From: Candidatus Omnitrophota bacterium
GTDB lineage: Bacteria; Omnitrophota; Gorgyraeia; 2-02-FULL-51-18
Assembly (NCBI GenBank): GCA_023247915.1
Contig: JAHFFN010000001.1
Span: forward strand, 9,417-73,416
DNA length: 64,000 nucleotides
Reading direction: 5' to 3'
Both the position numbers and the translations under genes were made by a program. Under the pieces are notes generated by a model. The model did not search any database, was not told the origin of the DNA, and saw only the letters and a list, made by a program, of their open reading frames with translations. This document shows, in pieces, positions 1 to 64,000 of this stretch. The stretch's first letter is position 1. Each line of letters starts with the position of its first letter.

Positions 1-8999: not shown

Positions 9000-9852
9000 G
9001 TTTTTTTCCTCGTTTTAGAAGAACGACCGGGACTTTCGATGAAAGACGCGCGCATTGGGTGAAATGACTTGCCCCCAATTTTTTTGTGGAGTGCCTTTCA
9101 ATTCCATACGAACAGCGGAGCAATTCTACAAACGCCTGCCGAGGATCCAATGAGCGAATTTGAACCTTGGGGCTTTCTTTTAAAACATAAATTTTTCGAA
9201 GCGGCGCATTCTTTTTGAAAAATGATTTCCTTTTTAAAATGGATCGCTTTTTAGATCCCGGCTCAACCAAAGGCGCTTCCCTAAGAGAAACTTTTAAAAA
9301 ACGCGCGGCGTCAGGCCATAATTTTATTTGTGGAAATGCCGGAATCACCTGAAAACCTTTTTTGGGATCCAGAGCCAACGCATTATCGGTAAGCAGCGGA
9401 TAGCCTCTGGCATGAAATAGGGCGACCGTCGTGGACTTTCCCTCCCCAGAGGCTCCCAAAAACGCGATGGCACCCTTTTTGGAAGCGACCGCGGATCCGT
9501 GCAACACAAGATACCCTCTTTGCTCAAGAATAATCGACAACGCGGCGCCTAACAACACCAATCGCAACACTTTGGGGCTCCCCTTGCGATCGGGATCTAC
9601 CCAGATTTCCTTTCCATCCCGCACCAGCAGAGACGCTTCATTTTTCCAATGAAGAAACACGCGATTTGGATTTTTTGAATTAAACGAATGGTCTCGAAAA
9701 TGCGGGCTTTTTTGAAAAACTTCGCGAGAACTCAGTGGTTTGGAGATAATTTTGATGTCTACCGGTTTTCGCCCCGAAGAAAGTTCGGGCAAAAAAAATT
9801 CGGAGGAAATATTTAAACCAAAAGCGTTATAAAGAAACTTTTTCTTGGGCAA
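8950..9852 (-). CDS. HPr-kinase-like lasso peptide tailoring kinase
   Basis: 300 aa. LVLHGSAVASKKGAIAFLGASGEGKSTTVALFHARGYPLLTDNALALD matches the HprK C-terminal P-loop domain. The gene lies immediately downstream of the precursor ORF with a 3-nt gap. It uses a TTG start. Confidence 0.7.
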   Translation of the reverse strand: MPKKKFLYNAFGLNISSEFFLPELSSGRKPVDIKIISKPLSSREVFQKSPHFRDHSFNSKNPNRVFLHWKNEASLLVRDGKEIWVDPDRKGSPKVLRLVLLGAALSIILEQRGYLVLHGSAVASKKGAIAFLGASGEGKSTTVALFHARGYPLLTDNALALDPKKGFQVIPAFPQIKLWPDAARFLKVSLREAPLVEPGSKKRSILKRKSFFKKNAPLRKIYVLKESPKVQIRSLDPRQAFVELLRCSYGIERHSTKKLGASHFTQCARLSSKVPVVLLKRGKKLADLPALIQAVERDLL

Positions 9853-9855
9853 AAA

Positions 9856-10011
9856 TCAGGTGGCAGCTCGGCTCGCGGCATCGTTGGTTCGCGTTCCCTT
9901 GGCGGTTATTTTGTGAATAGTTCCATAAACCGTCAGTTTTGGGGAAGAATAGCTTTTTTTCTTGGAGGATTCGGGCTTTGTGGAAACGCGATTTTCTTTT
10001 TGTTTTGACAT
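9856..10011 (-). CDS. Lasso peptide precursor (A) gene, 51 aa, not present in the ORF track
   Basis: Manual translation gives MSKQKENRVSTKPESSKKKSYSSPKLTVYGTIHKITAKGTRTNDAASRAAT, with TGA at 9856-9858 and an in-frame TAA two codons upstream of the ATG. The leader carries a YSSPKL motif like paeninodin-type leaders (YSKPSL). A Thr lies near the cleavage site. The predicted core, AKGTRTNDAASRAAT or KGTRTND..., has Asp at position 8 or 7 for macrolactam formation and a Ser/Thr-rich tail. Confidence 0.65.
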   Translation of the reverse strand: MSKQKENRVSTKPESSKKKSYSSPKLTVYGTIHKITAKGTRTNDAASRAAT

Positions 10012-10034
10012 GGGTTAATTATAACAAATCCCTC

Positions 10035-11558
10035 TCAAATATCAACAATATCATCCTGGCGAACACTGAACATCTTTACCACATAGTCGGGACTTTGAGA
10101 TCCGAAGAAAACATGGTTTTTAGCTTGATAAAAGCCTAGCCGGATCAGCCTTTCATCCAGGTCATTGATTGCCTCGGTTTGAACGAGATTCATGGCAATA
10201 AACCACACCCGCGAAAATTTCTGAGTCCCGTGCCTGCCATTAAAATCTCTCATATCCACAAAAGTGGCTTTGGTGGAAAGATTTAATTTTTTTTGATAGT
10301 AGTCCATGATCGAATTTGGTTTCGCGATGGCGTCATTCTCCCCCGCGTGCTCCAAAACATAGCGAAACCCGCCCTCAAAATCGTCCTTGGATTCAATATC
10401 CGCGGGAAGATAAATCGCCCGAAGACTTTCTCTAAACAGCGCCACGCTGAATAAACTTAAAAATAGAAGCAGAAAAGCTCTATTTTTTAAGGTGGTCACA
10501 CTTTTGGCTAGCCATAGAATGATGAAAATTGCCACAAATCCAAAATAGCGGGACTTCAATCGGCTGTGATCCAATATCACGACGATCACAGGAAACGAAA
10601 GAATAGCGATCGCGATGAATTTTTCTTTTAGTTCGCTTTTAAAAAAGCGCCACGCGATCAAGCCCCCGGCGATGGCAAAGCATAAAGCTGAAAAACAAAA
10701 AGACCAGGAAGTTTTAAAATAATGCAGGACATCTTTATTAAAATTAATATCAAAAAACGGCCCTACGAGAGAGCTCCAATAGATGCAAAGTATTTTTCTC
10801 GGTAAAATCCACGGCCGGCTAAACAACATCTCGTCCCGACAAGAGATGGATTCGTTAAAAGGAAAGCAGGTGTTGTAAAAATGATAGAGGCACAACAAAA
10901 GCGCAGGCACGCAAACCACAAATACAACGCCTTGAAACCATAATGTTTTTTTTGGGGTCTGCTTGACCCAAACCATCCATGCATGCGCCCCAGCAATCAC
11001 CCCAAACCAAAACCAAGAAAAATGAGTCGTGTAAATAGCGGCGGCGGCTGTCAGGCCATAAACGATTCCCCACTTAGCAGGTCGCGCGGCGCGTGTCATT
11101 CTTAGAAAAAAGTAAGTCCCCCACGTATAAAAAAGAACCGGTAGTCCATGATTTCTAATTTCATTGGTCAGGTGAATAAAATAAGGTGAGATCGAAACAA
11201 AAAATGCCGCGAATAGGGCGGTTCTTTTCTCGTAGTACTCTTTTGCTAGAAAATAAACCCCAACGATCACTCCGACACCCGCTATCCATGAGGGCAGTCG
11301 AAAAGCAATTTCATTAAAACCAAAAAAACGTATCGATTCGTGCAGTAAAACAAAATAAAGCGGCGGGTGGACGTCCTGAATGCAATAAAAAATTCCCGCT
11401 TTTAAAGGCGCCTTCGCGATAAGAATACTGGCCCATTCATCGCCCCAAAACGCATGACCCCTTAAAAGCATCCAGAGTCTTAGAACAACCCCTATAAAAA
11501 AGAGAATCAAGAACATGGTTTGCTTTTCAACCACAAAGATAAAAGGGTGGCCTGCCAT
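10035..11558 (-). CDS. GT-C family membrane glycosyltransferase (PMT_2/ArnT-like)
   Basis: 507 aa polytopic protein. HPPLYFVLLH...FRLPSWIAGV...ISPYFIHLTNEIRNHGLP is the conserved N-terminal block of the ArnT/PMT-like family. It is paralogous to 15230-16705. Confidence 0.65.
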   Translation of the reverse strand: MAGHPFIFVVEKQTMFLILFFIGVVLRLWMLLRGHAFWGDEWASILIAKAPLKAGIFYCIQDVHPPLYFVLLHESIRFFGFNEIAFRLPSWIAGVGVIVGVYFLAKEYYEKRTALFAAFFVSISPYFIHLTNEIRNHGLPVLFYTWGTYFFLRMTRAARPAKWGIVYGLTAAAAIYTTHFSWFWFGVIAGAHAWMVWVKQTPKKTLWFQGVVFVVCVPALLLCLYHFYNTCFPFNESISCRDEMLFSRPWILPRKILCIYWSSLVGPFFDINFNKDVLHYFKTSWSFCFSALCFAIAGGLIAWRFFKSELKEKFIAIAILSFPVIVVILDHSRLKSRYFGFVAIFIILWLAKSVTTLKNRAFLLLFLSLFSVALFRESLRAIYLPADIESKDDFEGGFRYVLEHAGENDAIAKPNSIMDYYQKKLNLSTKATFVDMRDFNGRHGTQKFSRVWFIAMNLVQTEAINDLDERLIRLGFYQAKNHVFFGSQSPDYVVKMFSVRQDDIVDI

Positions 11559-13375
11559 AAAAGCGTGGCATCCTCATGCGTGGCGTTTTTTAAAAATCGG
11601 TTGTGACATTCCTTAAGAATCGCCAACTCCATGTACGGCGCGATCGCTTCTGTTTCTTCAATCACTTCTTTCCGGATCATGGCCTCGTGGACATTTCTCA
11701 AGGTTTTAATCAAATGCCCGCCCATATAAATTTTTCCACCGCGACGTCGGACTTTTTCTGGCAAAATATCTTTTAGACTTCTCCTCATTAGCGCACGAGT
11801 CCAGCCCTCTTCCAATTTTTGACGAGCCGGTAGCGAGAAACAAAATTCCACGAGCCTCCTGTCAAAAAAAGGGTAGCGATGTTCGATAGAAAAAGGGGCG
11901 CTTAGATGATTCATGGCTATTATATTTTCCGGAATTAGGCCGGAAGACAACTCGTTTTGCTGTTCCTGCCGAACTGTCAGAACCGCCTGCATTTGATACC
12001 CGAGATAATGCTCGGCGCGGCGTTTCAATTTTATTTTTTTTGCGAAATCTCGATTGATCGCCGTCCCGTCCATCCACAAGGGTTTCCCACGCCAGCGAAC
12101 CTGCCGCCATGCCTTCCAAACCGGCGCCGGCATCAAAGGCCTCAACGCTTTCTGCCACAACACCCTCTCCACCGGCTGTTTCAAATGTTCTGAAAGCGCA
12201 CGAGCTTCTTTAAAAAGCTTTCCCCAACGAAACCGGCTTAAAAGCTCGGTCAAATGCGCGTAGCCTCTCCCCACCACTTCATCGCCGCCGTATCCGTCCA
12301 GCAAAACTCTTACCTTCCGTTTTTGCGCCTCGGGGTACACGCCCGCTTGAAACAAGGATAAATTAGCGATATAAGGCCCGTCTAAACGCCGAAAAGCAAC
12401 CTCCGGATCTCTCAGTGGTGTCATGGAGTCCGCTTGAATTTCATGCGGTACCTTTCCTGGCAAGTCGTTCACAGATTGGATAAATTCTCTTTCGTCGCAT
12501 TCTGGAAATTGATCGAATACCAACGAAAAAGTATTCACGGAGCCTGCCATACTGACAATGGAGGAGGAGTCCAGCCCTCCGCTTAAAAGCGATCCCGCCG
12601 GAAATGCGCTTCGCAAACGGCAGTCCACCGCTTTTTTAAAAAGTTCTCTAAATCGCTCCTCACATTCCCGATCTGGCAATGAAAGAGGCTGGCTATCAAG
12701 TTCCAAACTCCAATATTTTTTAAGGACAATTTGACGCGGAGCGATGGTGAGCGAATGCGCCGGCGCCAGACAACGTATATTTTCATAAAATGTGATTTCT
12801 TTGTCTTCGCCAGACCAAAGAAGAAAATCACCAATCATGGTCTCGTTTAGGCGTGGCTCAATTTCAGGGCAACAAAAAAGCGCCTTGATCTCAGAGGCAA
12901 AGGCAAACAATCGATCTGATTTGAAATAATAAAAGGGCTTTATTCCAAAAATATCTCTCGCACAAAAAATTTGTTTTTTATTTTCATCCCAGATCGCGAA
13001 AGCGAAATCACCCAAGATCTTGTCGGGACAGGTCTCTCCCCACTTCTGGTAAGCCTTCAAAATCAAGGCGCTGTCGGAAATATCCGTTTGATTTTCGTTT
13101 TTTCCGTAAAAAATTTCGAGAAGCTCTTCCCGGTTATCAACGCGCGCGTCGGCAGTGATGGCCAGTCGTGATTTTTCGTCAAAGAAAGGAAGTTTTTCGG
13201 GGATGGACTCAGGAGTCGTCCAAAACATCCGGTGAGTGAATCCCACGGAACCCCGGCTCCAAATACCGGACGCATCGGAACCTCTAGGAACCAAGCTTCG
13301 ATTCATTCCATCCAATAGTTCGGATTCTACCGGCCTTGCGTCTCGATAATAAACTCCCGCGAGTCCGCTCATCAA
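11507..13375 (-). CDS. Lasso peptide cyclase (asparagine synthetase B-like, C protein)
   Basis: 622 aa. The AsnB fold has a PP-loop SGGLDSS. The N-terminus is MMSGLAGV, with Ser where AsnB has its glutaminase Cys, consistent with a cyclase rather than a true Asn synthetase. Confidence 0.75.
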   Translation of the reverse strand: MMSGLAGVYYRDARPVESELLDGMNRSLVPRGSDASGIWSRGSVGFTHRMFWTTPESIPEKLPFFDEKSRLAITADARVDNREELLEIFYGKNENQTDISDSALILKAYQKWGETCPDKILGDFAFAIWDENKKQIFCARDIFGIKPFYYFKSDRLFAFASEIKALFCCPEIEPRLNETMIGDFLLWSGEDKEITFYENIRCLAPAHSLTIAPRQIVLKKYWSLELDSQPLSLPDRECEERFRELFKKAVDCRLRSAFPAGSLLSGGLDSSSIVSMAGSVNTFSLVFDQFPECDEREFIQSVNDLPGKVPHEIQADSMTPLRDPEVAFRRLDGPYIANLSLFQAGVYPEAQKRKVRVLLDGYGGDEVVGRGYAHLTELLSRFRWGKLFKEARALSEHLKQPVERVLWQKALRPLMPAPVWKAWRQVRWRGKPLWMDGTAINRDFAKKIKLKRRAEHYLGYQMQAVLTVRQEQQNELSSGLIPENIIAMNHLSAPFSIEHRYPFFDRRLVEFCFSLPARQKLEEGWTRALMRRSLKDILPEKVRRRGGKIYMGGHLIKTLRNVHEAMIRKEVIEETEAIAPYMELAILKECHNRFLKNATHEDATLLWQATLLSLWLKSKPCS

Positions 13376-14328
13376 TCCTTGACCCGGATGAGCAGGCCTT
13401 TAAACATCAAACGCTTCACATAAAACTTAAGATCTTTTTCCAAGCGAACAGGATCCACCTCGTATTCTTTTTGTATCGCCCGGGACACCGCTTTCACGTC
13501 CTTTAATTCCTCCAAAAGCTCCCAGAAATGCGAAGCGATGCCGTCGAGCCGTAAACAAATCCTGGTTTTCGCGTTCACGACGAGTCGACCACTAGCGGTT
13601 CTTTTTGAGACCACCTCGTCCGGAATCTGCACCCGCGACACTGGCCGATTGTCAGGTCGGCGCGTTTTCATTTTAGTTAAGACAGTCCCGTCCGAACCGA
13701 GCCTCATAAACGAAACTCCGCGTTTTTTCGGCAGAAACCAACCAGCCAACACTGTTCTTGGGTTTCGACCCGTCGGCATCGTGACCCGGTGCTGAAGCTT
13801 TTTGGAGATGCGAAATAAAAAAGCATTTCCAAATCCGGTGTTGGCGATCTGTGCGGTAATCTTTTTGGAAAACCTGTTCCTTATTTTAAAAACCCCGCCC
13901 TGATAAACACGCTCGCTTAAATTCACGCTAATCCCTACATAACGCAAATGCCGGACGTCGATGTCATTGTGCCAATGATCATAATGGCCGCGGCCGGGAA
14001 TTAAAGAATACATGCGCCCGGCAAAACACCCGATTTTTTTACAACCCGTGATTCGTTCCACCGCTTTAAAAAGCGCGGGATCGTTGAGCAGAAAATGCAT
14101 CGCGTTAATCCCGGTATTTTGTCTCATGCAAGACTCGGTGGCGATGCCCCTATCTGTTCTGGGGTAAAATTCAGCCGAACGAACCGTCTGTTGAATAAAT
14201 TTCAGTAAGGATTTATCTAGAAATTTTTGGATTTTAATTAGATTCGTTTGAGAATATTTATTTTGAACTTTCCTTAGATTTTTTTTAGAAAAAGAAATAT
14301 GAGTGCCCGTCTTTTTGATTTGTATCAT
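13372..14328 (-). CDS. Fe(II)/2OG oxygenase domain fused to a C-terminal PqqD-like RiPP recognition element (RRE)
   Basis: The start is probably MIQIKK at 14328, forming an ATGA overlap with the upstream paralogue's stop. The N-terminal domain has HxD (WHND), a distal His (QHRVT) and RNPRT...GWF (prolyl-4-hydroxylase-like 2OG-binding Arg/Thr). The C-terminus, ICLRLDGIASHFWELLEE...QKEYEVDPVRLEKDLKFYVKRL, matches PqqD. Confidence 0.6.
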   Translation of the reverse strand: MIQIKKTGTHISFSKKNLRKVQNKYSQTNLIKIQKFLDKSLLKFIQQTVRSAEFYPRTDRGIATESCMRQNTGINAMHFLLNDPALFKAVERITGCKKIGCFAGRMYSLIPGRGHYDHWHNDIDVRHLRYVGISVNLSERVYQGGVFKIRNRFSKKITAQIANTGFGNAFLFRISKKLQHRVTMPTGRNPRTVLAGWFLPKKRGVSFMRLGSDGTVLTKMKTRRPDNRPVSRVQIPDEVVSKRTASGRLVVNAKTRICLRLDGIASHFWELLEELKDVKAVSRAIQKEYEVDPVRLEKDLKFYVKRLMFKGLLIRVKD

Positions 14329-15194
14329 ACGTTTTTTAAAAAACCATGCGCGTTTAAATGATGAGCCAAAGACAAAACATCTTTTTCTAAAACATCGGGA
14401 GCTACACGATATTCCTTTTGAAGTTCCCGCAAAGCTAATTTCAGATGAGGTCTCTTTTTCAGATGATCCCACATCTTTCCCGCTACCGGGTCTAGCTCGC
14501 ATAATAAACTACGTTTTGGATCAAAAATAATTCTTTTTTTGTCTTTGGAATATTCCAAAAGTCCCTGGGGAATCTTCCATCGCGCCCCGTTTTTTTTGTT
14601 TGGCCTTACGACAATTTTTTTAGAACGCTCAAATGGTAAATCCGCACACGCGCAAAACCACCCGGTAAAAGCCGTTTTTGGATTTTTACCTCCGATGGCC
14701 GTCACGCGATGTTGCAAAAAACTAGCAACGCGAAACAAAACAACGTCCCCCAGTCCTGTGTTTTTGATCTCATGTAAAATATTTTTAGAACCGCGACGGC
14801 GTATCTGAAGAATCCCGCCTTGATAAGGTTTGGGACTCAAATTTAGGGTCAGCGCGACTCGCCGACCATACACCAAATCGTTATGCCAACGCATGGAGTC
14901 TTGATAACTGGGCAAAAGACGATAAGTGCGCCCGGTAAAAGAGCGGATACCGGCACAGCCGGTAATTTCTTTTATTTTTTTTAAAAGGGAGGGGTCATTC
15001 AACAGAAATTGAAGCGTATTGGATCCGGCGTTTTCACCGATCATGGACTCCGATCCACCGGAATCTTGATAGCGGAATGGTTTTGATTTCTTAAGAGCCT
15101 TCAGAATTTCCCGCAACAGTTTCTTGTTCAGGAATTTAGGCAAGCGAACATAATGATGCTTCTGATAAAATCGGCGCAGAGAGCTCGGAACCAT
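14325..15194 (-). CDS. Fe(II)/2OG oxygenase-RRE fusion, paralogue of 13372-14328
   Basis: 289 aa. FLLNDPSLLKKIKEITGC...WHND...YQGG...QHRVT...KNPKT..TGWF is followed by the PqqD-like LLCELDPVAGKMWDHL...LQKEYRVAPDVLEKDVLSLAHHL. Confidence 0.6.
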   Translation of the reverse strand: MVPSSLRRFYQKHHYVRLPKFLNKKLLREILKALKKSKPFRYQDSGGSESMIGENAGSNTLQFLLNDPSLLKKIKEITGCAGIRSFTGRTYRLLPSYQDSMRWHNDLVYGRRVALTLNLSPKPYQGGILQIRRRGSKNILHEIKNTGLGDVVLFRVASFLQHRVTAIGGKNPKTAFTGWFCACADLPFERSKKIVVRPNKKNGARWKIPQGLLEYSKDKKRIIFDPKRSLLCELDPVAGKMWDHLKKRPHLKLALRELQKEYRVAPDVLEKDVLSLAHHLNAHGFLKNV

Positions 15195-15229
15195 GGACGT
15201 ATTTTACCTCAAACGAGTATAATGAATCC

Positions 15230-16705
15230 ATGTTCCTATTTCTTATTTGCTTGCTTGGAATGGCACTGCGTTCGGCGCTTCTTTGGACAAATCGATCCTT
15301 TTGGTTTGATGAATGGGCTAGCATTGCCGTCGCCCAACACCCTTTAAGCCAAGGGATTAAAATTTGCGCGCTGGACACTCACCCTCCCCTTTATTTTGTC
15401 CTTCTGCGCCTTTCAGCCGTACTTTTTGAATTCAAAGAATGGGCTTTTCGTCTGCCATCCCTGGCGGCGGGTATCCTGCTTTTAGTTTTTGTGGCGCTTT
15501 TAGCCAATCGTCTTTTTGGAAAAAAAGTGGCGCTTCTATCCGCTTATTTTGTCGCGATCTCTCCTTATTTCATCCATCTTTCTTATGAAATAAGAAATCA
15601 CGGGCTTCCGATTCTTTTTTATGCGGCAGGAAGTTTTTTATTTTTTAAAATGATTGAAGGTTCTGATCGTAAACGTTGGCAATGGAGTTATGCCCTAACG
15701 GCCTGCGCGGCGCTGTACACAGTGCATTTTGCCTGGTTTTGGCTAACCGGGATTTTGGGGCTTCATTTTTTTCTTTCGCGAAATGAAGAAAACGCCAAAA
15801 AAGCCCTAAAGATTCAGGCGCTTGTGCTTTGCTTGGGAATCCCCGAACTCTGTCTTTTGGCTTACAACGTCCTGCATCGTGATGAAATCAGAGGATACAA
15901 TCTGGCTTCGCTTCATAAAATCGCGATTGCCGCCAAAGAAATTGTTTTTGTTTACTGGAATATTCTCGTCGGGTCGCGATTTTACATGCACTGGTCTTCA
16001 TCTATTTTTAGCGCCATGCGATCTTCCGTATTTTTTTGGCTGTCTTTGACTTTATTTCTTCTGGCAAGCGTTTCGATTGTCTATGAATTTTCCATGATTT
16101 TTAAAAAACAAAAAAGTCTTTTCTATTTTCTTATTTTTATTTGTTTTGTTCCTGTTTTTTTGGTGAGTCTCATCAACACCAACCGTCTGGACGCGCGCTA
16201 TTTTTCATTTGCGGCACTTTTTTTGATCCTCATTTTTTCAAAGAGCCTGATCGATTCCCATTCGAAAAAAAGCCGAATCGCGCTGATTGTTCTGACCACT
16301 CTCGTTTCGCTGAACGGGTTTGTTTACCTCGCGCAAACCCATGTTGATCCAATGCACCGGGACGATTATCAGGAAATGACGCGCTATGTTTTAACGCATG
16401 CTAAAAAAAATGATTTGGTTTTTATCAGTTCCCCGGTGGTGAATTATTATTCGAAAAAACTCGGGATTGCTTCTCAAGCCGTCCTTACCGAGGATCTAGG
16501 TGCATGGACTCGGAGCAAGGCGAGCCACATAGAAAGAATCTGGATTACCGGGGGAACTCCGTTAACTTCTTGTTTTTTTAAGGAGCTCGCGGATCGAATG
16601 GAAGCTCTGGGATTTGTTCCTGAATTAAAGTTTATCGATTTTGGCGGGGAAGACAACAATACCGGCCTGAACGTATTTAAGAATCAGGCATTCTCTAAAA
16701 AATAA
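15230..16705 (+). CDS. GT-C family membrane glycosyltransferase (PMT_2/ArnT-like)
   Basis: 491 aa. HPPLYFVLLRL...FRLPSLAAGILL...ISPYFIHLSYEIRNHGLP is homologous to 10035-11558. The gene is divergently oriented from the oxygenase-RRE genes. Confidence 0.65.
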   Translation: MFLFLICLLGMALRSALLWTNRSFWFDEWASIAVAQHPLSQGIKICALDTHPPLYFVLLRLSAVLFEFKEWAFRLPSLAAGILLLVFVALLANRLFGKKVALLSAYFVAISPYFIHLSYEIRNHGLPILFYAAGSFLFFKMIEGSDRKRWQWSYALTACAALYTVHFAWFWLTGILGLHFFLSRNEENAKKALKIQALVLCLGIPELCLLAYNVLHRDEIRGYNLASLHKIAIAAKEIVFVYWNILVGSRFYMHWSSSIFSAMRSSVFFWLSLTLFLLASVSIVYEFSMIFKKQKSLFYFLIFICFVPVFLVSLINTNRLDARYFSFAALFLILIFSKSLIDSHSKKSRIALIVLTTLVSLNGFVYLAQTHVDPMHRDDYQEMTRYVLTHAKKNDLVFISSPVVNYYSKKLGIASQAVLTEDLGAWTRSKASHIERIWITGGTPLTSCFFKELADRMEALGFVPELKFIDFGGEDNNTGLNVFKNQAFSKK

Positions 16706-17934
16706 GTTTTCTCTAACCATTCTTGGATAGCGGATGCGACTACTTGATGGCCGCGTGGATTCCAGTGCACATCAATTTTATAATTTAGGTTTTGATCGGG
16801 AAACGCGTTTACTTCTTTTCTTAAAAGAGGCGTTAAATTTAAAAACGGTATTTTATTTTTTTGAGCTAACACTTCCACCCTCTTCTCAAGAGTCGTGGTT
16901 TCGGTCAGCCATTCTTTCCGGACAACAAGCCCCAGCTGAATAGGGAGCGTATCAAATCCGGGGTCATACTGGTAAGGACAGGGCGCGTAGATAATTCCGA
17001 CTTCTATCTTGCGCGATTGGCACTTTTGAATCATTTTAGAAAAAATAGTCTCCATCGCCTTCCAGTTCTTTTCATCCTTAGGCGTAGGGATGTCCAACGA
17101 GGAAGTCCAATAGTCCGGCCGAGTCAAAGCGAACTTGACTCTATAAAATCCCACCCGGCTCTCATTAATCTCTTGAATGGCATCCGCAGGCACTTTTTTA
17201 AGCCAGTCATCGATTCTTCCTTGAGAAACATGACGGAGTCTGGCCTCTTGAAGAGTCTCTTTCACAACATCCAAACTTTTGGCTGATTCCCATTTCCTCT
17301 GCCCATGGTAACAAGCTTTTCTTATAAGCATAAGTAGCTTTGGAAATAAAATTTTAATTTTTTCTTTTAAAAAATTCCTTAAGGGGTTTAGTGAGTCGGT
17401 GGATGGCGCCTCATCATTTCCCGCCTCATCCACACCACTGTCTCCCGTGTCTTCCACATCGTTGGCATAAATCACAAACAAAACTTTATTGGGGTGATAC
17501 TTTAAAGCTGTTTCCGAAAGCATGCGCGCATATTGAGGAGGCCCGAAACCGGAAATTCCGCAATTAATAAAAGAGATTCTCTTGCCGGACTTACGGTATT
17601 GATTTTCAAGAATCGCCGGAAAAGTTTGATCCGCTTCTACCCCTTCCCCCTCAACAAAAGAATCGCCAATCACCACCACTCTCTCTTCATCCGGAGATCT
17701 TTTAAACGGAATATTTTGATAACGAATTCCCTGACTGTTGGATTTGATGTGATAAATACCATTTAAAAATTTATTCGTGGACTCATAATATCGAGGGTAC
17801 GACGCCTTGGAGGATTCTCCCTCAACCCAAACCAGTAAGGGCTCCACAACAAAACACATCGCGATAAACGTTAAAAAAAATAAGGCGCTGTTTTGGATTA
17901 TTTTAAGAAGCTTCATTAAAAAATCCTTGCGCAT
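16684..17934 (-). CDS. SGNH/GDSL-fold protein of the AlgX/AlgJ type (putative polysaccharide O-acyltransferase/esterase)
   Basis: 416 aa. N-terminal TM segment, then GDSFVEG (GDS block), IYANDVED, and DVHWNPRGH (the DxHW motif of AlgJ/AlgX). Confidence 0.55.
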   Translation of the reverse strand: MRKDFLMKLLKIIQNSALFFLTFIAMCFVVEPLLVWVEGESSKASYPRYYESTNKFLNGIYHIKSNSQGIRYQNIPFKRSPDEERVVVIGDSFVEGEGVEADQTFPAILENQYRKSGKRISFINCGISGFGPPQYARMLSETALKYHPNKVLFVIYANDVEDTGDSGVDEAGNDEAPSTDSLNPLRNFLKEKIKILFPKLLMLIRKACYHGQRKWESAKSLDVVKETLQEARLRHVSQGRIDDWLKKVPADAIQEINESRVGFYRVKFALTRPDYWTSSLDIPTPKDEKNWKAMETIFSKMIQKCQSRKIEVGIIYAPCPYQYDPGFDTLPIQLGLVVRKEWLTETTTLEKRVEVLAQKNKIPFLNLTPLLRKEVNAFPDQNLNYKIDVHWNPRGHQVVASAIQEWLEKTYFLENA

Positions 17935-19150
17935 CCAACCATGATTTAATTGTTTTGGCCGCGACGCGATGGCCTTCGGGCGTCCAATGAACGTCGATGT
18001 GAAAATTAAGCGGCTTTTCCGCGTGTGGGTAAGCTTCCCGCAGTGCCGGCGTCAGGTCTAAAAAAGATATTTTTTGCGCCTCCGCCAAAGACCGGAGACG
18101 TTTTTCAAATGCCGTTTCCTCGGTCAGCCATTTTTTCTCCACTCGAAGCCCAAGATTCACCGAAACGGGGTCATGATCGGGGTCGTACTGAAAAGGGCAA
18201 GGAATATAAATCATCGCGATTTCCACTCCCCGGCTCCGGCAGTGATCGAATATTTGATTTAAGGTTTTGTCCACGGCTTTCCATCGTTCTTCGGATTCGG
18301 GATCGGAAATATCCAGGGACTGTGTCCAAAAATCGGGCTCCAACAAACCCGCGACCAACCGGTCATGGCAAATCATGAAATGATTTGTTTTTTCGAGATC
18401 TTCTTGAGGAATTTTTTTTGCCCATTCTTCCACTTTTTTAGCAGGAATGCCCTTCCGCATCGCCTCGGCTCTTCCCAATTGAATGACGTCAAATTGTTGA
18501 TGTCGATCCCTGAAATACCGGTAACGCATCAGAGCACCTCTAAGTAAAGTGTACAATCTCGGGAAAATAGCGTGCGCCGCTTTCTTGATCCCCTTTGGTT
18601 CTTCCGGGATCTCTTCTAAGTGAAGCGGCGTTTTCCAATCCGTTTTGCTTATTTCTTGAAGTGTCGGCATGTCATGCAAATCATTCGCGTAAATAGCCAA
18701 AAGCAATTTATCCGGATGATAGGAGAATCCGATCTTGTCTAAAACTCTCGCGTACACATCGGGATTAGCCCCTGAGATGCCACCATTAATGAATAAAATA
18801 TTTTTGTTTTCTTCCGAATATTCCTTTTCAAGAAGAGCCGGGAAAGCCTGTTCAGCTTCCACTCCCAGTCCTTCAACAAAGGAGTCCCCTATAACCAATA
18901 CTCTAATCTCCTCGGGAGATTTTTTTTCTTGGGAAATGTCAGGGTAACGGATTCCTTCACGATTGGCTTCAAAGTGATACGTGCGGTTGATCAGATTCAT
19001 TTCTTTTTTAAAATAGGCGGGATACGACACTCTTTTTTCGAGATTTTGCGAAAAACCGCACCACTCGAGCGTCTTTTCGGACAGCCCCAGCATCAAAAGC
19101 GTCGTGAATAAAAAAATGCATGCGTTTTTGAAAAACAATCCGCTCTTCAC
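17903..19150 (-). CDS. SGNH/GDSL-fold AlgX/AlgJ-like protein, tandem paralogue
   Basis: 415 aa with the same blocks: VIGDSFVEG, IYANDLHD, DVHWTPEGH. Confidence 0.55.
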   Translation of the reverse strand: MKSGLFFKNACIFLFTTLLMLGLSEKTLEWCGFSQNLEKRVSYPAYFKKEMNLINRTYHFEANREGIRYPDISQEKKSPEEIRVLVIGDSFVEGLGVEAEQAFPALLEKEYSEENKNILFINGGISGANPDVYARVLDKIGFSYHPDKLLLAIYANDLHDMPTLQEISKTDWKTPLHLEEIPEEPKGIKKAAHAIFPRLYTLLRGALMRYRYFRDRHQQFDVIQLGRAEAMRKGIPAKKVEEWAKKIPQEDLEKTNHFMICHDRLVAGLLEPDFWTQSLDISDPESEERWKAVDKTLNQIFDHCRSRGVEIAMIYIPCPFQYDPDHDPVSVNLGLRVEKKWLTEETAFEKRLRSLAEAQKISFLDLTPALREAYPHAEKPLNFHIDVHWTPEGHRVAAKTIKSWLDAQGFFNEAS

Positions 19151-19860
19151 CGGTTTTTTCCCTTGGCTCTGATTTTAAAAATCATCCCAAAAGCGTCGGC
19201 TAATTTCCCGATAGTCAATTTGGAGTCGCCTCTTTCGCGGTTCAAAAAATCAATCGGGATTTCGACAATATCGAAACCTTTCCGGTGACACACTTCCAAC
19301 ACTTCGAACACAATCGAAGGCCCCGTCGAAACCATCGAGCTCAAATCAATGGATTCCAGAGCCTTTTTTCTAAAACAACGAAAGCCGGAGGTGCAGTCCT
19401 TGTAAGGCATTTTCAAAAATACGCGTATTGCTCCGTTAGCCATGCCGCTCAACGCGTTCCTCAGCATTCCCCTGTTTTTGATAGCGCCTTTCTTTAGATA
19501 TCTGGAACCAATCACGACATCATGCGAGCGCGCGGCTTCTAAGAAATCAGGGATTTTTTCCGGCGCGTGAGAACCGTCGGCATCCATCTCCAAGATAGGG
19601 TCATAGCCTTTTTGGACGGCGTATTCAAATCCTTGCACGCCGGCAAGGCCGCGGCCGCGGGCACCTGTTCGTGAGATAAGCTCCACTTGAGAAAAATCAG
19701 CAGCTATTTTTTTCACGCATTCGCCGGTTCCGTCAGGAGAGGCGTCATCCACGACGATCAGACGGGCTTCGGGAATCAGCCGAAGAATTTGCCTTAAAAG
19801 CGGTTCGATATTTTGCGCTTCATTGTAGGTAGGAATCACAATCGCGGGAAAAGAAGTCAA
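19147..19860 (-). CDS. GT2 polyprenyl-phosphate sugar synthase (Dpm1/ArnC-like)
   Basis: 237 aa. IPTYNEAQNI, VVDDASPDGTGE and EMDADGSH are the GT2 DxD-type blocks of polyprenol-monophosphate hexose synthases. Confidence 0.75.
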   Translation of the reverse strand: MTSFPAIVIPTYNEAQNIEPLLRQILRLIPEARLIVVDDASPDGTGECVKKIAADFSQVELISRTGARGRGLAGVQGFEYAVQKGYDPILEMDADGSHAPEKIPDFLEAARSHDVVIGSRYLKKGAIKNRGMLRNALSGMANGAIRVFLKMPYKDCTSGFRCFRKKALESIDLSSMVSTGPSIVFEVLEVCHRKGFDIVEIPIDFLNRERGDSKLTIGKLADAFGMIFKIRAKGKNR

Positions 19861-20303
19861 CGATTCAAAGCCTTATAAATCGGAACGAAGTGTTCTTTTT
19901 TTTGGCTCTCGCCCAACACCACACGACCACCGCTCTCCATCCAAGCATGCGCTTCCAAAGAAGCGCTCGGATTCTTACTGACACCGATATAAAGCTCCGA
20001 GGCATGCCCCGACTCTAGGAAAAGAGCCTGCGCAACCAGGGCTTTGGACAAGCAATTTTCGGCAAAACGGCTGTGAGCACTGACGGATTCAATCGCCCAA
20101 ATTATTTTTTCTTTGGAAATACCGCTAAGAACATTCCTCCGTTTCAACAGAAGAATAGGTTGAAATAAAAACTGCATCTGCTTTAGAGGAATAAAAAAAG
20201 TAAAAAAACGACTCACATTTAAAAGAATAAATACTCTCACGATTAGTTTTTTTTCGACCCAGGGTATTTGAAAAAACCGTTTTTTAATTTTCTTTGGATT
20301 CAT
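19857..20303 (-). CDS. Lasso peptide leader peptidase B2 (transglutaminase-like cysteine protease)
   Basis: 148 aa. ENCLSKALVAQALF...ELYIGV...LEAHAWMESGG matches the Cys...His core of lasso B2 (PF13471-like). Confidence 0.8.
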   Translation of the reverse strand: MNPKKIKKRFFQIPWVEKKLIVRVFILLNVSRFFTFFIPLKQMQFLFQPILLLKRRNVLSGISKEKIIWAIESVSAHSRFAENCLSKALVAQALFLESGHASELYIGVSKNPSASLEAHAWMESGGRVVLGESQKKEHFVPIYKALNR

Positions 20304-21553
20304 CGCTTCAGTCTATCAAAAGCCGGCTTGAGAGCAACAGCGGAATAAAAAATAAAGACAAAGTCCATCGGTGCCCGGAGCCGCGTCGCGGGCCAATAAA
20401 ACGCGTAAATCAAAGTCAGGCTCACGACAATCACCCAAAGAAAAATATCTTCTCTAAAAATAGACCGTCTTCTCAAATAAATACCGGCAATCGCTGTGAT
20501 AAAAATAAAAAGATGTGTCACTGAATAGGCCGCCTCCACAAGGAGACTTCGACTAGACGCTCCTGAAATCATAGGGCTTCCGTCGGAGCCGGTCTTCAAC
20601 TGCACCGACTCCTCACACAGATAAAACGGAACCAATCTCGGGTGAAATAAATAAAGAATGTTAAGCGCTTTGAGTCGTATCGTCCTCCAAGGATGCTCCC
20701 GCATAAACCGGAATGCTTTTTGTTGGAAAAGACGGTCGACCTCTGTTTCGGAAGTATCTTTAATTTTAATACCATCCGCTTGAAGCGTCTTGAACGCATA
20801 GTCACCCAGCACATCCACGCTGTATCGCGGGATCACATAATCCGAGTATTCGCAATTGCCTTTAAACAAATTGTAACCACTGCGAGTAGGGACGATGGAG
20901 CCGGTGAGAGTAAAATTTCTGTAAAACATCGGAAATGCCGTCACAAAAACAACTAAAAAAAGAATGGCCGCGTCCCGGAATCTTTTTTTGAATAAAAGAA
21001 TCCCCATTCCTATCAGGACAACCGGGAAAATAACAAATCTCGTTAAAATCGTAAGCCCCAGAGCTAATCCGCAGCCCGCCGCCGCCCTCCATTTTTCAGT
21101 GTTCAAATAATAATACGAGGCTACAATCAAAAGTGTCATAAATAATGGTACCTCGATGATCCCAACAGATTGTCGGATAAGATAAGGATGAAAAGAATAC
21201 AGAAAGACCGCGATCAATCCGACGCGGGATTCTCGCGTAAGCGCCACACAAAGTTTATACAGAAAAATAGTTCCCAAAGCACTGACACCGATTTGAGCCA
21301 TCATCACCCAAAAAAATTGATCCCCAGACAGCCTTCGAAATACCGCCAAAAACAACGGGTAAAACGGTTCATACCAAGAAGTCTCCATTCCTCCGTCAGT
21401 CCACCTCCAACGATGCAACAATTCTTGCATCCAGTATGGGTTCCCGGAGGTTCGAAGTGTTTTAAAATAAAATGAGAGGTAAGAAAACCGGGGAATAAAA
21501 CTCAGAGAGAAAATTAAAAAATATTTTCGCTGATGGGGGAAAAAATCCATCAA
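20300..21553 (-). CDS. GT-C-like polytopic membrane glycosyltransferase
   Basis: 417 aa with about 10 TM segments. It is placed between B1 and B2. GT-C family assignment rests on hydropathy pattern and context only. Confidence 0.4.
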   Translation of the reverse strand: MMDFFPHQRKYFLIFSLSFIPRFSYLSFYFKTLRTSGNPYWMQELLHRWRWTDGGMETSWYEPFYPLFLAVFRRLSGDQFFWVMMAQIGVSALGTIFLYKLCVALTRESRVGLIAVFLYSFHPYLIRQSVGIIEVPLFMTLLIVASYYYLNTEKWRAAAGCGLALGLTILTRFVIFPVVLIGMGILLFKKRFRDAAILFLVVFVTAFPMFYRNFTLTGSIVPTRSGYNLFKGNCEYSDYVIPRYSVDVLGDYAFKTLQADGIKIKDTSETEVDRLFQQKAFRFMREHPWRTIRLKALNILYLFHPRLVPFYLCEESVQLKTGSDGSPMISGASSRSLLVEAAYSVTHLFIFITAIAGIYLRRRSIFREDIFLWVIVVSLTLIYAFYWPATRLRAPMDFVFIFYSAVALKPAFDRLKR

Positions 21554-21843
21554 ATTTTTATTTCAATAAGGCGGGCATCCGCCAATTGATTCAAAACCTG
21601 TAAGATATCCTTCTCGCACGATTCTGTATCCACATCGTATTCTTTCAAAACCGCTTTTTGGATATCCCGCACAAAAATAGGCTTGTCTGAAATAAGATTC
21701 CACACAAACGCGCCCACCGTGTTCAAACCGTAATACATGCCCGCTTTGAGATCCAACACCACCGCCTCTCCGGACAAATCACAAGAAACCTGGTCTTTAG
21801 CCAGACAAACCAAAGCATCCAAAGACAGAGCATTGTTTTTCAT
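21550..21843 (-). CDS. Lasso peptide B1 protein (PqqD-like RRE)
   Basis: 97 aa. AVVLDLKAGMYYGLNTVGAFVWNLI...IQKAVLKEYDVDTESCEKDILQVLNQLADARLIE is a canonical PqqD/RRE. Confidence 0.8.
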   Translation of the reverse strand: MKNNALSLDALVCLAKDQVSCDLSGEAVVLDLKAGMYYGLNTVGAFVWNLISDKPIFVRDIQKAVLKEYDVDTESCEKDILQVLNQLADARLIEIKI

Positions 21844-23342
21844 GTTTCGACCCCCCGAGGAGTTCTTCTATAAACTTCTAAGTCATTTTTCGGAGGTTTT
21901 ATTTTCCAACGGCCAAAACCAATCTCCCCTTTATGATTTGGATTGGAATCTAGAGTGTCCTGCAAAAACCATTCACCCCCAATGTCTCCTTTATAATCTG
22001 CAATAGAATCCGGCCGGATAATCACAATCGACACGTCTTTTTTGTCTTTTTCGGTAAATGTGCTGTATGTCCATAAAAATACATGCGGAGTAATCGCCTT
22101 AACCGCGTAATACGGCAAAAAGCCGCAATACACGACGTCCTCTTTTTTGACATGTTTTTTGATAAAAGTCTCGACCATCCGGTAATCCCTAGCCTCGTAT
22201 TGATACAAAATCAGAGCCAGTCTTGCAGGTAGTCCAGCGATCAACACGAAGGAGATGATGGCCGCCAAAAGAATTTTCTTTTGTTTAGCGCCCAGAGAAA
22301 AATCAGCAGAAAACAGTGCCATAATAACGCAAATTCGAAGCGGTAGACTGATTGTCCAGGAATACTGCACGTGAAAATCCCATACCAGCCACATGATCAA
22401 CGGAAAAAGAAGAAATACCGTTCCGGCAAACCGAAGCCGTGTTTTTTGTTGAGACGTTAGGTAGCGTCCCGCCTTCCATAAAAGGAATAACGCAACAATA
22501 AAAAGAAAGATAGCCCCAACCGAAGCATTTTGAATCACCAAAAGTCTTTGTTTTTCCTGCCAAGTTTGGCCAAAAAAAACATACTGTTTGTTATAAGCCA
22601 AAAAAGCGTCCATCGCGTCATGCCAGCCAAAAAATGCCAGCATCCACGGGATCCCTGAGAAAAACCCGAGTCCCATCATAATAAATTCGTCCAAAAATGC
22701 TTTTTTAAAATAAAAAAAGAAAAGCACTGCGATAAAAATACCATAAAGCACTAGTGGTAACTGTACCCAGGGACAAATAAAAGCCAAAACAAAAATTGAA
22801 ATGAACCGTCCGTATTTATTTTTGATTGAAAAAGAACACAAAAGAGCGGCGGCCAACAAAATTGCCAGCGCATCCTGTCTTCCGCTTCTATAAGAGATCG
22901 TCGCCCCATGTCCACAGAGAGCCAGCACTAAAAGCGTCAAGCGGCCGCGGGTATCCTTGAACCAACCGAATCTCAGCGAGGACAACCATAAAAAAAATCC
23001 TGCCAAAGCCGCAAAAAAATAACCCATGGATCGGATTGTCGTAAGGCTAAATCCAAATATTTTAAGCCAAACAGATAAAAGAAGCGGGTAGAGTGGCACG
23101 TAGCAAGACCAAAAATCATGCCCACTTTGAAAAGGCCACGCATTGGAAACAAATCCTTCACCTAAATATAGATTTAGGCCGGGACTTACATAAAAAACTT
23201 CGTCATACCAAGGAACTGGTGATAAATGAGCGGTGAATAAATTAACTAAAAAGAAAACACTTAAAATCAACGCAACCCACCATGATTCATTTTTGCAGGA
23301 CATACGGCACTCCATAATCTCCGCTACTCCCCCCCTGCGCAT
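21840..23342 (-). CDS. GT-C-like polytopic membrane glycosyltransferase
   Basis: 500 aa. Many TM segments and an N-terminal periplasmic-loop WYDEVFY (DE motif). The start may be an internal Met. Confidence 0.4.
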   Translation of the reverse strand: MRRGGVAEIMECRMSCKNESWWVALILSVFFLVNLFTAHLSPVPWYDEVFYVSPGLNLYLGEGFVSNAWPFQSGHDFWSCYVPLYPLLLSVWLKIFGFSLTTIRSMGYFFAALAGFFLWLSSLRFGWFKDTRGRLTLLVLALCGHGATISYRSGRQDALAILLAAALLCSFSIKNKYGRFISIFVLAFICPWVQLPLVLYGIFIAVLFFFYFKKAFLDEFIMMGLGFFSGIPWMLAFFGWHDAMDAFLAYNKQYVFFGQTWQEKQRLLVIQNASVGAIFLFIVALFLLWKAGRYLTSQQKTRLRFAGTVFLLFPLIMWLVWDFHVQYSWTISLPLRICVIMALFSADFSLGAKQKKILLAAIISFVLIAGLPARLALILYQYEARDYRMVETFIKKHVKKEDVVYCGFLPYYAVKAITPHVFLWTYSTFTEKDKKDVSIVIIRPDSIADYKGDIGGEWFLQDTLDSNPNHKGEIGFGRWKIKPPKNDLEVYRRTPRGVET

Positions 23343-24612
23343 TGATAAAAGTCATCATCAGCGGATAAATCGCCGCCGTCGCTACTAGAGATACGATAAT
23401 CCATGCGCCCACCAAACACCGCGCGGCCTTGTCCCCAAACCATGGAGTGACGCGGCGATAAATCGCAAAAAAACCGAGCGCGATCGCCACAAACACATAA
23501 GGCATCGCCGGAATCATGTGATGCGGATAGACATCAATAGGAGACATCAGCATAAATAGCGGGAAAAAGATCAAAGCAGCAAAAGCGGTCGCGTATTCGG
23601 GTTCCGCGTCTCTGGTGTGCCCTAATTTGATCACTTCCACGAGACCCTCCATGAAAGGCCACGCCAGAATCGCTGTCGCCAAATGAATGAATCCTGTAAG
23701 CCACCCACACGGCCAACGCATAAATTTCATAAATTCATCATCAGCGAGCGCATAGGTCGCTTCCCACCCTGTCGCAAAACTGAAAGGGTGTTTCAGTGGC
23801 ACCATGTGCGCGTTGGAAACAAAAATGGATATAAATTTAAACGGGCTAATGAGCTGCAAGCGCGCTTCGCCGGTAAAATGCGATACCATCGTAAAAACAG
23901 CCCATGGAAAAAATAATGCCACGGACACTCCGATGCCGGCCATCAAACTGGGTTGATGAAATTGAACCTTCCTGCGCCAGGCTGTCCAAGCCAGCGCTAC
24001 TGCCAAAGCAACCGTCGGTAAATACATCTCCGAAGCCAAGGCAATTAAGCATAAAAGAGGAAAAATCGCGCGACTTCTTGATTTTTGAAGCACGCGAACA
24101 AAAAGAGCTAACGCTGGAATCAGAAAAGGCAGGATGAGATCCGGTGACCAAAGTTTGCGTGAAAAAGTGATTGCCCATGGGGAAACCGCAAAAAACGCGA
24201 GCGCAACCAACGCGATCCAACGCCAACGAGAACGAAAAAGACCATACGCCGCCGCCGCAAGACCTATGATGTTGAGCAGGACAACCCACACCACTGTCCC
24301 AAGAGGCGTGCGACCCAGCCATCGAAACAACGTCGTGGTATAAATAAATAAAGGCAATTCATAGATATCGCCCATGCTTGTTTTTAGCCCATAAGGAAGA
24401 AAAGTGGGATGTTTTAAAAAATTTCCCGCCATCACATAAGCATTTTGCTCATCTTCTTTCCATTCCATCGATGAAAAAAAAGATAGGCGGAGCCACGCTC
24501 CGATAATGACCACAAGCACAAACCAAATCCAATGGATAGAGTCTTTATTTTTATCTTCTTTAGGAGATAATCGCGGCATGGATAGCCTCGCAAACGGTTT
24601 CAATATTTTCAC
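23287..24612 (-). CDS. GT-C-like polytopic membrane glycosyltransferase
   Basis: 441 aa. EWKEDEQNAY acidic motif in the first loop, followed by many TM segments. Confidence 0.4.
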   Translation of the reverse strand: MKILKPFARLSMPRLSPKEDKNKDSIHWIWFVLVVIIGAWLRLSFFSSMEWKEDEQNAYVMAGNFLKHPTFLPYGLKTSMGDIYELPLFIYTTTLFRWLGRTPLGTVVWVVLLNIIGLAAAAYGLFRSRWRWIALVALAFFAVSPWAITFSRKLWSPDLILPFLIPALALFVRVLQKSRSRAIFPLLCLIALASEMYLPTVALAVALAWTAWRRKVQFHQPSLMAGIGVSVALFFPWAVFTMVSHFTGEARLQLISPFKFISIFVSNAHMVPLKHPFSFATGWEATYALADDEFMKFMRWPCGWLTGFIHLATAILAWPFMEGLVEVIKLGHTRDAEPEYATAFAALIFFPLFMLMSPIDVYPHHMIPAMPYVFVAIALGFFAIYRRVTPWFGDKAARCLVGAWIIVSLVATAAIYPLMMTFINAQGGSSGDYGVPYVLQK

Positions 24613-25750
24613 TGGTCAAACCGGCACCGGAAGGCAGATAAAATCCAAACTCTGACAAAAGATTGGAGACGGGATAATCTTTTTCTAGATTCGCATATTC
24701 TTTGGCGACCATTTTTTGGCGATGCATGGGCATAAAAAAGGGACGCGTCTCCACGCCTCGCTCGGCCAGAAATTCACAGAGTCTGTCGCGCGTAGGCTTG
24801 ATTTTTTTGGGATCGATCACAAGACCGTACATCCAAAAAACGCTTTGCGCGTCTTTGGATTCCGGAGGCAGTTGAAGGCCTTCTATTTTTTCGAGTTGTT
24901 GTCTATAAAGAGCGGCATTGTCACGTTTTTTTTGAATCAAAGTGTCGATATTCTCAAGCTGTGCCAATCCCAGCGCCGCTTGAATATTGGTCATGCGATA
25001 ATTGTATCCCACCTCTTCATGCCGGTACTGTCGCGTGGCATCCATTGGAAAACACAAATTGCCATAGTAGCGGCAACGCTCCGCCAACGCCGCGTCGCCG
25101 GTCACCACCATCCCCCCTTCGCCGGTGGTGATAATTTTATTCCCATAAAAACTAAAGCAGGAGATATCTCCCATACCGCCGACGCGTTTTCCTTTGTAAA
25201 GAGCGCCATGCGCTTCTGCCGCATCTTCAATAACTTTGAGTCCATGACGCTTTGCCAGATTTAATAGGGGATCCATGTCACAGGGATGTCCGTAGATATG
25301 CGCGGCGAGAATCGCTTTTGTTTTGGGATTAATTTTGGATGCGATTTTAGAAACGTCCATATTCCATGTGACGGGATCCGCGTCGACAAACACGGGCTTG
25401 GCTCCGCAATAAAGTACGGCAAAAAGCAAGGCTACCATCGTAAAATCGGGAACAATCACTTCATCATCTTTTCCGATTCCCAGCGCCTTGAGCACTAAGT
25501 GAAGTGCTGCTGTTCCACTGGTAGTCGCGATTCCGTAGGGGCGACCGCAGAAAGCACTGAACTGGTCTTCAAATTTTTTAAGATAAGGCCCTTTGGAGGA
25601 AACCCATCCGGAACGAACCGCGTCTAAAACATAGTCGGTTTCGCGACCCAAAAAAAGAGGCTCGCAAACGGGAATCTTATTGAATGTCTGGGTTTTCAAA
25701 TTTATCTTTGTCGAGATCTTGGACAACATAGGGCCCCTGCTTGATTTCAA
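24560..25750 (-). CDS. DegT/DnrJ/EryC1/StrS-family PLP-dependent sugar aminotransferase (ArnB/perosamine-synthase-like)
   Basis: 396 aa with a typical fold-type-I sugar aminotransferase sequence: VIVPDFTMVA, FSFYGNKIITTGEGG, Lys-containing block. Confidence 0.8.
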   Translation of the reverse strand: MKSSRGPMLSKISTKINLKTQTFNKIPVCEPLFLGRETDYVLDAVRSGWVSSKGPYLKKFEDQFSAFCGRPYGIATTSGTAALHLVLKALGIGKDDEVIVPDFTMVALLFAVLYCGAKPVFVDADPVTWNMDVSKIASKINPKTKAILAAHIYGHPCDMDPLLNLAKRHGLKVIEDAAEAHGALYKGKRVGGMGDISCFSFYGNKIITTGEGGMVVTGDAALAERCRYYGNLCFPMDATRQYRHEEVGYNYRMTNIQAALGLAQLENIDTLIQKKRDNAALYRQQLEKIEGLQLPPESKDAQSVFWMYGLVIDPKKIKPTRDRLCEFLAERGVETRPFFMPMHRQKMVAKEYANLEKDYPVSNLLSEFGFYLPSGAGLTSENIETVCEAIHAAIIS

Positions 25751-26093
25751 TCAACTCGCCTTCTTCGATGAATTTAAAACCATGCCCACCCGAGACAAAC
25801 AGAATCGTATCATCCTTAATAAGCTTGATCGCTTGAATAAATTTTCTTTCCTCGGTGTACAAGTCCACCAAAATAGACCCGCTTTTGACAAATAGCGCCT
25901 CCAGCGTGTACGTGACTCCGCGCGGCGCAGGTTTGTGTACGTGAGGCAGGATACGATGATTGGCGGGATAACGCATGTAGCCCATTTGAAGCGTCAATTC
26001 ATCCGCGGTAAAAAACTCAAGCCCCGGCTTGGAATGATCATGCGTTAAAACGAGCGCGATGAGTTTATTTTTATCCCGGATTTCTTTTAGCAT
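25677..26093 (-). CDS. WxcM/FdtA-like cupin (NDP-4-keto-6-deoxyhexose 3,4-ketoisomerase candidate)
   Basis: 138 aa. HVHKP His pair in a small cupin. Located between the aminotransferase and GMD genes. Confidence 0.45.
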   Translation of the reverse strand: MLKEIRDKNKLIALVLTHDHSKPGLEFFTADELTLQMGYMRYPANHRILPHVHKPAPRGVTYTLEALFVKSGSILVDLYTEERKFIQAIKLIKDDTILFVSGGHGFKFIEEGELIEIKQGPYVVQDLDKDKFENPDIQ

Positions 26094-27070
26094 TTTTTAA
26101 TTTTGATTTCGTTCTCGGCGTCTTCTTTGTCTTGCGCGATCATGCACGCGATTAATTCTTTAAAGGTCAGTGTCTGTTTAAAGCCAAAAGTCTTCTTTGC
26201 TTTTGTCGCATCCGCTCGAAGCGACGCGGTTCCGCCGGGTCTAAAGAATTTGGGATCAATTTGAATGTACTTGTTAGCGTCAAGCCCCACTTGTCGAAAA
26301 GCCTCTTCGGCCCATTCCCGCACCGAGTGAATCTCGCCAGTGCCGATAATAAAATCATCCGCTTTCTCAAGTTGCAAAATGCTGTGAGCGGCTTCCATGT
26401 AGTCCTTGGCATACCCAAAATCGATTCGAATATCGATATTCCCTAACAATAATTTATCCTGAAGCCCCATGGAAATACGCACCGCGGCTTTGGTGATTTT
26501 ACGTGTCACGTATTCTTCGACGCGACGCGGGGATTCATGATTAAAAAAGATGCCGGTCGAAGCAAAAAGACCGTGCACTTCCCTGAAATAACGCACAAGC
26601 ATCCACGCATAGGCTTTCGCGCACGCGTAAGGACTCTGCGGTTTAAGAGGGGTGTTTTCATTTTGACTGTCCCCCTCGGCTTGACCAAACATATTGGAAG
26701 TTAGCGGCTGAAAATATTTTATTTTCTTATCCGTCTGGCAAATAATCTCCATAAGGCGCCCCGGCGCGGCACCGGTGATATCGGACGCGTAATCCACCAC
26801 GTGATAACTCCAACCGGCGTGGTCTTGATCCGCTTCATTATAAATTTCGTGGGGTTTGATGGATTGAATGATGCGATAAAGAGAAGGTGCGTCCGCCAAG
26901 TCCCCCGCTTCTAATTTTATTTTATCCAGCAAGTGACGAATATTTTTGGTGTTTCCCGTGGCTGAACGCCGGACAAGTCCAAAAACCTCGTATCCTTTTT
27001 CAAGAAGGATTTCGGCTAGATAACTGCCGTCCTGCCCGGTCACGCCAAGAATCAGCGCTTTCTTTTTCAT
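26087..27070 (-). CDS. gmd: GDP-mannose 4,6-dehydratase
   Basis: 327 aa. The MKKKALILGVTGQDGSYLAEILLEKGYEVFGLVRRS N-terminus and the SDR YxxxK core are typical of GMD. Confidence 0.85.
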   Translation of the reverse strand: MKKKALILGVTGQDGSYLAEILLEKGYEVFGLVRRSATGNTKNIRHLLDKIKLEAGDLADAPSLYRIIQSIKPHEIYNEADQDHAGWSYHVVDYASDITGAAPGRLMEIICQTDKKIKYFQPLTSNMFGQAEGDSQNENTPLKPQSPYACAKAYAWMLVRYFREVHGLFASTGIFFNHESPRRVEEYVTRKITKAAVRISMGLQDKLLLGNIDIRIDFGYAKDYMEAAHSILQLEKADDFIIGTGEIHSVREWAEEAFRQVGLDANKYIQIDPKFFRPGGTASLRADATKAKKTFGFKQTLTFKELIACMIAQDKEDAENEIKIKKC

Positions 27071-28302
27071 GGGACTACCCTAAATTCCGGAAGCGGCACG
27101 ATAAATTTTCCCCCTTGGGAACGCCACAGAGACTCTCTTTTGTAAAATTCATCCAAAAACGCGTAGGGCAACACCAAAAAATAGTCCGGATTGAAACGAC
27201 GCGCTTCTTCCTCCGAATAAATAGGAATGCGCGTGCCAACCGTTAATTTTCCCCATTTTTCGGGACTGCGGTCAGAAGCGCCTCCGATCAGTGACGCGTC
27301 CAAACCATAATATTGCAAAAGCGTATTTCCTTTGGTGGAGGCGCCATAAACCCAGACTTTTTTTCCTTTGGCGACTTCCGATTTGATGAAATCCACGCAT
27401 TTTTTCTTGTTGGATTCCATTTTTTCAAAAAATGCCCGGTGAGTTTCTTTCCGGTCTAATCCCTTCTCCTCCTCAAAAAGACGCTTCACCCGCACGTTTT
27501 GAGAGGCTGTCGGCTTCATCTTTCCCTCCTGAAGCGCCGCGTAGATCCGGTAACTGCCGCCATTGACTTCATTGCGTGTCACATCCAAAATCTGAAGTCC
27601 GTTTTTTTTAAACAGATACTGCAAAGCCGAAAGTGAATAAAATTCCAAATGTTCGTGGCAAATATTGCCCACATCTCCGGTGTCAATCATATTTTTAAGA
27701 CACATGAGCTGTGCCACAAAAATACCGTCCTCACTCAAAGCCATCGCGGTGTCCCGGATAAAAAGGTTGGGATCTTCCATGTCATAAAACATGCCGATCG
27801 CCGTGATGACACGCGCCTTTTTTCCGATCCGTCGCTGGTAACTTTCAATATTCCAAAAATCGTCAATAAAATGGCTGAGACCTTGTTTGCCTTCTTCGGC
27901 AAGATTGGAAGCCGGCTCCACTCCCACGGTCACAAGACCGGGCACCGAATAAGTTCTTAAAAGCGTCCCGTCATTGGAGCCGATATCCAACACCACGTCG
28001 CCAGCCTTGAGCGGCAAAAAATTTTCAATTTCTTCTGTGATCTCTCTGAGCGCTTTTTTCATCGTATCAGTCACGCCGGATCGATACCAGTAAAAACGAG
28101 CGTAAAGAAGCTCTTGAGGAGCGGTGTGACGCAGTTGCACCAAGGAGCAATTTTCACACAAAATCATCTCTAGCGGAGCCGCGGGAACCTCCTCGCTGGT
28201 TTCCTTCACAAAATTTGAAATACACAAATTTCCCAGCGAATAAAGTTCCGTCAAACGTGAGGAGTCGCAAACACGGCAAGTCTTGCGTGTTAAAATTTCC
28301 AT
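27067..28302 (-). CDS. SAM-dependent C-methyltransferase-like protein with N-terminal zinc ribbon (TylCIII-type sugar C-methyltransferase architecture)
   Basis: CRVCDS...CENCSLVQL zinc-binding N-terminus, a class I MT motif (VVLDIGSNDGTLL) and a C-terminal C-MT domain. The start is probably MEILTRK (around 28302) rather than the ORF-track start at 28359. Confidence 0.6.
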   Translation of the reverse strand: MEILTRKTCRVCDSSRLTELYSLGNLCISNFVKETSEEVPAAPLEMILCENCSLVQLRHTAPQELLYARFYWYRSGVTDTMKKALREITEEIENFLPLKAGDVVLDIGSNDGTLLRTYSVPGLVTVGVEPASNLAEEGKQGLSHFIDDFWNIESYQRRIGKKARVITAIGMFYDMEDPNLFIRDTAMALSEDGIFVAQLMCLKNMIDTGDVGNICHEHLEFYSLSALQYLFKKNGLQILDVTRNEVNGGSYRIYAALQEGKMKPTASQNVRVKRLFEEEKGLDRKETHRAFFEKMESNKKKCVDFIKSEVAKGKKVWVYGASTKGNTLLQYYGLDASLIGGASDRSPEKWGKLTVGTRIPIYSEEEARRFNPDYFLVLPYAFLDEFYKRESLWRSQGGKFIVPLPEFRVVP

Positions 28303-29006
28303 CGTGTCCACAAAACTCTCCCGGTGTAGTTTAAACTCAACTGAAAAAACCGTAACCAATTGCCGTCCGTTTTCGAAACGCCGCTTTTTCGGTATCCATA
28401 ACTGTACCCCACTTCAATGATTTTTAGATCCCTTTGATGGGCACGGTAAACCCACTCGATAAAATACTCCCCAAATCCCTGATCCGACAAAGGGAGCGCC
28501 ACAAGAGCCTGGCGACGCGCCGCGGCAAAGCCAGAGGTCCAATCCCTAAAATAATTCCCCAAAATAAACCGGGCATAATCATTAAACAATCGGCTTAAAA
28601 AAGCTCTAAATTTTGACCGGCGATCCTCCCCTCCGGGAACATAACGCGAACCAATCGCGATATCGTATTCGTCCAAACGCTCGACGAGTCGCAACATATC
28701 TTCGGGCGAAATCCCCAAATCACAGTCCAACCAAACCACAATTTCGCCTTGAGCCAGTCGTGTACCTTCCGACAAGGCGGACGCGAGACCTCGGCGATTC
28801 AAACGCCGGATCAAACGGCATCGCGACTCCTTCAAACGTTCCACCACTTCCCAAGTGCGATCCGGGCTGTCATCGTCCACCACGATGATTTCTAGAAGCG
28901 ACGATCCTAATGCCGAAATAATTCGCCGGATCGCCTCCGCGATGTTTTCCCTCTCATTATAGGAAGGCATCACCACGGAAACGCTTTCGCGTTTTAATTC
29001 GGTCAC
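28290..29006 (-). CDS. GT2 polyprenyl-phosphate sugar synthase-like glycosyltransferase
   Basis: 238 aa. VVMPSYNEREN, VVDDDSPDRTWE, WLDCDLG. Confidence 0.7.
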   Translation of the reverse strand: MTELKRESVSVVMPSYNERENIAEAIRRIISALGSSLLEIIVVDDDSPDRTWEVVERLKESRCRLIRRLNRRGLASALSEGTRLAQGEIVVWLDCDLGISPEDMLRLVERLDEYDIAIGSRYVPGGEDRRSKFRAFLSRLFNDYARFILGNYFRDWTSGFAAARRQALVALPLSDQGFGEYFIEWVYRAHQRDLKIIEVGYSYGYRKSGVSKTDGNWLRFFQLSLNYTGRVLWTRWKF

Positions 29007-29767
29007 GCTTTCTGCCCTATCACAATGGCGTGCGTAAAAGCATCTCCGGAACCGAAAGAATACTCTAAAAGCTTAAACCCTGAGTTCTCTAAAAGACGGA
29101 GTGCGTGTTTTTTTGAGTGAAGGTGCGTAAATTCTGTCGGGCAAAGCTCGATATTTTTCTTAAGAAGTGTATTGCAAAAAAAGTGGATGACTTTAAAAGC
29201 CGCGACACTCAAACCATATTCCGGCGGCCAAAACAAAACAATTTTTCCTTGAGGCTTCAACACCCGATGAAACTCATGAAGTATCACATGAATGTCTTTC
29301 TCAAAAAAATGCTCCATCACTCCCAAATTATAGACGCCGTCAAAAGACTCTTTTTGAAAGGGCAATTCCAAAATACTCCCCCGCGCCGTACGAGCCAACT
29401 CCCCATGAAGCGCCCGGTAACGTTCCAGCGCCGGCAGTGAAATATCCAATGCCGTGATTTTCATTTTTTTGACCAGATCCACATCCACTTGTCCGGCGCC
29501 GCAACCGGCATGCAAAAGTTCCGAGGAATCGGGGAAATATTTTAAAACAAATCCGTTCAGGGAACGTTTAATGATGTGGGTGCGGTAAAAAGAGGCGATG
29601 CTGTCATACAGACGGCGGCGATGATTTGCTTGATTGAGCCAATACTCGTCCCAACCTTCTTGCTCTTTGGATAAAAGGAGGTCATTCATCGAGCTCAGTT
29701 TATACAAAGCGATGGGTCTTTTCCACGATTTATTGTATGATAAATCCATGTCAGCAAACTTTGCCAA
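29003..29767 (-). CDS. Class I SAM-dependent methyltransferase
   Basis: 254 aa. LHAGCGAGQVD motif I, with downstream motif II/III spacing. Confidence 0.6.
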   Translation of the reverse strand: MAKFADMDLSYNKSWKRPIALYKLSSMNDLLLSKEQEGWDEYWLNQANHRRRLYDSIASFYRTHIIKRSLNGFVLKYFPDSSELLHAGCGAGQVDVDLVKKMKITALDISLPALERYRALHGELARTARGSILELPFQKESFDGVYNLGVMEHFFEKDIHVILHEFHRVLKPQGKIVLFWPPEYGLSVAAFKVIHFFCNTLLKKNIELCPTEFTHLHSKKHALRLLENSGFKLLEYSFGSGDAFTHAIVIGQKA

Positions 29768-31547
29768 AGGGATTACTTGGGACTTGTCCGATCTTTACGC
29801 GTCCATTCAAGACGCTAAAATCGAATCTGATTTGAAGGTCGCCGAAGAAAAAGCGCGCGCTTTCGAAAAAAAATACAAACCTCTTTTCGAAAAATCACCG
29901 AACGGCTCTTTCCCTCTGGCGGATCTCATGAAAGATTACAAAGAAATCGCCGTCTTGACGACAAAACCGGCGGTATTCACTCATCTGTCTTTCGCTGGAA
30001 AAACCAATGACGCGGCAATCGCGGCTTTCATGCAAAAAACACAGGTGCGCCTGACGGATATCTCGTCGCATCTGGTATTTTTCGAAGTTTTCTGGAATAA
30101 ACTTCCCGCGGCACAAGCCAATCAGTGGATGAGCGATGCTTCCGTCAAAGCGGATCGTCATTTTCTGGAACGCATGCGCGCCTACGCCCCGCACACCTTG
30201 GCCGAGGGTGAGGAAAAAATCATGGCCATCAAATCCAATACCTCCGGCAGCGCTTTCTCACGGCTTTTTGATGAAATCATGAACAGTATCCCTTTTTATC
30301 TAGACATCCAAGGCACTCGCGTCAAAAAAACAGAGGGAGAGGTTCTTTCCCTGCTTCATTCCACCGATCGCACCGAAAGAAAAAAAGCTTCGGACAGTCT
30401 TGCCGAAGGCCTGGGCGCCAACACGCATCTTTTGACTTATATTTTTAATATGATTTTGGCGGATCACCGATCCTCGATGAAAATCCGGAATTACAAACAC
30501 CCGATGGATTCCCGCAATCTGGCGAATGAAACAGACCTTCCCAGTATCACGACTCTGATCGACAGCGTCAAAAAAGCTTACCCACTTGTCGCCCGCTACT
30601 ATCGCCTCAAGAAAAAACTGCTAGGACTCGAGACGCTTTACGATTATGACCGCTATGCCTCGATTAATTCTGAAGAAAATCAAGTGCCCTTCGAAGAATG
30701 CCAAAAAATCGTTCTTTCGGGTTACCGCGCGTTTTCCCCAGAAGCCGCTGAGATCGCCGAACAATTTTTCTCCAAGCGCTGGATCGACGCCGAAGTCCGT
30801 GAAGGCAAACAAGGCGGCGGTTTTTGCTGTGAAACAACGCCCGATCTTCACCCTTATGTTTTGGTCAATTACACCGGCAGTCTTCGGGATGTCATGACCG
30901 TCGCCCACGAGCTTGGCCACGGCATCCACCAGTATTTGTCCCGCAAAGCGGGTATTCTGGAGTCCGGCGCGCCGCTGACCATGGCCGAAACCGCCTCCGT
31001 CTTCGGAGAAATGCTGATTTTCGAGAAAATTCTTGAAAATGAAAAAGACCCCAAAAAGCGTCTCAGTCTGCTCTGTGGAAAAATCGATGACAATTTTGCG
31101 ACTGTGTACAGGCAAATCGCCATGACGGATTTTGAACTCCTATCGCATGAAGCGGGGCTGGCCGAGGGCGAACTCTCAAGCGAGCGTCTTAGCGACTTGT
31201 GGGTAGAGGCCAATCGGAGGATGTACGGCGACAGCGTGACATTGACGGACAATTATCGCCATGGCTGGAAATATATCCCCCACTTCATCCATTCGCCTTT
31301 TTATTGCTATGCCTATGCCTATGCGCAACTTTTTGTGTTATGTTTATATCAGACGTACAAAGCGGATAAAAAGGGCTTCGTTCCCAAGTACTTCGAAATG
31401 CTGTCCCTGGGAGGCTCCCGGAGCCCTGAGGATATCGCCAAGATCGCCGGACTTGATCTAAAAAGCCCCGGCTTCTGGCAGGCGGGCTTAAAACTGCTGG
31501 AAGAGCTCGTGGGGCAAGCGGAACAAATAGCGGAGAAACTCTCATGA
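29745..31547 (+). CDS. pepF: Oligoendopeptidase F (M3B family)
   Basis: HELGHGIHQ zinc motif and M3 family length. The start is probably MSANFAKGITWDLSDLY (29745), which avoids a 134-nt overlap with the upstream minus-strand gene. Confidence 0.8.
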   Translation, partial: SMSANFAKGITWDLSDLYASIQDAKIESDLKVAEEKARAFEKKYKPLFEKSPNGSFPLADLMKDYKEIAVLTTKPAVFTHLSFAGKTNDAAIAAFMQKTQVRLTDISSHLVFFEVFWNKLPAAQANQWMSDASVKADRHFLERMRAYAPHTLAEGEEKIMAIKSNTSGSAFSRLFDEIMNSIPFYLDIQGTRVKKTEGEVLSLLHSTDRTERKKASDSLAEGLGANTHLLTYIFNMILADHRSSMKIRNYKHPMDSRNLANETDLPSITTLIDSVKKAYPLVARYYRLKKKLLGLETLYDYDRYASINSEENQVPFEECQKIVLSGYRAFSPEAAEIAEQFFSKRWIDAEVREGKQGGGFCCETTPDLHPYVLVNYTGSLRDVMTVAHELGHGIHQYLSRKAGILESGAPLTMAETASVFGEMLIFEKILENEKDPKKRLSLLCGKIDDNFATVYRQIAMTDFELLSHEAGLAEGELSSERLSDLWVEANRRMYGDSVTLTDNYRHGWKYIPHFIHSPFYCYAYAYAQLFVLCLYQTYKADKKGFVPKYFEMLSLGGSRSPEDIAKIAGLDLKSPGFWQAGLKLLEELVGQAEQIAEKLS

Positions 31548-32188
31548 AAAATTTGCGATCCAAATGGCTGGTTCTTTCCGCGCTCCTTTTACTGTCTTCC
31601 GCTGTTTTCGCCGAAGAAGCTAAAACCATTTTTTATAACTTCGAAGGCCGCGTCACTTTGATGAGATACGGAAAAGGAACGCCGGCCAACTTTGACCTTC
31701 CGTTTCAAACGGGTGATATTTTTAAGATTGATACGGACAGTTTTCTGGACATCACCATGCATTATCTGGCCGCCGTAAAATTTGAAGCTTTGAGCGAATG
31801 CCGGGTTGTCAACGCCTCTGAAAGCGAAATGCACTTGGATTTAAAAAAAGGCATGGCTAAAGCCAATGTCAAAGGCCTGCCCACAGGCACGCGTTTCTTT
31901 TTGGAAACTCCTCTAGGAATCGCGAAGGTGCGCGAGCTGACTCCTTCTCAGCTGGCAGTGTGGATCTCCAAGGACAAGGATGGGAAAATGGTTTGCTCTT
32001 TCGCTTCCAAAAAAGGAACCTTGGATATTCAAGCCAAAACCTCTTCCTCTACCATGGTCATCTATGAAAGCCAAATCATTGAAATCCACGAGGATGGTTT
32101 TGTTTCTGCGCCACGGCAGGTGAATGAAGAAGAAGAAAAAATTACCGACAAAATTTCCTCGGTTTACATCGCTCCTAAACCAGACTGA
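31544..32188 (+). CDS. Secreted hypothetical protein
   Basis: 214 aa with signal peptide MKNLRSKWLVLSALLLLSSAVFA. No recognised domain. Confidence 0.4.
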   Translation: MKNLRSKWLVLSALLLLSSAVFAEEAKTIFYNFEGRVTLMRYGKGTPANFDLPFQTGDIFKIDTDSFLDITMHYLAAVKFEALSECRVVNASESEMHLDLKKGMAKANVKGLPTGTRFFLETPLGIAKVRELTPSQLAVWISKDKDGKMVCSFASKKGTLDIQAKTSSSTMVIYESQIIEIHEDGFVSAPRQVNEEEEKITDKISSVYIAPKPD

Positions 32189-33261
32189 TTTTTCTCGAAT
32201 TTTTTAAGCGCCTCCGCGACTACTCGATGACCCGCCGGAGTTAAATGGCCGTCATTTGTCCAAAACAGTCGCTCTCCTTCTCGCGCCGCTTTGCGGAAAG
32301 CGGGTCTCAAATCAATACTCTCTATGGCCTCTTCCCTGAATTTCTGAAGAATGCCATCATAAATGGTGTCATACAGAGGGCTGTAGATTTTGTGATACTC
32401 CTTGTCTGTTATCTGTCTAGATTCTTTCAAAATGGGAGGATAAATCTGCTCTTTAAACGGCATGAGAATCACAACAAATCGTGATCCCATGCTTTTACTT
32501 GTCCTCTGCCCCTCACGGATGAGCTTCAAGATATTTTCTCTGCCCTCTTTGGACGAAGCCACTCGTATTTGAGGAATCCAGTACGGCGTTTCCGCAAAAT
32601 TAAACGAGTAATCCTTATTTTTGAAAAAAATGGACTCCGTCACATTTCCGGTCGTGTTCAACACTTGGCCAAAAGTTAAAAAGCGTTTGAGGCAATGATA
32701 CAACACGCTGTGTTCTAAAATTTTTTCACGGTAGTGGCGAAATAAAAGATGCGGATGATGCGCAATCTCTTCGTCCCAATAATACAGACGCCCCTGATCG
32801 CCGCGAACATAGGATTGAGATTCATTCATGTCATTGGCAAAAACACTGTAAAAAATAATCTTGGGTGGCTTCCGTGAATGAATTGAGATCATTTTAATCA
32901 TCTCGTTGTAAATGCAAGGGCTCGCCGAAATAACACCGAGATTCAAAACACGCAAACCCAACGACTCTTGCAAACGCGCAGGAAATGTCTCCGACTCCGT
33001 GACCAAAGGGCCAAAAACCATCGAATCGCCTATGACAGCAATATCGCCGCCTTCTTCGATTTCTTTTTTTCTAAAAATCATGGTTTTGCCTTCGGCGACA
33101 CGCAAGCCGCTGCGGGCTCCCAAAGCGGATTCTTCTTTGACAAAAGCCTTCATGGTAGGACTGATAAACGATCCAAAGAGACGCAAAGAAAATTCCGCGC
33201 TTAAGAAACCGAGCGCGACACCAAAAACAATCAGAAGAATTTTAGGAAAAACGTTTTTCAA
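32164..33261 (-). CDS. SGNH/GDSL-fold AlgX/AlgJ-like protein (third paralogue)
   Basis: IAVIGDSMVFG, VFANDMNE, TNDGHLTPAGH. The likely start is TTG at 33261 (MKNVFPKILLIVFG signal peptide), which abuts the crcB stop. The ORF-track start at 33426 overlaps crcB. Confidence 0.5.
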   Translation of the reverse strand: MKNVFPKILLIVFGVALGFLSAEFSLRLFGSFISPTMKAFVKEESALGARSGLRVAEGKTMIFRKKEIEEGGDIAVIGDSMVFGPLVTESETFPARLQESLGLRVLNLGVISASPCIYNEMIKMISIHSRKPPKIIFYSVFANDMNESQSYVRGDQGRLYYWDEEIAHHPHLLFRHYREKILEHSVLYHCLKRFLTFGQVLNTTGNVTESIFFKNKDYSFNFAETPYWIPQIRVASSKEGRENILKLIREGQRTSKSMGSRFVVILMPFKEQIYPPILKESRQITDKEYHKIYSPLYDTIYDGILQKFREEAIESIDLRPAFRKAAREGERLFWTNDGHLTPAGHRVVAEALKKFEKNQSGLGAM

Positions 33262-33644
33262 AAGCTTGAGAAAACAATGCGCGCCAGAAAAGCGCCAAAA
33301 CGAAAAAGAAATAAACCCGCGATCACGCTCACACTGACATTCAAAACCGCTTTCCAGATCGCCGCGTCCCTCAAAAGATTGGAAGTCTCCAAAGTAAAAG
33401 CGGAAAAAGTAGTGAACGCGCCGCAAAAACCCACCATCAAAAGAAGCCTCGCGTTAGACCCCATCGCCATTTTCCCCTCAGGAATTGCCGAAAGGAAACC
33501 GATTAAAAAGCATCCTACCAAGTTAACAGCCAGAGTCCCGTAAGGAAATGCCGCGCCGCAAAACCTCTGGATAGAACCCCCCATGTAATACCGCGTCAAA
33601 CCACCAGCGATACTGCCCGCAACCAAACTCAGGATTTTTGTCAT
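33258..33644 (-). CDS. crcB: Fluoride ion channel CrcB/FluC
   Basis: 128 aa with 4 TM segments, FPYGTLAVNLVGCFLIGF and GFCGAFTTFSAF motifs. Confidence 0.8.
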   Translation of the reverse strand: MTKILSLVAGSIAGGLTRYYMGGSIQRFCGAAFPYGTLAVNLVGCFLIGFLSAIPEGKMAMGSNARLLLMVGFCGAFTTFSAFTLETSNLLRDAAIWKAVLNVSVSVIAGLFLFRFGAFLARIVFSSF

Positions 33645-33648
33645 AGGT

Positions 33649-34806
33649 TTAAGCCACCTTTTCTAGTTCTTGTTGTATCCTTTTTTGAATCAATAAAAGT
33701 TGTGCCGGATTGAAATCTTTTTGAATGTTTTTGATCAGGGATTCCTCCACCCCTTTAAGGGAGGGTCTCTCCGGATCCCCACTAATCGTAAAATTAAAAA
33801 TAAGTTTAGGATGGCGATTAAGCGTTGTCAAAAAAATCTGGCTTTCCGGACTCCAATCGGTGGTGGATTTTATTTTATGCGCTTCTATTTTTAAGCGATT
33901 TTTAGAATCCAAGTTTTCGGGACTAAGCCGCGAATCGGATTGAAGCGAGAGAAAACCTCTCTCAAAATAAACAGGCACCGTGTTCCGGTAGAGAGGTCTT
34001 AACATTTTTAGATCCACTTGATTTAAATTCACCTGAAGATGGATTTGACCGCGTTTTCTAAAAAAACGTGCCTGGAAACGTCCTTCCTGTTCATTCTTAA
34101 AACCACCTCTCAAAAAAATAGCGTCTATCGAAGGAGCCCCCTCCTTACTCCATTCCAAGCCGCTCACCGATACATTAATATTATTGAAAAAAAGCGGTTT
34201 TGTTTGACGATCCGTCAGAATTAGCCGGCCTTTTTTGATCTCAAGCGTTCCAATCTCAAATAAAACAGATCGCGGGTGGAAAAAATAACCCCATTCCGGC
34301 AGAGGTTTTTCGGCTTGGCTATGACGCACATCGTATTTAAATCGCTCGTACAGATTAAAGAACCAGTCTTTGTGTTTGGATCCGTGGAAAGACTTCCCGG
34401 ATTCCGCACCCTTGGTGTATAAAATTTTTTCGACGTTGAGAATCCCCTTCTGATCCTTCACCACTTTCATTTCCGCCTGATCCAAAATCAACGAGGACAC
34501 ATAAAATTTACCTCGCAAAAGGGACAAAAGACTCATATTGGCTTTAACGCGCCTGCTATAAAGCACTCGAACCTTGGGGAACGCAGGATCAAAAACTTCC
34601 AGATTGTCGGCGGAAAACGCCAGAAAAAGCGGGTGAAAGCGAACATGCTCCAAGGTGATACGCGATTCAGCGCGGCGGCTGAGAACCGTCAGAATTTTTT
34701 GCGTTAGGGAGGGAGAAAGGCTTCTGGCGATAGCGGCGTCTCCCGCCAGAGCGACGCCGATAAATAAAATAACCCAATGAAAGGTTCGTAGGCGCGATTG
34801 TGACAT
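33649..34806 (-). CDS. Secreted/anchored hypothetical protein (DUF748/AsmA-like?)
   Basis: 385 aa with an N-terminal TM/signal segment. Family assignment is weak. Confidence 0.3.
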   Translation of the reverse strand: MSQSRLRTFHWVILFIGVALAGDAAIARSLSPSLTQKILTVLSRRAESRITLEHVRFHPLFLAFSADNLEVFDPAFPKVRVLYSRRVKANMSLLSLLRGKFYVSSLILDQAEMKVVKDQKGILNVEKILYTKGAESGKSFHGSKHKDWFFNLYERFKYDVRHSQAEKPLPEWGYFFHPRSVLFEIGTLEIKKGRLILTDRQTKPLFFNNINVSVSGLEWSKEGAPSIDAIFLRGGFKNEQEGRFQARFFRKRGQIHLQVNLNQVDLKMLRPLYRNTVPVYFERGFLSLQSDSRLSPENLDSKNRLKIEAHKIKSTTDWSPESQIFLTTLNRHPKLIFNFTISGDPERPSLKGVEESLIKNIQKDFNPAQLLLIQKRIQQELEKVA

Positions 34807-34877
34807 AGCTATTATTTTACATGATTATACTTGGGGATAAAAATTAAAACTGCCTCTAAAAATGTTTTAATATTTTT

Positions 34878-35612
34878 ATGAATCGGTTATCCTATTTCTT
34901 GATGACCTCTAAACTGCTCCCTAGCCTCAGCATTTTCTTTCCGGCCTACTATGATGAAAATACCGTGGAAGCTCTTACGCGTTCAAGTATCGAAATCGCT
35001 AAAAGACTGACGGATGACTATGAGATCATCATCGTGGACGATAAAAGCCCCGACAAAACCGGCGCGATTGCCGACCGCTTAGCCAAAGAAATCAAAGAAG
35101 TGCGTGTGGTGCATCACCTCGAAAACAAGGGCATCGGTCAAGCCATGATCAGCGGGTACAAACATGCTTCGAAGGAGTGGGTTTTTTACACGGATGGCGA
35201 CGCCCAATACGATGTCTCAGAACTGCCGCTTTTTGCGGAACACACCAAAGATTTTGACATTCTCGTCGGCTACCGCTTAAAACGCGCCGAAGGACTTAAA
35301 CGTGTTTTCATCAGCCGTTGCTTTCACCTTCTCATTTTGAGTCTTTTTGGAATCCGGTTTAAAGACATTGATTGTAGTTTCAAATTAATCCATCGTCGCT
35401 TCCTAGACAAAATCTCTTTTTACACGCATAGCGGTCTTGTGGATGCTGAGATCCTTATTCAGGCCAGACTTTTAAAATTTCCCGTGAAAGAAATAGGCGT
35501 TCACCATTACCCAAGAAGATTTGGAAGCTCTCACTGTCTGAAACCAAGACTTATCCTTTCGATGCTTGTCGATACGTTTAAACTTCGTTTCAAACTTTGG
35601 AAAATCACGTGA
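34878..35612 (+). CDS. GT2 polyprenyl-phosphate sugar synthase-like glycosyltransferase
   Basis: IIVDDKSPDKTG, YTDGDAQYD (DxD). Confidence 0.7.
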   Translation: MNRLSYFLMTSKLLPSLSIFFPAYYDENTVEALTRSSIEIAKRLTDDYEIIIVDDKSPDKTGAIADRLAKEIKEVRVVHHLENKGIGQAMISGYKHASKEWVFYTDGDAQYDVSELPLFAEHTKDFDILVGYRLKRAEGLKRVFISRCFHLLILSLFGIRFKDIDCSFKLIHRRFLDKISFYTHSGLVDAEILIQARLLKFPVKEIGVHHYPRRFGSSHCLKPRLILSMLVDTFKLRFKLWKIT

Positions 35613-36493
35613 TTTTAGTTACCGGCGCCACCGGTTTTATCGGATCGTATCTGATGCCCCGTCTTGCCTCCTTTTCTAAAGTTCGTTGTTTGGTACGACC
35701 TCCGTCCATCCCTTCATTAAAAAAGAACGCCTCCGTCGAAATTATTCCTTATGATTTTTTATCGCCGGATTCTCTGGATCGGGCTCTTGAAGGGGTGCAT
35801 TGTGTGATTCATATGGCCGCTCTTTTAAGAAAAAAATCTCCCGATGAAATTCGAAAAGTAAATGTCGAGGGAACACAACGACTCCTAGACGCTGCACGAA
35901 ATCAGGGTGTCAGTCATTTTATTTTTACGAGCACCGAAAACGCTTTGCGTGAAAATCTCTCGGATGCTTATGCCCAAACAAAACGGGAGGCCGAAGTGAT
36001 TGTGCAAAGCTTTCCTAATCATTTGATTCTTCGCCCTTCTTTCGTTTATGGCCGTGGCGATACGCATGGCCTAGGACGCCTCTTATCTATTGCTGAAAAA
36101 TACCCGGTCGTTCCTCTCTTTGGCGGATTAAAACAAAAAATCCAACCGCTCTATATCGAAGACATGACGGAATACTTGCTACTCGCCGTTCAAAAAAATT
36201 TGAAAGGGGAATTTATTGTAGCGGGGTCAGAAACGGTAAACCTGAATGATTTTATGAAGAGAATGCTCCGAATACGCTCTTTAAAAAAAATGACACTCCC
36301 CATCCCTTATTTTATGTACGCCGCTTCCGCTATGGCCGGAGATTTATTTTTCAAATCCGGGGATTGGGGCAGCGCCCAACTTAAAAATATCTACCAAAGT
36401 AGAACCTATTCGATTGAGGAAACGATTCAAGCGTTTGGTTATACTCCGCGCAGTTTAGAGGCTGGGTTGAGGGGTTGGTTAGATAACAAATAA
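35597..36493 (+). CDS. NAD-dependent epimerase/dehydratase family protein
   Basis: ILVTGATGFIGSYL Rossmann motif, SDR-extended length. Confidence 0.75.
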   Translation: MENHVILVTGATGFIGSYLMPRLASFSKVRCLVRPPSIPSLKKNASVEIIPYDFLSPDSLDRALEGVHCVIHMAALLRKKSPDEIRKVNVEGTQRLLDAARNQGVSHFIFTSTENALRENLSDAYAQTKREAEVIVQSFPNHLILRPSFVYGRGDTHGLGRLLSIAEKYPVVPLFGGLKQKIQPLYIEDMTEYLLLAVQKNLKGEFIVAGSETVNLNDFMKRMLRIRSLKKMTLPIPYFMYAASAMAGDLFFKSGDWGSAQLKNIYQSRTYSIEETIQAFGYTPRSLEAGLRGWLDNK

Positions 36494-36498
36494 AATAT

Positions 36499-36636
36499 AG
36501 AGAGTGGGATTCGGCGCCCTACGCGCGTCACTTCGTTTGCCGCGCTTCGGGTCGGCCACTCGCGCGCCTGACGCGCCATATTGGCTGTCGTTTTTCTGCC
36601 TTTGTGGCAGCGGTGCGCTCCCTTCGAATCCCTATA
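36499..36636 (-). repeat. tRNA-linked structured element, copy B
   Basis: The core is about 85% identical to copy A. Its ends are AGAGAGTGGGATTCG and CCTTCGAATCCC, imperfect copies of the tRNA-Ser(GCT) 3' end. A hairpin with a 13-nt loop (TCACTTCGTTTGC) has stem GCGCG/CGCGC here and GTCGG/CCGAC in copy A, i.e. 3 compensatory pairs. Confidence 0.6.
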
Positions 36637-36647
36637 AACTGATTTTT

Positions 36648-36759
36648 CTTATAACAGGCTCAGATGCAAGGCGCGAATGAAGTTTGCGCGGAGGCGTGCC
36701 GGGAGGCACGCCGCACAAGCAAACTTTGTTCGCAACGTAGCAGATGAGCCTGTTATAAG
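36648..36759. other. About 112-nt imperfect long hairpin (nested inverted repeats) between element B and tRNA-Ser(GCT)
   Basis: Outer 14-bp inverted repeat cttataacaggctc/gagcctgttataag. Inner helices gcgaa/ttcgc and aagtttgc/gcaaactt, with apex ggcgtgcc-ggga-ggcacgcc. No U-tract on either strand. Confidence 0.5.
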
Positions 36760-36765
36760 AAAAAC

Positions 36766-36853
36766 GGAGAGACTGGGATTCGAACCCAGGGACCAGTTTT
36801 ACCCGGTCAGTCACTTAGCAGGCGACTGCAATCGGCCTCTCTGCCATCTCTCC
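36766..36853 (-). tRNA. tRNA-Ser (anticodon GCT)
   Basis: GGAGAGA acceptor, anticodon stem-loop GTCGC-CTGCTAA-GTGAC, long variable arm, T-arm CTGGG-TTCGAAT-CCCAG, TCTCTCC-G. Confidence 0.85.
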
Positions 36854-36885
36854 AAAAACTATTTTAAGTCAGCAAACAAGAATGG

Positions 36886-36970
36886 CGGAGAGGGTAGGAT
36901 TCGAACCCACGGTACCTTTCGGCACATCCGCTTTCAAGGCGGACGCAATCGACCACTCTGCCACCTCTCC
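36886..36970 (-). tRNA. tRNA-Ser (anticodon TGA)
   Basis: GGAGAGG acceptor, anticodon stem-loop TCCGC-CTTGAAA-GCGGA, long variable arm, GTGGG-TTCGAAT-CCTAC, CCTCTCC-G. Confidence 0.85.
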
Positions 36971-36982
36971 TAAAAGCTGAGA

Positions 36983-38257
36983 TTATTTCTTGATCACGCT
37001 CACGCCGCCCATGTACGGGCGAAGCACTTCGGGAATTAAAACAGATCCGTCTGCGTTTTGAAAATTTTCTAAGATGGCGATCATGACGCGCGGAAGCGCC
37101 AATCCCGAACCGTTAAGCGTGTGAACAAATTCAGACTTGGTAGAACCTTTGCGTTTAAAACGGATATTCGCGCGGCGCGCTTGAAAGTCTTCGAAGTTAC
37201 TCACCGACGAAACCTCCAACCACCGCCCCATTCCCGGCGCCCAAGCCTCGATATCATAGCACTTGGCCGCGGCAAAGCCCATATCACCACTACAAAGCTG
37301 CAGCACCCGGTAAGGAATTCCCAGTTTTTGTAAAATCACTTCCGCGTCTTTTAATAATTTCTCATGTTCTTGATACGAATCTTCCGGCCGAGTAAATTTA
37401 ACCAGCTCCACCTTGTCAAACTGATGGATACGCACCAACCCCTTGGTGTCTTTGCCGTAGGAGCCCGCTTCCCGGCGAAAACAGGGGGTGTAAGCCGTGT
37501 ACTTGAGCGGCAAGTCCTCTTCCTTCAAAACATCATCACGGTGAACATTGGTCACCGGCACTTCGGCGGTCGGGATTAAAAATAAGTCTTCGTCTTTCAA
37601 ACGATAGAGATCTTCTTCAAATTTGGGGAGTTGCCCCGTCCCGGTCATAGTCGCACGATTCACCAAGGATGGTGGCCAAAACTCCGTATACCCATGCTCT
37701 CGGGTATGCGTGTCCAACATAAAGTTAATCAAAGCCCGTTGGAGTCGAGCCCCCATTCCACGGTACAGGGCAAAACCACTCCCCGAAATCTTGGAAGAGA
37801 CCGCCATATCGAACATTCCTAGCTCCTGACCCAGCTCGGTATGCTCTTTTGGCTTAAAATCATGCTTTTTTGGCTCCCCCCAGCTAGAAACCACTGTATT
37901 TTGGGTAGAATCAGACCCAATTTTAACCGATTTATGAGGTATATTTGGGATAATATATAGTATTTCATTCAATTTTGAATCAAATTCACCCACTCTTACT
38001 TCAAATTCTTTGATTTTTTGGGAAGTGGATTTCATGGAGTCAATCTCGCCCTTGGCATCTTTCTTCTCCTTAAGAAGGGCGGAGATACGGTCATTGGCCT
38101 TATTCTTCTCGGCACGCAGTGCCTCCAGCTCTTGGAGCACCTGCCGGCGATCCATATCCAGGCGTAAAAAAGCCTCAAAATCGAGCTTGGGCGCCCTTAC
38201 TTTTAGGGCTTCCTTCACCTGTTCCTTATTGTCTCTAATAAAGGATAAATCCAGCAT
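36983..38257 (-). CDS. serS: Seryl-tRNA synthetase
   Basis: 424 aa. N-terminal coiled-coil arm (MLDLSFIRDNKEQVKEALKVR) and class II catalytic core motifs. Confidence 0.9.
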   Translation of the reverse strand: MLDLSFIRDNKEQVKEALKVRAPKLDFEAFLRLDMDRRQVLQELEALRAEKNKANDRISALLKEKKDAKGEIDSMKSTSQKIKEFEVRVGEFDSKLNEILYIIPNIPHKSVKIGSDSTQNTVVSSWGEPKKHDFKPKEHTELGQELGMFDMAVSSKISGSGFALYRGMGARLQRALINFMLDTHTREHGYTEFWPPSLVNRATMTGTGQLPKFEEDLYRLKDEDLFLIPTAEVPVTNVHRDDVLKEEDLPLKYTAYTPCFRREAGSYGKDTKGLVRIHQFDKVELVKFTRPEDSYQEHEKLLKDAEVILQKLGIPYRVLQLCSGDMGFAAAKCYDIEAWAPGMGRWLEVSSVSNFEDFQARRANIRFKRKGSTKSEFVHTLNGSGLALPRVMIAILENFQNADGSVLIPEVLRPYMGGVSVIKK

Positions 38258-38380
38258 TCCATCCTCGCTAAAATGTTTTGAGCTACTTTACCACTCTAAT
38301 ATATCCGGCGCCACAATTTTTGAGAGAGACAGGCTTCTGGAAAGGGTTAAATCTAGGAGCGAATGGGGGCTCTTTTTGGG

Positions 38381-38950
38381 TTAGCGCGTCGCCAGCCGTA
38401 AGGATTCAAGATCTGACACGGTATTGATATTCCTCAATTCCCGAATCGGTTGGTTCAAGGGGATGATATTTTTTTCTGAAATGGACTCAATGAGCCCCCG
38501 CATCGATAATTTTTCCATCGAAAGGCATCTGGAAATTTCGGGAAACAGGCCGGAAGGGTAAATGCCGGGGAATGGTTCTATTTTCTCCCCGGGTAACGCG
38601 TACAATGTCAGCACGGGTTTTTCTTTATTTTCATTGATCAGATATTTTAATAATTCCTGACTCACCGCCGGCATGTCACAGGTTAGCACCAGAAAATCAA
38701 CACCCGGATACAGGGACATCGCGGTTTCAATTCCTCCGAGCGGCCCTTTTTGCGGCAAACGGTCATAATGAACCGTCGCCTTGGGAATGGAACAAATTTT
38801 CTTTTCCTGCGTCACCACTAAAGGGAAAAGCTCGAGCTCATCCAATATTTTTACCGCCCGCAAAAGAAAAGATTCTCCCTTGTAAAGAGCTTCCGCCTTA
38901 TCTGAGCCAAATCGCCGGCTTAAACCTCCGGCCAAAACAAGTCCGCGCAT
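38381..38950 (-). CDS. mobA: Molybdenum cofactor guanylyltransferase
   Basis: LVLAGGLSRRFGSDKAEA is the MobA N-terminal motif. The start is probably MRGLVLAGG (around 38950), abutting the moaE stop. Confidence 0.75.
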   Translation of the reverse strand: MRGLVLAGGLSRRFGSDKAEALYKGESFLLRAVKILDELELFPLVVTQEKKICSIPKATVHYDRLPQKGPLGGIETAMSLYPGVDFLVLTCDMPAVSQELLKYLINENKEKPVLTLYALPGEKIEPFPGIYPSGLFPEISRCLSMEKLSMRGLIESISEKNIIPLNQPIRELRNINTVSDLESLRLATR

Positions 38951-39378
38951 CACAGCAAAACTTCCTGGGTGTGATGACAAACCCCCCATTCTGAGGAATC
39001 GTCATTAAAAAATTGTTTTTTCCAGATAGGAACTTCCCGCTTAATGCCTTCTATCACAAAACGGCAAGCGGAAAACGCCTCTTGGCGATGAGCGGAACTC
39101 ACAACAATCGCGACGGCCGCTTCCCCGACTTCAATCATTCCCACACGGTGTAAAACCCGGATATCCTCGACAGCCCATTGGCTTTTTGCCCGATGGATCA
39201 AATCAGCGATCATTTTAACGGCCATCGGCAAGTAACATTCATAATAAAGCCTTCGCACCTCTTGGCCTTCATCATGGTTTCTCACAAATCCCACAAAGGA
39301 CGCGACGGCACCGCAACGCGAATTAGCGGTGTTTGAGAAAAATTTTTCCAACAAGATGGGGTCAGTGGTAATGGACAT
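38950..39378 (-). CDS. moaE: Molybdopterin synthase catalytic subunit
   Basis: 142 aa, of MoaE family size, with the conserved VGFVRNHDEG-like block. Lies in the moa operon. Confidence 0.75.
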   Translation of the reverse strand: MSITTDPILLEKFFSNTANSRCGAVASFVGFVRNHDEGQEVRRLYYECYLPMAVKMIADLIHRAKSQWAVEDIRVLHRVGMIEVGEAAVAIVVSSAHRQEAFSACRFVIEGIKREVPIWKKQFFNDDSSEWGVCHHTQEVLL

Positions 39379-39382
39379 GGAA

Positions 39383-39640
39383 TCAGCCGCCGGACATAGG
39401 CATCATAATCGCCAGACAATCCCCCTCTTTTAGCTCTGTGTCTGGCATTTCAAAAGTCTCGTTGATCGCGTACACCAACGATTGTTTTTTTAAAAAATAC
39501 GTTTTGGAATCATGAGAAAAATAATCCGTGACCTCTCCTGCTTTAATTTTATCCGGAACAACCAGGGAATGGCTCGCGCCAAACATTTCTCTGAGCTCCG
39601 CAAAAAAAAGAACCTGAATTTTCACGAAATACCTCCGCAC
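39383..39640 (-). CDS. moaD: Molybdopterin synthase sulfur carrier subunit
   Basis: 85 aa, ending in Gly-Gly (MMPMSGG). Located between moeA and moaE. Confidence 0.75.
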   Translation of the reverse strand: MRRYFVKIQVLFFAELREMFGASHSLVVPDKIKAGEVTDYFSHDSKTYFLKKQSLVYAINETFEMPDTELKEGDCLAIMMPMSGG

Positions 39641-40848
39641 AGGTAGGGCAAGGAATGCACTTCCACTTTTTCACCCACCTCTAACACCTGCTTCGAGCCG
39701 GGGACTACCACAAAACTATTAGCCTGACAAAAAGATGACAACATGTGAGATTGTTGATGCTTCAAAGGAGTGACCTGGCGTTCTTGGGTGGGTTCGACAC
39801 GCGCTTTGATAAATAATGTCTTTTCCTGATCCGGATAGATCGCTTGGGAAAGCTTGATCCATTCTGACGAAAGAGCCGCATCGGCGTATCCCATTGAAAA
39901 ACGGATCGCCGGATACACATATTCATAAAAACAGGTAAAAACACTGGCGGGATTTCCCGGCAGACCAAACACAAGACAGTTTTCTTTCTTTCCAAAATAA
40001 AGCGGCTTGCCCGGTTTCTGGCTGACTTTCCAAAAAATTGTTTCGACGCCTGAGTCTGCGAGAATCGGTTTCACATAATCAAAATCTCCGACAGATACCC
40101 CTCCCATAAGAATCAAAATATTGCTTTCTTTTAAAGCGAAATGAATCATTTTTTTAATCAAGTCCGGACGATCGGGCACCTTGCGTGTAAAAAAAGGGCG
40201 AATCCTCATGCCTTCCAGTGCCGCGCGAATCATGGCGGTATTTGAATCGTATATTTTTCCGCGCTCCAAAGGATTGCCCGGTACCGTCAATTCACTGCCT
40301 GTAGCAACCAGTGAAATTTTAGGAATCTGATAGGCATAGAGGTGATGGATTCCCATGGACGCCAAAAAACCGACTGTGCCCGGATTGATCACGGAGCCTT
40401 CAGAGAGAACGGTTTGACCCTTTTTTATCTCCTCGCCTTTGCGGCGAATATTCTTTCCAGGAGACACCGGTGATTTCACGATAAGAAAATTATCTTGGAC
40501 AACCACGTTTTCTTTCGCCAAAACGGCGTCGGTGCCTTTCGGAATCGGTGCTCCCGTCATAAGGCCGCAAGCCTGCCCTTTTCTAATCGCCAATGAACTC
40601 GAGTCCCCGGCTTTCACGACACCCCGAATGGAAAGCCGTACCGGTGCTTCAAGGGTAGCGTCTTGGGTATCCGCGGATTTTAAAGCAAAACCATCCATCG
40701 CTGAATTATCAAACACGGGCAGAGAAATCGGCGCTTTTAGATTTCGGGCATTCACATGACCTAACGCTTCCAATAAAGGAATATTTTCTTCCTTCAAGGA
40801 AAGCTTGTGTTGGGCGATAAGTCTCTGAGCTTCGCTACAAGAAATCAT
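39622..40848 (-). CDS. moeA: Molybdopterin molybdotransferase
   Basis: 408 aa. MoeA N-terminal domain followed by the MoCF-biosynthesis domain (GGVSVGDFD). Confidence 0.85.
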   Translation of the reverse strand: MISCSEAQRLIAQHKLSLKEENIPLLEALGHVNARNLKAPISLPVFDNSAMDGFALKSADTQDATLEAPVRLSIRGVVKAGDSSSLAIRKGQACGLMTGAPIPKGTDAVLAKENVVVQDNFLIVKSPVSPGKNIRRKGEEIKKGQTVLSEGSVINPGTVGFLASMGIHHLYAYQIPKISLVATGSELTVPGNPLERGKIYDSNTAMIRAALEGMRIRPFFTRKVPDRPDLIKKMIHFALKESNILILMGGVSVGDFDYVKPILADSGVETIFWKVSQKPGKPLYFGKKENCLVFGLPGNPASVFTCFYEYVYPAIRFSMGYADAALSSEWIKLSQAIYPDQEKTLFIKARVEPTQERQVTPLKHQQSHMLSSFCQANSFVVVPGSKQVLEVGEKVEVHSLPYLCGGIS

Positions 40849-41597
40849 TAAAAAGCCTTTAAAACCAGGTTGATTGAAATAAATAAAACTAACCCTGCCA
40901 AAATTCTCTGAAGTTTAATCAGTGGGAGGTGGTGAGACCCCAATCGGGAGCCGATCCATCCTCCCAAAAAAGCCGAAAAGGCCAAGAGCCATAGATTGGG
41001 TGTCAGCGCTAATCCATTTTGAAGTTTTCCGGCAAGGCCTGACAGAGAATTTACAAAAATAAAAAAACTGGCGGCGGCAGAGGCTTCACCAAGAGTCGCC
41101 AAGCCTGTCAGAATTAAAAAAGGACTTAAAAAAATTCCTCCTCCGATCCCGACAAGCCCTGAAAAAAATCCCATCAGGGCTCCGGCAGGCAAACCCAAAG
41201 ACCAAAGTCTCTTGGTCGTTATCTCACGCTTATCTGCGGAACCACTGCGCAATAGAAAAAGTCTCAGCCCCGCAAACGCCAGGCACGCGCCTAAAAGAAT
41301 ATAGAAAACTTCCTTTTTAAGCGGCACATGCGCGCCTACAAATGCCAGCGGAATCGACAATGCCATAAAAGGTAAAACCAGCCGGAAGCGGAAATGCCCC
41401 GCTTTATAAAAATGAAAAAAACCAACACTGGAAACGACGAGATTGCAAATCAGCGCGATCGGAGCGCTTTGAGTGTGCGTGAAACCTGCCAGTGTCAAAA
41501 CCAAAAGATACGAAGAACCTCCGGCAAACCCTACCGTCGAATAGATAAAGGCAACAGCAAAAAATAAAAGTGGCAGTATTTGAAGAATGTGGCTCAT
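40848..41597 (-). CDS. TauE/SafE (DUF81) family membrane transporter
   Basis: 249 aa with about 8 TM segments. The Gly-rich pseudo-repeat is typical of PF01925. Confidence 0.6.
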   Translation of the reverse strand: MSHILQILPLLFFAVAFIYSTVGFAGGSSYLLVLTLAGFTHTQSAPIALICNLVVSSVGFFHFYKAGHFRFRLVLPFMALSIPLAFVGAHVPLKKEVFYILLGACLAFAGLRLFLLRSGSADKREITTKRLWSLGLPAGALMGFFSGLVGIGGGIFLSPFLILTGLATLGEASAAASFFIFVNSLSGLAGKLQNGLALTPNLWLLAFSAFLGGWIGSRLGSHHLPLIKLQRILAGLVLFISINLVLKAF

Positions 41598-42526
41598 ATT
41601 CCCGACTCCTGTTTAAGAATTAATTCATGTCCAAGGCCTCTCATCATTTTAAAGGCATGAAGAATGGCCGGGAAAATAGCATCAAGCGACTCTTCCACTC
41701 CACTGGAAGAGCCGGGCAAAGTCACGATCAATGTTTTTCCTCTCTGTCCCGCTAATCCCCGCGATAGCATCGCGTAGGGCGTGCGGCGCTGGCCAAAACC
41801 GCGCGCGGCCTCCATGATTCCCGGAATCTCGCGCTCAAGAACTTCTGTGACCGCTTCCACCGTAACATCCCGAGGACCCAAGCCCGTCCCCCCCGTGGTT
41901 AAAATAAGATTCACGCCTTTGTCGCAATATTCCAAAAGGCCGTGTTGAATAATTTCTTTGTCGTCCGGAAGAACGGAATAATCCGCCGGAATCCCCAGCG
42001 AGGCAAGCCGTTCTAAAATAATTTTTCCTGATTTATCCTGCCGGGTGCCCCTGGAAGTGCTATCGGAAGTGACAATGACGGCCGCTTTGAAATTGACAGG
42101 TATTTTTTCTTTAAAACTACTTTTTCCGCCGGTCTTTTGGATTAATTTTGTGCCGGTGATTTGAAGTTCCGTATCGATGGGCTTCAGCATATCGTAAATT
42201 GTGAGTGCGGCGACACTGGCCGCCGTCAGTGCTTCCATTTCAACGCCGGTTTTGGCGACCGCTTCGACCGTGGCTTGAATCAGCACTTCTGTTTCTTGAA
42301 CAATGAATTCGATCTCCACCCAATCAATCGCGATTGGGTGACAATAAGGCAAAAGTTCCGGTGTTTTTTTGGCCGCCATCACTCCCGCCGCGCGCGCAAT
42401 CGGTAAAATATCTTTTTTAGGGATGTCATTTTTTTCTAGGCGTCGCAGTGTTTCGGATTTGACCAGAACGCGGCTTTCCGCGACGGCCCGTCTAAGCGTT
42501 TCAATTTTTTGAGTGACTGATCTCAT
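41594..42526 (-). CDS. moaC: Fused cyclic pyranopterin monophosphate synthase (MoaC) / MogA-MoaB-like molybdopterin adenylyltransferase
   Basis: The N-terminal 150 aa are MoaC-like (LPYCHPI..., GVEMEALTAASVAALTIYDM). The C-terminal 160 aa are MogA/MoaB-like (TSDSTSRG...GGTGLGPRD). Confidence 0.75.
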   Translation of the reverse strand: MRSVTQKIETLRRAVAESRVLVKSETLRRLEKNDIPKKDILPIARAAGVMAAKKTPELLPYCHPIAIDWVEIEFIVQETEVLIQATVEAVAKTGVEMEALTAASVAALTIYDMLKPIDTELQITGTKLIQKTGGKSSFKEKIPVNFKAAVIVTSDSTSRGTRQDKSGKIILERLASLGIPADYSVLPDDKEIIQHGLLEYCDKGVNLILTTGGTGLGPRDVTVEAVTEVLEREIPGIMEAARGFGQRRTPYAMLSRGLAGQRGKTLIVTLPGSSSGVEESLDAIFPAILHAFKMMRGLGHELILKQESGI

Positions 42527-42530
42527 GGTT

Positions 42531-43511
42531 TTATCCTCCTACGGCTGTCATTACAAAATCATTGTGAGGCACTTCCGGACTATTTAAAAAATGCTCCTCT
42601 GGCCGGTTGAATACCGTCTCCAAAATATGTTTTTTTATCTCGTTTCGAGAATCGCCTTGCCGTAATAACTTTTTTAAATTCAAATCTTCTTTTCCGTGAA
42701 GACAGGTTTTCATCATCCCATTGGCCTTCAAGCGTAAACGATTGCACTTGGCACAAAAAACATTGGAAAGAGGGCTGATAAATCCTGCCTTCGTCTGAGT
42801 TCCTTCTAAATGAAAAGTTCTTGCCGGTGCGTGAGGATTTTCATCGTCGGGAATCAGATTGTATTTTCCTTCGATCAATTTTTTAGCGATATCCGCGCTC
42901 ATAAAACGACCCGCTCTAACTTCAAGAATCTCATTGGCTGTCGGCATCCATTCAATAAAGCGCAGATCTAGCCGCTTTTTAACCGAAAAATCCACAAGAT
43001 CCATGATTTCGTGATCGTTAACCCCCTTCATCAGGACAGCATTGATTTTTATGGGTGTTATTTTTTGATCCACAGCCTCTTGGATGCCATCCAGCACGTC
43101 CTGCCATTTGTCAGCACCCGTGATCCGTTTAAAATTCTCACGGTCAAGCGTATCCAAACTGATATTGATACGGTCTAAGCCCGCTTTTTTTAAATCACTG
43201 GCGAAATGTTTCAGCAAAACACCATTGGTCGTCATCACCACTTCCCGGATACCCGCAATCTTTTTGACGCGACTCACAAGATTGACCGCGTCTTTTCGAA
43301 GCAAGGGCTCCCCTCCCGTCAAACGCACTTTCCAGATGCCAAGTTCCGCAAAGATAGAAACAATTGTGACGATCTCGTCCTCATTTAATATTTCGTCTTC
43401 CTTAAAAGGATTGAGAGCCCCGTGCGGCATGCAGTAAAAACAACGCAGATTGCAACGGTCAATCAACGACACCCTTAAATAAGTCAGTTCTCGTCCGTAC
43501 TTATCAATCAT
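42531..43511 (-). CDS. moaA: GTP 3',8-cyclase (radical SAM)
   Basis: CNLRCFYCMP radical-SAM cluster motif and a C-terminal second-cluster Cys motif. Confidence 0.9.
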   Translation of the reverse strand: MIDKYGRELTYLRVSLIDRCNLRCFYCMPHGALNPFKEDEILNEDEIVTIVSIFAELGIWKVRLTGGEPLLRKDAVNLVSRVKKIAGIREVVMTTNGVLLKHFASDLKKAGLDRINISLDTLDRENFKRITGADKWQDVLDGIQEAVDQKITPIKINAVLMKGVNDHEIMDLVDFSVKKRLDLRFIEWMPTANEILEVRAGRFMSADIAKKLIEGKYNLIPDDENPHAPARTFHLEGTQTKAGFISPLSNVFCAKCNRLRLKANGMMKTCLHGKEDLNLKKLLRQGDSRNEIKKHILETVFNRPEEHFLNSPEVPHNDFVMTAVGG

Positions 43512-43520
43512 TCGATCCCC

Positions 43521-45077
43521 TTAAAAATTAATGGCCACTTCCATGTAAAACAAATCAGCGTTTCTTTTTGTCGTAAAAAATCGTTTCACGACATCGTCGC
43601 CGTAAAAGTGACTGTAATAGGCCATCACCGTCAAGTCCGGATTGACAGCCCATGTCAGGGTCGTGTCCACCATCCTTCCCAATTGTTTCTGACTATTCGA
43701 AGTGCGTGCCGCAAAGTCATCCGCGACATTGTCATGAATCGCGCCCGACCCGAGATACCAGCGATCATTTTTTTCAGAAAGTTCTACCGCGTGAAACTCT
43801 GTTCTCCACGTCAAAAAGTCCTTCGGCTTCAAGATTAAAGAAACAAAAGCATCTTCGGTATTCATCATGTTGTAAAGAATCGAGAATGAATAAAGCCTGG
43901 CGGTCGGCAACATCTGATGAAAGGTTCCGTGTGTCTCGTCCGCGGGATCGTTGTCACCGGAACCTTGATTAAATCCAACGCGCAACCAAGGCGTCCAAGG
44001 CGCTTGAGTGAGTTGATAACCTGTCTCGGCGGCAAACGCATACGCGGACTGTTCTTGTTCGAACCAACTACCGGTTTGATACGCGCCCCACCCGAGAACA
44101 TCCCACACACCAGAGCCCACCGTATAATCCCCCACCACATGCCCGCCAAAAGTGTAAAGATCAATATCACTTTCACGGCCTGCCAAAATAGTGCGCCCTG
44201 TATTATCCAAGCGTACCGTCGTGGCAGCGATGTTGCGGTGATCGTCGTAGTTATAGTAAAAAAACTGTTCTTCCATTCCTGGAATCAGTCTGTCTTTTTT
44301 GATATTGGCTTCCACGGCCATCACGTCAATATCTTGAATCGAACGCTGAGCTCTTTCCTCAAAACCACCCTGAGTCGGGCTAAAGCCGGCGACGCTGATT
44401 TGTGAAAAATCATCTTCACGCGCGACTTTCCACCCGTCAAAAGAACGTCCGTAGTGTGACCATTCGAAACTACCGATCAAGCGGTCGCCAATGCGTTGGG
44501 TTTTAAGCCAATCGATCTTTTTATCCGTGGATTTCATCTCATTGCCACTGGAATAATTAAAACGGCCGACCGTTTCGGTGACTCCACGAAGCCACTTCAC
44601 GTCTCCAAAAACAGGCTCTAAGAGCTGCCGGGTCTGCTTAATCTCAAGATTTAAGTATTTGATAAATTGGCCATGAGAATTACGGTCTCTTGAATTGGAA
44701 AAATAAAGCGAACCTGAGCCGGCTCCGGCGCTCGTCTTCGTAGGTAGATTTGAGAGCTGTGTGTATTGATGCGTGTAATTGACATTAAAAATATCATGCA
44801 CCCAACGCGCGCCGAACCGAAGTTGATTGGCTAAAAATTCGTAATCATTGTCGGTGGTGGACGTAAAATAGTTCCAAGCTTCATAACGGAGCCGATCCCG
44901 TCCAAAAAATGACACATTGCCCCAATCATTCGGCAAGGTCAACCGGAGATCTTTGAGTGTCACAAATCCGGGATCGGTTTTTAACGAAAAACCTGTCTCT
45001 TTTGCCGATGCCACGGATCCCCACAAACACAGGGTGACTGCTATGACTGCGATATTCCATTTATTTATGATTTTCAT
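43521..45077 (-). CDS. Outer-membrane beta-barrel porin (alginate-export/AlgE-like family)
   Basis: 518 aa. Signal peptide, alternating beta-strand pattern, C-terminal aromatic residue (…EVAINF). Confidence 0.45.
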   Translation of the reverse strand: MKIINKWNIAVIAVTLCLWGSVASAKETGFSLKTDPGFVTLKDLRLTLPNDWGNVSFFGRDRLRYEAWNYFTSTTDNDYEFLANQLRFGARWVHDIFNVNYTHQYTQLSNLPTKTSAGAGSGSLYFSNSRDRNSHGQFIKYLNLEIKQTRQLLEPVFGDVKWLRGVTETVGRFNYSSGNEMKSTDKKIDWLKTQRIGDRLIGSFEWSHYGRSFDGWKVAREDDFSQISVAGFSPTQGGFEERAQRSIQDIDVMAVEANIKKDRLIPGMEEQFFYYNYDDHRNIAATTVRLDNTGRTILAGRESDIDLYTFGGHVVGDYTVGSGVWDVLGWGAYQTGSWFEQEQSAYAFAAETGYQLTQAPWTPWLRVGFNQGSGDNDPADETHGTFHQMLPTARLYSFSILYNMMNTEDAFVSLILKPKDFLTWRTEFHAVELSEKNDRWYLGSGAIHDNVADDFAARTSNSQKQLGRMVDTTLTWAVNPDLTVMAYYSHFYGDDVVKRFFTTKRNADLFYMEVAINF

Positions 45078-45142
45078 TGTTTGTTTTCTCCCGTTGTTGT
45101 TTTAAATAAAAGCGTCCATCCTTGGAACGCCTTTTAAACACC

Positions 45143-45162
45143 GGGAAACTTCTTTATTTCCC
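45143..45162 (-). promoter_or_regulatory. Intergenic RNA hairpin GGGAAAU-AAAGAA-GUUUCCC (hexaloop with A1/G4) between nrtD and the porin gene
   Basis: Palindrome gggaaacttctttatttccc at 45143-45162. It lies 14 nt after the nrtD stop, and a second stem plus U-tract (GGCGU...ACGCUUUUAUUU) follows on the minus strand. Confidence 0.45.
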
Positions 45163-45175
45163 TAATTAAAATGAA

Positions 45176-45988
45176 TTAAGCGGCTACCGAATGGTCGCCG
45201 TAACTCTCGCTCTCCAAAAATCCAATGAGTGTTCCCCGATGAACATAATAATCAGGATGCTCAATCACTTCCTGTTTATTACGGGGTCGCTCAAAATTAA
45301 CTTTTAGAATATTACCTACATGCGCGCGTGGCCCACTCGTCATCATGACGACTCTATCTGAAAGATACAGCGCCTCGTCCACGTCGTGAGTCACCATAAG
45401 AGCCGTTATTTTTTCGGTATTCCAAATATCGAGTAAGATTTCTTGGAGATCCGCGCGGGTGAGCGAATCCAGCATGCCGAATGGCTCGTCCAAAAGCAGT
45501 AATTTAGGCTTTAAAGCGAACGCGCGCGCGAGACTGACACGTTGCTTCATTCCGATGGAAAGTTCGGACGCTTTTTTATTCAAACTGTCCCCAAGACCCA
45601 CACGTTCGAGATAATGCTTACAAACCGCCACGCGCTCTTTATGGGAATCGTTTGGCCTCACCTGATCGACACCAATCAATACATTTTGAAGAGCCGTCAT
45701 CCACGGAAAGAGACTGGGGCTCTGAAACACAACGCCGCGGTCAGGACCCGGTTCCTCAATCAGTCGGTTTTGAAGAATCACCCCGCCGCGGGACACCTTA
45801 TTCAACCCCGCCGCCACCATCAACATCGTGGACTTACCGCAACCGGAATGCCCAATGATGGTGATAAATTCACCCTTCGCGATGCGAAGCTCAAACCCCT
45901 CCACGACAGCAATAGGCCCATTGGGCGAAGGATATTCCTTCGTCGTGTCCGTAAAATGAAGAAATGGATTTAGAAGTTCCATGGACAT
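45176..45988 (-). CDS. nrtD: Nitrate/sulfonate/bicarbonate-type ABC transporter ATP-binding subunit (NrtD-like)
   Basis: GHSGCGKST Walker A, LSIGMKQRVSLARA signature. The start is probably M20/M22 (MSMELLNPF). Confidence 0.7.
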   Translation of the reverse strand: MSMELLNPFLHFTDTTKEYPSPNGPIAVVEGFELRIAKGEFITIIGHSGCGKSTMLMVAAGLNKVSRGGVILQNRLIEEPGPDRGVVFQSPSLFPWMTALQNVLIGVDQVRPNDSHKERVAVCKHYLERVGLGDSLNKKASELSIGMKQRVSLARAFALKPKLLLLDEPFGMLDSLTRADLQEILLDIWNTEKITALMVTHDVDEALYLSDRVVMMTSGPRAHVGNILKVNFERPRNKQEVIEHPDYYVHRGTLIGFLESESYGDHSVAA

Positions 45989-45998
45989 ACTGTCGGGC

Positions 45999-46823
45999 TC
46001 AGGCATAGCAAACTCCACGCTCACTCGCGGTTTCTTCACAAACAACCCGAGGCTTACGAATATTCAAAAGATACTTGGTGATGCCATTACGCAATTTTTT
46101 GTACGATTCATCGGTATTAAATGTTTTTTTGTCGCGAGGCCGTGGAATTTCAACCTGGAAATCAGGCCCCAAGGTCGCGCGAGGTCCCGGATTGAGAGGA
46201 ACAATGCGGTCGGCCAAGAGAATCGCCTCATCAATGTCATTGGTAATCAAAACAACGGTCTTTTTTTCAGTTCTCCAGATTTTTTCAATCTCTATTTGCA
46301 AGGAACTGCGTGTGAGCGCGTCCAGAGCGCCCAACGGCTCATCCAAAAGAAGGATGTCCGGATTCATCGCGAGGGCTCTTGCCACGGAAACGCGTTGGCG
46401 CATGCCGCCCGAAAGCTCATGGGGACGTTTGTACACGGCCGCGGCGAGATTGACCATGCGTAAATATTTCATGATTCGCTCTTCTCGCTCAGTTTTAGAC
46501 TGATCACTAAAAACTTGGTCAACGGCAAGCGCGACATTCCCGTGTACCGTGAGCCATGGCAAAAGAGAGTAGTTTTGAAACACAACGCCGCGGTCGGGCC
46601 CTGGGCCGGTAATAGGTTTTCCTCGCAGTAAAATTTCACCTTCGTCCGGCGCCAATAAACCGCTGATTAATGATATCAATGTGGTTTTTCCGCTTCCCGA
46701 AAATCCCAGGATCGCCAAAAATTCGCCTTCTTCGATAGAAAGGTTAATATTTTTTAAAACATCCACACGCTCGGAACCGTGTCCGTAACCTTTGCTCACA
46801 TTTTTTAATTCTAAAAATGCCAT
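45999..46823 (-). CDS. nrtC: ABC transporter ATP-binding subunit (NrtC-like)
   Basis: GFSGSGKTT Walker [16 protein letters not shown] signature, [11 protein letters not shown]. Confidence 0.7.
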
Positions 46824-46835
46824 CCCATACTCCTT

Positions 46836-47852
46836 TTAGTGCGTCTCAGGCGTGTAACTCACAAGCGAGTGGAGCGTCACCATCACACGATCGAGAATAA
46901 AACCAATGATACCGATGGTGAAAACCGCCACCATGATGCGCGCTAAAGATTGGCTGGAGCCATTTTGAAACTCGTCCCAGACAAATTTTCCAAGACCTGG
47001 ATTTTGTGAAAGCATTTCAGAAGCGATCAGCACAATCCAGCCCACCCCGAGCGAAATCCGGAGACCCGCAAAAATGTAAGGCAGGCTTGACGGGATCACG
47101 ATTTTAAAAATCTTATTAAAAAATCCAAGTTTCAGGACACGCGCGACATTCAAATAATCTTTATCAATCGAGGCCACGCCGAGCGATGTGTTGATGAGAC
47201 TAGGCCAGAGACAACACAAAGACACCGTCACCGACGAAATAATGTACGATTTGGGGAGCCATTCCCTGGGCACCACATAAATCGAGCTGACAATCATCGT
47301 GACGATAGGAAGCCAGGCCACGGGGGATACGGGTTTAAAAATTTGTATCAAAGGCGTCAACGCCATTGAAAGCGTTCTGCTTAAACCGCATAAAATTCCC
47401 AGTGGCACCGCGATCACAGACGCGATTAAAAAGCCGGTGAACACTGTGCGAAGGCTGGTAAAGATCTGATCGAGATAGGTCGGTTTTCCGGTGAATTTCC
47501 GGTTCTTCGCGGGTTCCGAAGGATTTGCCGCCAGTTTTGCCGCGTTTTTCTCGGCTTGAATTTTGTAAAATTCGACTTCTTTTCTTCTTTCTTCTTTGTA
47601 TTCATGGGCGAGACTTCTTACTTGCTCTAGTACCTGAGCCGGTCCTGGGACTCGGCCAAGGTTTGTTTCTATCCCAGCGGCGGCGCCATTCCACACTAAA
47701 AGAAAAATCGCGAATGTCATCACCGGCACCCCGATTCTTAAGAGGATTTCACGAATTTGCTCATTCGCATCCTCACCGGTCGCCAAGCGTATCACGGGCG
47801 TGAACCACCCAAAACCCGCGATGGATAGAACCCGAATCAATTTATTTTTCAT
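46836..47852 (-). CDS. nrtB: ABC transporter permease (NrtB-like)
   Basis: 338 aa with 6 TM segments and a BPD_transp_1 EAA-like loop. Confidence 0.7.
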
Positions 47853-47860
47853 GACACACT

Positions 47861-49189
47861 CTATTTCTTTCCGATGGCAAATTTCTGCAAATATTCGTTT
47901 GGTTTTTTGCCGTCATAAGCGATATTGTCGATGAAATCGCTGGCCGGAGATTCCTTAAAGCCATCCGTTTGGGGAATGTCGGACTCCGCTAGCTTTCCTT
48001 CGGCGACAAGTTCTTTAGCCGCCTCCGTCCAAATGTCCGGACGATACACCTTCTTCGCCAATTCGAAATACCATTCATCCGGCTTGGATTCAATTTGCCC
48101 CCAACGCCTTATTTGCGTCAGCCACCAAATAGCGCCGGAATAATAAGGATAAGTCGTGTTATCCCTGAAAAAAACATCCCAATCCGGCTCGTCACGGATG
48201 TCGTCTTTTTCATATCCAAATTTTCCTTTGAGCATCCGGGAGATGATTTCATAATCGGCACCGACATATTCTGGCTTGGACAAAATTTTCGCGGCTTCTT
48301 CTCTATTCTCGACGCTCGCGTCAAGCCATTTACCCGCTTGAATCAACGCGCGCACGATCGCCTTTAGCGTTTCTGGATTTTTATCAGCCCATTCCTTGGT
48401 GACTCCGAAAACTTTGTCGGGCAGTCCTTTGGCATAAAAATAGCTGGAGGTCACCGGCACCCCGATGCCACGCACAGAAATTTGCGTATGCCAGGGGTCA
48501 TTCACGCAAACGCCTTGCACCGTCCCCGCTTGCAAAACAGCCGGCATTTGCGGAGGAGGGGTTACGGATAGCTGAACATCTCCCTCGGTATAGCCGTTCG
48601 TATCAGTCGGTGTATAAAAACCCGGGTGAATTCCTCCGGCCGCCAACCAATAACGAAAGGAATAGTTATGAACGCCGACAGGATACGTCATGGCAAGTTT
48701 GAAAGGTTTTCCTTCGTTTTTAAATTCTTCCACCACAGGCTTCATGGCATCCGCCTTGATAGGATGCACGGGCTTGCCATCGGATTGCACGGGAATATTC
48801 GGCTTCATTTTTTTCCAAACTTCGTTCGAAACGGAAATTCCCGCTCCATTTTGAGACATCACGTAAGGAACAATAATATGCGCTTTCGTCAGAAGACCTT
48901 CCGTGTGCCCGAGCGGAGCCGGCGCCAGCATATGCGAGCCGTCCAATTCACCGTCAATCACCCGGTCCATCAGAGTCTTCCAGTTGGCTTGAGCTTCAAT
49001 CTTGACATAGAGCCCTTCCGCCTCAAAAAACCCTTTTTCCTTGGCGATGACGATCGGCGCGCAGTCCGTCAATTTGATAAAACCCAGCGTCAACTCGTCT
49101 TTTTCAACTTCCGCGAACGCGACTCTTGTCATCAAACCTAAGCCCATACACACCAGCGAAATAACCATGATCCAAGTTTTATTTCTCAC
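47861..49189 (-). CDS. nrtA: Nitrate/bicarbonate ABC transporter substrate-binding lipoprotein (NrtA/CmpA-like)
   Basis: 442 aa with signal peptide. The length and sequence resemble the NrtA family. Lies in the nasA/nirBD operon. Confidence 0.65.
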
Positions 49190-49296
49190 AACCTACCTCC
49201 CATGGAATCTACTTTCATTTCTTTTTATAAAGAAACCAAATAAAAAAGCATTCACCCGATTTTTCTTCGAGGAACGCCTTCGCCCTAAAACTTTTT

Positions 49297-49316
49297 GGGA
49301 AACGCCTTTATTTCCC
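49297..49316 (-). promoter_or_regulatory. Intergenic RNA hairpin GGGAAAU-AAAGGC-GUUUCCC between nasA and nrtA
   Basis: Near-identical copy of the 45143 motif, about 108 nt upstream of the nrtA start. An AAGGCGTTCC block follows, as at 45143. Confidence 0.45.
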
Positions 49317-49407
49317 TAAATGACTTACAAGAGAATTCTAGCTTTCTTAGATTACGCCCACGTTACGACTGAATGAAGAACATTTGAACATCCCGAATCT
49401 TCGAAAG

Positions 49408-51642
49408 CTAATGCCTTTTTGGCCGTTCCAGAAGCGGCACTGCGATGGAGCGCTCAACACGCACAGCGGCCTGTTTATAGTTGGGTTCTCTGGAAATGGG
49501 GTCGCAATCGCTTACGGTCAAATTGTTCGCGTTGGCCTCCGCGTAATGGAACGGGATAAAGATTTGCCCGGGAGCGATCGTCTCCGTGACGCGGAGAATG
49601 ACACGTTCGACCACTCCGCGCCTGGATTCCACACGCACGTAGTCGCCATGTTGAAATTTCAGATTCTGAGCATCCCGAGGATTCATTTCCACCCAGGCCT
49701 CGGGAGACAGCCGATTGAGCAGAGGAATCGCGCCTGTTTTAGTCCGTGTATGCCAATGTTCGACCGTTCTGCCGGTATTCAACCAAAAAGGGTAGTCCTT
49801 GTCGGGAACTTCGGACGGCGCTTTCCAATCAATAGGCCAAAGTTTCGCGCGGCCGTCCTCCGTCTCAAATTTTCCATCCGTATAAAGCCTCACGGATTCT
49901 TTAGGGGAACGCGTGCTACCTTCCTTAAACGGCCACTGAATCCCACCATGTTTTTCCAGAAGTTCATACGTGATCCCCGAATAATCACACAGCCGTCCGT
50001 GAGTCACCTTTTTCCATTCCTCAAAAGCGTCGCGCGGGCCTTTCCAATGAGGGTAAATGCTTTCCGACACGCCTAGTTCCTTGGCAATCATGAGAAAAAT
50101 ATCAAAATCAGATTTGGCTTCTCCCGGGGGCTCGACCGCTTTGTTCACCTTACTGACCATGCGCTCGGAGTTGGTGTAAGTGCCTTCTTTCTCCCCCCAA
50201 ACCCCCGCCGGCAACACAAGATCCGCGACTCGGCTGGTTGGAATCGGATGATACCCATCTTGAACCACTAGAAATTCAAGGCGTTCCAAACAATCCAAAA
50301 GATACGCTTGATTAGGAAATGAAACCAGTGGATTGGTCGCGATAATCCAAAGTGCTTTAATTTTTCCGGTCAATACCCCTTCGATAATATCGGGGTAAGC
50401 CATGCCACGGGAGGTGGGAATGATTTCCTCTTGGATGCCCCAAAGCGCCGCGAGCTCTTTACGATGCTCGGGATTTTCAAATTTCCGGTAGCCCGGCAAA
50501 CCGGATGTAAAACCAGCCTCCCGCGTACCCATCGCGTTGCACTGTCCTGTGATTGAAAATGGCGAAGCGCCGACGCGCCCGACATTGCCGGTGATGAGCG
50601 CGAGATTACAAATCGCGTTCACCGTTTCGGCTCCCTGCGCGCTATGATTAACACCCATTGTCCAAGCAATAAAAGGAGCGTTGGCACTGCCGTAAAGAAG
50701 CGCGATTTGACGAATGCGCTCAGGCGTAAGACCCGTGATATCACTCACCCGATCCGGTGTCCAAGATTCCAGATCTTCACGCAATTTTTCAAAACCGTTG
50801 GTATGTTTTTCGATGTAGCCGCGGTTAATTTTTTCTTCCTTAATCAGAATATGCATCATTCCGTTTAATAGAGCGATATCACTTCTGGGTTTGATCGGCA
50901 AATGAATATCGGCCATCATGGCCGTTTTTGTCACGCGGGGATCCACCACAATAAGAACTCGTCTTTTGTTTTTCTCAAGACGATAACAAAGAATGGGGTG
51001 ATTATCCGCGATATTGGCGCCGATCAAAAAAACCAGATCCGCTTTTTCCAGATCTTCATAAGAGCCCGGAGGGCCGTCGCTCCCAAATGACCGTTTGTAC
51101 CCGGACGCGGCGCTGGCCATACAAAGCGTCGTATTTCCATCGTAGTTTTTGGTCTTAAAACCAAGTTGCGCAAGCTTGCCAAGTGTGTAAAATTCCTCCG
51201 TGACTAATTGCCCCGTACCGATGATGCCCAAAGATTCTGGGCCGTATTTGTTCTGAATCGTCTGAAAGCGCCCCACCATCTCACGAATAGCCCAGTCCCA
51301 GCCGACCCGTTGGAATCGCTTATTTATTTTGAGTAAAGGGTATTTGGCGCGATTGGGCGCGTTGATCGCGTCATGTTCACAAAGTCCCTTGGGGCAAAGC
51401 CGCCCTTCGTTGACGGGATGGTTCTGGTTGCCTCGCACACTCACCGCTTTTCCTTTTTTGACGCCAATAAAAAGCCCGCAGCCTACCGAGCAATAACCGC
51501 AAGTGGTGGGAATCCACCGGTCTGGAATTTTGGCTTTGGACATGTAACCAAATTGCTCATCCACGTCATAAGCGTACTTTTCTGTTTGAAGATCAATCCC
51601 TAAGCGGCGGCGTACCGACTGAAAAAATGTTTTTGGATTCAA
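49408..51642 (-). CDS. nasA: Assimilatory nitrate reductase catalytic subunit (molybdopterin oxidoreductase)
   Basis: CGYCSVGCGL N-terminal 4Fe-4S motif, MopB family length, C-terminal molydop_binding domain. No twin-arginine signal. Uses a TTG start overlapping the upstream stop. Confidence 0.85.
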   Translation of the reverse strand: MNPKTFFQSVRRRLGIDLQTEKYAYDVDEQFGYMSKAKIPDRWIPTTCGYCSVGCGLFIGVKKGKAVSVRGNQNHPVNEGRLCPKGLCEHDAINAPNRAKYPLLKINKRFQRVGWDWAIREMVGRFQTIQNKYGPESLGIIGTGQLVTEEFYTLGKLAQLGFKTKNYDGNTTLCMASAASGYKRSFGSDGPPGSYEDLEKADLVFLIGANIADNHPILCYRLEKNKRRVLIVVDPRVTKTAMMADIHLPIKPRSDIALLNGMMHILIKEEKINRGYIEKHTNGFEKLREDLESWTPDRVSDITGLTPERIRQIALLYGSANAPFIAWTMGVNHSAQGAETVNAICNLALITGNVGRVGASPFSITGQCNAMGTREAGFTSGLPGYRKFENPEHRKELAALWGIQEEIIPTSRGMAYPDIIEGVLTGKIKALWIIATNPLVSFPNQAYLLDCLERLEFLVVQDGYHPIPTSRVADLVLPAGVWGEKEGTYTNSERMVSKVNKAVEPPGEAKSDFDIFLMIAKELGVSESIYPHWKGPRDAFEEWKKVTHGRLCDYSGITYELLEKHGGIQWPFKEGSTRSPKESVRLYTDGKFETEDGRAKLWPIDWKAPSEVPDKDYPFWLNTGRTVEHWHTRTKTGAIPLLNRLSPEAWVEMNPRDAQNLKFQHGDYVRVESRRGVVERVILRVTETIAPGQIFIPFHYAEANANNLTVSDCDPISREPNYKQAAVRVERSIAVPLLERPKRH

Positions 51643-53354
51643 TGCTTTCCCCCGCTTTCGGTGAAAAAACCTCCGGGAATGTTTTTGGGCACCACCGTGA
51701 CAAAAAAAAGATATCGTCCTAAAAACTCGCTGGAAAGGGCGATCAAGAAAGAAATTCCGGCAAACACGGCCGTTCCTATTCCCGAAACCGCGTCGCGCGT
51801 CAAAAAGGAGCTTAGGTAAAAAAATGGGAGGATAAAACTATTCAAAGTTAAAAGTCCGATGCGTAAAAGAAAATGAACTCGGAAGCGCCGTGTCATCAGC
51901 AGTGCCGAATCATACAATTCAGGATTTTTCCCTTCATTGACTTGAAAAAGTCGTGCGAAAAGCACCAAGAGCTGAGAAAAACCGGCGACCGCCGAAATAG
52001 CAAGCCAACAAAGAACTGGTCCAAGACTCTCGCGCGTCAGATTCTTTCCCATAAACACCAAATGAAGACCATAAACCACCAAACTAAAAAGCGGCCCCAA
52101 AATAAATCCTGTAAGAAAGAAACGTAAAGGCGTGCGGATAGTGTTCCAGGCGGGTCTGGCTGGAACCAGATAAATTTTAGCGCTGGCAAAAATTCCTGCC
52201 ATGCCAGAAAAAGCGGCGATGCCGCCTATGGATACAAGGATCACTTCTGGAAACTCCAAGTGTAGAAAGGTTTCCGCTAAAAGTAAGGCCGCGTATGCCG
52301 CGCCCGCAAAAGAAAATAGAGAGAAAAATAAAATTTCACGGGAAAGCCACGAGCGCCGCCACATTCGAAGCGCTTTGTAAGCGTAGAGCGGACGCCCCAA
52401 ATGAAAAACAGACGCGGATAGGGCTAGCCCCGTCACCGCCAAAATACCCGACGCGCCAAACACCTGAAATTCTTCCAAAGGTTTTAAAAATCCGACGACA
52501 TGCGCCAAAAGACTTCCGAGCCACAGCGTCATCAGTCCTCCCGCCGCCAGTTGAGTCAGTACCGTCATGACGATCAAGGATGTGTGAGGCTCTTCCGGTT
52601 CAACGCGATGGCGGTTTAAGCGCATGGTATCTTCCGGCATCGATTCTGGAAGTGTGATCCGGGTTGTTGAAATAGTGATGCTTGAATCCGGCATATGGGG
52701 CGCATCCGCGGCCGAATGGTCTTTAAGCCACTCGGCGACATTCACTGTTTCGATACGAATCGCTTTTTCTGGGCAGGCCGCCACGCAGGCCGGCGCCATG
52801 CCATCCGCAAGCCGGCTATAACACATATCACACTTGGTAACAATGCCGCGTTCTTTATTAAATTGGGGAACGCCATAAGCACAATTCCAAGTGCAGTAGC
52901 GGCATCCGATACATTCTTCGGCCTTATGACGAACCACACCCGTTTTCGGATCTTTAAGATAAGCGTCTGTCGGACAACCGGTCAAACAAGCCGGATCGAG
53001 ACAATGATTGCAAGCCATGGACATGTGAAATTTCTTAGCATTAGGATAAATGCCGCCTTCAATCTCGCCGACACGCCGCCAGTTGACCGTCGCGGGATTG
53101 TTGTTCTGTTCATTGCAGGCCACCACGCAACACTGACAACCCACACAACGTGACATATCAAAATGAAAACGGTACTGTTCTCCGTCCGCCAGGGGCTCTG
53201 TCGGAATAAGCGACTCTATTGGCTCTACAACACCCAACACGGTGCCGGTGATTTTATTTCCGCGCGGCGCGTAATAGCCTTCCTTACCCACCCTATTTTT
53301 TAAGGGTAGATTGTATTTATCCATCATTTCAAAGATTAAAGACTCTTCCGGCAT
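51639..53354 (-). CDS. Fused 4x[4Fe-4S] ferredoxin (DmsB/NrfC-like) and polytopic membrane anchor (DmsC/NrfD-like)
   Basis: The N-terminal 200 aa carry four CxxCxxCxxxCP-type clusters. The C-terminal 330 aa have about 8 TM segments. Confidence 0.6.
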   Translation of the reverse strand: MPEESLIFEMMDKYNLPLKNRVGKEGYYAPRGNKITGTVLGVVEPIESLIPTEPLADGEQYRFHFDMSRCVGCQCCVVACNEQNNNPATVNWRRVGEIEGGIYPNAKKFHMSMACNHCLDPACLTGCPTDAYLKDPKTGVVRHKAEECIGCRYCTWNCAYGVPQFNKERGIVTKCDMCYSRLADGMAPACVAACPEKAIRIETVNVAEWLKDHSAADAPHMPDSSITISTTRITLPESMPEDTMRLNRHRVEPEEPHTSLIVMTVLTQLAAGGLMTLWLGSLLAHVVGFLKPLEEFQVFGASGILAVTGLALSASVFHLGRPLYAYKALRMWRRSWLSREILFFSLFSFAGAAYAALLLAETFLHLEFPEVILVSIGGIAAFSGMAGIFASAKIYLVPARPAWNTIRTPLRFFLTGFILGPLFSLVVYGLHLVFMGKNLTRESLGPVLCWLAISAVAGFSQLLVLFARLFQVNEGKNPELYDSALLMTRRFRVHFLLRIGLLTLNSFILPFFYLSSFLTRDAVSGIGTAVFAGISFLIALSSEFLGRYLFFVTVVPKNIPGGFFTESGGKH

Positions 53355-53356
53355 TT

Positions 53357-53734
53357 TTATTCGGTTTCTTTAGCGGATGGAATGGCTGACGGGGCAGTGG
53401 AGGGAGTGCAAAGCTTTGAATTTTTAAAATCAACGCAGATTTTTTCTTGAATGACTTTCACGGGATAAACTTTGACCTGCCCTTCACCACCGCTGAGCGC
53501 GCATCCGGTTTTAAGATCAATTTTCCAATTATGGAGAGGACAAAAAACCGACTTTCCCGATACGATGCCATCCGCCAAAGGACCTTGCTTGTGAGGGCAA
53601 TGATTGTCGATCGCTAAATATTCATTTCCCAAATTAAATAACGCGATTTCATAATTTTGATAAATCACGCGTTTTCCTTCTCTGAGTGGGAGTGAGCCCC
53701 TATCCGCTACCGGAACCCATTGCATTGATTCCAT
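53357..53734 (-). CDS. nirD: Nitrite reductase [NAD(P)H] small subunit
   Basis: CPHKQGPLADG...CPLHNWKIDLKTG, a Rieske-like NirD. Confidence 0.8.
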   Translation of the reverse strand: MESMQWVPVADRGSLPLREGKRVIYQNYEIALFNLGNEYLAIDNHCPHKQGPLADGIVSGKSVFCPLHNWKIDLKTGCALSGGEGQVKVYPVKVIQEKICVDFKNSKLCTPSTAPSAIPSAKETE

Positions 53735-56175
53735 TAGAGGCTCCCAATCAAGGCTTCCGCCTCTTTGGGCAAAACCAGTTCAGAGAATTGAAGCGGGTGA
53801 ATATTTTTTTCGGATTCCGTTTTCCAGGGATCCACCGCCTTTGATTTCGCCTTCGCCAAACGATCCAATAATCCTTTTTTTATTTCATCGGAAGCCAACA
53901 CCGTTTCACGGCGGATTGTCTCAAGGCCTACGCGTACCACAAAATCATAAGTTCTTTCCAAGTATTCGCCATTCTCGCGATAATATTGGAAAAAGAGCAG
54001 CGCCGCCTCGAGCGCCTCTTCGGTTGTTTTCACCGTAATCAAAATATCCGCCGCGCGCACGATTTTCCCCGCCCCACCGCCGATCACAACCTGCCAACCA
54101 CCTTCAATTCCAACCAACCCGATGTCTTTAACCGTCGCTTCCGCGCAGTTTCTCGGGCAACCCACGACACCCATTTTTACTTTTCCGGGAGTGTAGAGAC
54201 CTTCAAGAAGCGTTTCAAGTTTAATGCCTGTTTCAATAGAGTTTTGAGTGCCATAACGACAGAAATCAGTCCCCACGCAAGACTTCACCATGCGCACCGC
54301 TTTCGCGTAAGCGTGACCTGAATTCATTCCAAGATCCGCCCACATTTTCGGCAAATCTTCTTTTTTAACACCCAATAGATCGATGCGCTGACTGCCGGTG
54401 ACCTTCACCATCTTCACATTGTATTTTTCAGCGGCATCCGCGATCTTTCTGAGTTCATTGGGTGTTGTCACGCCTCCCTTCATACGTGGAATCACCGAAA
54501 ATGTCCCGTCCTTTTGAATATTAGCGTGAACACGATCATTGATATAACGCGCGGAGCGGTCTTCCTTATGTTCTCCCATCCAAACCTCATCCACCAAAAA
54601 GCTTAAGGCCGGCTTACAAAACGAACAGCCCGTGCTGTTGCCGTAAATATCAAGAATATCTTGAACTGTTTTTAACTTTTGTGTTTGGATCATCGTTCGA
54701 AGTTTTGTTTTCGCGAACGGCACGCAGGCGCACAGCACCTCTTTTTTTTCTTCTTGGAATTCGGCTCCCACCACCGCTTTTAAAATATCCCCGACCAAAC
54801 ACGCGCAGGTTCCGCACCCGCTCGACGCCTTGGTGCAAGCTTTAACCTCTGAGACTGTTTTAAGAGCGTTTTCACGGATGGCCGTGACAATCTGCCCTTT
54901 AGACACTCCGATACAGCCGCAAATCGTATCCGTATCCGGGCGTGACATGACATCCGTCGGGGAGCCAGGCACCGCGGGTGGCACGTCAAAAAGAAGACGA
55001 TGCCGCTTGTCTCCGACGCGATCTTGTTTTCGAATCATTTCTAAAAAACGGTTGGCGTCGGAAGAATCCCCGATAAGAATCGTGCCAATGACACGCTCCT
55101 GATGCACCACCACTTTTTTATAAACTCCGAAAGCATGGTCTTGATAGCTGATGACTTCCTTTTCAGGTTCTCCGTCTTTAAAATCTCCAGCCGAAAAAAG
55201 CTCAATGCCCATTACTTTTAGTTTTGTCGCAAGAGTGGACCCCTCATAAATGGAGCCTTTGTTGCCAGTAATAGTCGCCGCCAGCACTTTCCCCTGTTCG
55301 TACAGCGGCGCCACAAGACCATAAACTTTCTCGCGGTGCTCCACGCATTCGCCGATAGCAAAAATAGACGGATCGCTGGTTTCCAGGAAATCGTTCACCA
55401 CGATGCCTCGATTTATTTTTAAATCGGCCTTTTTAGCCAATTCCACGTTTGGACGGATCCCGCACGCGATCACCACGATGTCCGCCGGAACAATGGATCC
55501 ATCTTTAAAAAGCACTCCCTCGACAGAATCCTCACCCATGATCCGGTTAGTATTTTTATTTAGGAGAACTTCGATTCCCAGTTTTTCAATTTCCCTTTTT
55601 AGAAATTGTCCCCCCACCGTATCCAGCTGGACATCCATCAAGCGATCCATGATATGAACAACGGTTACCTGTTGCCCCTGATTCAAAAGTCCGCGCGCGG
55701 CTTCAAGCCCTAAAAGACCTCCGCCAATAACAACCGCTTTTTTGGCGGATTTACAATGCTCCAAAATTCCGTGTGTATCCGCCATATTTCTGAAAACATA
55801 AACTCCTTTTTTTCGAACTCCCTCAATCGGAGGAATGAAAGGATTACTACCTGTCGCTAAAAGCAAAAGGTCATAAGAAAACGCGTTTCCTTTGTCTGTC
55901 TCCACCGTTTTATTCAAGGCATCAATGTCTATAATTTTTGTGCCTAGATGCACGGTGATATTATTTTTTTTGTACCATTCTTCGGTATTGATATAAATAT
56001 CTTCGATGGATTTTTCACCCGCCAACACAGACGAGAGAAGAATCCGGTTATAGTTGTAATAGGGTTCTTCTGAGAAAACTGTGATTCTAAAATTTGGTTT
56101 CTGTTGGAGTATTTGATCCACACAGGCCATGCCTGCCATGCCATTTCCGACGACAATCAGATGCTTGGGTTTCAT
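53734..56175 (-). CDS. nirB: Nitrite reductase [NAD(P)H] large subunit
   Basis: 813 aa. FAD/NAD Rossmann motifs (VVGNGMAG), BFD-like 2Fe-2S and sirohaem/4Fe-4S nitrite-sulfite reductase domains. Confidence 0.9.
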   Translation of the reverse strand: MKPKHLIVVGNGMAGMACVDQILQQKPNFRITVFSEEPYYNYNRILLSSVLAGEKSIEDIYINTEEWYKKNNITVHLGTKIIDIDALNKTVETDKGNAFSYDLLLLATGSNPFIPPIEGVRKKGVYVFRNMADTHGILEHCKSAKKAVVIGGGLLGLEAARGLLNQGQQVTVVHIMDRLMDVQLDTVGGQFLKREIEKLGIEVLLNKNTNRIMGEDSVEGVLFKDGSIVPADIVVIACGIRPNVELAKKADLKINRGIVVNDFLETSDPSIFAIGECVEHREKVYGLVAPLYEQGKVLAATITGNKGSIYEGSTLATKLKVMGIELFSAGDFKDGEPEKEVISYQDHAFGVYKKVVVHQERVIGTILIGDSSDANRFLEMIRKQDRVGDKRHRLLFDVPPAVPGSPTDVMSRPDTDTICGCIGVSKGQIVTAIRENALKTVSEVKACTKASSGCGTCACLVGDILKAVVGAEFQEEKKEVLCACVPFAKTKLRTMIQTQKLKTVQDILDIYGNSTGCSFCKPALSFLVDEVWMGEHKEDRSARYINDRVHANIQKDGTFSVIPRMKGGVTTPNELRKIADAAEKYNVKMVKVTGSQRIDLLGVKKEDLPKMWADLGMNSGHAYAKAVRMVKSCVGTDFCRYGTQNSIETGIKLETLLEGLYTPGKVKMGVVGCPRNCAEATVKDIGLVGIEGGWQVVIGGGAGKIVRAADILITVKTTEEALEAALLFFQYYRENGEYLERTYDFVVRVGLETIRRETVLASDEIKKGLLDRLAKAKSKAVDPWKTESEKNIHPLQFSELVLPKEAEALIGSL

Positions 56176-56270
56176 AGAGACTTTTTATTGCTTGTCATGA
56201 GCGTTCCTTCTGATTTAAAAAATAAAATCCTTACCATAAACGAGCGATGCTTCTTCGCACCCGTTTAAAA

Positions 56271-56290
56271 TAAGGACGTCTTTATCCTAA
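56271..56290 (-). promoter_or_regulatory. Hairpin AGGAU-AAAGAC-GUCCU plus UUAUUUU between the GAF-ANTAR gene and nirB
   Basis: Same AAAGNN hexaloop closed by U.G as the 45143 and 49297 hairpins, but with a different (covarying) stem. The U-rich tail suggests a terminator/attenuator about 95 nt upstream of nirB. Confidence 0.4.
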
Positions 56291-56307
56291 TTAATTTTTA
56301 AATAAAA

Positions 56308-56997
56308 TTACTTTTCCAGCTCAGCCGCCATCAAGATCGCTTCCGCGATTTCTTTCTGGGGTTTGTTCTTATCCATGCTGGCCTTCTGAATAAAGCGATG
56401 GGATTCTTCTTCGCCCATATGGTATCTCTTCATTAAGATCCGTTTTGCGCTATCCAAAGCCTTTTTCGTATTTAACGCTAACCGTGCTTCCGCTTCCTCC
56501 GAAACCAGCCTCCCGTGTTCCACCATGATCGCCGCTTGGTTGGCAATGGTCTGAACCAGCTGCACCTCTTCCTTAGAAAAGGTTTTTTCTTCTTCCGTGT
56601 AACAATTCAACACGCCGATCACTTTATCGGAAAGCATGAGTGGTACCGATAACAAAGAGCATAAACCTTCTTGCTTGGCGATTTCAGGGTAACTGTAAAT
56701 CGCATCCTGAGTCACATCCGCCACCTGAATCGCTTGTTTTTTGACCACCACGCGACCCGAGATGCTCTGCCCCACCTTAATGGGGGGTTTGTCGCGATAA
56801 GCGGCGCTCAAACTTTGAGTGGCTCTAATCACCAACTCTTCTTTATTTTTAGAGAGCAACATTAAAGAACAAATTTTAGACCCGATCAGTTCCGCCGTCA
56901 TCCCAACCACTTGCTGGAGAATGGCATCCAGATCTTGCTTACCTACCAAGGATCGGCTTATCTGATACAGCACTTCTAGCTGACGTTTTTCTTTCAC
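56308..56997 (-). CDS. GAF-ANTAR antitermination regulator (NasT/NasR-like)
   Basis: 229 aa. N-terminal GAF domain and a C-terminal ANTAR helix bundle (ALNTKKALDSAKRILMKRYHMGEEESHRFIQKASMD). Located next to nirB. Confidence 0.7.
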   Translation of the reverse strand: MKEKRQLEVLYQISRSLVGKQDLDAILQQVVGMTAELIGSKICSLMLLSKNKEELVIRATQSLSAAYRDKPPIKVGQSISGRVVVKKQAIQVADVTQDAIYSYPEIAKQEGLCSLLSVPLMLSDKVIGVLNCYTEEEKTFSKEEVQLVQTIANQAAIMVEHGRLVSEEAEARLALNTKKALDSAKRILMKRYHMGEEESHRFIQKASMDKNKPQKEIAEAILMAAELEK

Positions 56998-57284
56998 TGG
57001 ATGTTCCTGCTTTTTATAGAAGTATACTGGGGCTTGTTACGAATAGATTAACCTGGGGTTAAAATCGGGAGGTGGGGGTTGTGGGATCGCCGGGAGCGGG
57101 ACGTGACGCTGAATACATTTTCTTTAACAAAACCCTAGAAAGTGCGATAATAATTTCCGTAGTAGCCTTCCCTCGAGGGATCAGTCCTACCACTTAAATT
57201 GACCTCGAAGTAGTTCAGCCCAACTGAACGAAAGAAATGACAAAACCTGGTCGTTTACTTCACATTCAAAAAGGGGCTTGAACT

Positions 57285-57821
57285 ATGTCAAAACACATCG
57301 TTTCTGTTATTCAGGGTTCTGCGATTTCTTCAAAAATCTATCTGATCCGCGGAAAGCGCATCATGCTCGATTCTGATCTTGCGGAGCTATACAACGTTGG
57401 CACAAAAGTCATGAATCTAGCTGTTCGGAGAAATCTTAAGCGCTTTCCCGATGACTTTATGTTTCAGCTTTCTCAGGAAGAGACCGAATCTTTGAGGTTT
57501 CAAATTGAAACCTCAAAGAAAGGCCGTGGTGGCCGCCGTTATCTTCCCTATGCTTTTACTCAAGAAGGGGTGGCGATGCTTTCGGGTATTTTGAATAGCG
57601 ACCGAGCCATTGAGGCTAATATCCTCATCATGCGTGCCTTCACCAAGCTCCGGGAAATGGCCTCCGTGAACGAACTTATTCGTCAAAAGATAGATGACCT
57701 TGAGCATAAATATGAAAAACACGAAAAGAAATTTAAAATTATTTTTGAGGCGCTTCGAGAACTATTGGAACCAGCAAAACTATCAAAGAAAAAACCTATT
57801 GGATTCCACACGAAATACTAG
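57285..57821 (+). CDS. ORF6N (KilA-N-like) domain protein
   Basis: 178 aa. IRGKRIMLDSDLAELYNVGTKVMNLAVRRNLKRFPDDFMFQL is the ORF6N domain. The C-terminus is a coiled coil. Confidence 0.6.
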   Translation: MSKHIVSVIQGSAISSKIYLIRGKRIMLDSDLAELYNVGTKVMNLAVRRNLKRFPDDFMFQLSQEETESLRFQIETSKKGRGGRRYLPYAFTQEGVAMLSGILNSDRAIEANILIMRAFTKLREMASVNELIRQKIDDLEHKYEKHEKKFKIIFEALRELLEPAKLSKKKPIGFHTKY

Positions 57822-57834
57822 GGGAGAAAAATGT

Positions 57835-58017
57835 GAGCCGGGCGCGGATCGGCGCCCTCCACTACGTAAGTCTTGTCGACTCCGTCGACAAGCTTACTTC
57901 GTTCCGGGTCGGCCATTCGACGTCGTTGATGGATGGCGTAAACTAATTGAGTTGTCTTTGTGGCAACTCAATTAGTTTACGCTTTTATTTGGGCAACGAC
58001 GTCTCTCTTCGATCCGC
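57835..58017 (-). repeat. tRNA-linked structured element, copy C, bounded by a 17-nt direct repeat of the tRNA-Lys 3' end
   Basis: gagccgggcgcggatcg at 57835-57851 is the complement of the tRNA-Lys 3' end CGATCCGCGCCCGGCTC. The inner end reads (minus sense) GAGCCGG-GCGCG-GATCGAAGAGAG and the outer end GGGCGC-CGATC-CGCGC-CCGGCTC. It shares the ACTTCGTT..CGGGTCGGCCA..TTTGTGGCA blocks with copies A and B, plus two extra long hairpins (a 15-bp stem aaactaattgagttg/caactcaattagttt). Confidence 0.55.
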
Positions 58018-58059
58018 GCCCGGCTCAATTTTTGAACCGAAAAAAAACCCGAAAAAAAT

Positions 58060-58132
58060 TGAGCCGGGCGCGGATCGAACGCGCGACACCTTCCTTAAAA
58101 GGGAAGTGCTCTACCAACTGAGCTACCGGCTC
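58060..58132 (-). tRNA. tRNA-Lys (anticodon TTT)
   Basis: GAGCCGG-TA-GCTC..GAGC-A-CTTCC-CTTTTAA-GGAAG-GTGTC-GCGCG-TTCGATC-CGCGC-CCGGCTC-A. Confidence 0.9.
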
Positions 58133-58153
58133 TAAAAATTTTTCGGAGTTATT

Positions 58154-58714
58154 TCAAACCTGGGTGAGCTCTTTTTCCTTCGAGGATTGAGCTTGGTCAA
58201 TGATCTGAATGTACTTATCGGTAAGTTTTTGAATGCTATCCAAAGTTTTTGTCTTTTCATCTTCGGTGATTGCTTTGTCTTTCTCTAAAACTTTAATTCG
58301 CTCATTGGCGTCACGGCGAACAGAGCGCACGGAGACACGGCCTTCTTCGGCAATCTTGTGAAGAATTTTCACTAGTTCCTCACGGCGTTCACGCGTCAGC
58401 GGAGGAATGGATAAACGAATTTGCTTTCCGTCCACAATGGGAGCGATGCCCAGATCGGAGTCCGCGATCGCCTTTTCTATCGGCTTGAGCGCTCCCGCGT
58501 CCCAAGGCGCGATCACAATCAAACGAGGTTCAGGAACCGTGATGCTAGCGATCTGCTTCATCGGTGTCATGGCACCATAATAATCCACGCGCAAATTATC
58601 CACCATACTGCTATTGGCACGACCCGTGCGAATCCCGCCGAGATTTTGATTCAAGGCGTCGATGGACTTTTTCATCTTTTCTTCGCATTCTTTAATGACG
58701 ATTTGTGAGCTCAT
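58154..58714 (-). CDS. frr: Ribosome recycling factor
   Basis: 186 aa, RRF family. Confidence 0.9.
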   Translation of the reverse strand: MSSQIVIKECEEKMKKSIDALNQNLGGIRTGRANSSMVDNLRVDYYGAMTPMKQIASITVPEPRLIVIAPWDAGALKPIEKAIADSDLGIAPIVDGKQIRLSIPPLTRERREELVKILHKIAEEGRVSVRSVRRDANERIKVLEKDKAITEDEKTKTLDSIQKLTDKYIQIIDQAQSSKEKELTQV

Positions 58715-58728
58715 AAAAATTTTAGGCT

Positions 58729-59463
58729 TTAATTAGAAACAACGGTTCCGATGTTTTCCCCGGTCACAGCCCGGCGAATATTACCCTGTTTCAAAAGATC
58801 AAACACGATGATGGGCAAATTATTATCCATGCAAAGGCTGATCGCCGTGGCATCCATCACCTTGAGACTCTTTTTCAAAACTTCCATGTAGCGAATATGC
58901 GTGAAGCGTTTGGCATTCTTCACTTTTTTGGGATCCGCCGAATAAATGCCATCCACCTTGGTGGCTTTTAAAATGACATCCGCGCCCAGTTCAATCGCGC
59001 GAAGTGCCGCGGTCGTATCCGTCGTAAAATAAGGATTTCCGGTACCACCAGCTAAAATGACGATACGGTTTTTTTCCAGATGACGTATCGCGCGGCGGCG
59101 AATGTACGGCTCGGCTAATGCTTCCATGTTGATCGCGGTTTGGACGCGTGTGAAAGCGCCCTTACGCTCAAGCGCGTCTTGAAGCGCCATCGCGTTGATC
59201 ACCGTGGCAAGCATTCCCATGTAATCCGCGGTCGAGCGATCCATGCCGCGGGACGCCGCTTGGAGACCTCTAAAAATATTGCCTCCGCCGATCACGACGG
59301 CTAGTTCCACGCCGAGCGCCTTCACATCAATCAACTGCAGCGCGATCGAATCTACAATTTTAGGATCAATCCCGTAATTGAGACTGCCTTGGAGAGCTTC
59401 CCCGCTGAGCTTTAGAAGCACCCGTTTGTAGGTTTTCGATTTCTTCATGAAGTTAAGCGGCAA
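58729..59463 (-). CDS. pyrH: UMP kinase
   Basis: [11 protein letters not shown]-terminal motif. Lies in the conserved rpsB-tsf-pyrH-frr order. Confidence 0.9.
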
Positions 59464-60292
59464 TCGCCTCGCCTAGTTGAAAACGAACAAAACTTTGAAT
59501 CTTCACCGTTTCGCCTAATTTCTTCGAAGCGTCATCCAATAATTTTTGGACGGACATCTTGTCGTCTTTGATAAACGGCTGTTCCAAAAGACATTGGGTT
59601 TGATAAAATTTATCCAATTTCCCTTGGACAATTTTTTCGAGAATATTTTCGGGTTTCCCCTTCACTTCTTCCCTAAAAACCGCCTTTTCGCGCTCGACAA
59701 TAATGGAAGGCACTTCGGCGCGTGTCAAAGAAATCGGATTGGACGCCGCGATTTGCATCGCGATATTTTTTCCGAGTTCTTCCAAAGCCGGATTCGACGC
59801 CGATTTGGGCGCAACGATTTCAACCAACACACCGAGTTTGTTATTGGAATGAATGTAGGTGAAGAAAACGCCGTCCTTGGTTTCGGCGAGTTTCGCGCGG
59901 CGAACCAGCATTTTCTCGCCGATTTTTCCGGAAAGCTCCGCGATGCGGGCATTTAGTTTTTCAGAACCCAACGCGCTTTCGCCGCCGGCCAAAACTTCGT
60001 CCATCGCCATCCCGGTCAGATTTTTAAAATCATCTGTCCGAGCCACGAAATCGGTTTCGCAATTGGTTTCCACGAGCACCGCTTTTTTGCCATTCACGCG
60101 GGAAGTGATCAAGCCTTCTTTGGCCTCACGGCCGGCGCGCTTGGCGGCAGATGCCATGCCTTTTTTCCGGAGGAAATCAATGGCCTGCTCGATATTTCCA
60201 TTAGTGGCTTGGAGCGCGGCCTTGCAATCCATCATGCCTGCGCCCGTACGATCGCGCAGTTCTTTGACGTGGTCAGCGGAGGCGATGCTCAT
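59453..60292 (-). CDS. tsf: Elongation factor Ts
   Basis: [20 protein letters not shown]-terminal UBA-like motif. Confidence 0.9.
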
Positions 60293-61056
60293 GAATTGCC
60301 TGCCACCACTTCTTCAATGGATTCGTCTTTGTCGGGTTTGACTTCAGAGCGGCTGATTTTTTGCACGCCTTCCAACACGCTATCCACAATGATGGAGGTG
60401 ATTAATTTGATCGAACGAATCGCATCGTCATTGCCGGGAATCGGATACTGAATGCGATCCGGATCGGAATCCGTGTCCACGATGCCGACCACGGGAATTC
60501 CCAAACGATTGGCTTCTTTGACCGCAATATCCTCTTTCTTGGCGTCAATCACGAACATCGCGCCCGGGAGACGAGGCATATCGGTCACGCCTTTTAGATT
60601 TTTTTCAAGCTTCTGGATTTCGGATTCGAGCATTGAAACTTCTTTTTTGGTGAGCGCTTCAAAGGTACCGTCTTCGCGCATCAGAATCAGGCTCTTATAA
60701 CGCTTGATGCTGTTTTTGATGGTCTGATAATTGGTCAACATCCCGCCCAACCAACGATGATTCACATAAAACATGTTGCAGCGTTTGGCTTCAGCTTCAA
60801 TGATAGCCTGGGCTTGGGGTTTGGTACCGACAAAAAGAACCGGGGCGCCTTGAGAGGCGACATCGCGCATAAAGTTACAAGCGCGAGTGATGTGTGCCGC
60901 GGTCTTTTCAAGATCAATGATGTAGATACCGCTTTTTTCCCCAAAAATATATTGTTTCATTTTGGGGTTCCATTTTTTGGTTTGGTGACCGAAATGGACG
61001 CCGGCCTCGAGCAGATTTTGGATTAACTCTTTAGACAAGGTACTCTCCTTCTTCAT
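60289..61056 (-). CDS. rpsB: 30S ribosomal protein S2
   Basis: [19 protein letters not shown] motif. Confidence 0.9.
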
Positions 61057-61259
61057 TTTAAGGAATCACATAAGCCTTTATCTTTAAAAGACTTAGGCAC
61101 GTCTTTCGACGTTCATTCCCGCCCGGATCTAGGATCCGAGCCCCTTCGTTTTAGGCGCTTATAAAGAAGCCACAATGGCTACTAAAAACCGCCTACTTTT
61201 GTAAAGTTAGGATTATACCAGAGATTCAAAGCCAGGCAAGGATTTTCGCTTGGAGGCTC

Positions 61260-63077
61260 TTAGATACGAAATTGGAGCTCATAAAGCCGCTTGTAGAGGC
61301 CGTTTTTGGCGAGCAATTCGTCATGGGTGCCGATTTCCGCGATCTGGCTGTTATCGATCACCAAAATACGGTGCGCGTCTTTAATCGTCGACAAACGGTG
61401 GGCAATCACAAGCACGGTGCGCCCTTTCATCAAATTATGAATCGCCTCCTGCACCAAAATTTCAGATTCGGAGTCGAGCGCCGAGGTCGCTTCATCTAAA
61501 ATCAGAAGTGGCGGGTTTTTGAGCACCGCCCGGGCGATGGAAAGGCGCTGTCTCTCTCCTCCGGACAGGCGTACCCCGCGATCCCCAATCATCGTTTGAT
61601 ACTTAAGAGGAAGTTTGCAGATAAATTCATGCGCGTTGGCGATACGAGCGGCTTTTTCAATGTCTTCCTGCGGCGTTTTGGAACGGCCATAAGCGATATT
61701 GGAACTGACCGTGTCATTAAAAAGAACGGTTTCTTGGGTGACAATGCCAATCTGCTCGCGCAAAGACTTGAGCGTCACGTCTTTAATTGGAATCCCATCA
61801 ATCGAGATCACCCCTTCTTGCGGATCATAAAAACGCGGAAGCAAATTCACAAGACTCGTCTTCCCCGCGCCGCTGGGTCCGACAATCGCAACGATCTCAC
61901 CGGCCTTGGCCTTAAAACTGATTTTGGATAAATTAATTTTCTCGCCGTAACTAAACGTCACATTGTCGAATGAAATTTCTTTTTTGAGAGGCGCCAAATT
62001 TTTGGCTTGGGGCTTTTCAACGATGGTGTTAGGCGCGTCCATGATTTCAAAAATACGTTCGGCGGCGGCCATTGCGTGTTGATTAATCCCATGCACCCGG
62101 CTCAAGCGCTTAAACGGCCTTAAAAGTGAAAAAAGCGCCAAGAGAAATGCGATGAAAGCCCCCGGCGACATGTGATTGTCGATGACTTCACGGCCCCCGG
62201 TCCAAAGCACGATCCCTAAGCAGAGAAATCCGATAAATTCCGTCAGCGGCGCCACAATAATCATGCGGCTGATCGAGAGCATCATGGTTTGATAGAGAGA
62301 TTGGTTTTGGCGTTCAAAACGCTGGTTTTCATATTTTTCCATGCCAAACCCCTGAACAATGCGAATACCAGAAATCGATTCAAAAAGTGTCGAGTTGATC
62401 TCCGCCACTTGCTCTTGGCTGGAGCGACTGATTTTTTTGAGACGACGCCCCACGCGGAACACGGGATAAATGACCAGCGGCAATAAAATAAAAATAATAA
62501 AAACAAGTTTCCAGGGAATGTCGAAAATGTATTTGACCGACAAAAGCGCGAAAATATTCATCACAATCTGCACCGGCTGAAAAAGAAAATCCGTAAGCCC
62601 CTCGGAAATCGCGTCACGAATCACCCCCGTGTCATAAGTGATTCTCGACACCAAGGCGCCCGTCTGAGCCTTGGAAAAGAAACTCAAAGGCAGGCTAATA
62701 ATTTTTTGATACACCTGATTGCGCACGTCCCGGATCACGCATTGGCTCACATCATTCATGAGATAAGATTGGAAATATTCAAAAATCAGTCTTAAGAAAG
62801 TGGTGCCAATCGTCCAAAAAATAATTAGATTTAAAAGATCCCAGCGCGGCAACGCGTTTAGGTGATACACGAAATCAACGATAAACGTAGGTAGCTGATC
62901 TTGATGCGGAAGAACGATGGGTTTTCCCGCCAAAATCGTATCAATAAAAGGGATCAGCACGCCGATAATCGGCAGTCCGCTCAAAAGCGAATTCATCACC
63001 ATCGTCACAAATGCCAGATACAACCTCTGCTTATGCGGTCCGACAAAACCGATGAGACGTCGATAATTACTTTTCAT
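61260..63077 (-). CDS. ABC exporter, fused permease-ATPase (MsbA-like lipid exporter family)
   Basis: 605 aa. 6-TM domain and NBD (GPSGAGKTS, LSGGERQRLSIARA, LILDEATSALD). Confidence 0.8.
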   Translation of the reverse strand: MKSNYRRLIGFVGPHKQRLYLAFVTMVMNSLLSGLPIIGVLIPFIDTILAGKPIVLPHQDQLPTFIVDFVYHLNALPRWDLLNLIIFWTIGTTFLRLIFEYFQSYLMNDVSQCVIRDVRNQVYQKIISLPLSFFSKAQTGALVSRITYDTGVIRDAISEGLTDFLFQPVQIVMNIFALLSVKYIFDIPWKLVFIIFILLPLVIYPVFRVGRRLKKISRSSQEQVAEINSTLFESISGIRIVQGFGMEKYENQRFERQNQSLYQTMMLSISRMIIVAPLTEFIGFLCLGIVLWTGGREVIDNHMSPGAFIAFLLALFSLLRPFKRLSRVHGINQHAMAAAERIFEIMDAPNTIVEKPQAKNLAPLKKEISFDNVTFSYGEKINLSKISFKAKAGEIVAIVGPSGAGKTSLVNLLPRFYDPQEGVISIDGIPIKDVTLKSLREQIGIVTQETVLFNDTVSSNIAYGRSKTPQEDIEKAARIANAHEFICKLPLKYQTMIGDRGVRLSGGERQRLSIARAVLKNPPLLILDEATSALDSESEILVQEAIHNLMKGRTVLVIAHRLSTIKDAHRILVIDNSQIAEIGTHDELLAKNGLYKRLYELQFRI

Positions 63078-64000
63078 AAAGCGCGTAGTCTCCCGAACGA
63101 GCTGTTTCGTGTATACCCAGTTCTGTTAATCGAGCGGACATGGGCATCGCCTCTTTATCAAACATCAGACACAAAAAGCGCCCCGGTGGATTTTTAGCGG
63201 CGGAAATCAACGCGTTTTCATCATCCAAATATCTCGTTTGCCTTCCCAAATAAAAATTGGAAGCGGGCGCCTCATGATAGTGATAGAGGTACAGAATGTC
63301 TTGAGCGTTTGTTTTGGACTCAATGGCGGGAGCGATATTTTTAATCGGACGGCTGTAGTCTTGATTAAACACATGCGAATAATGCACATGAAGCGCCAAA
63401 ATACCCAAAAATAATAATTTCACTCCGCCGGAGTATTTTTCATCCAGCAGGCGACCGGAAACATAGGCCACCGATAAGGAAAGCGCCGGGTACGCCGGAA
63501 AAATATACCAGGGGAGCTTGGTTTTCATGAGCGTCACGATAATAAAAATAACGAACATCCACAACGACAGATAAATAATTTCCTCAAGACGATCTTTGAT
63601 CGCCTTAAAAAGAAAAAAGGGCGCCGAAAAAACGCCCACGAGGATCCAAGGATGATATTTATTCACCATAGTGCGAATATAAAAGTAATAGTTCCCCGCG
63701 TGCCCTTCCAATGCCTGAGAACTTCTCAAGAAAAAATGTTTGTAAAGCGCTTCGTCTAAATACGCCTGCCCGTAATGCGCGGCCTGATACCCTGTCCAAC
63801 CGACCGCCATCACTAAAAAAACCCCTAGACCCGCCCAAAAAGCCGGTCGTTTTAAAAGCACCAGCTCGTCCGCCCACCAGGCATAAAATCCGACGATAGG
63901 AAACACAAAAGCAATCGCGAAGCTTTTAGTCAAAAAACCAAATCCCGCCGCCAGCCCGAAAAAAACCAGGTAGCGGTCTTTTTCGCGTCCCAACCAGAAA
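63067..64000 (-). CDS. GT-C family (PMT_2/ArnT-like) membrane glycosyltransferase, C-terminal part (gene continues beyond window end)
   Basis: Polytopic membrane protein with the C-terminal block typical of ArnT-like proteins. The reading frame is open to the window edge. Confidence 0.5.
   Translation of the reverse strand, partial: FWLGREKDRYLVFFGLAAGFGFLTKSFAIAFVFPIVGFYAWWADELVLLKRPAFWAGLGVFLVMAVGWTGYQAAHYGQAYLDEALYKHFFLRSSQALEGHAGNYYFYIRTMVNKYHPWILVGVFSAPFFLFKAIKDRLEEIIYLSLWMFVIFIIVTLMKTKLPWYIFPAYPALSLSVAYVSGRLLDEKYSGGVKLLFLGILALHVHYSHVFNQDYSRPIKNIAPAIESKTNAQDILYLYHYHEAPASNFYLGRQTRYLDDENALISAAKNPPGRFLCLMFDKEAMPMSARLTELGIHETARSGDYALYEK

Follow-up and report, generated by a model that had tools for sequence, protein, structure and literature searches.

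The window, by which we mean the whole 64-kb stretch of DNA analysed here, carries polysaccharide, Moco and nitrate-assimilation genes, and ARAGORN calls four tRNAs in it, with no tRNA or tmRNA call over any of the three noncoding elements that we refer to as copies A, B and C. Copy C lies downstream of the tRNA-Lys(UUU) gene and on its strand, and an ORF6N-domain gene stands on its far side (Table 1). Both arms of copy C have their source in the last 18–20 nt of tRNA-Lys, and between them lies a structured interior of ~156 nt. The 3′ arm and the tRNA gene form a perfect 18-nt direct repeat of the tRNA-Lys 3′ end (57834-57851 and 58060-58077), for which 0.06 matches would be expected by chance even allowing up to three mismatches. 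The second copy of the repeat is inside tRNA-Lys itself, 32 nt beyond the edge of the element, and the repeat encloses only ~210 nt. The 5′ arm is an inverted copy of the same tRNA end, and together the arms form a closing P1 stem of 17–18 bp. The minus strand of copy C folds at −111 kcal/mol, against −53.5 ± 3.9 kcal/mol in shuffles (z −14.9). Its plus strand folds about equally well, as would be expected of any inverted-repeat-rich sequence, and on that strand the 19-bp stem plus TTTTATTT scores as terminator-like in a terminator scan.

Table 1. Coordinates of the features at the tRNA-Lys locus and of the related elements elsewhere in the window.
Feature	Position	Strand	Basis and remarks
ORF6N-domain gene	57285-57821	plus	Pfam PF10543, 109.5 bits (cut-off 27.8), E 1e-31; a neighbour, not part of the element
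Copy C, whole extent	57834-58027	minus (tRNA strand)	~194 nt
3′ arm (X) of copy C	57834-57851	minus	Perfect copy of the tRNA from C56 to discriminator A73; 3′ strand of P1; followed by CAUUUUUCU
P3 domain of copy C	57851-57914	minus	Irregular helix with invariant UGGCCGACCCGGA ... AGGGCGCC
Distal P3 hairpin of copy C	57866-57897	minus	9 + 5 bp, GGA loop; lengthened
P2 domain of copy C	57919-58003	minus	Outer helix 57994-58003 with 57919-57928; fold; covariation of P2 and P2a
Inner P2 hairpin of copy C	57937-57982	minus	GCC-ACAAA-G.C loop; perfect 19-bp stem; lengthened
Junction strand GAAGAGAGA of copy C	58002-58010	minus	Family consensus CGAAGRGAGC, near-invariant in 57 sequences
5′ arm (X′) of copy C	58008-58027	minus	Perfect 20-nt reverse complement of the tRNA from T54 to discriminator A73; 5′ strand of P1; fold
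U-rich spacer (AUUUUUUUCGGGUUUUUUUUCGGUUCAAAAAU on the tRNA strand) from tRNA-Lys to copy C	58028-58059	minus	Direct reading; 32 nt
tRNA-Lys(UUU) gene	58060-58132	minus	ARAGORN; Rfam RF00005, 69.3 bits; CCA not encoded
Copy A	~1426-1570	minus	12 nt past tRNA-Ser(CGA) (1583-1667); covariance model 66.4 bits
Copy B	~36500-36634	minus	Downstream of tRNA-Ser(GCT) (36764-36854); covariance model 65.7 bits
Second, different conserved hairpin module	36647-36763	minus	~120 nt; between tRNA-Ser(GCT) and copy B

The preliminary description of this site had placed the element at 57835-58017, flanked by a 17-nt repeat of the tRNA end that it called att-like. The repeat is real, with a length of 18 nt, and is a genuine insertion-type signature, but the proposed span truncates the element and overlooks the inverted third copy of the tRNA end at 58008-58027. 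Among the blocks thought to be shared by the three copies, CGGGTCGGCCA (57905-57915), TTTGTGGCA and the TCGAAGAGAG boundary are indeed common to A, B and C; ACTTCGTT occurs in all three as well, but that of copy C is out of alignment with that of A and B. Two perfect hairpins, of 15 and ~14 bp, had been regarded as gains of copy C. Both hairpins exist, but the first is a perfect stem of 19 bp (57937-57955 with 57964-57982) and the second is imperfect, with 9 + 5 bp and one bulge, and both are extended forms of helices present in all family members rather than new insertions. The best reading of copy C is that it is an intact member of a family of noncoding elements of ~130–260 nt.

The other two copies of the window carry arms that derive from their own tRNA-Ser and not from tRNA-Lys. 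The arms of copy A match tRNA-Ser(CGA), with a 3′ arm of 18 nt and a P1 of 16 bp that includes one G.U, and those of copy B have decayed to a 9-nt match followed by a 2-nt deletion. The core of copy B is nearly equal to that of copy A, and the tRNAs behind which the two sit differ. Interior blocks common to all three copies are CGAAGRGAGC, GCCACAAAGGC, UGGCCGACCCGGA and AGGGCGCCGA. The second module beside copy B (Table 1), over which Rfam reports nothing, aligns with the spacers of three other loci (L027, L113 and L114), and its closing stem covaries.

The preliminary description had suggested a genome-wide search for the conserved blocks. Pattern scans and a covariance model uncovered ~60 relatives in Omnitrophota, Planctomycetia and metagenome contigs. 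A first scan, with a three-block pattern and one genome per GTDB species, gave 49 loci, seven of them true, in three Omnitrophota and two Planctomycetia MAGs. All seven lie directly downstream of a same-strand tRNA, that of L049 being truncated where the contig begins. JGI metagenomes, scanned with a second pattern, yielded ~40 more true loci. At E < 1e-8, a covariance model trained on 14 members detects 60 copies among the true loci; in the window it detects exactly three. The pattern hits away from tRNAs (42 genome and ~20 metagenome loci) fall within coding regions and were rejected, being undetected by the covariance model bar one: in 402 kb of such pattern-only false positives there is a single model hit, of 18 bits (L024), at another spot in apparent coding sequence. 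The sample is biased in that every locus was retrieved with patterns derived from this window. There were no matches to the family pattern among the 2.9 million viral contigs of IMG/VR and no blastn match to the element in plasmid and phage collections, which speaks against a phage, plasmid or virus origin. When the window was compared with Rfam 15 (4227 models, including hammerhead, twister, HDV-like, group I and II introns, tmRNA, HEARO and 6S), only the tRNAs reached the gathering score, and at E ≤ 10 copies A, B and C drew only sub-threshold chance matches of miRNA and sRNA models over their hairpins, ruling out a known RNA family. A limited literature search found no description of the element, and the family is apparently undescribed so far.

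Every copy with a readable upstream sequence is preceded by a tRNA or tmRNA gene in its own orientation. The upstream tRNAs represent 17 specificities, including Ala, Arg, Asp, Glu, Gly, Leu, Lys, Met, Pro, Ser, Thr, Trp, Tyr and Val, and for one copy (L093) the upstream gene is tmRNA. The tRNAs upstream in L054 and L056 hold group I introns and were missed by ARAGORN, the one in L102 was missed outright, and in L059 and L061 no upstream tRNA lies within reach. Across the family the spacer between tRNA and element measures from ~6 to ~140 nt. In L016 and L087 elements lie between tRNAs ~10–16 nt apart, and the form of element found in L077, and likewise in L065 and L110, lies between tRNA-Ala and 23S, in the 16S-23S spacer of an rRNA operon. 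Copies in these positions, inside tRNA operons or the 16S-23S spacer, must be transcribed, with the tRNA strand as the sense strand, and cannot be obligatory terminators. A T-rich tract follows P1, past the 3′ arm, in many copies; the ‘loop’ of P1 is ~150 nt, and the terminator scan made no call on the minus strand. Tandem arrays occur in L060, L079 and L056, and L091 has three successive tRNA-element pairs. About 20 of the 69 tRNAs in the sampled loci have no element.

Clustering all ORFs against all, from 46 loci and the window (47 sources), revealed no recurring protein family beside the elements and no candidate for an associated protein partner, what did recur being housekeeping synteny, such as that of serS, frr and pyrH, together with spurious ORFs that overlie the elements. 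Partner genes of retron ncRNA, IS110 bridge RNA and TnpB/IscB omega RNA were found nowhere in the window and do not recur in the flanks of the 46 loci.

The fold of the element shows covariation. RNAalifold, run on a structure-blind MAFFT alignment of 14 sequences, returned a three-way junction of 42 pairs, 30 of which show compensatory changes; 95.9% of cells are paired, compared with 73% in column shuffles and 30–45% when partners were slid by one to three columns. When 57 distinct sequences were aligned to the model, covariation appeared at 36 of the 42 pairs and the share of paired cells was 92.5%, in an alignment that leans to the model. None of 500 shuffles reached the observed values. 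Outside P1, G.U outnumbers A.C by 21 to 3, and therefore the tRNA-sense strand is the strand that folds. The variable base of TG[N]CC covaries with that of GCG[N]C in P3. The junction and the lower P3 helix are where invariant nucleotides concentrate, and the invariant junction strands are CGAAGRGAGC, UGGCCGACCCGRAG and AGGGCGCC. The P2 domain and the tip of P3 differ by subclass, and it is these variable helices that the long hairpins of copy C extend. One-strand compensatory substitutions keep the base pairs, as in a structured noncoding RNA, and on this comparative evidence the element is a structured RNA with a conserved three-way-junction core.

Around this core, the arms close the fold as the P1 helix. 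The 3′ arm is a copy of the tRNA gene from C56 of the T loop to the 3′ end, at times continuing into the trailer, and the 5′ arm is a reverse complement that begins at T54 and is 5–24 nt long (median ~10). The boundary between core and arm lies within the T loop, the direct copy running from C56 and the inverted copy to the complement of T54. Behind a tRNA-Pro with a TTCAAAT loop the arms read GGGCGC/CAAATCC and GGGATTTG/AAGAGAG, the slash marking the boundary, which proves the ‘CGA’ to be part of the arm rather than of the core. Over 18–24 nt, in most cases, the direct copy is identical to the tRNA. It overruns into the trailer by 5, 11, 27, at least 40 or 83 nt, in some cases with a spacer and a second inverted arm (L080, L060, L106, L089, L088), and duplications from C56 range from 18 to >100 nt in length. 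Because of the trailer overrun, and because CCA is present only where the gene encodes it, the arm was copied from DNA or a primary transcript and not from a mature tRNA. Copying from mature tRNA, of the kind used in retrovirus-like tRNA priming, was rejected on the same grounds, as neither arm has CCA or its complement unless gene-encoded. We also considered whether the inverted arm could be a pre-existing feature of tRNA loci or the footprint of an excision, but at 20 tRNAs without a core no downstream complement of the 3′ end was found above control level.

The two arms decay independently. In L027, L041 and L113 a perfect 3′ arm is accompanied by a short 5′ arm, and the 3′ arm is tRNA-identical though the outer 5′ arm is unpaired with it; in L103, L090 and L085 the 5′ arm is a perfect tRNA complement of 19–24 nt and the 3′ arm is decayed. 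Decayed arms are found in copy B of the window, L062 and L103, and in about half of copies P1 is only ~7–10 bp. In L082, the 3′ arm is identical to the tRNA at 24 of 24 positions while the adjoining duplicated spacer is only ~70% identical. The arm identity in L082, L027, L041 and L113 therefore favours selection or gene conversion over passive target duplication, and might be taken as a sign of host function.

Near-identical cores lie behind at least six different tRNAs (Lys, Gly, Trp, Arg, Pro and Val) on contigs of one metagenome sample (L060, L079, L080, L088). At the orthologous frr-tRNA-Lys loci L113 and L114 the element is present with arms that follow their own T stem, GAGAG/CTCTC, where the window has GCGCG/CGCGC, and at L111/L112 the orthologous site is empty. 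We think it probable, if by no means certain, that these are non-autonomous, self-propagating (selfish) elements with an RNA structure that target tRNA genes. Their target would be the universally conserved T-loop region, and insertion would duplicate the stretch from C56 to the insertion point. The RNA fold would be recognised or used by a putative machinery encoded in trans, and in copies with a full 18-bp P1, such as C, the end of the element would mimic an acceptor/T-arm minihelix and be trimmed by tRNA end-processing enzymes. We know of no mechanism that gives an inverted copy from T54 together with a direct copy of variable length from C56. Template switching between closely spaced inverted repeats is one candidate for making or re-tailoring the inverted arm. 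The schemes of integron attC sites, IS608, serine recombinases and hairpin transposases, which we worked through on paper only, do not yield this combination of copies.

Alternatively, the RNA might serve the host, either as a cis-acting module that processes or insulates tRNA units or as a tRNA-like small RNA acting in trans, with arms kept matched by selection; its mimic of the acceptor and T arm would then engage RNase P, RNase Z, the CCA-adding enzyme and other tRNA-binding factors. Strict co-orientation with the tRNA in >60 copies speaks for this, since inverted-repeat arms could have flipped the core, as do the positions inside tRNA operons and an rRNA operon, the invariant junction, the T-rich tract, and a 3′ arm that stays tRNA-identical as the neighbouring duplicated sequence diverges. 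The comparison with other tRNA-like ends, namely the tRNA domain of tmRNA, viral tRNA-like structures and minihelices, is closest for copies A and C, where the closing helix, which stops at the discriminator, amounts to an acceptor and T stem stacked on each other (12 bp). Judging from this predicted helix, RNase P, RNase Z and the CCA-adding enzyme could plausibly accept these two as substrates. Unlike such ends, however, the element is not called by ARAGORN or Rfam and has no T loop, about half of the copies pair only the T-stem part, and the arm sequence is that of whichever tRNA lies upstream. A short P1 in so many copies is incompatible with a general minihelix mimic, and a role as terminator is excluded for the copy upstream of 23S. 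The empty orthologous sites, the sampled tRNAs that do without an element, the decayed arms, the tandem arrays and the spread of near-identical cores behind many tRNAs of one sample are likewise hard to square with a host function, which we regard as unlikely.

A further possibility, to which we would give still less weight, is that the three-way junction is an RNA machine acting on the T loop of tRNA genes or their transcripts, by which tRNA 3′ ends would be captured or targeted via RNA. It might be a ribozyme that cuts or ligates at precisely the strand-less joint between the core and C56, or a scaffold with a 3′ guide RNA for a nuclease or transposase encoded elsewhere. Type V-K CRISPR-associated transposons with delocalised crRNA home to tRNA genes, and both these crRNAs and the omega or reRNAs of IS200/IS605 elements (TnpB) resemble the element in having a structured scaffold followed at its 3′ end by ~18–24 nt identical to the adjacent target. 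In the element the copied stretch starts right after the universal GTT, at the place where a 5′ PAM or TAM would be, and as in those systems the ‘guide’ would change automatically with the site. On the other hand, there is no TnpB, Cas12k or transposase nearby and no match to an Rfam scaffold, the ‘guide’ is a duplicate rather than the natural flank, and the 5′ arm partly masks it. A plain guide model also does not explain how the 5′ arm is tailored to each new tRNA. The ribozyme version finds its parallel in the hammerhead and in group I introns, with a three-helix junction whose joining strands are one long (~7 nt), one short (~3–4 nt) and one empty; in the element the empty joint falls exactly where the tRNA-derived sequence starts, and its 5′ arm pairs with tRNA sequence in the way of a group I internal guide. 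The topology is where the likeness to the hammerhead ends, as the consensus nucleotides are missing from the element and no Rfam model of these ribozymes matches at E ≤ 10, and bacterial group I introns of tRNAs lie inside the tRNA whereas the element follows it. If the junction were such a machine, the element would represent a novel type of RNA-based mobile element whose landing pad is the most conserved sequence of the cell.

It is also conceivable that the element acts as DNA, its single strand folding in the manner of integron attC sites, REP/BIME or IS200/IS605 ends for recognition by a recombinase or HUH nuclease encoded elsewhere, with the RNA being irrelevant. The arms do copy the gene and not the mature tRNA, including CCA only if it is encoded and overrunning into the trailer; strong terminators sometimes lie between tRNA and element (L013, L049, L093, L090); and the two strands of copy C fold about equally well. 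But a multi-helix junction, purine-rich invariant strands, tandem G.A and the 21 to 3 ratio of G.U to A.C are typical of RNA, the known sites recognised as single-stranded DNA are simple hairpins, and no flank examined holds an HUH, integron-integrase or transposase gene, all of which makes a purely DNA-level element very unlikely. The nearest DNA repeats, those of MITE and REP type, are likewise short, noncoding and present in many copies; they too end in inverted repeats, can fold in their interior and spread within a genome. A MITE, however, inherits its terminal repeats from a parent IS, whereas the arms of the element differ from locus to locus, re-made from the local tRNA; MITE target duplications have a fixed length, whereas those of the element always start at C56 but have ends that vary between the discriminator and a point 83 nt past the tRNA; and the element differs from both MITE and REP repeats in its strict place and orientation relative to the tRNA and in having a complex conserved junction instead of a simple hairpin.

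The preliminary description had joined the repeat module and the ORF6N gene as the survivors of one decayed integrative element at tRNA-Lys. The gene does lie on the opposite strand and converges with the element, at 12 nt from the repeat rather than the 14 nt given before. As an accessory gene with scattered, often defence-linked contexts it would suit an island: ORF6N homologues number >8000, the closest examined share 75–77% identity, and of three close ones, one stands in a triple ORF6N array with an Eco47II-type restriction-modification system, another next to a truncated resolvase and another next to an ApeA-HEPN gene. All three lack the element and an adjacent tRNA, however, and by tblastn ORF6N is absent from the other 46 element-bearing loci, the window alone having it, which removes any linkage between gene and element. 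The gene is not conserved at this position either, being absent from the orthologous frr-tRNA-Lys loci L113, L114 and L111/L112, and L113 and L114 hold the element without it. Comparing the tRNA-Lys neighbourhood with that of relatives, as had been suggested, brought out a variable block in the window but no integrase in the window. In the relatives serS comes after tRNA-Lys; in the window ~19.5 kb lies between copy C and serS (ORF6N to mobA, comprising ORF6N, GAF-ANTAR, nirBD, nitrate reductase and transporter, and Moco genes) that the relatives lack, and synteny breaks ~12 nt past the repeat. A Pfam scan of ORFs of at least 70 aa found no integrase, recombinase, transposase or reverse transcriptase in the 64-kb window, and a search of the window for another occurrence of the tRNA-Lys end where the 19.5-kb block stops, as a distal att that would bound an island, found none. 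ORF6N is best read as an accessory gene, unrelated to the element, that sits where a variable block begins and abuts copy C by chance.

Islands and prophages that integrate into tRNA or tmRNA genes through a tyrosine integrase with a T-loop crossover use the same target, from the T loop to the 3′ end, and likewise leave an intact tRNA and a direct repeat of the tRNA segment around the insert. The element differs from them in having no adjacent integrase, no cargo and a size of only ~130–260 nt, in its extra inverted copy of the tRNA end, and in a duplicated length of 18 to >100 nt around an interior that is a covarying RNA fold; a fixed attP would moreover lead one to expect one lineage per tRNA, whereas the same core is found behind 17 specificities and tmRNA. 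For all the tRNA 3′-end repeat and the block missing in relatives, we give practically no credence to a decayed island at tRNA-Lys with ORF6N and the att-like module as its remnants, given the element without ORF6N at the orthologous site and ~60 other sites, the ORF6N homologues without the element, the lack of an integrase or distal att copy in the window, and an inverted arm and covarying fold that an att scar leaves unexplained. The repeat next to tRNA-Lys is no scar left behind by a prophage.

Each of the systems compared above, islands, MITEs, guide RNAs and small ribozymes, has a defining feature that the element fails to show, and judged by its sequence the element appears to match nothing in Rfam or in a limited literature search. 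For annotation this carries a warning, as a repeat of a tRNA end is by itself no evidence of an integrase-driven island. Should the selfish, tRNA-targeting element that we favour be borne out, intergenic att-like repeats at tRNA genes that could otherwise be read as prophage scars would be explained, and a sizeable uncultured group of bacteria (Omnitrophota, Planctomycetia and others) would carry an unrecognised class of structured RNA element, one that settles on the 3′ side of tRNA and tmRNA genes, even that of tRNA genes within rRNA operons, and rebuilds its termini from each target. Its large covarying fold and invariant junction would make it a candidate for new RNA catalysis or RNA-guided DNA targeting, and the family would constitute a natural system able to address any tRNA gene via the universal T loop.

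Copies of the element, a folded RNA of ~130–260 nt lying 3′ of tRNA genes with arms that match the local tRNA end, also occur in an rRNA operon (L077, ordered 16S, tRNA-Ile, tRNA-Ala, element, 23S; likewise L065 and L110) and downstream of a tmRNA gene (L093). At L077, the position between tRNA-Ala and 23S rRNA means that the element must be co-transcribed in the rRNA precursor, and at L093 the 3′ arm reproduces the tmRNA 3′ end exactly, CCA included. In L088, L106 and L082, the entire unit of tRNA end (X), spacer and all or part of the inverted arm (X′) recurs past the element. The resulting order is [X-spacer-X′]-core-[X-spacer-X′], which may represent either a tandem copy that has been truncated or a target duplication of great length.

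ARAGORN missed the tRNAs that precede the element in L054 and L056 because group I introns interrupt their genes. The tRNA-to-element gap of L054 spans ~0.9 kb and contains a 216-aa ORF, and L059 has an upstream 304-aa ORF that is Mrr-like by eye. Both L054 and L059 have a terminator ahead of the element and, directly upstream of this terminator, a degenerate tRNA-end copy. Such features suggest later insertions separating the tRNA from the element. Between the main element and its tRNA sits a second conserved module of ~120 nt, unrelated to that element and without a match in Rfam. This module begins with a T run, finishes with an A run, has a long, covarying closing stem, and carries the motifs GCTCATCTAC..CGTTGC..GCCTCC..TTCGCGCCTTG.A.CTGAGC.

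Features at the element loci and related sites
Feature	Locus	Coordinates	Strand or remark
Element copy within rRNA operon	L077	2863–3033	
Element copy 3′ of tmRNA	L093	2803–3413	
Layout with repeated unit	L088	3380–3930	
Layout with repeated unit	L106	3500–3960	
Layout with repeated unit	L082	2940–3420	
Element copy	L054	7452–7644	upstream tRNA has group I intron
Element copy	L056	157–396	upstream tRNA has group I intron
Second module	window	36647–36763	−
Second module	L027	about 1996–2121	−
Second module	L113	2381–2500	
Second module	L114	716–835	
Second module	L085		variant form
GIY-YIG ORF	L112	4765–5046	3′ of tRNA-Lys, orthologous site without element
GIY-YIG ORF	L119	6657–6902	overlaps tRNA-Phe end
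Block between copy C and serS	window	38258–57833	mobA, moaE, moaD, moeA, tauE, moaC/B, moaA, porin, nitrate ABC transporter, molybdopterin nitrate reductase, Fer4/DmsC, nirD, nirB, GAF-ANTAR regulator, ORF6N

At tRNA-Lys, ~19.5 kb separates copy C of the element from serS, and neither an att repeat nor an integrase was found in this block. Synteny with relatives is lost ~12 nt past the 3′ arm of copy C; in L113 and L111/L112 the tRNA-Lys region is followed directly by serS. Small GIY-YIG-domain ORFs (81–93 aa) directly adjoin tRNA genes in L112 and L119.

Close homologues of the block's ORF6N gene adjoin a truncated resolvase (L117/L118) or an ApeA-HEPN gene (L119), and a tandem array of three ORF6N-domain genes (L116 4001–6349) adjoins an Eco47II-type restriction enzyme, a DNA methylase and Vsr. 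The ORF6N family behaves as a scattered accessory gene of defence neighbourhoods.

On the + strand, the long hairpin of copy C's core helix domain (P2), followed by TTTTATTT, scores as an intrinsic terminator (window 57936–57982), 115 nt beyond the ORF6N stop codon. On the RNA strand, the AUAAAAG ahead of the P2 hairpin is characteristic of the family, so this antisense terminator-like reading of the sequence may extend to many copies of the family.
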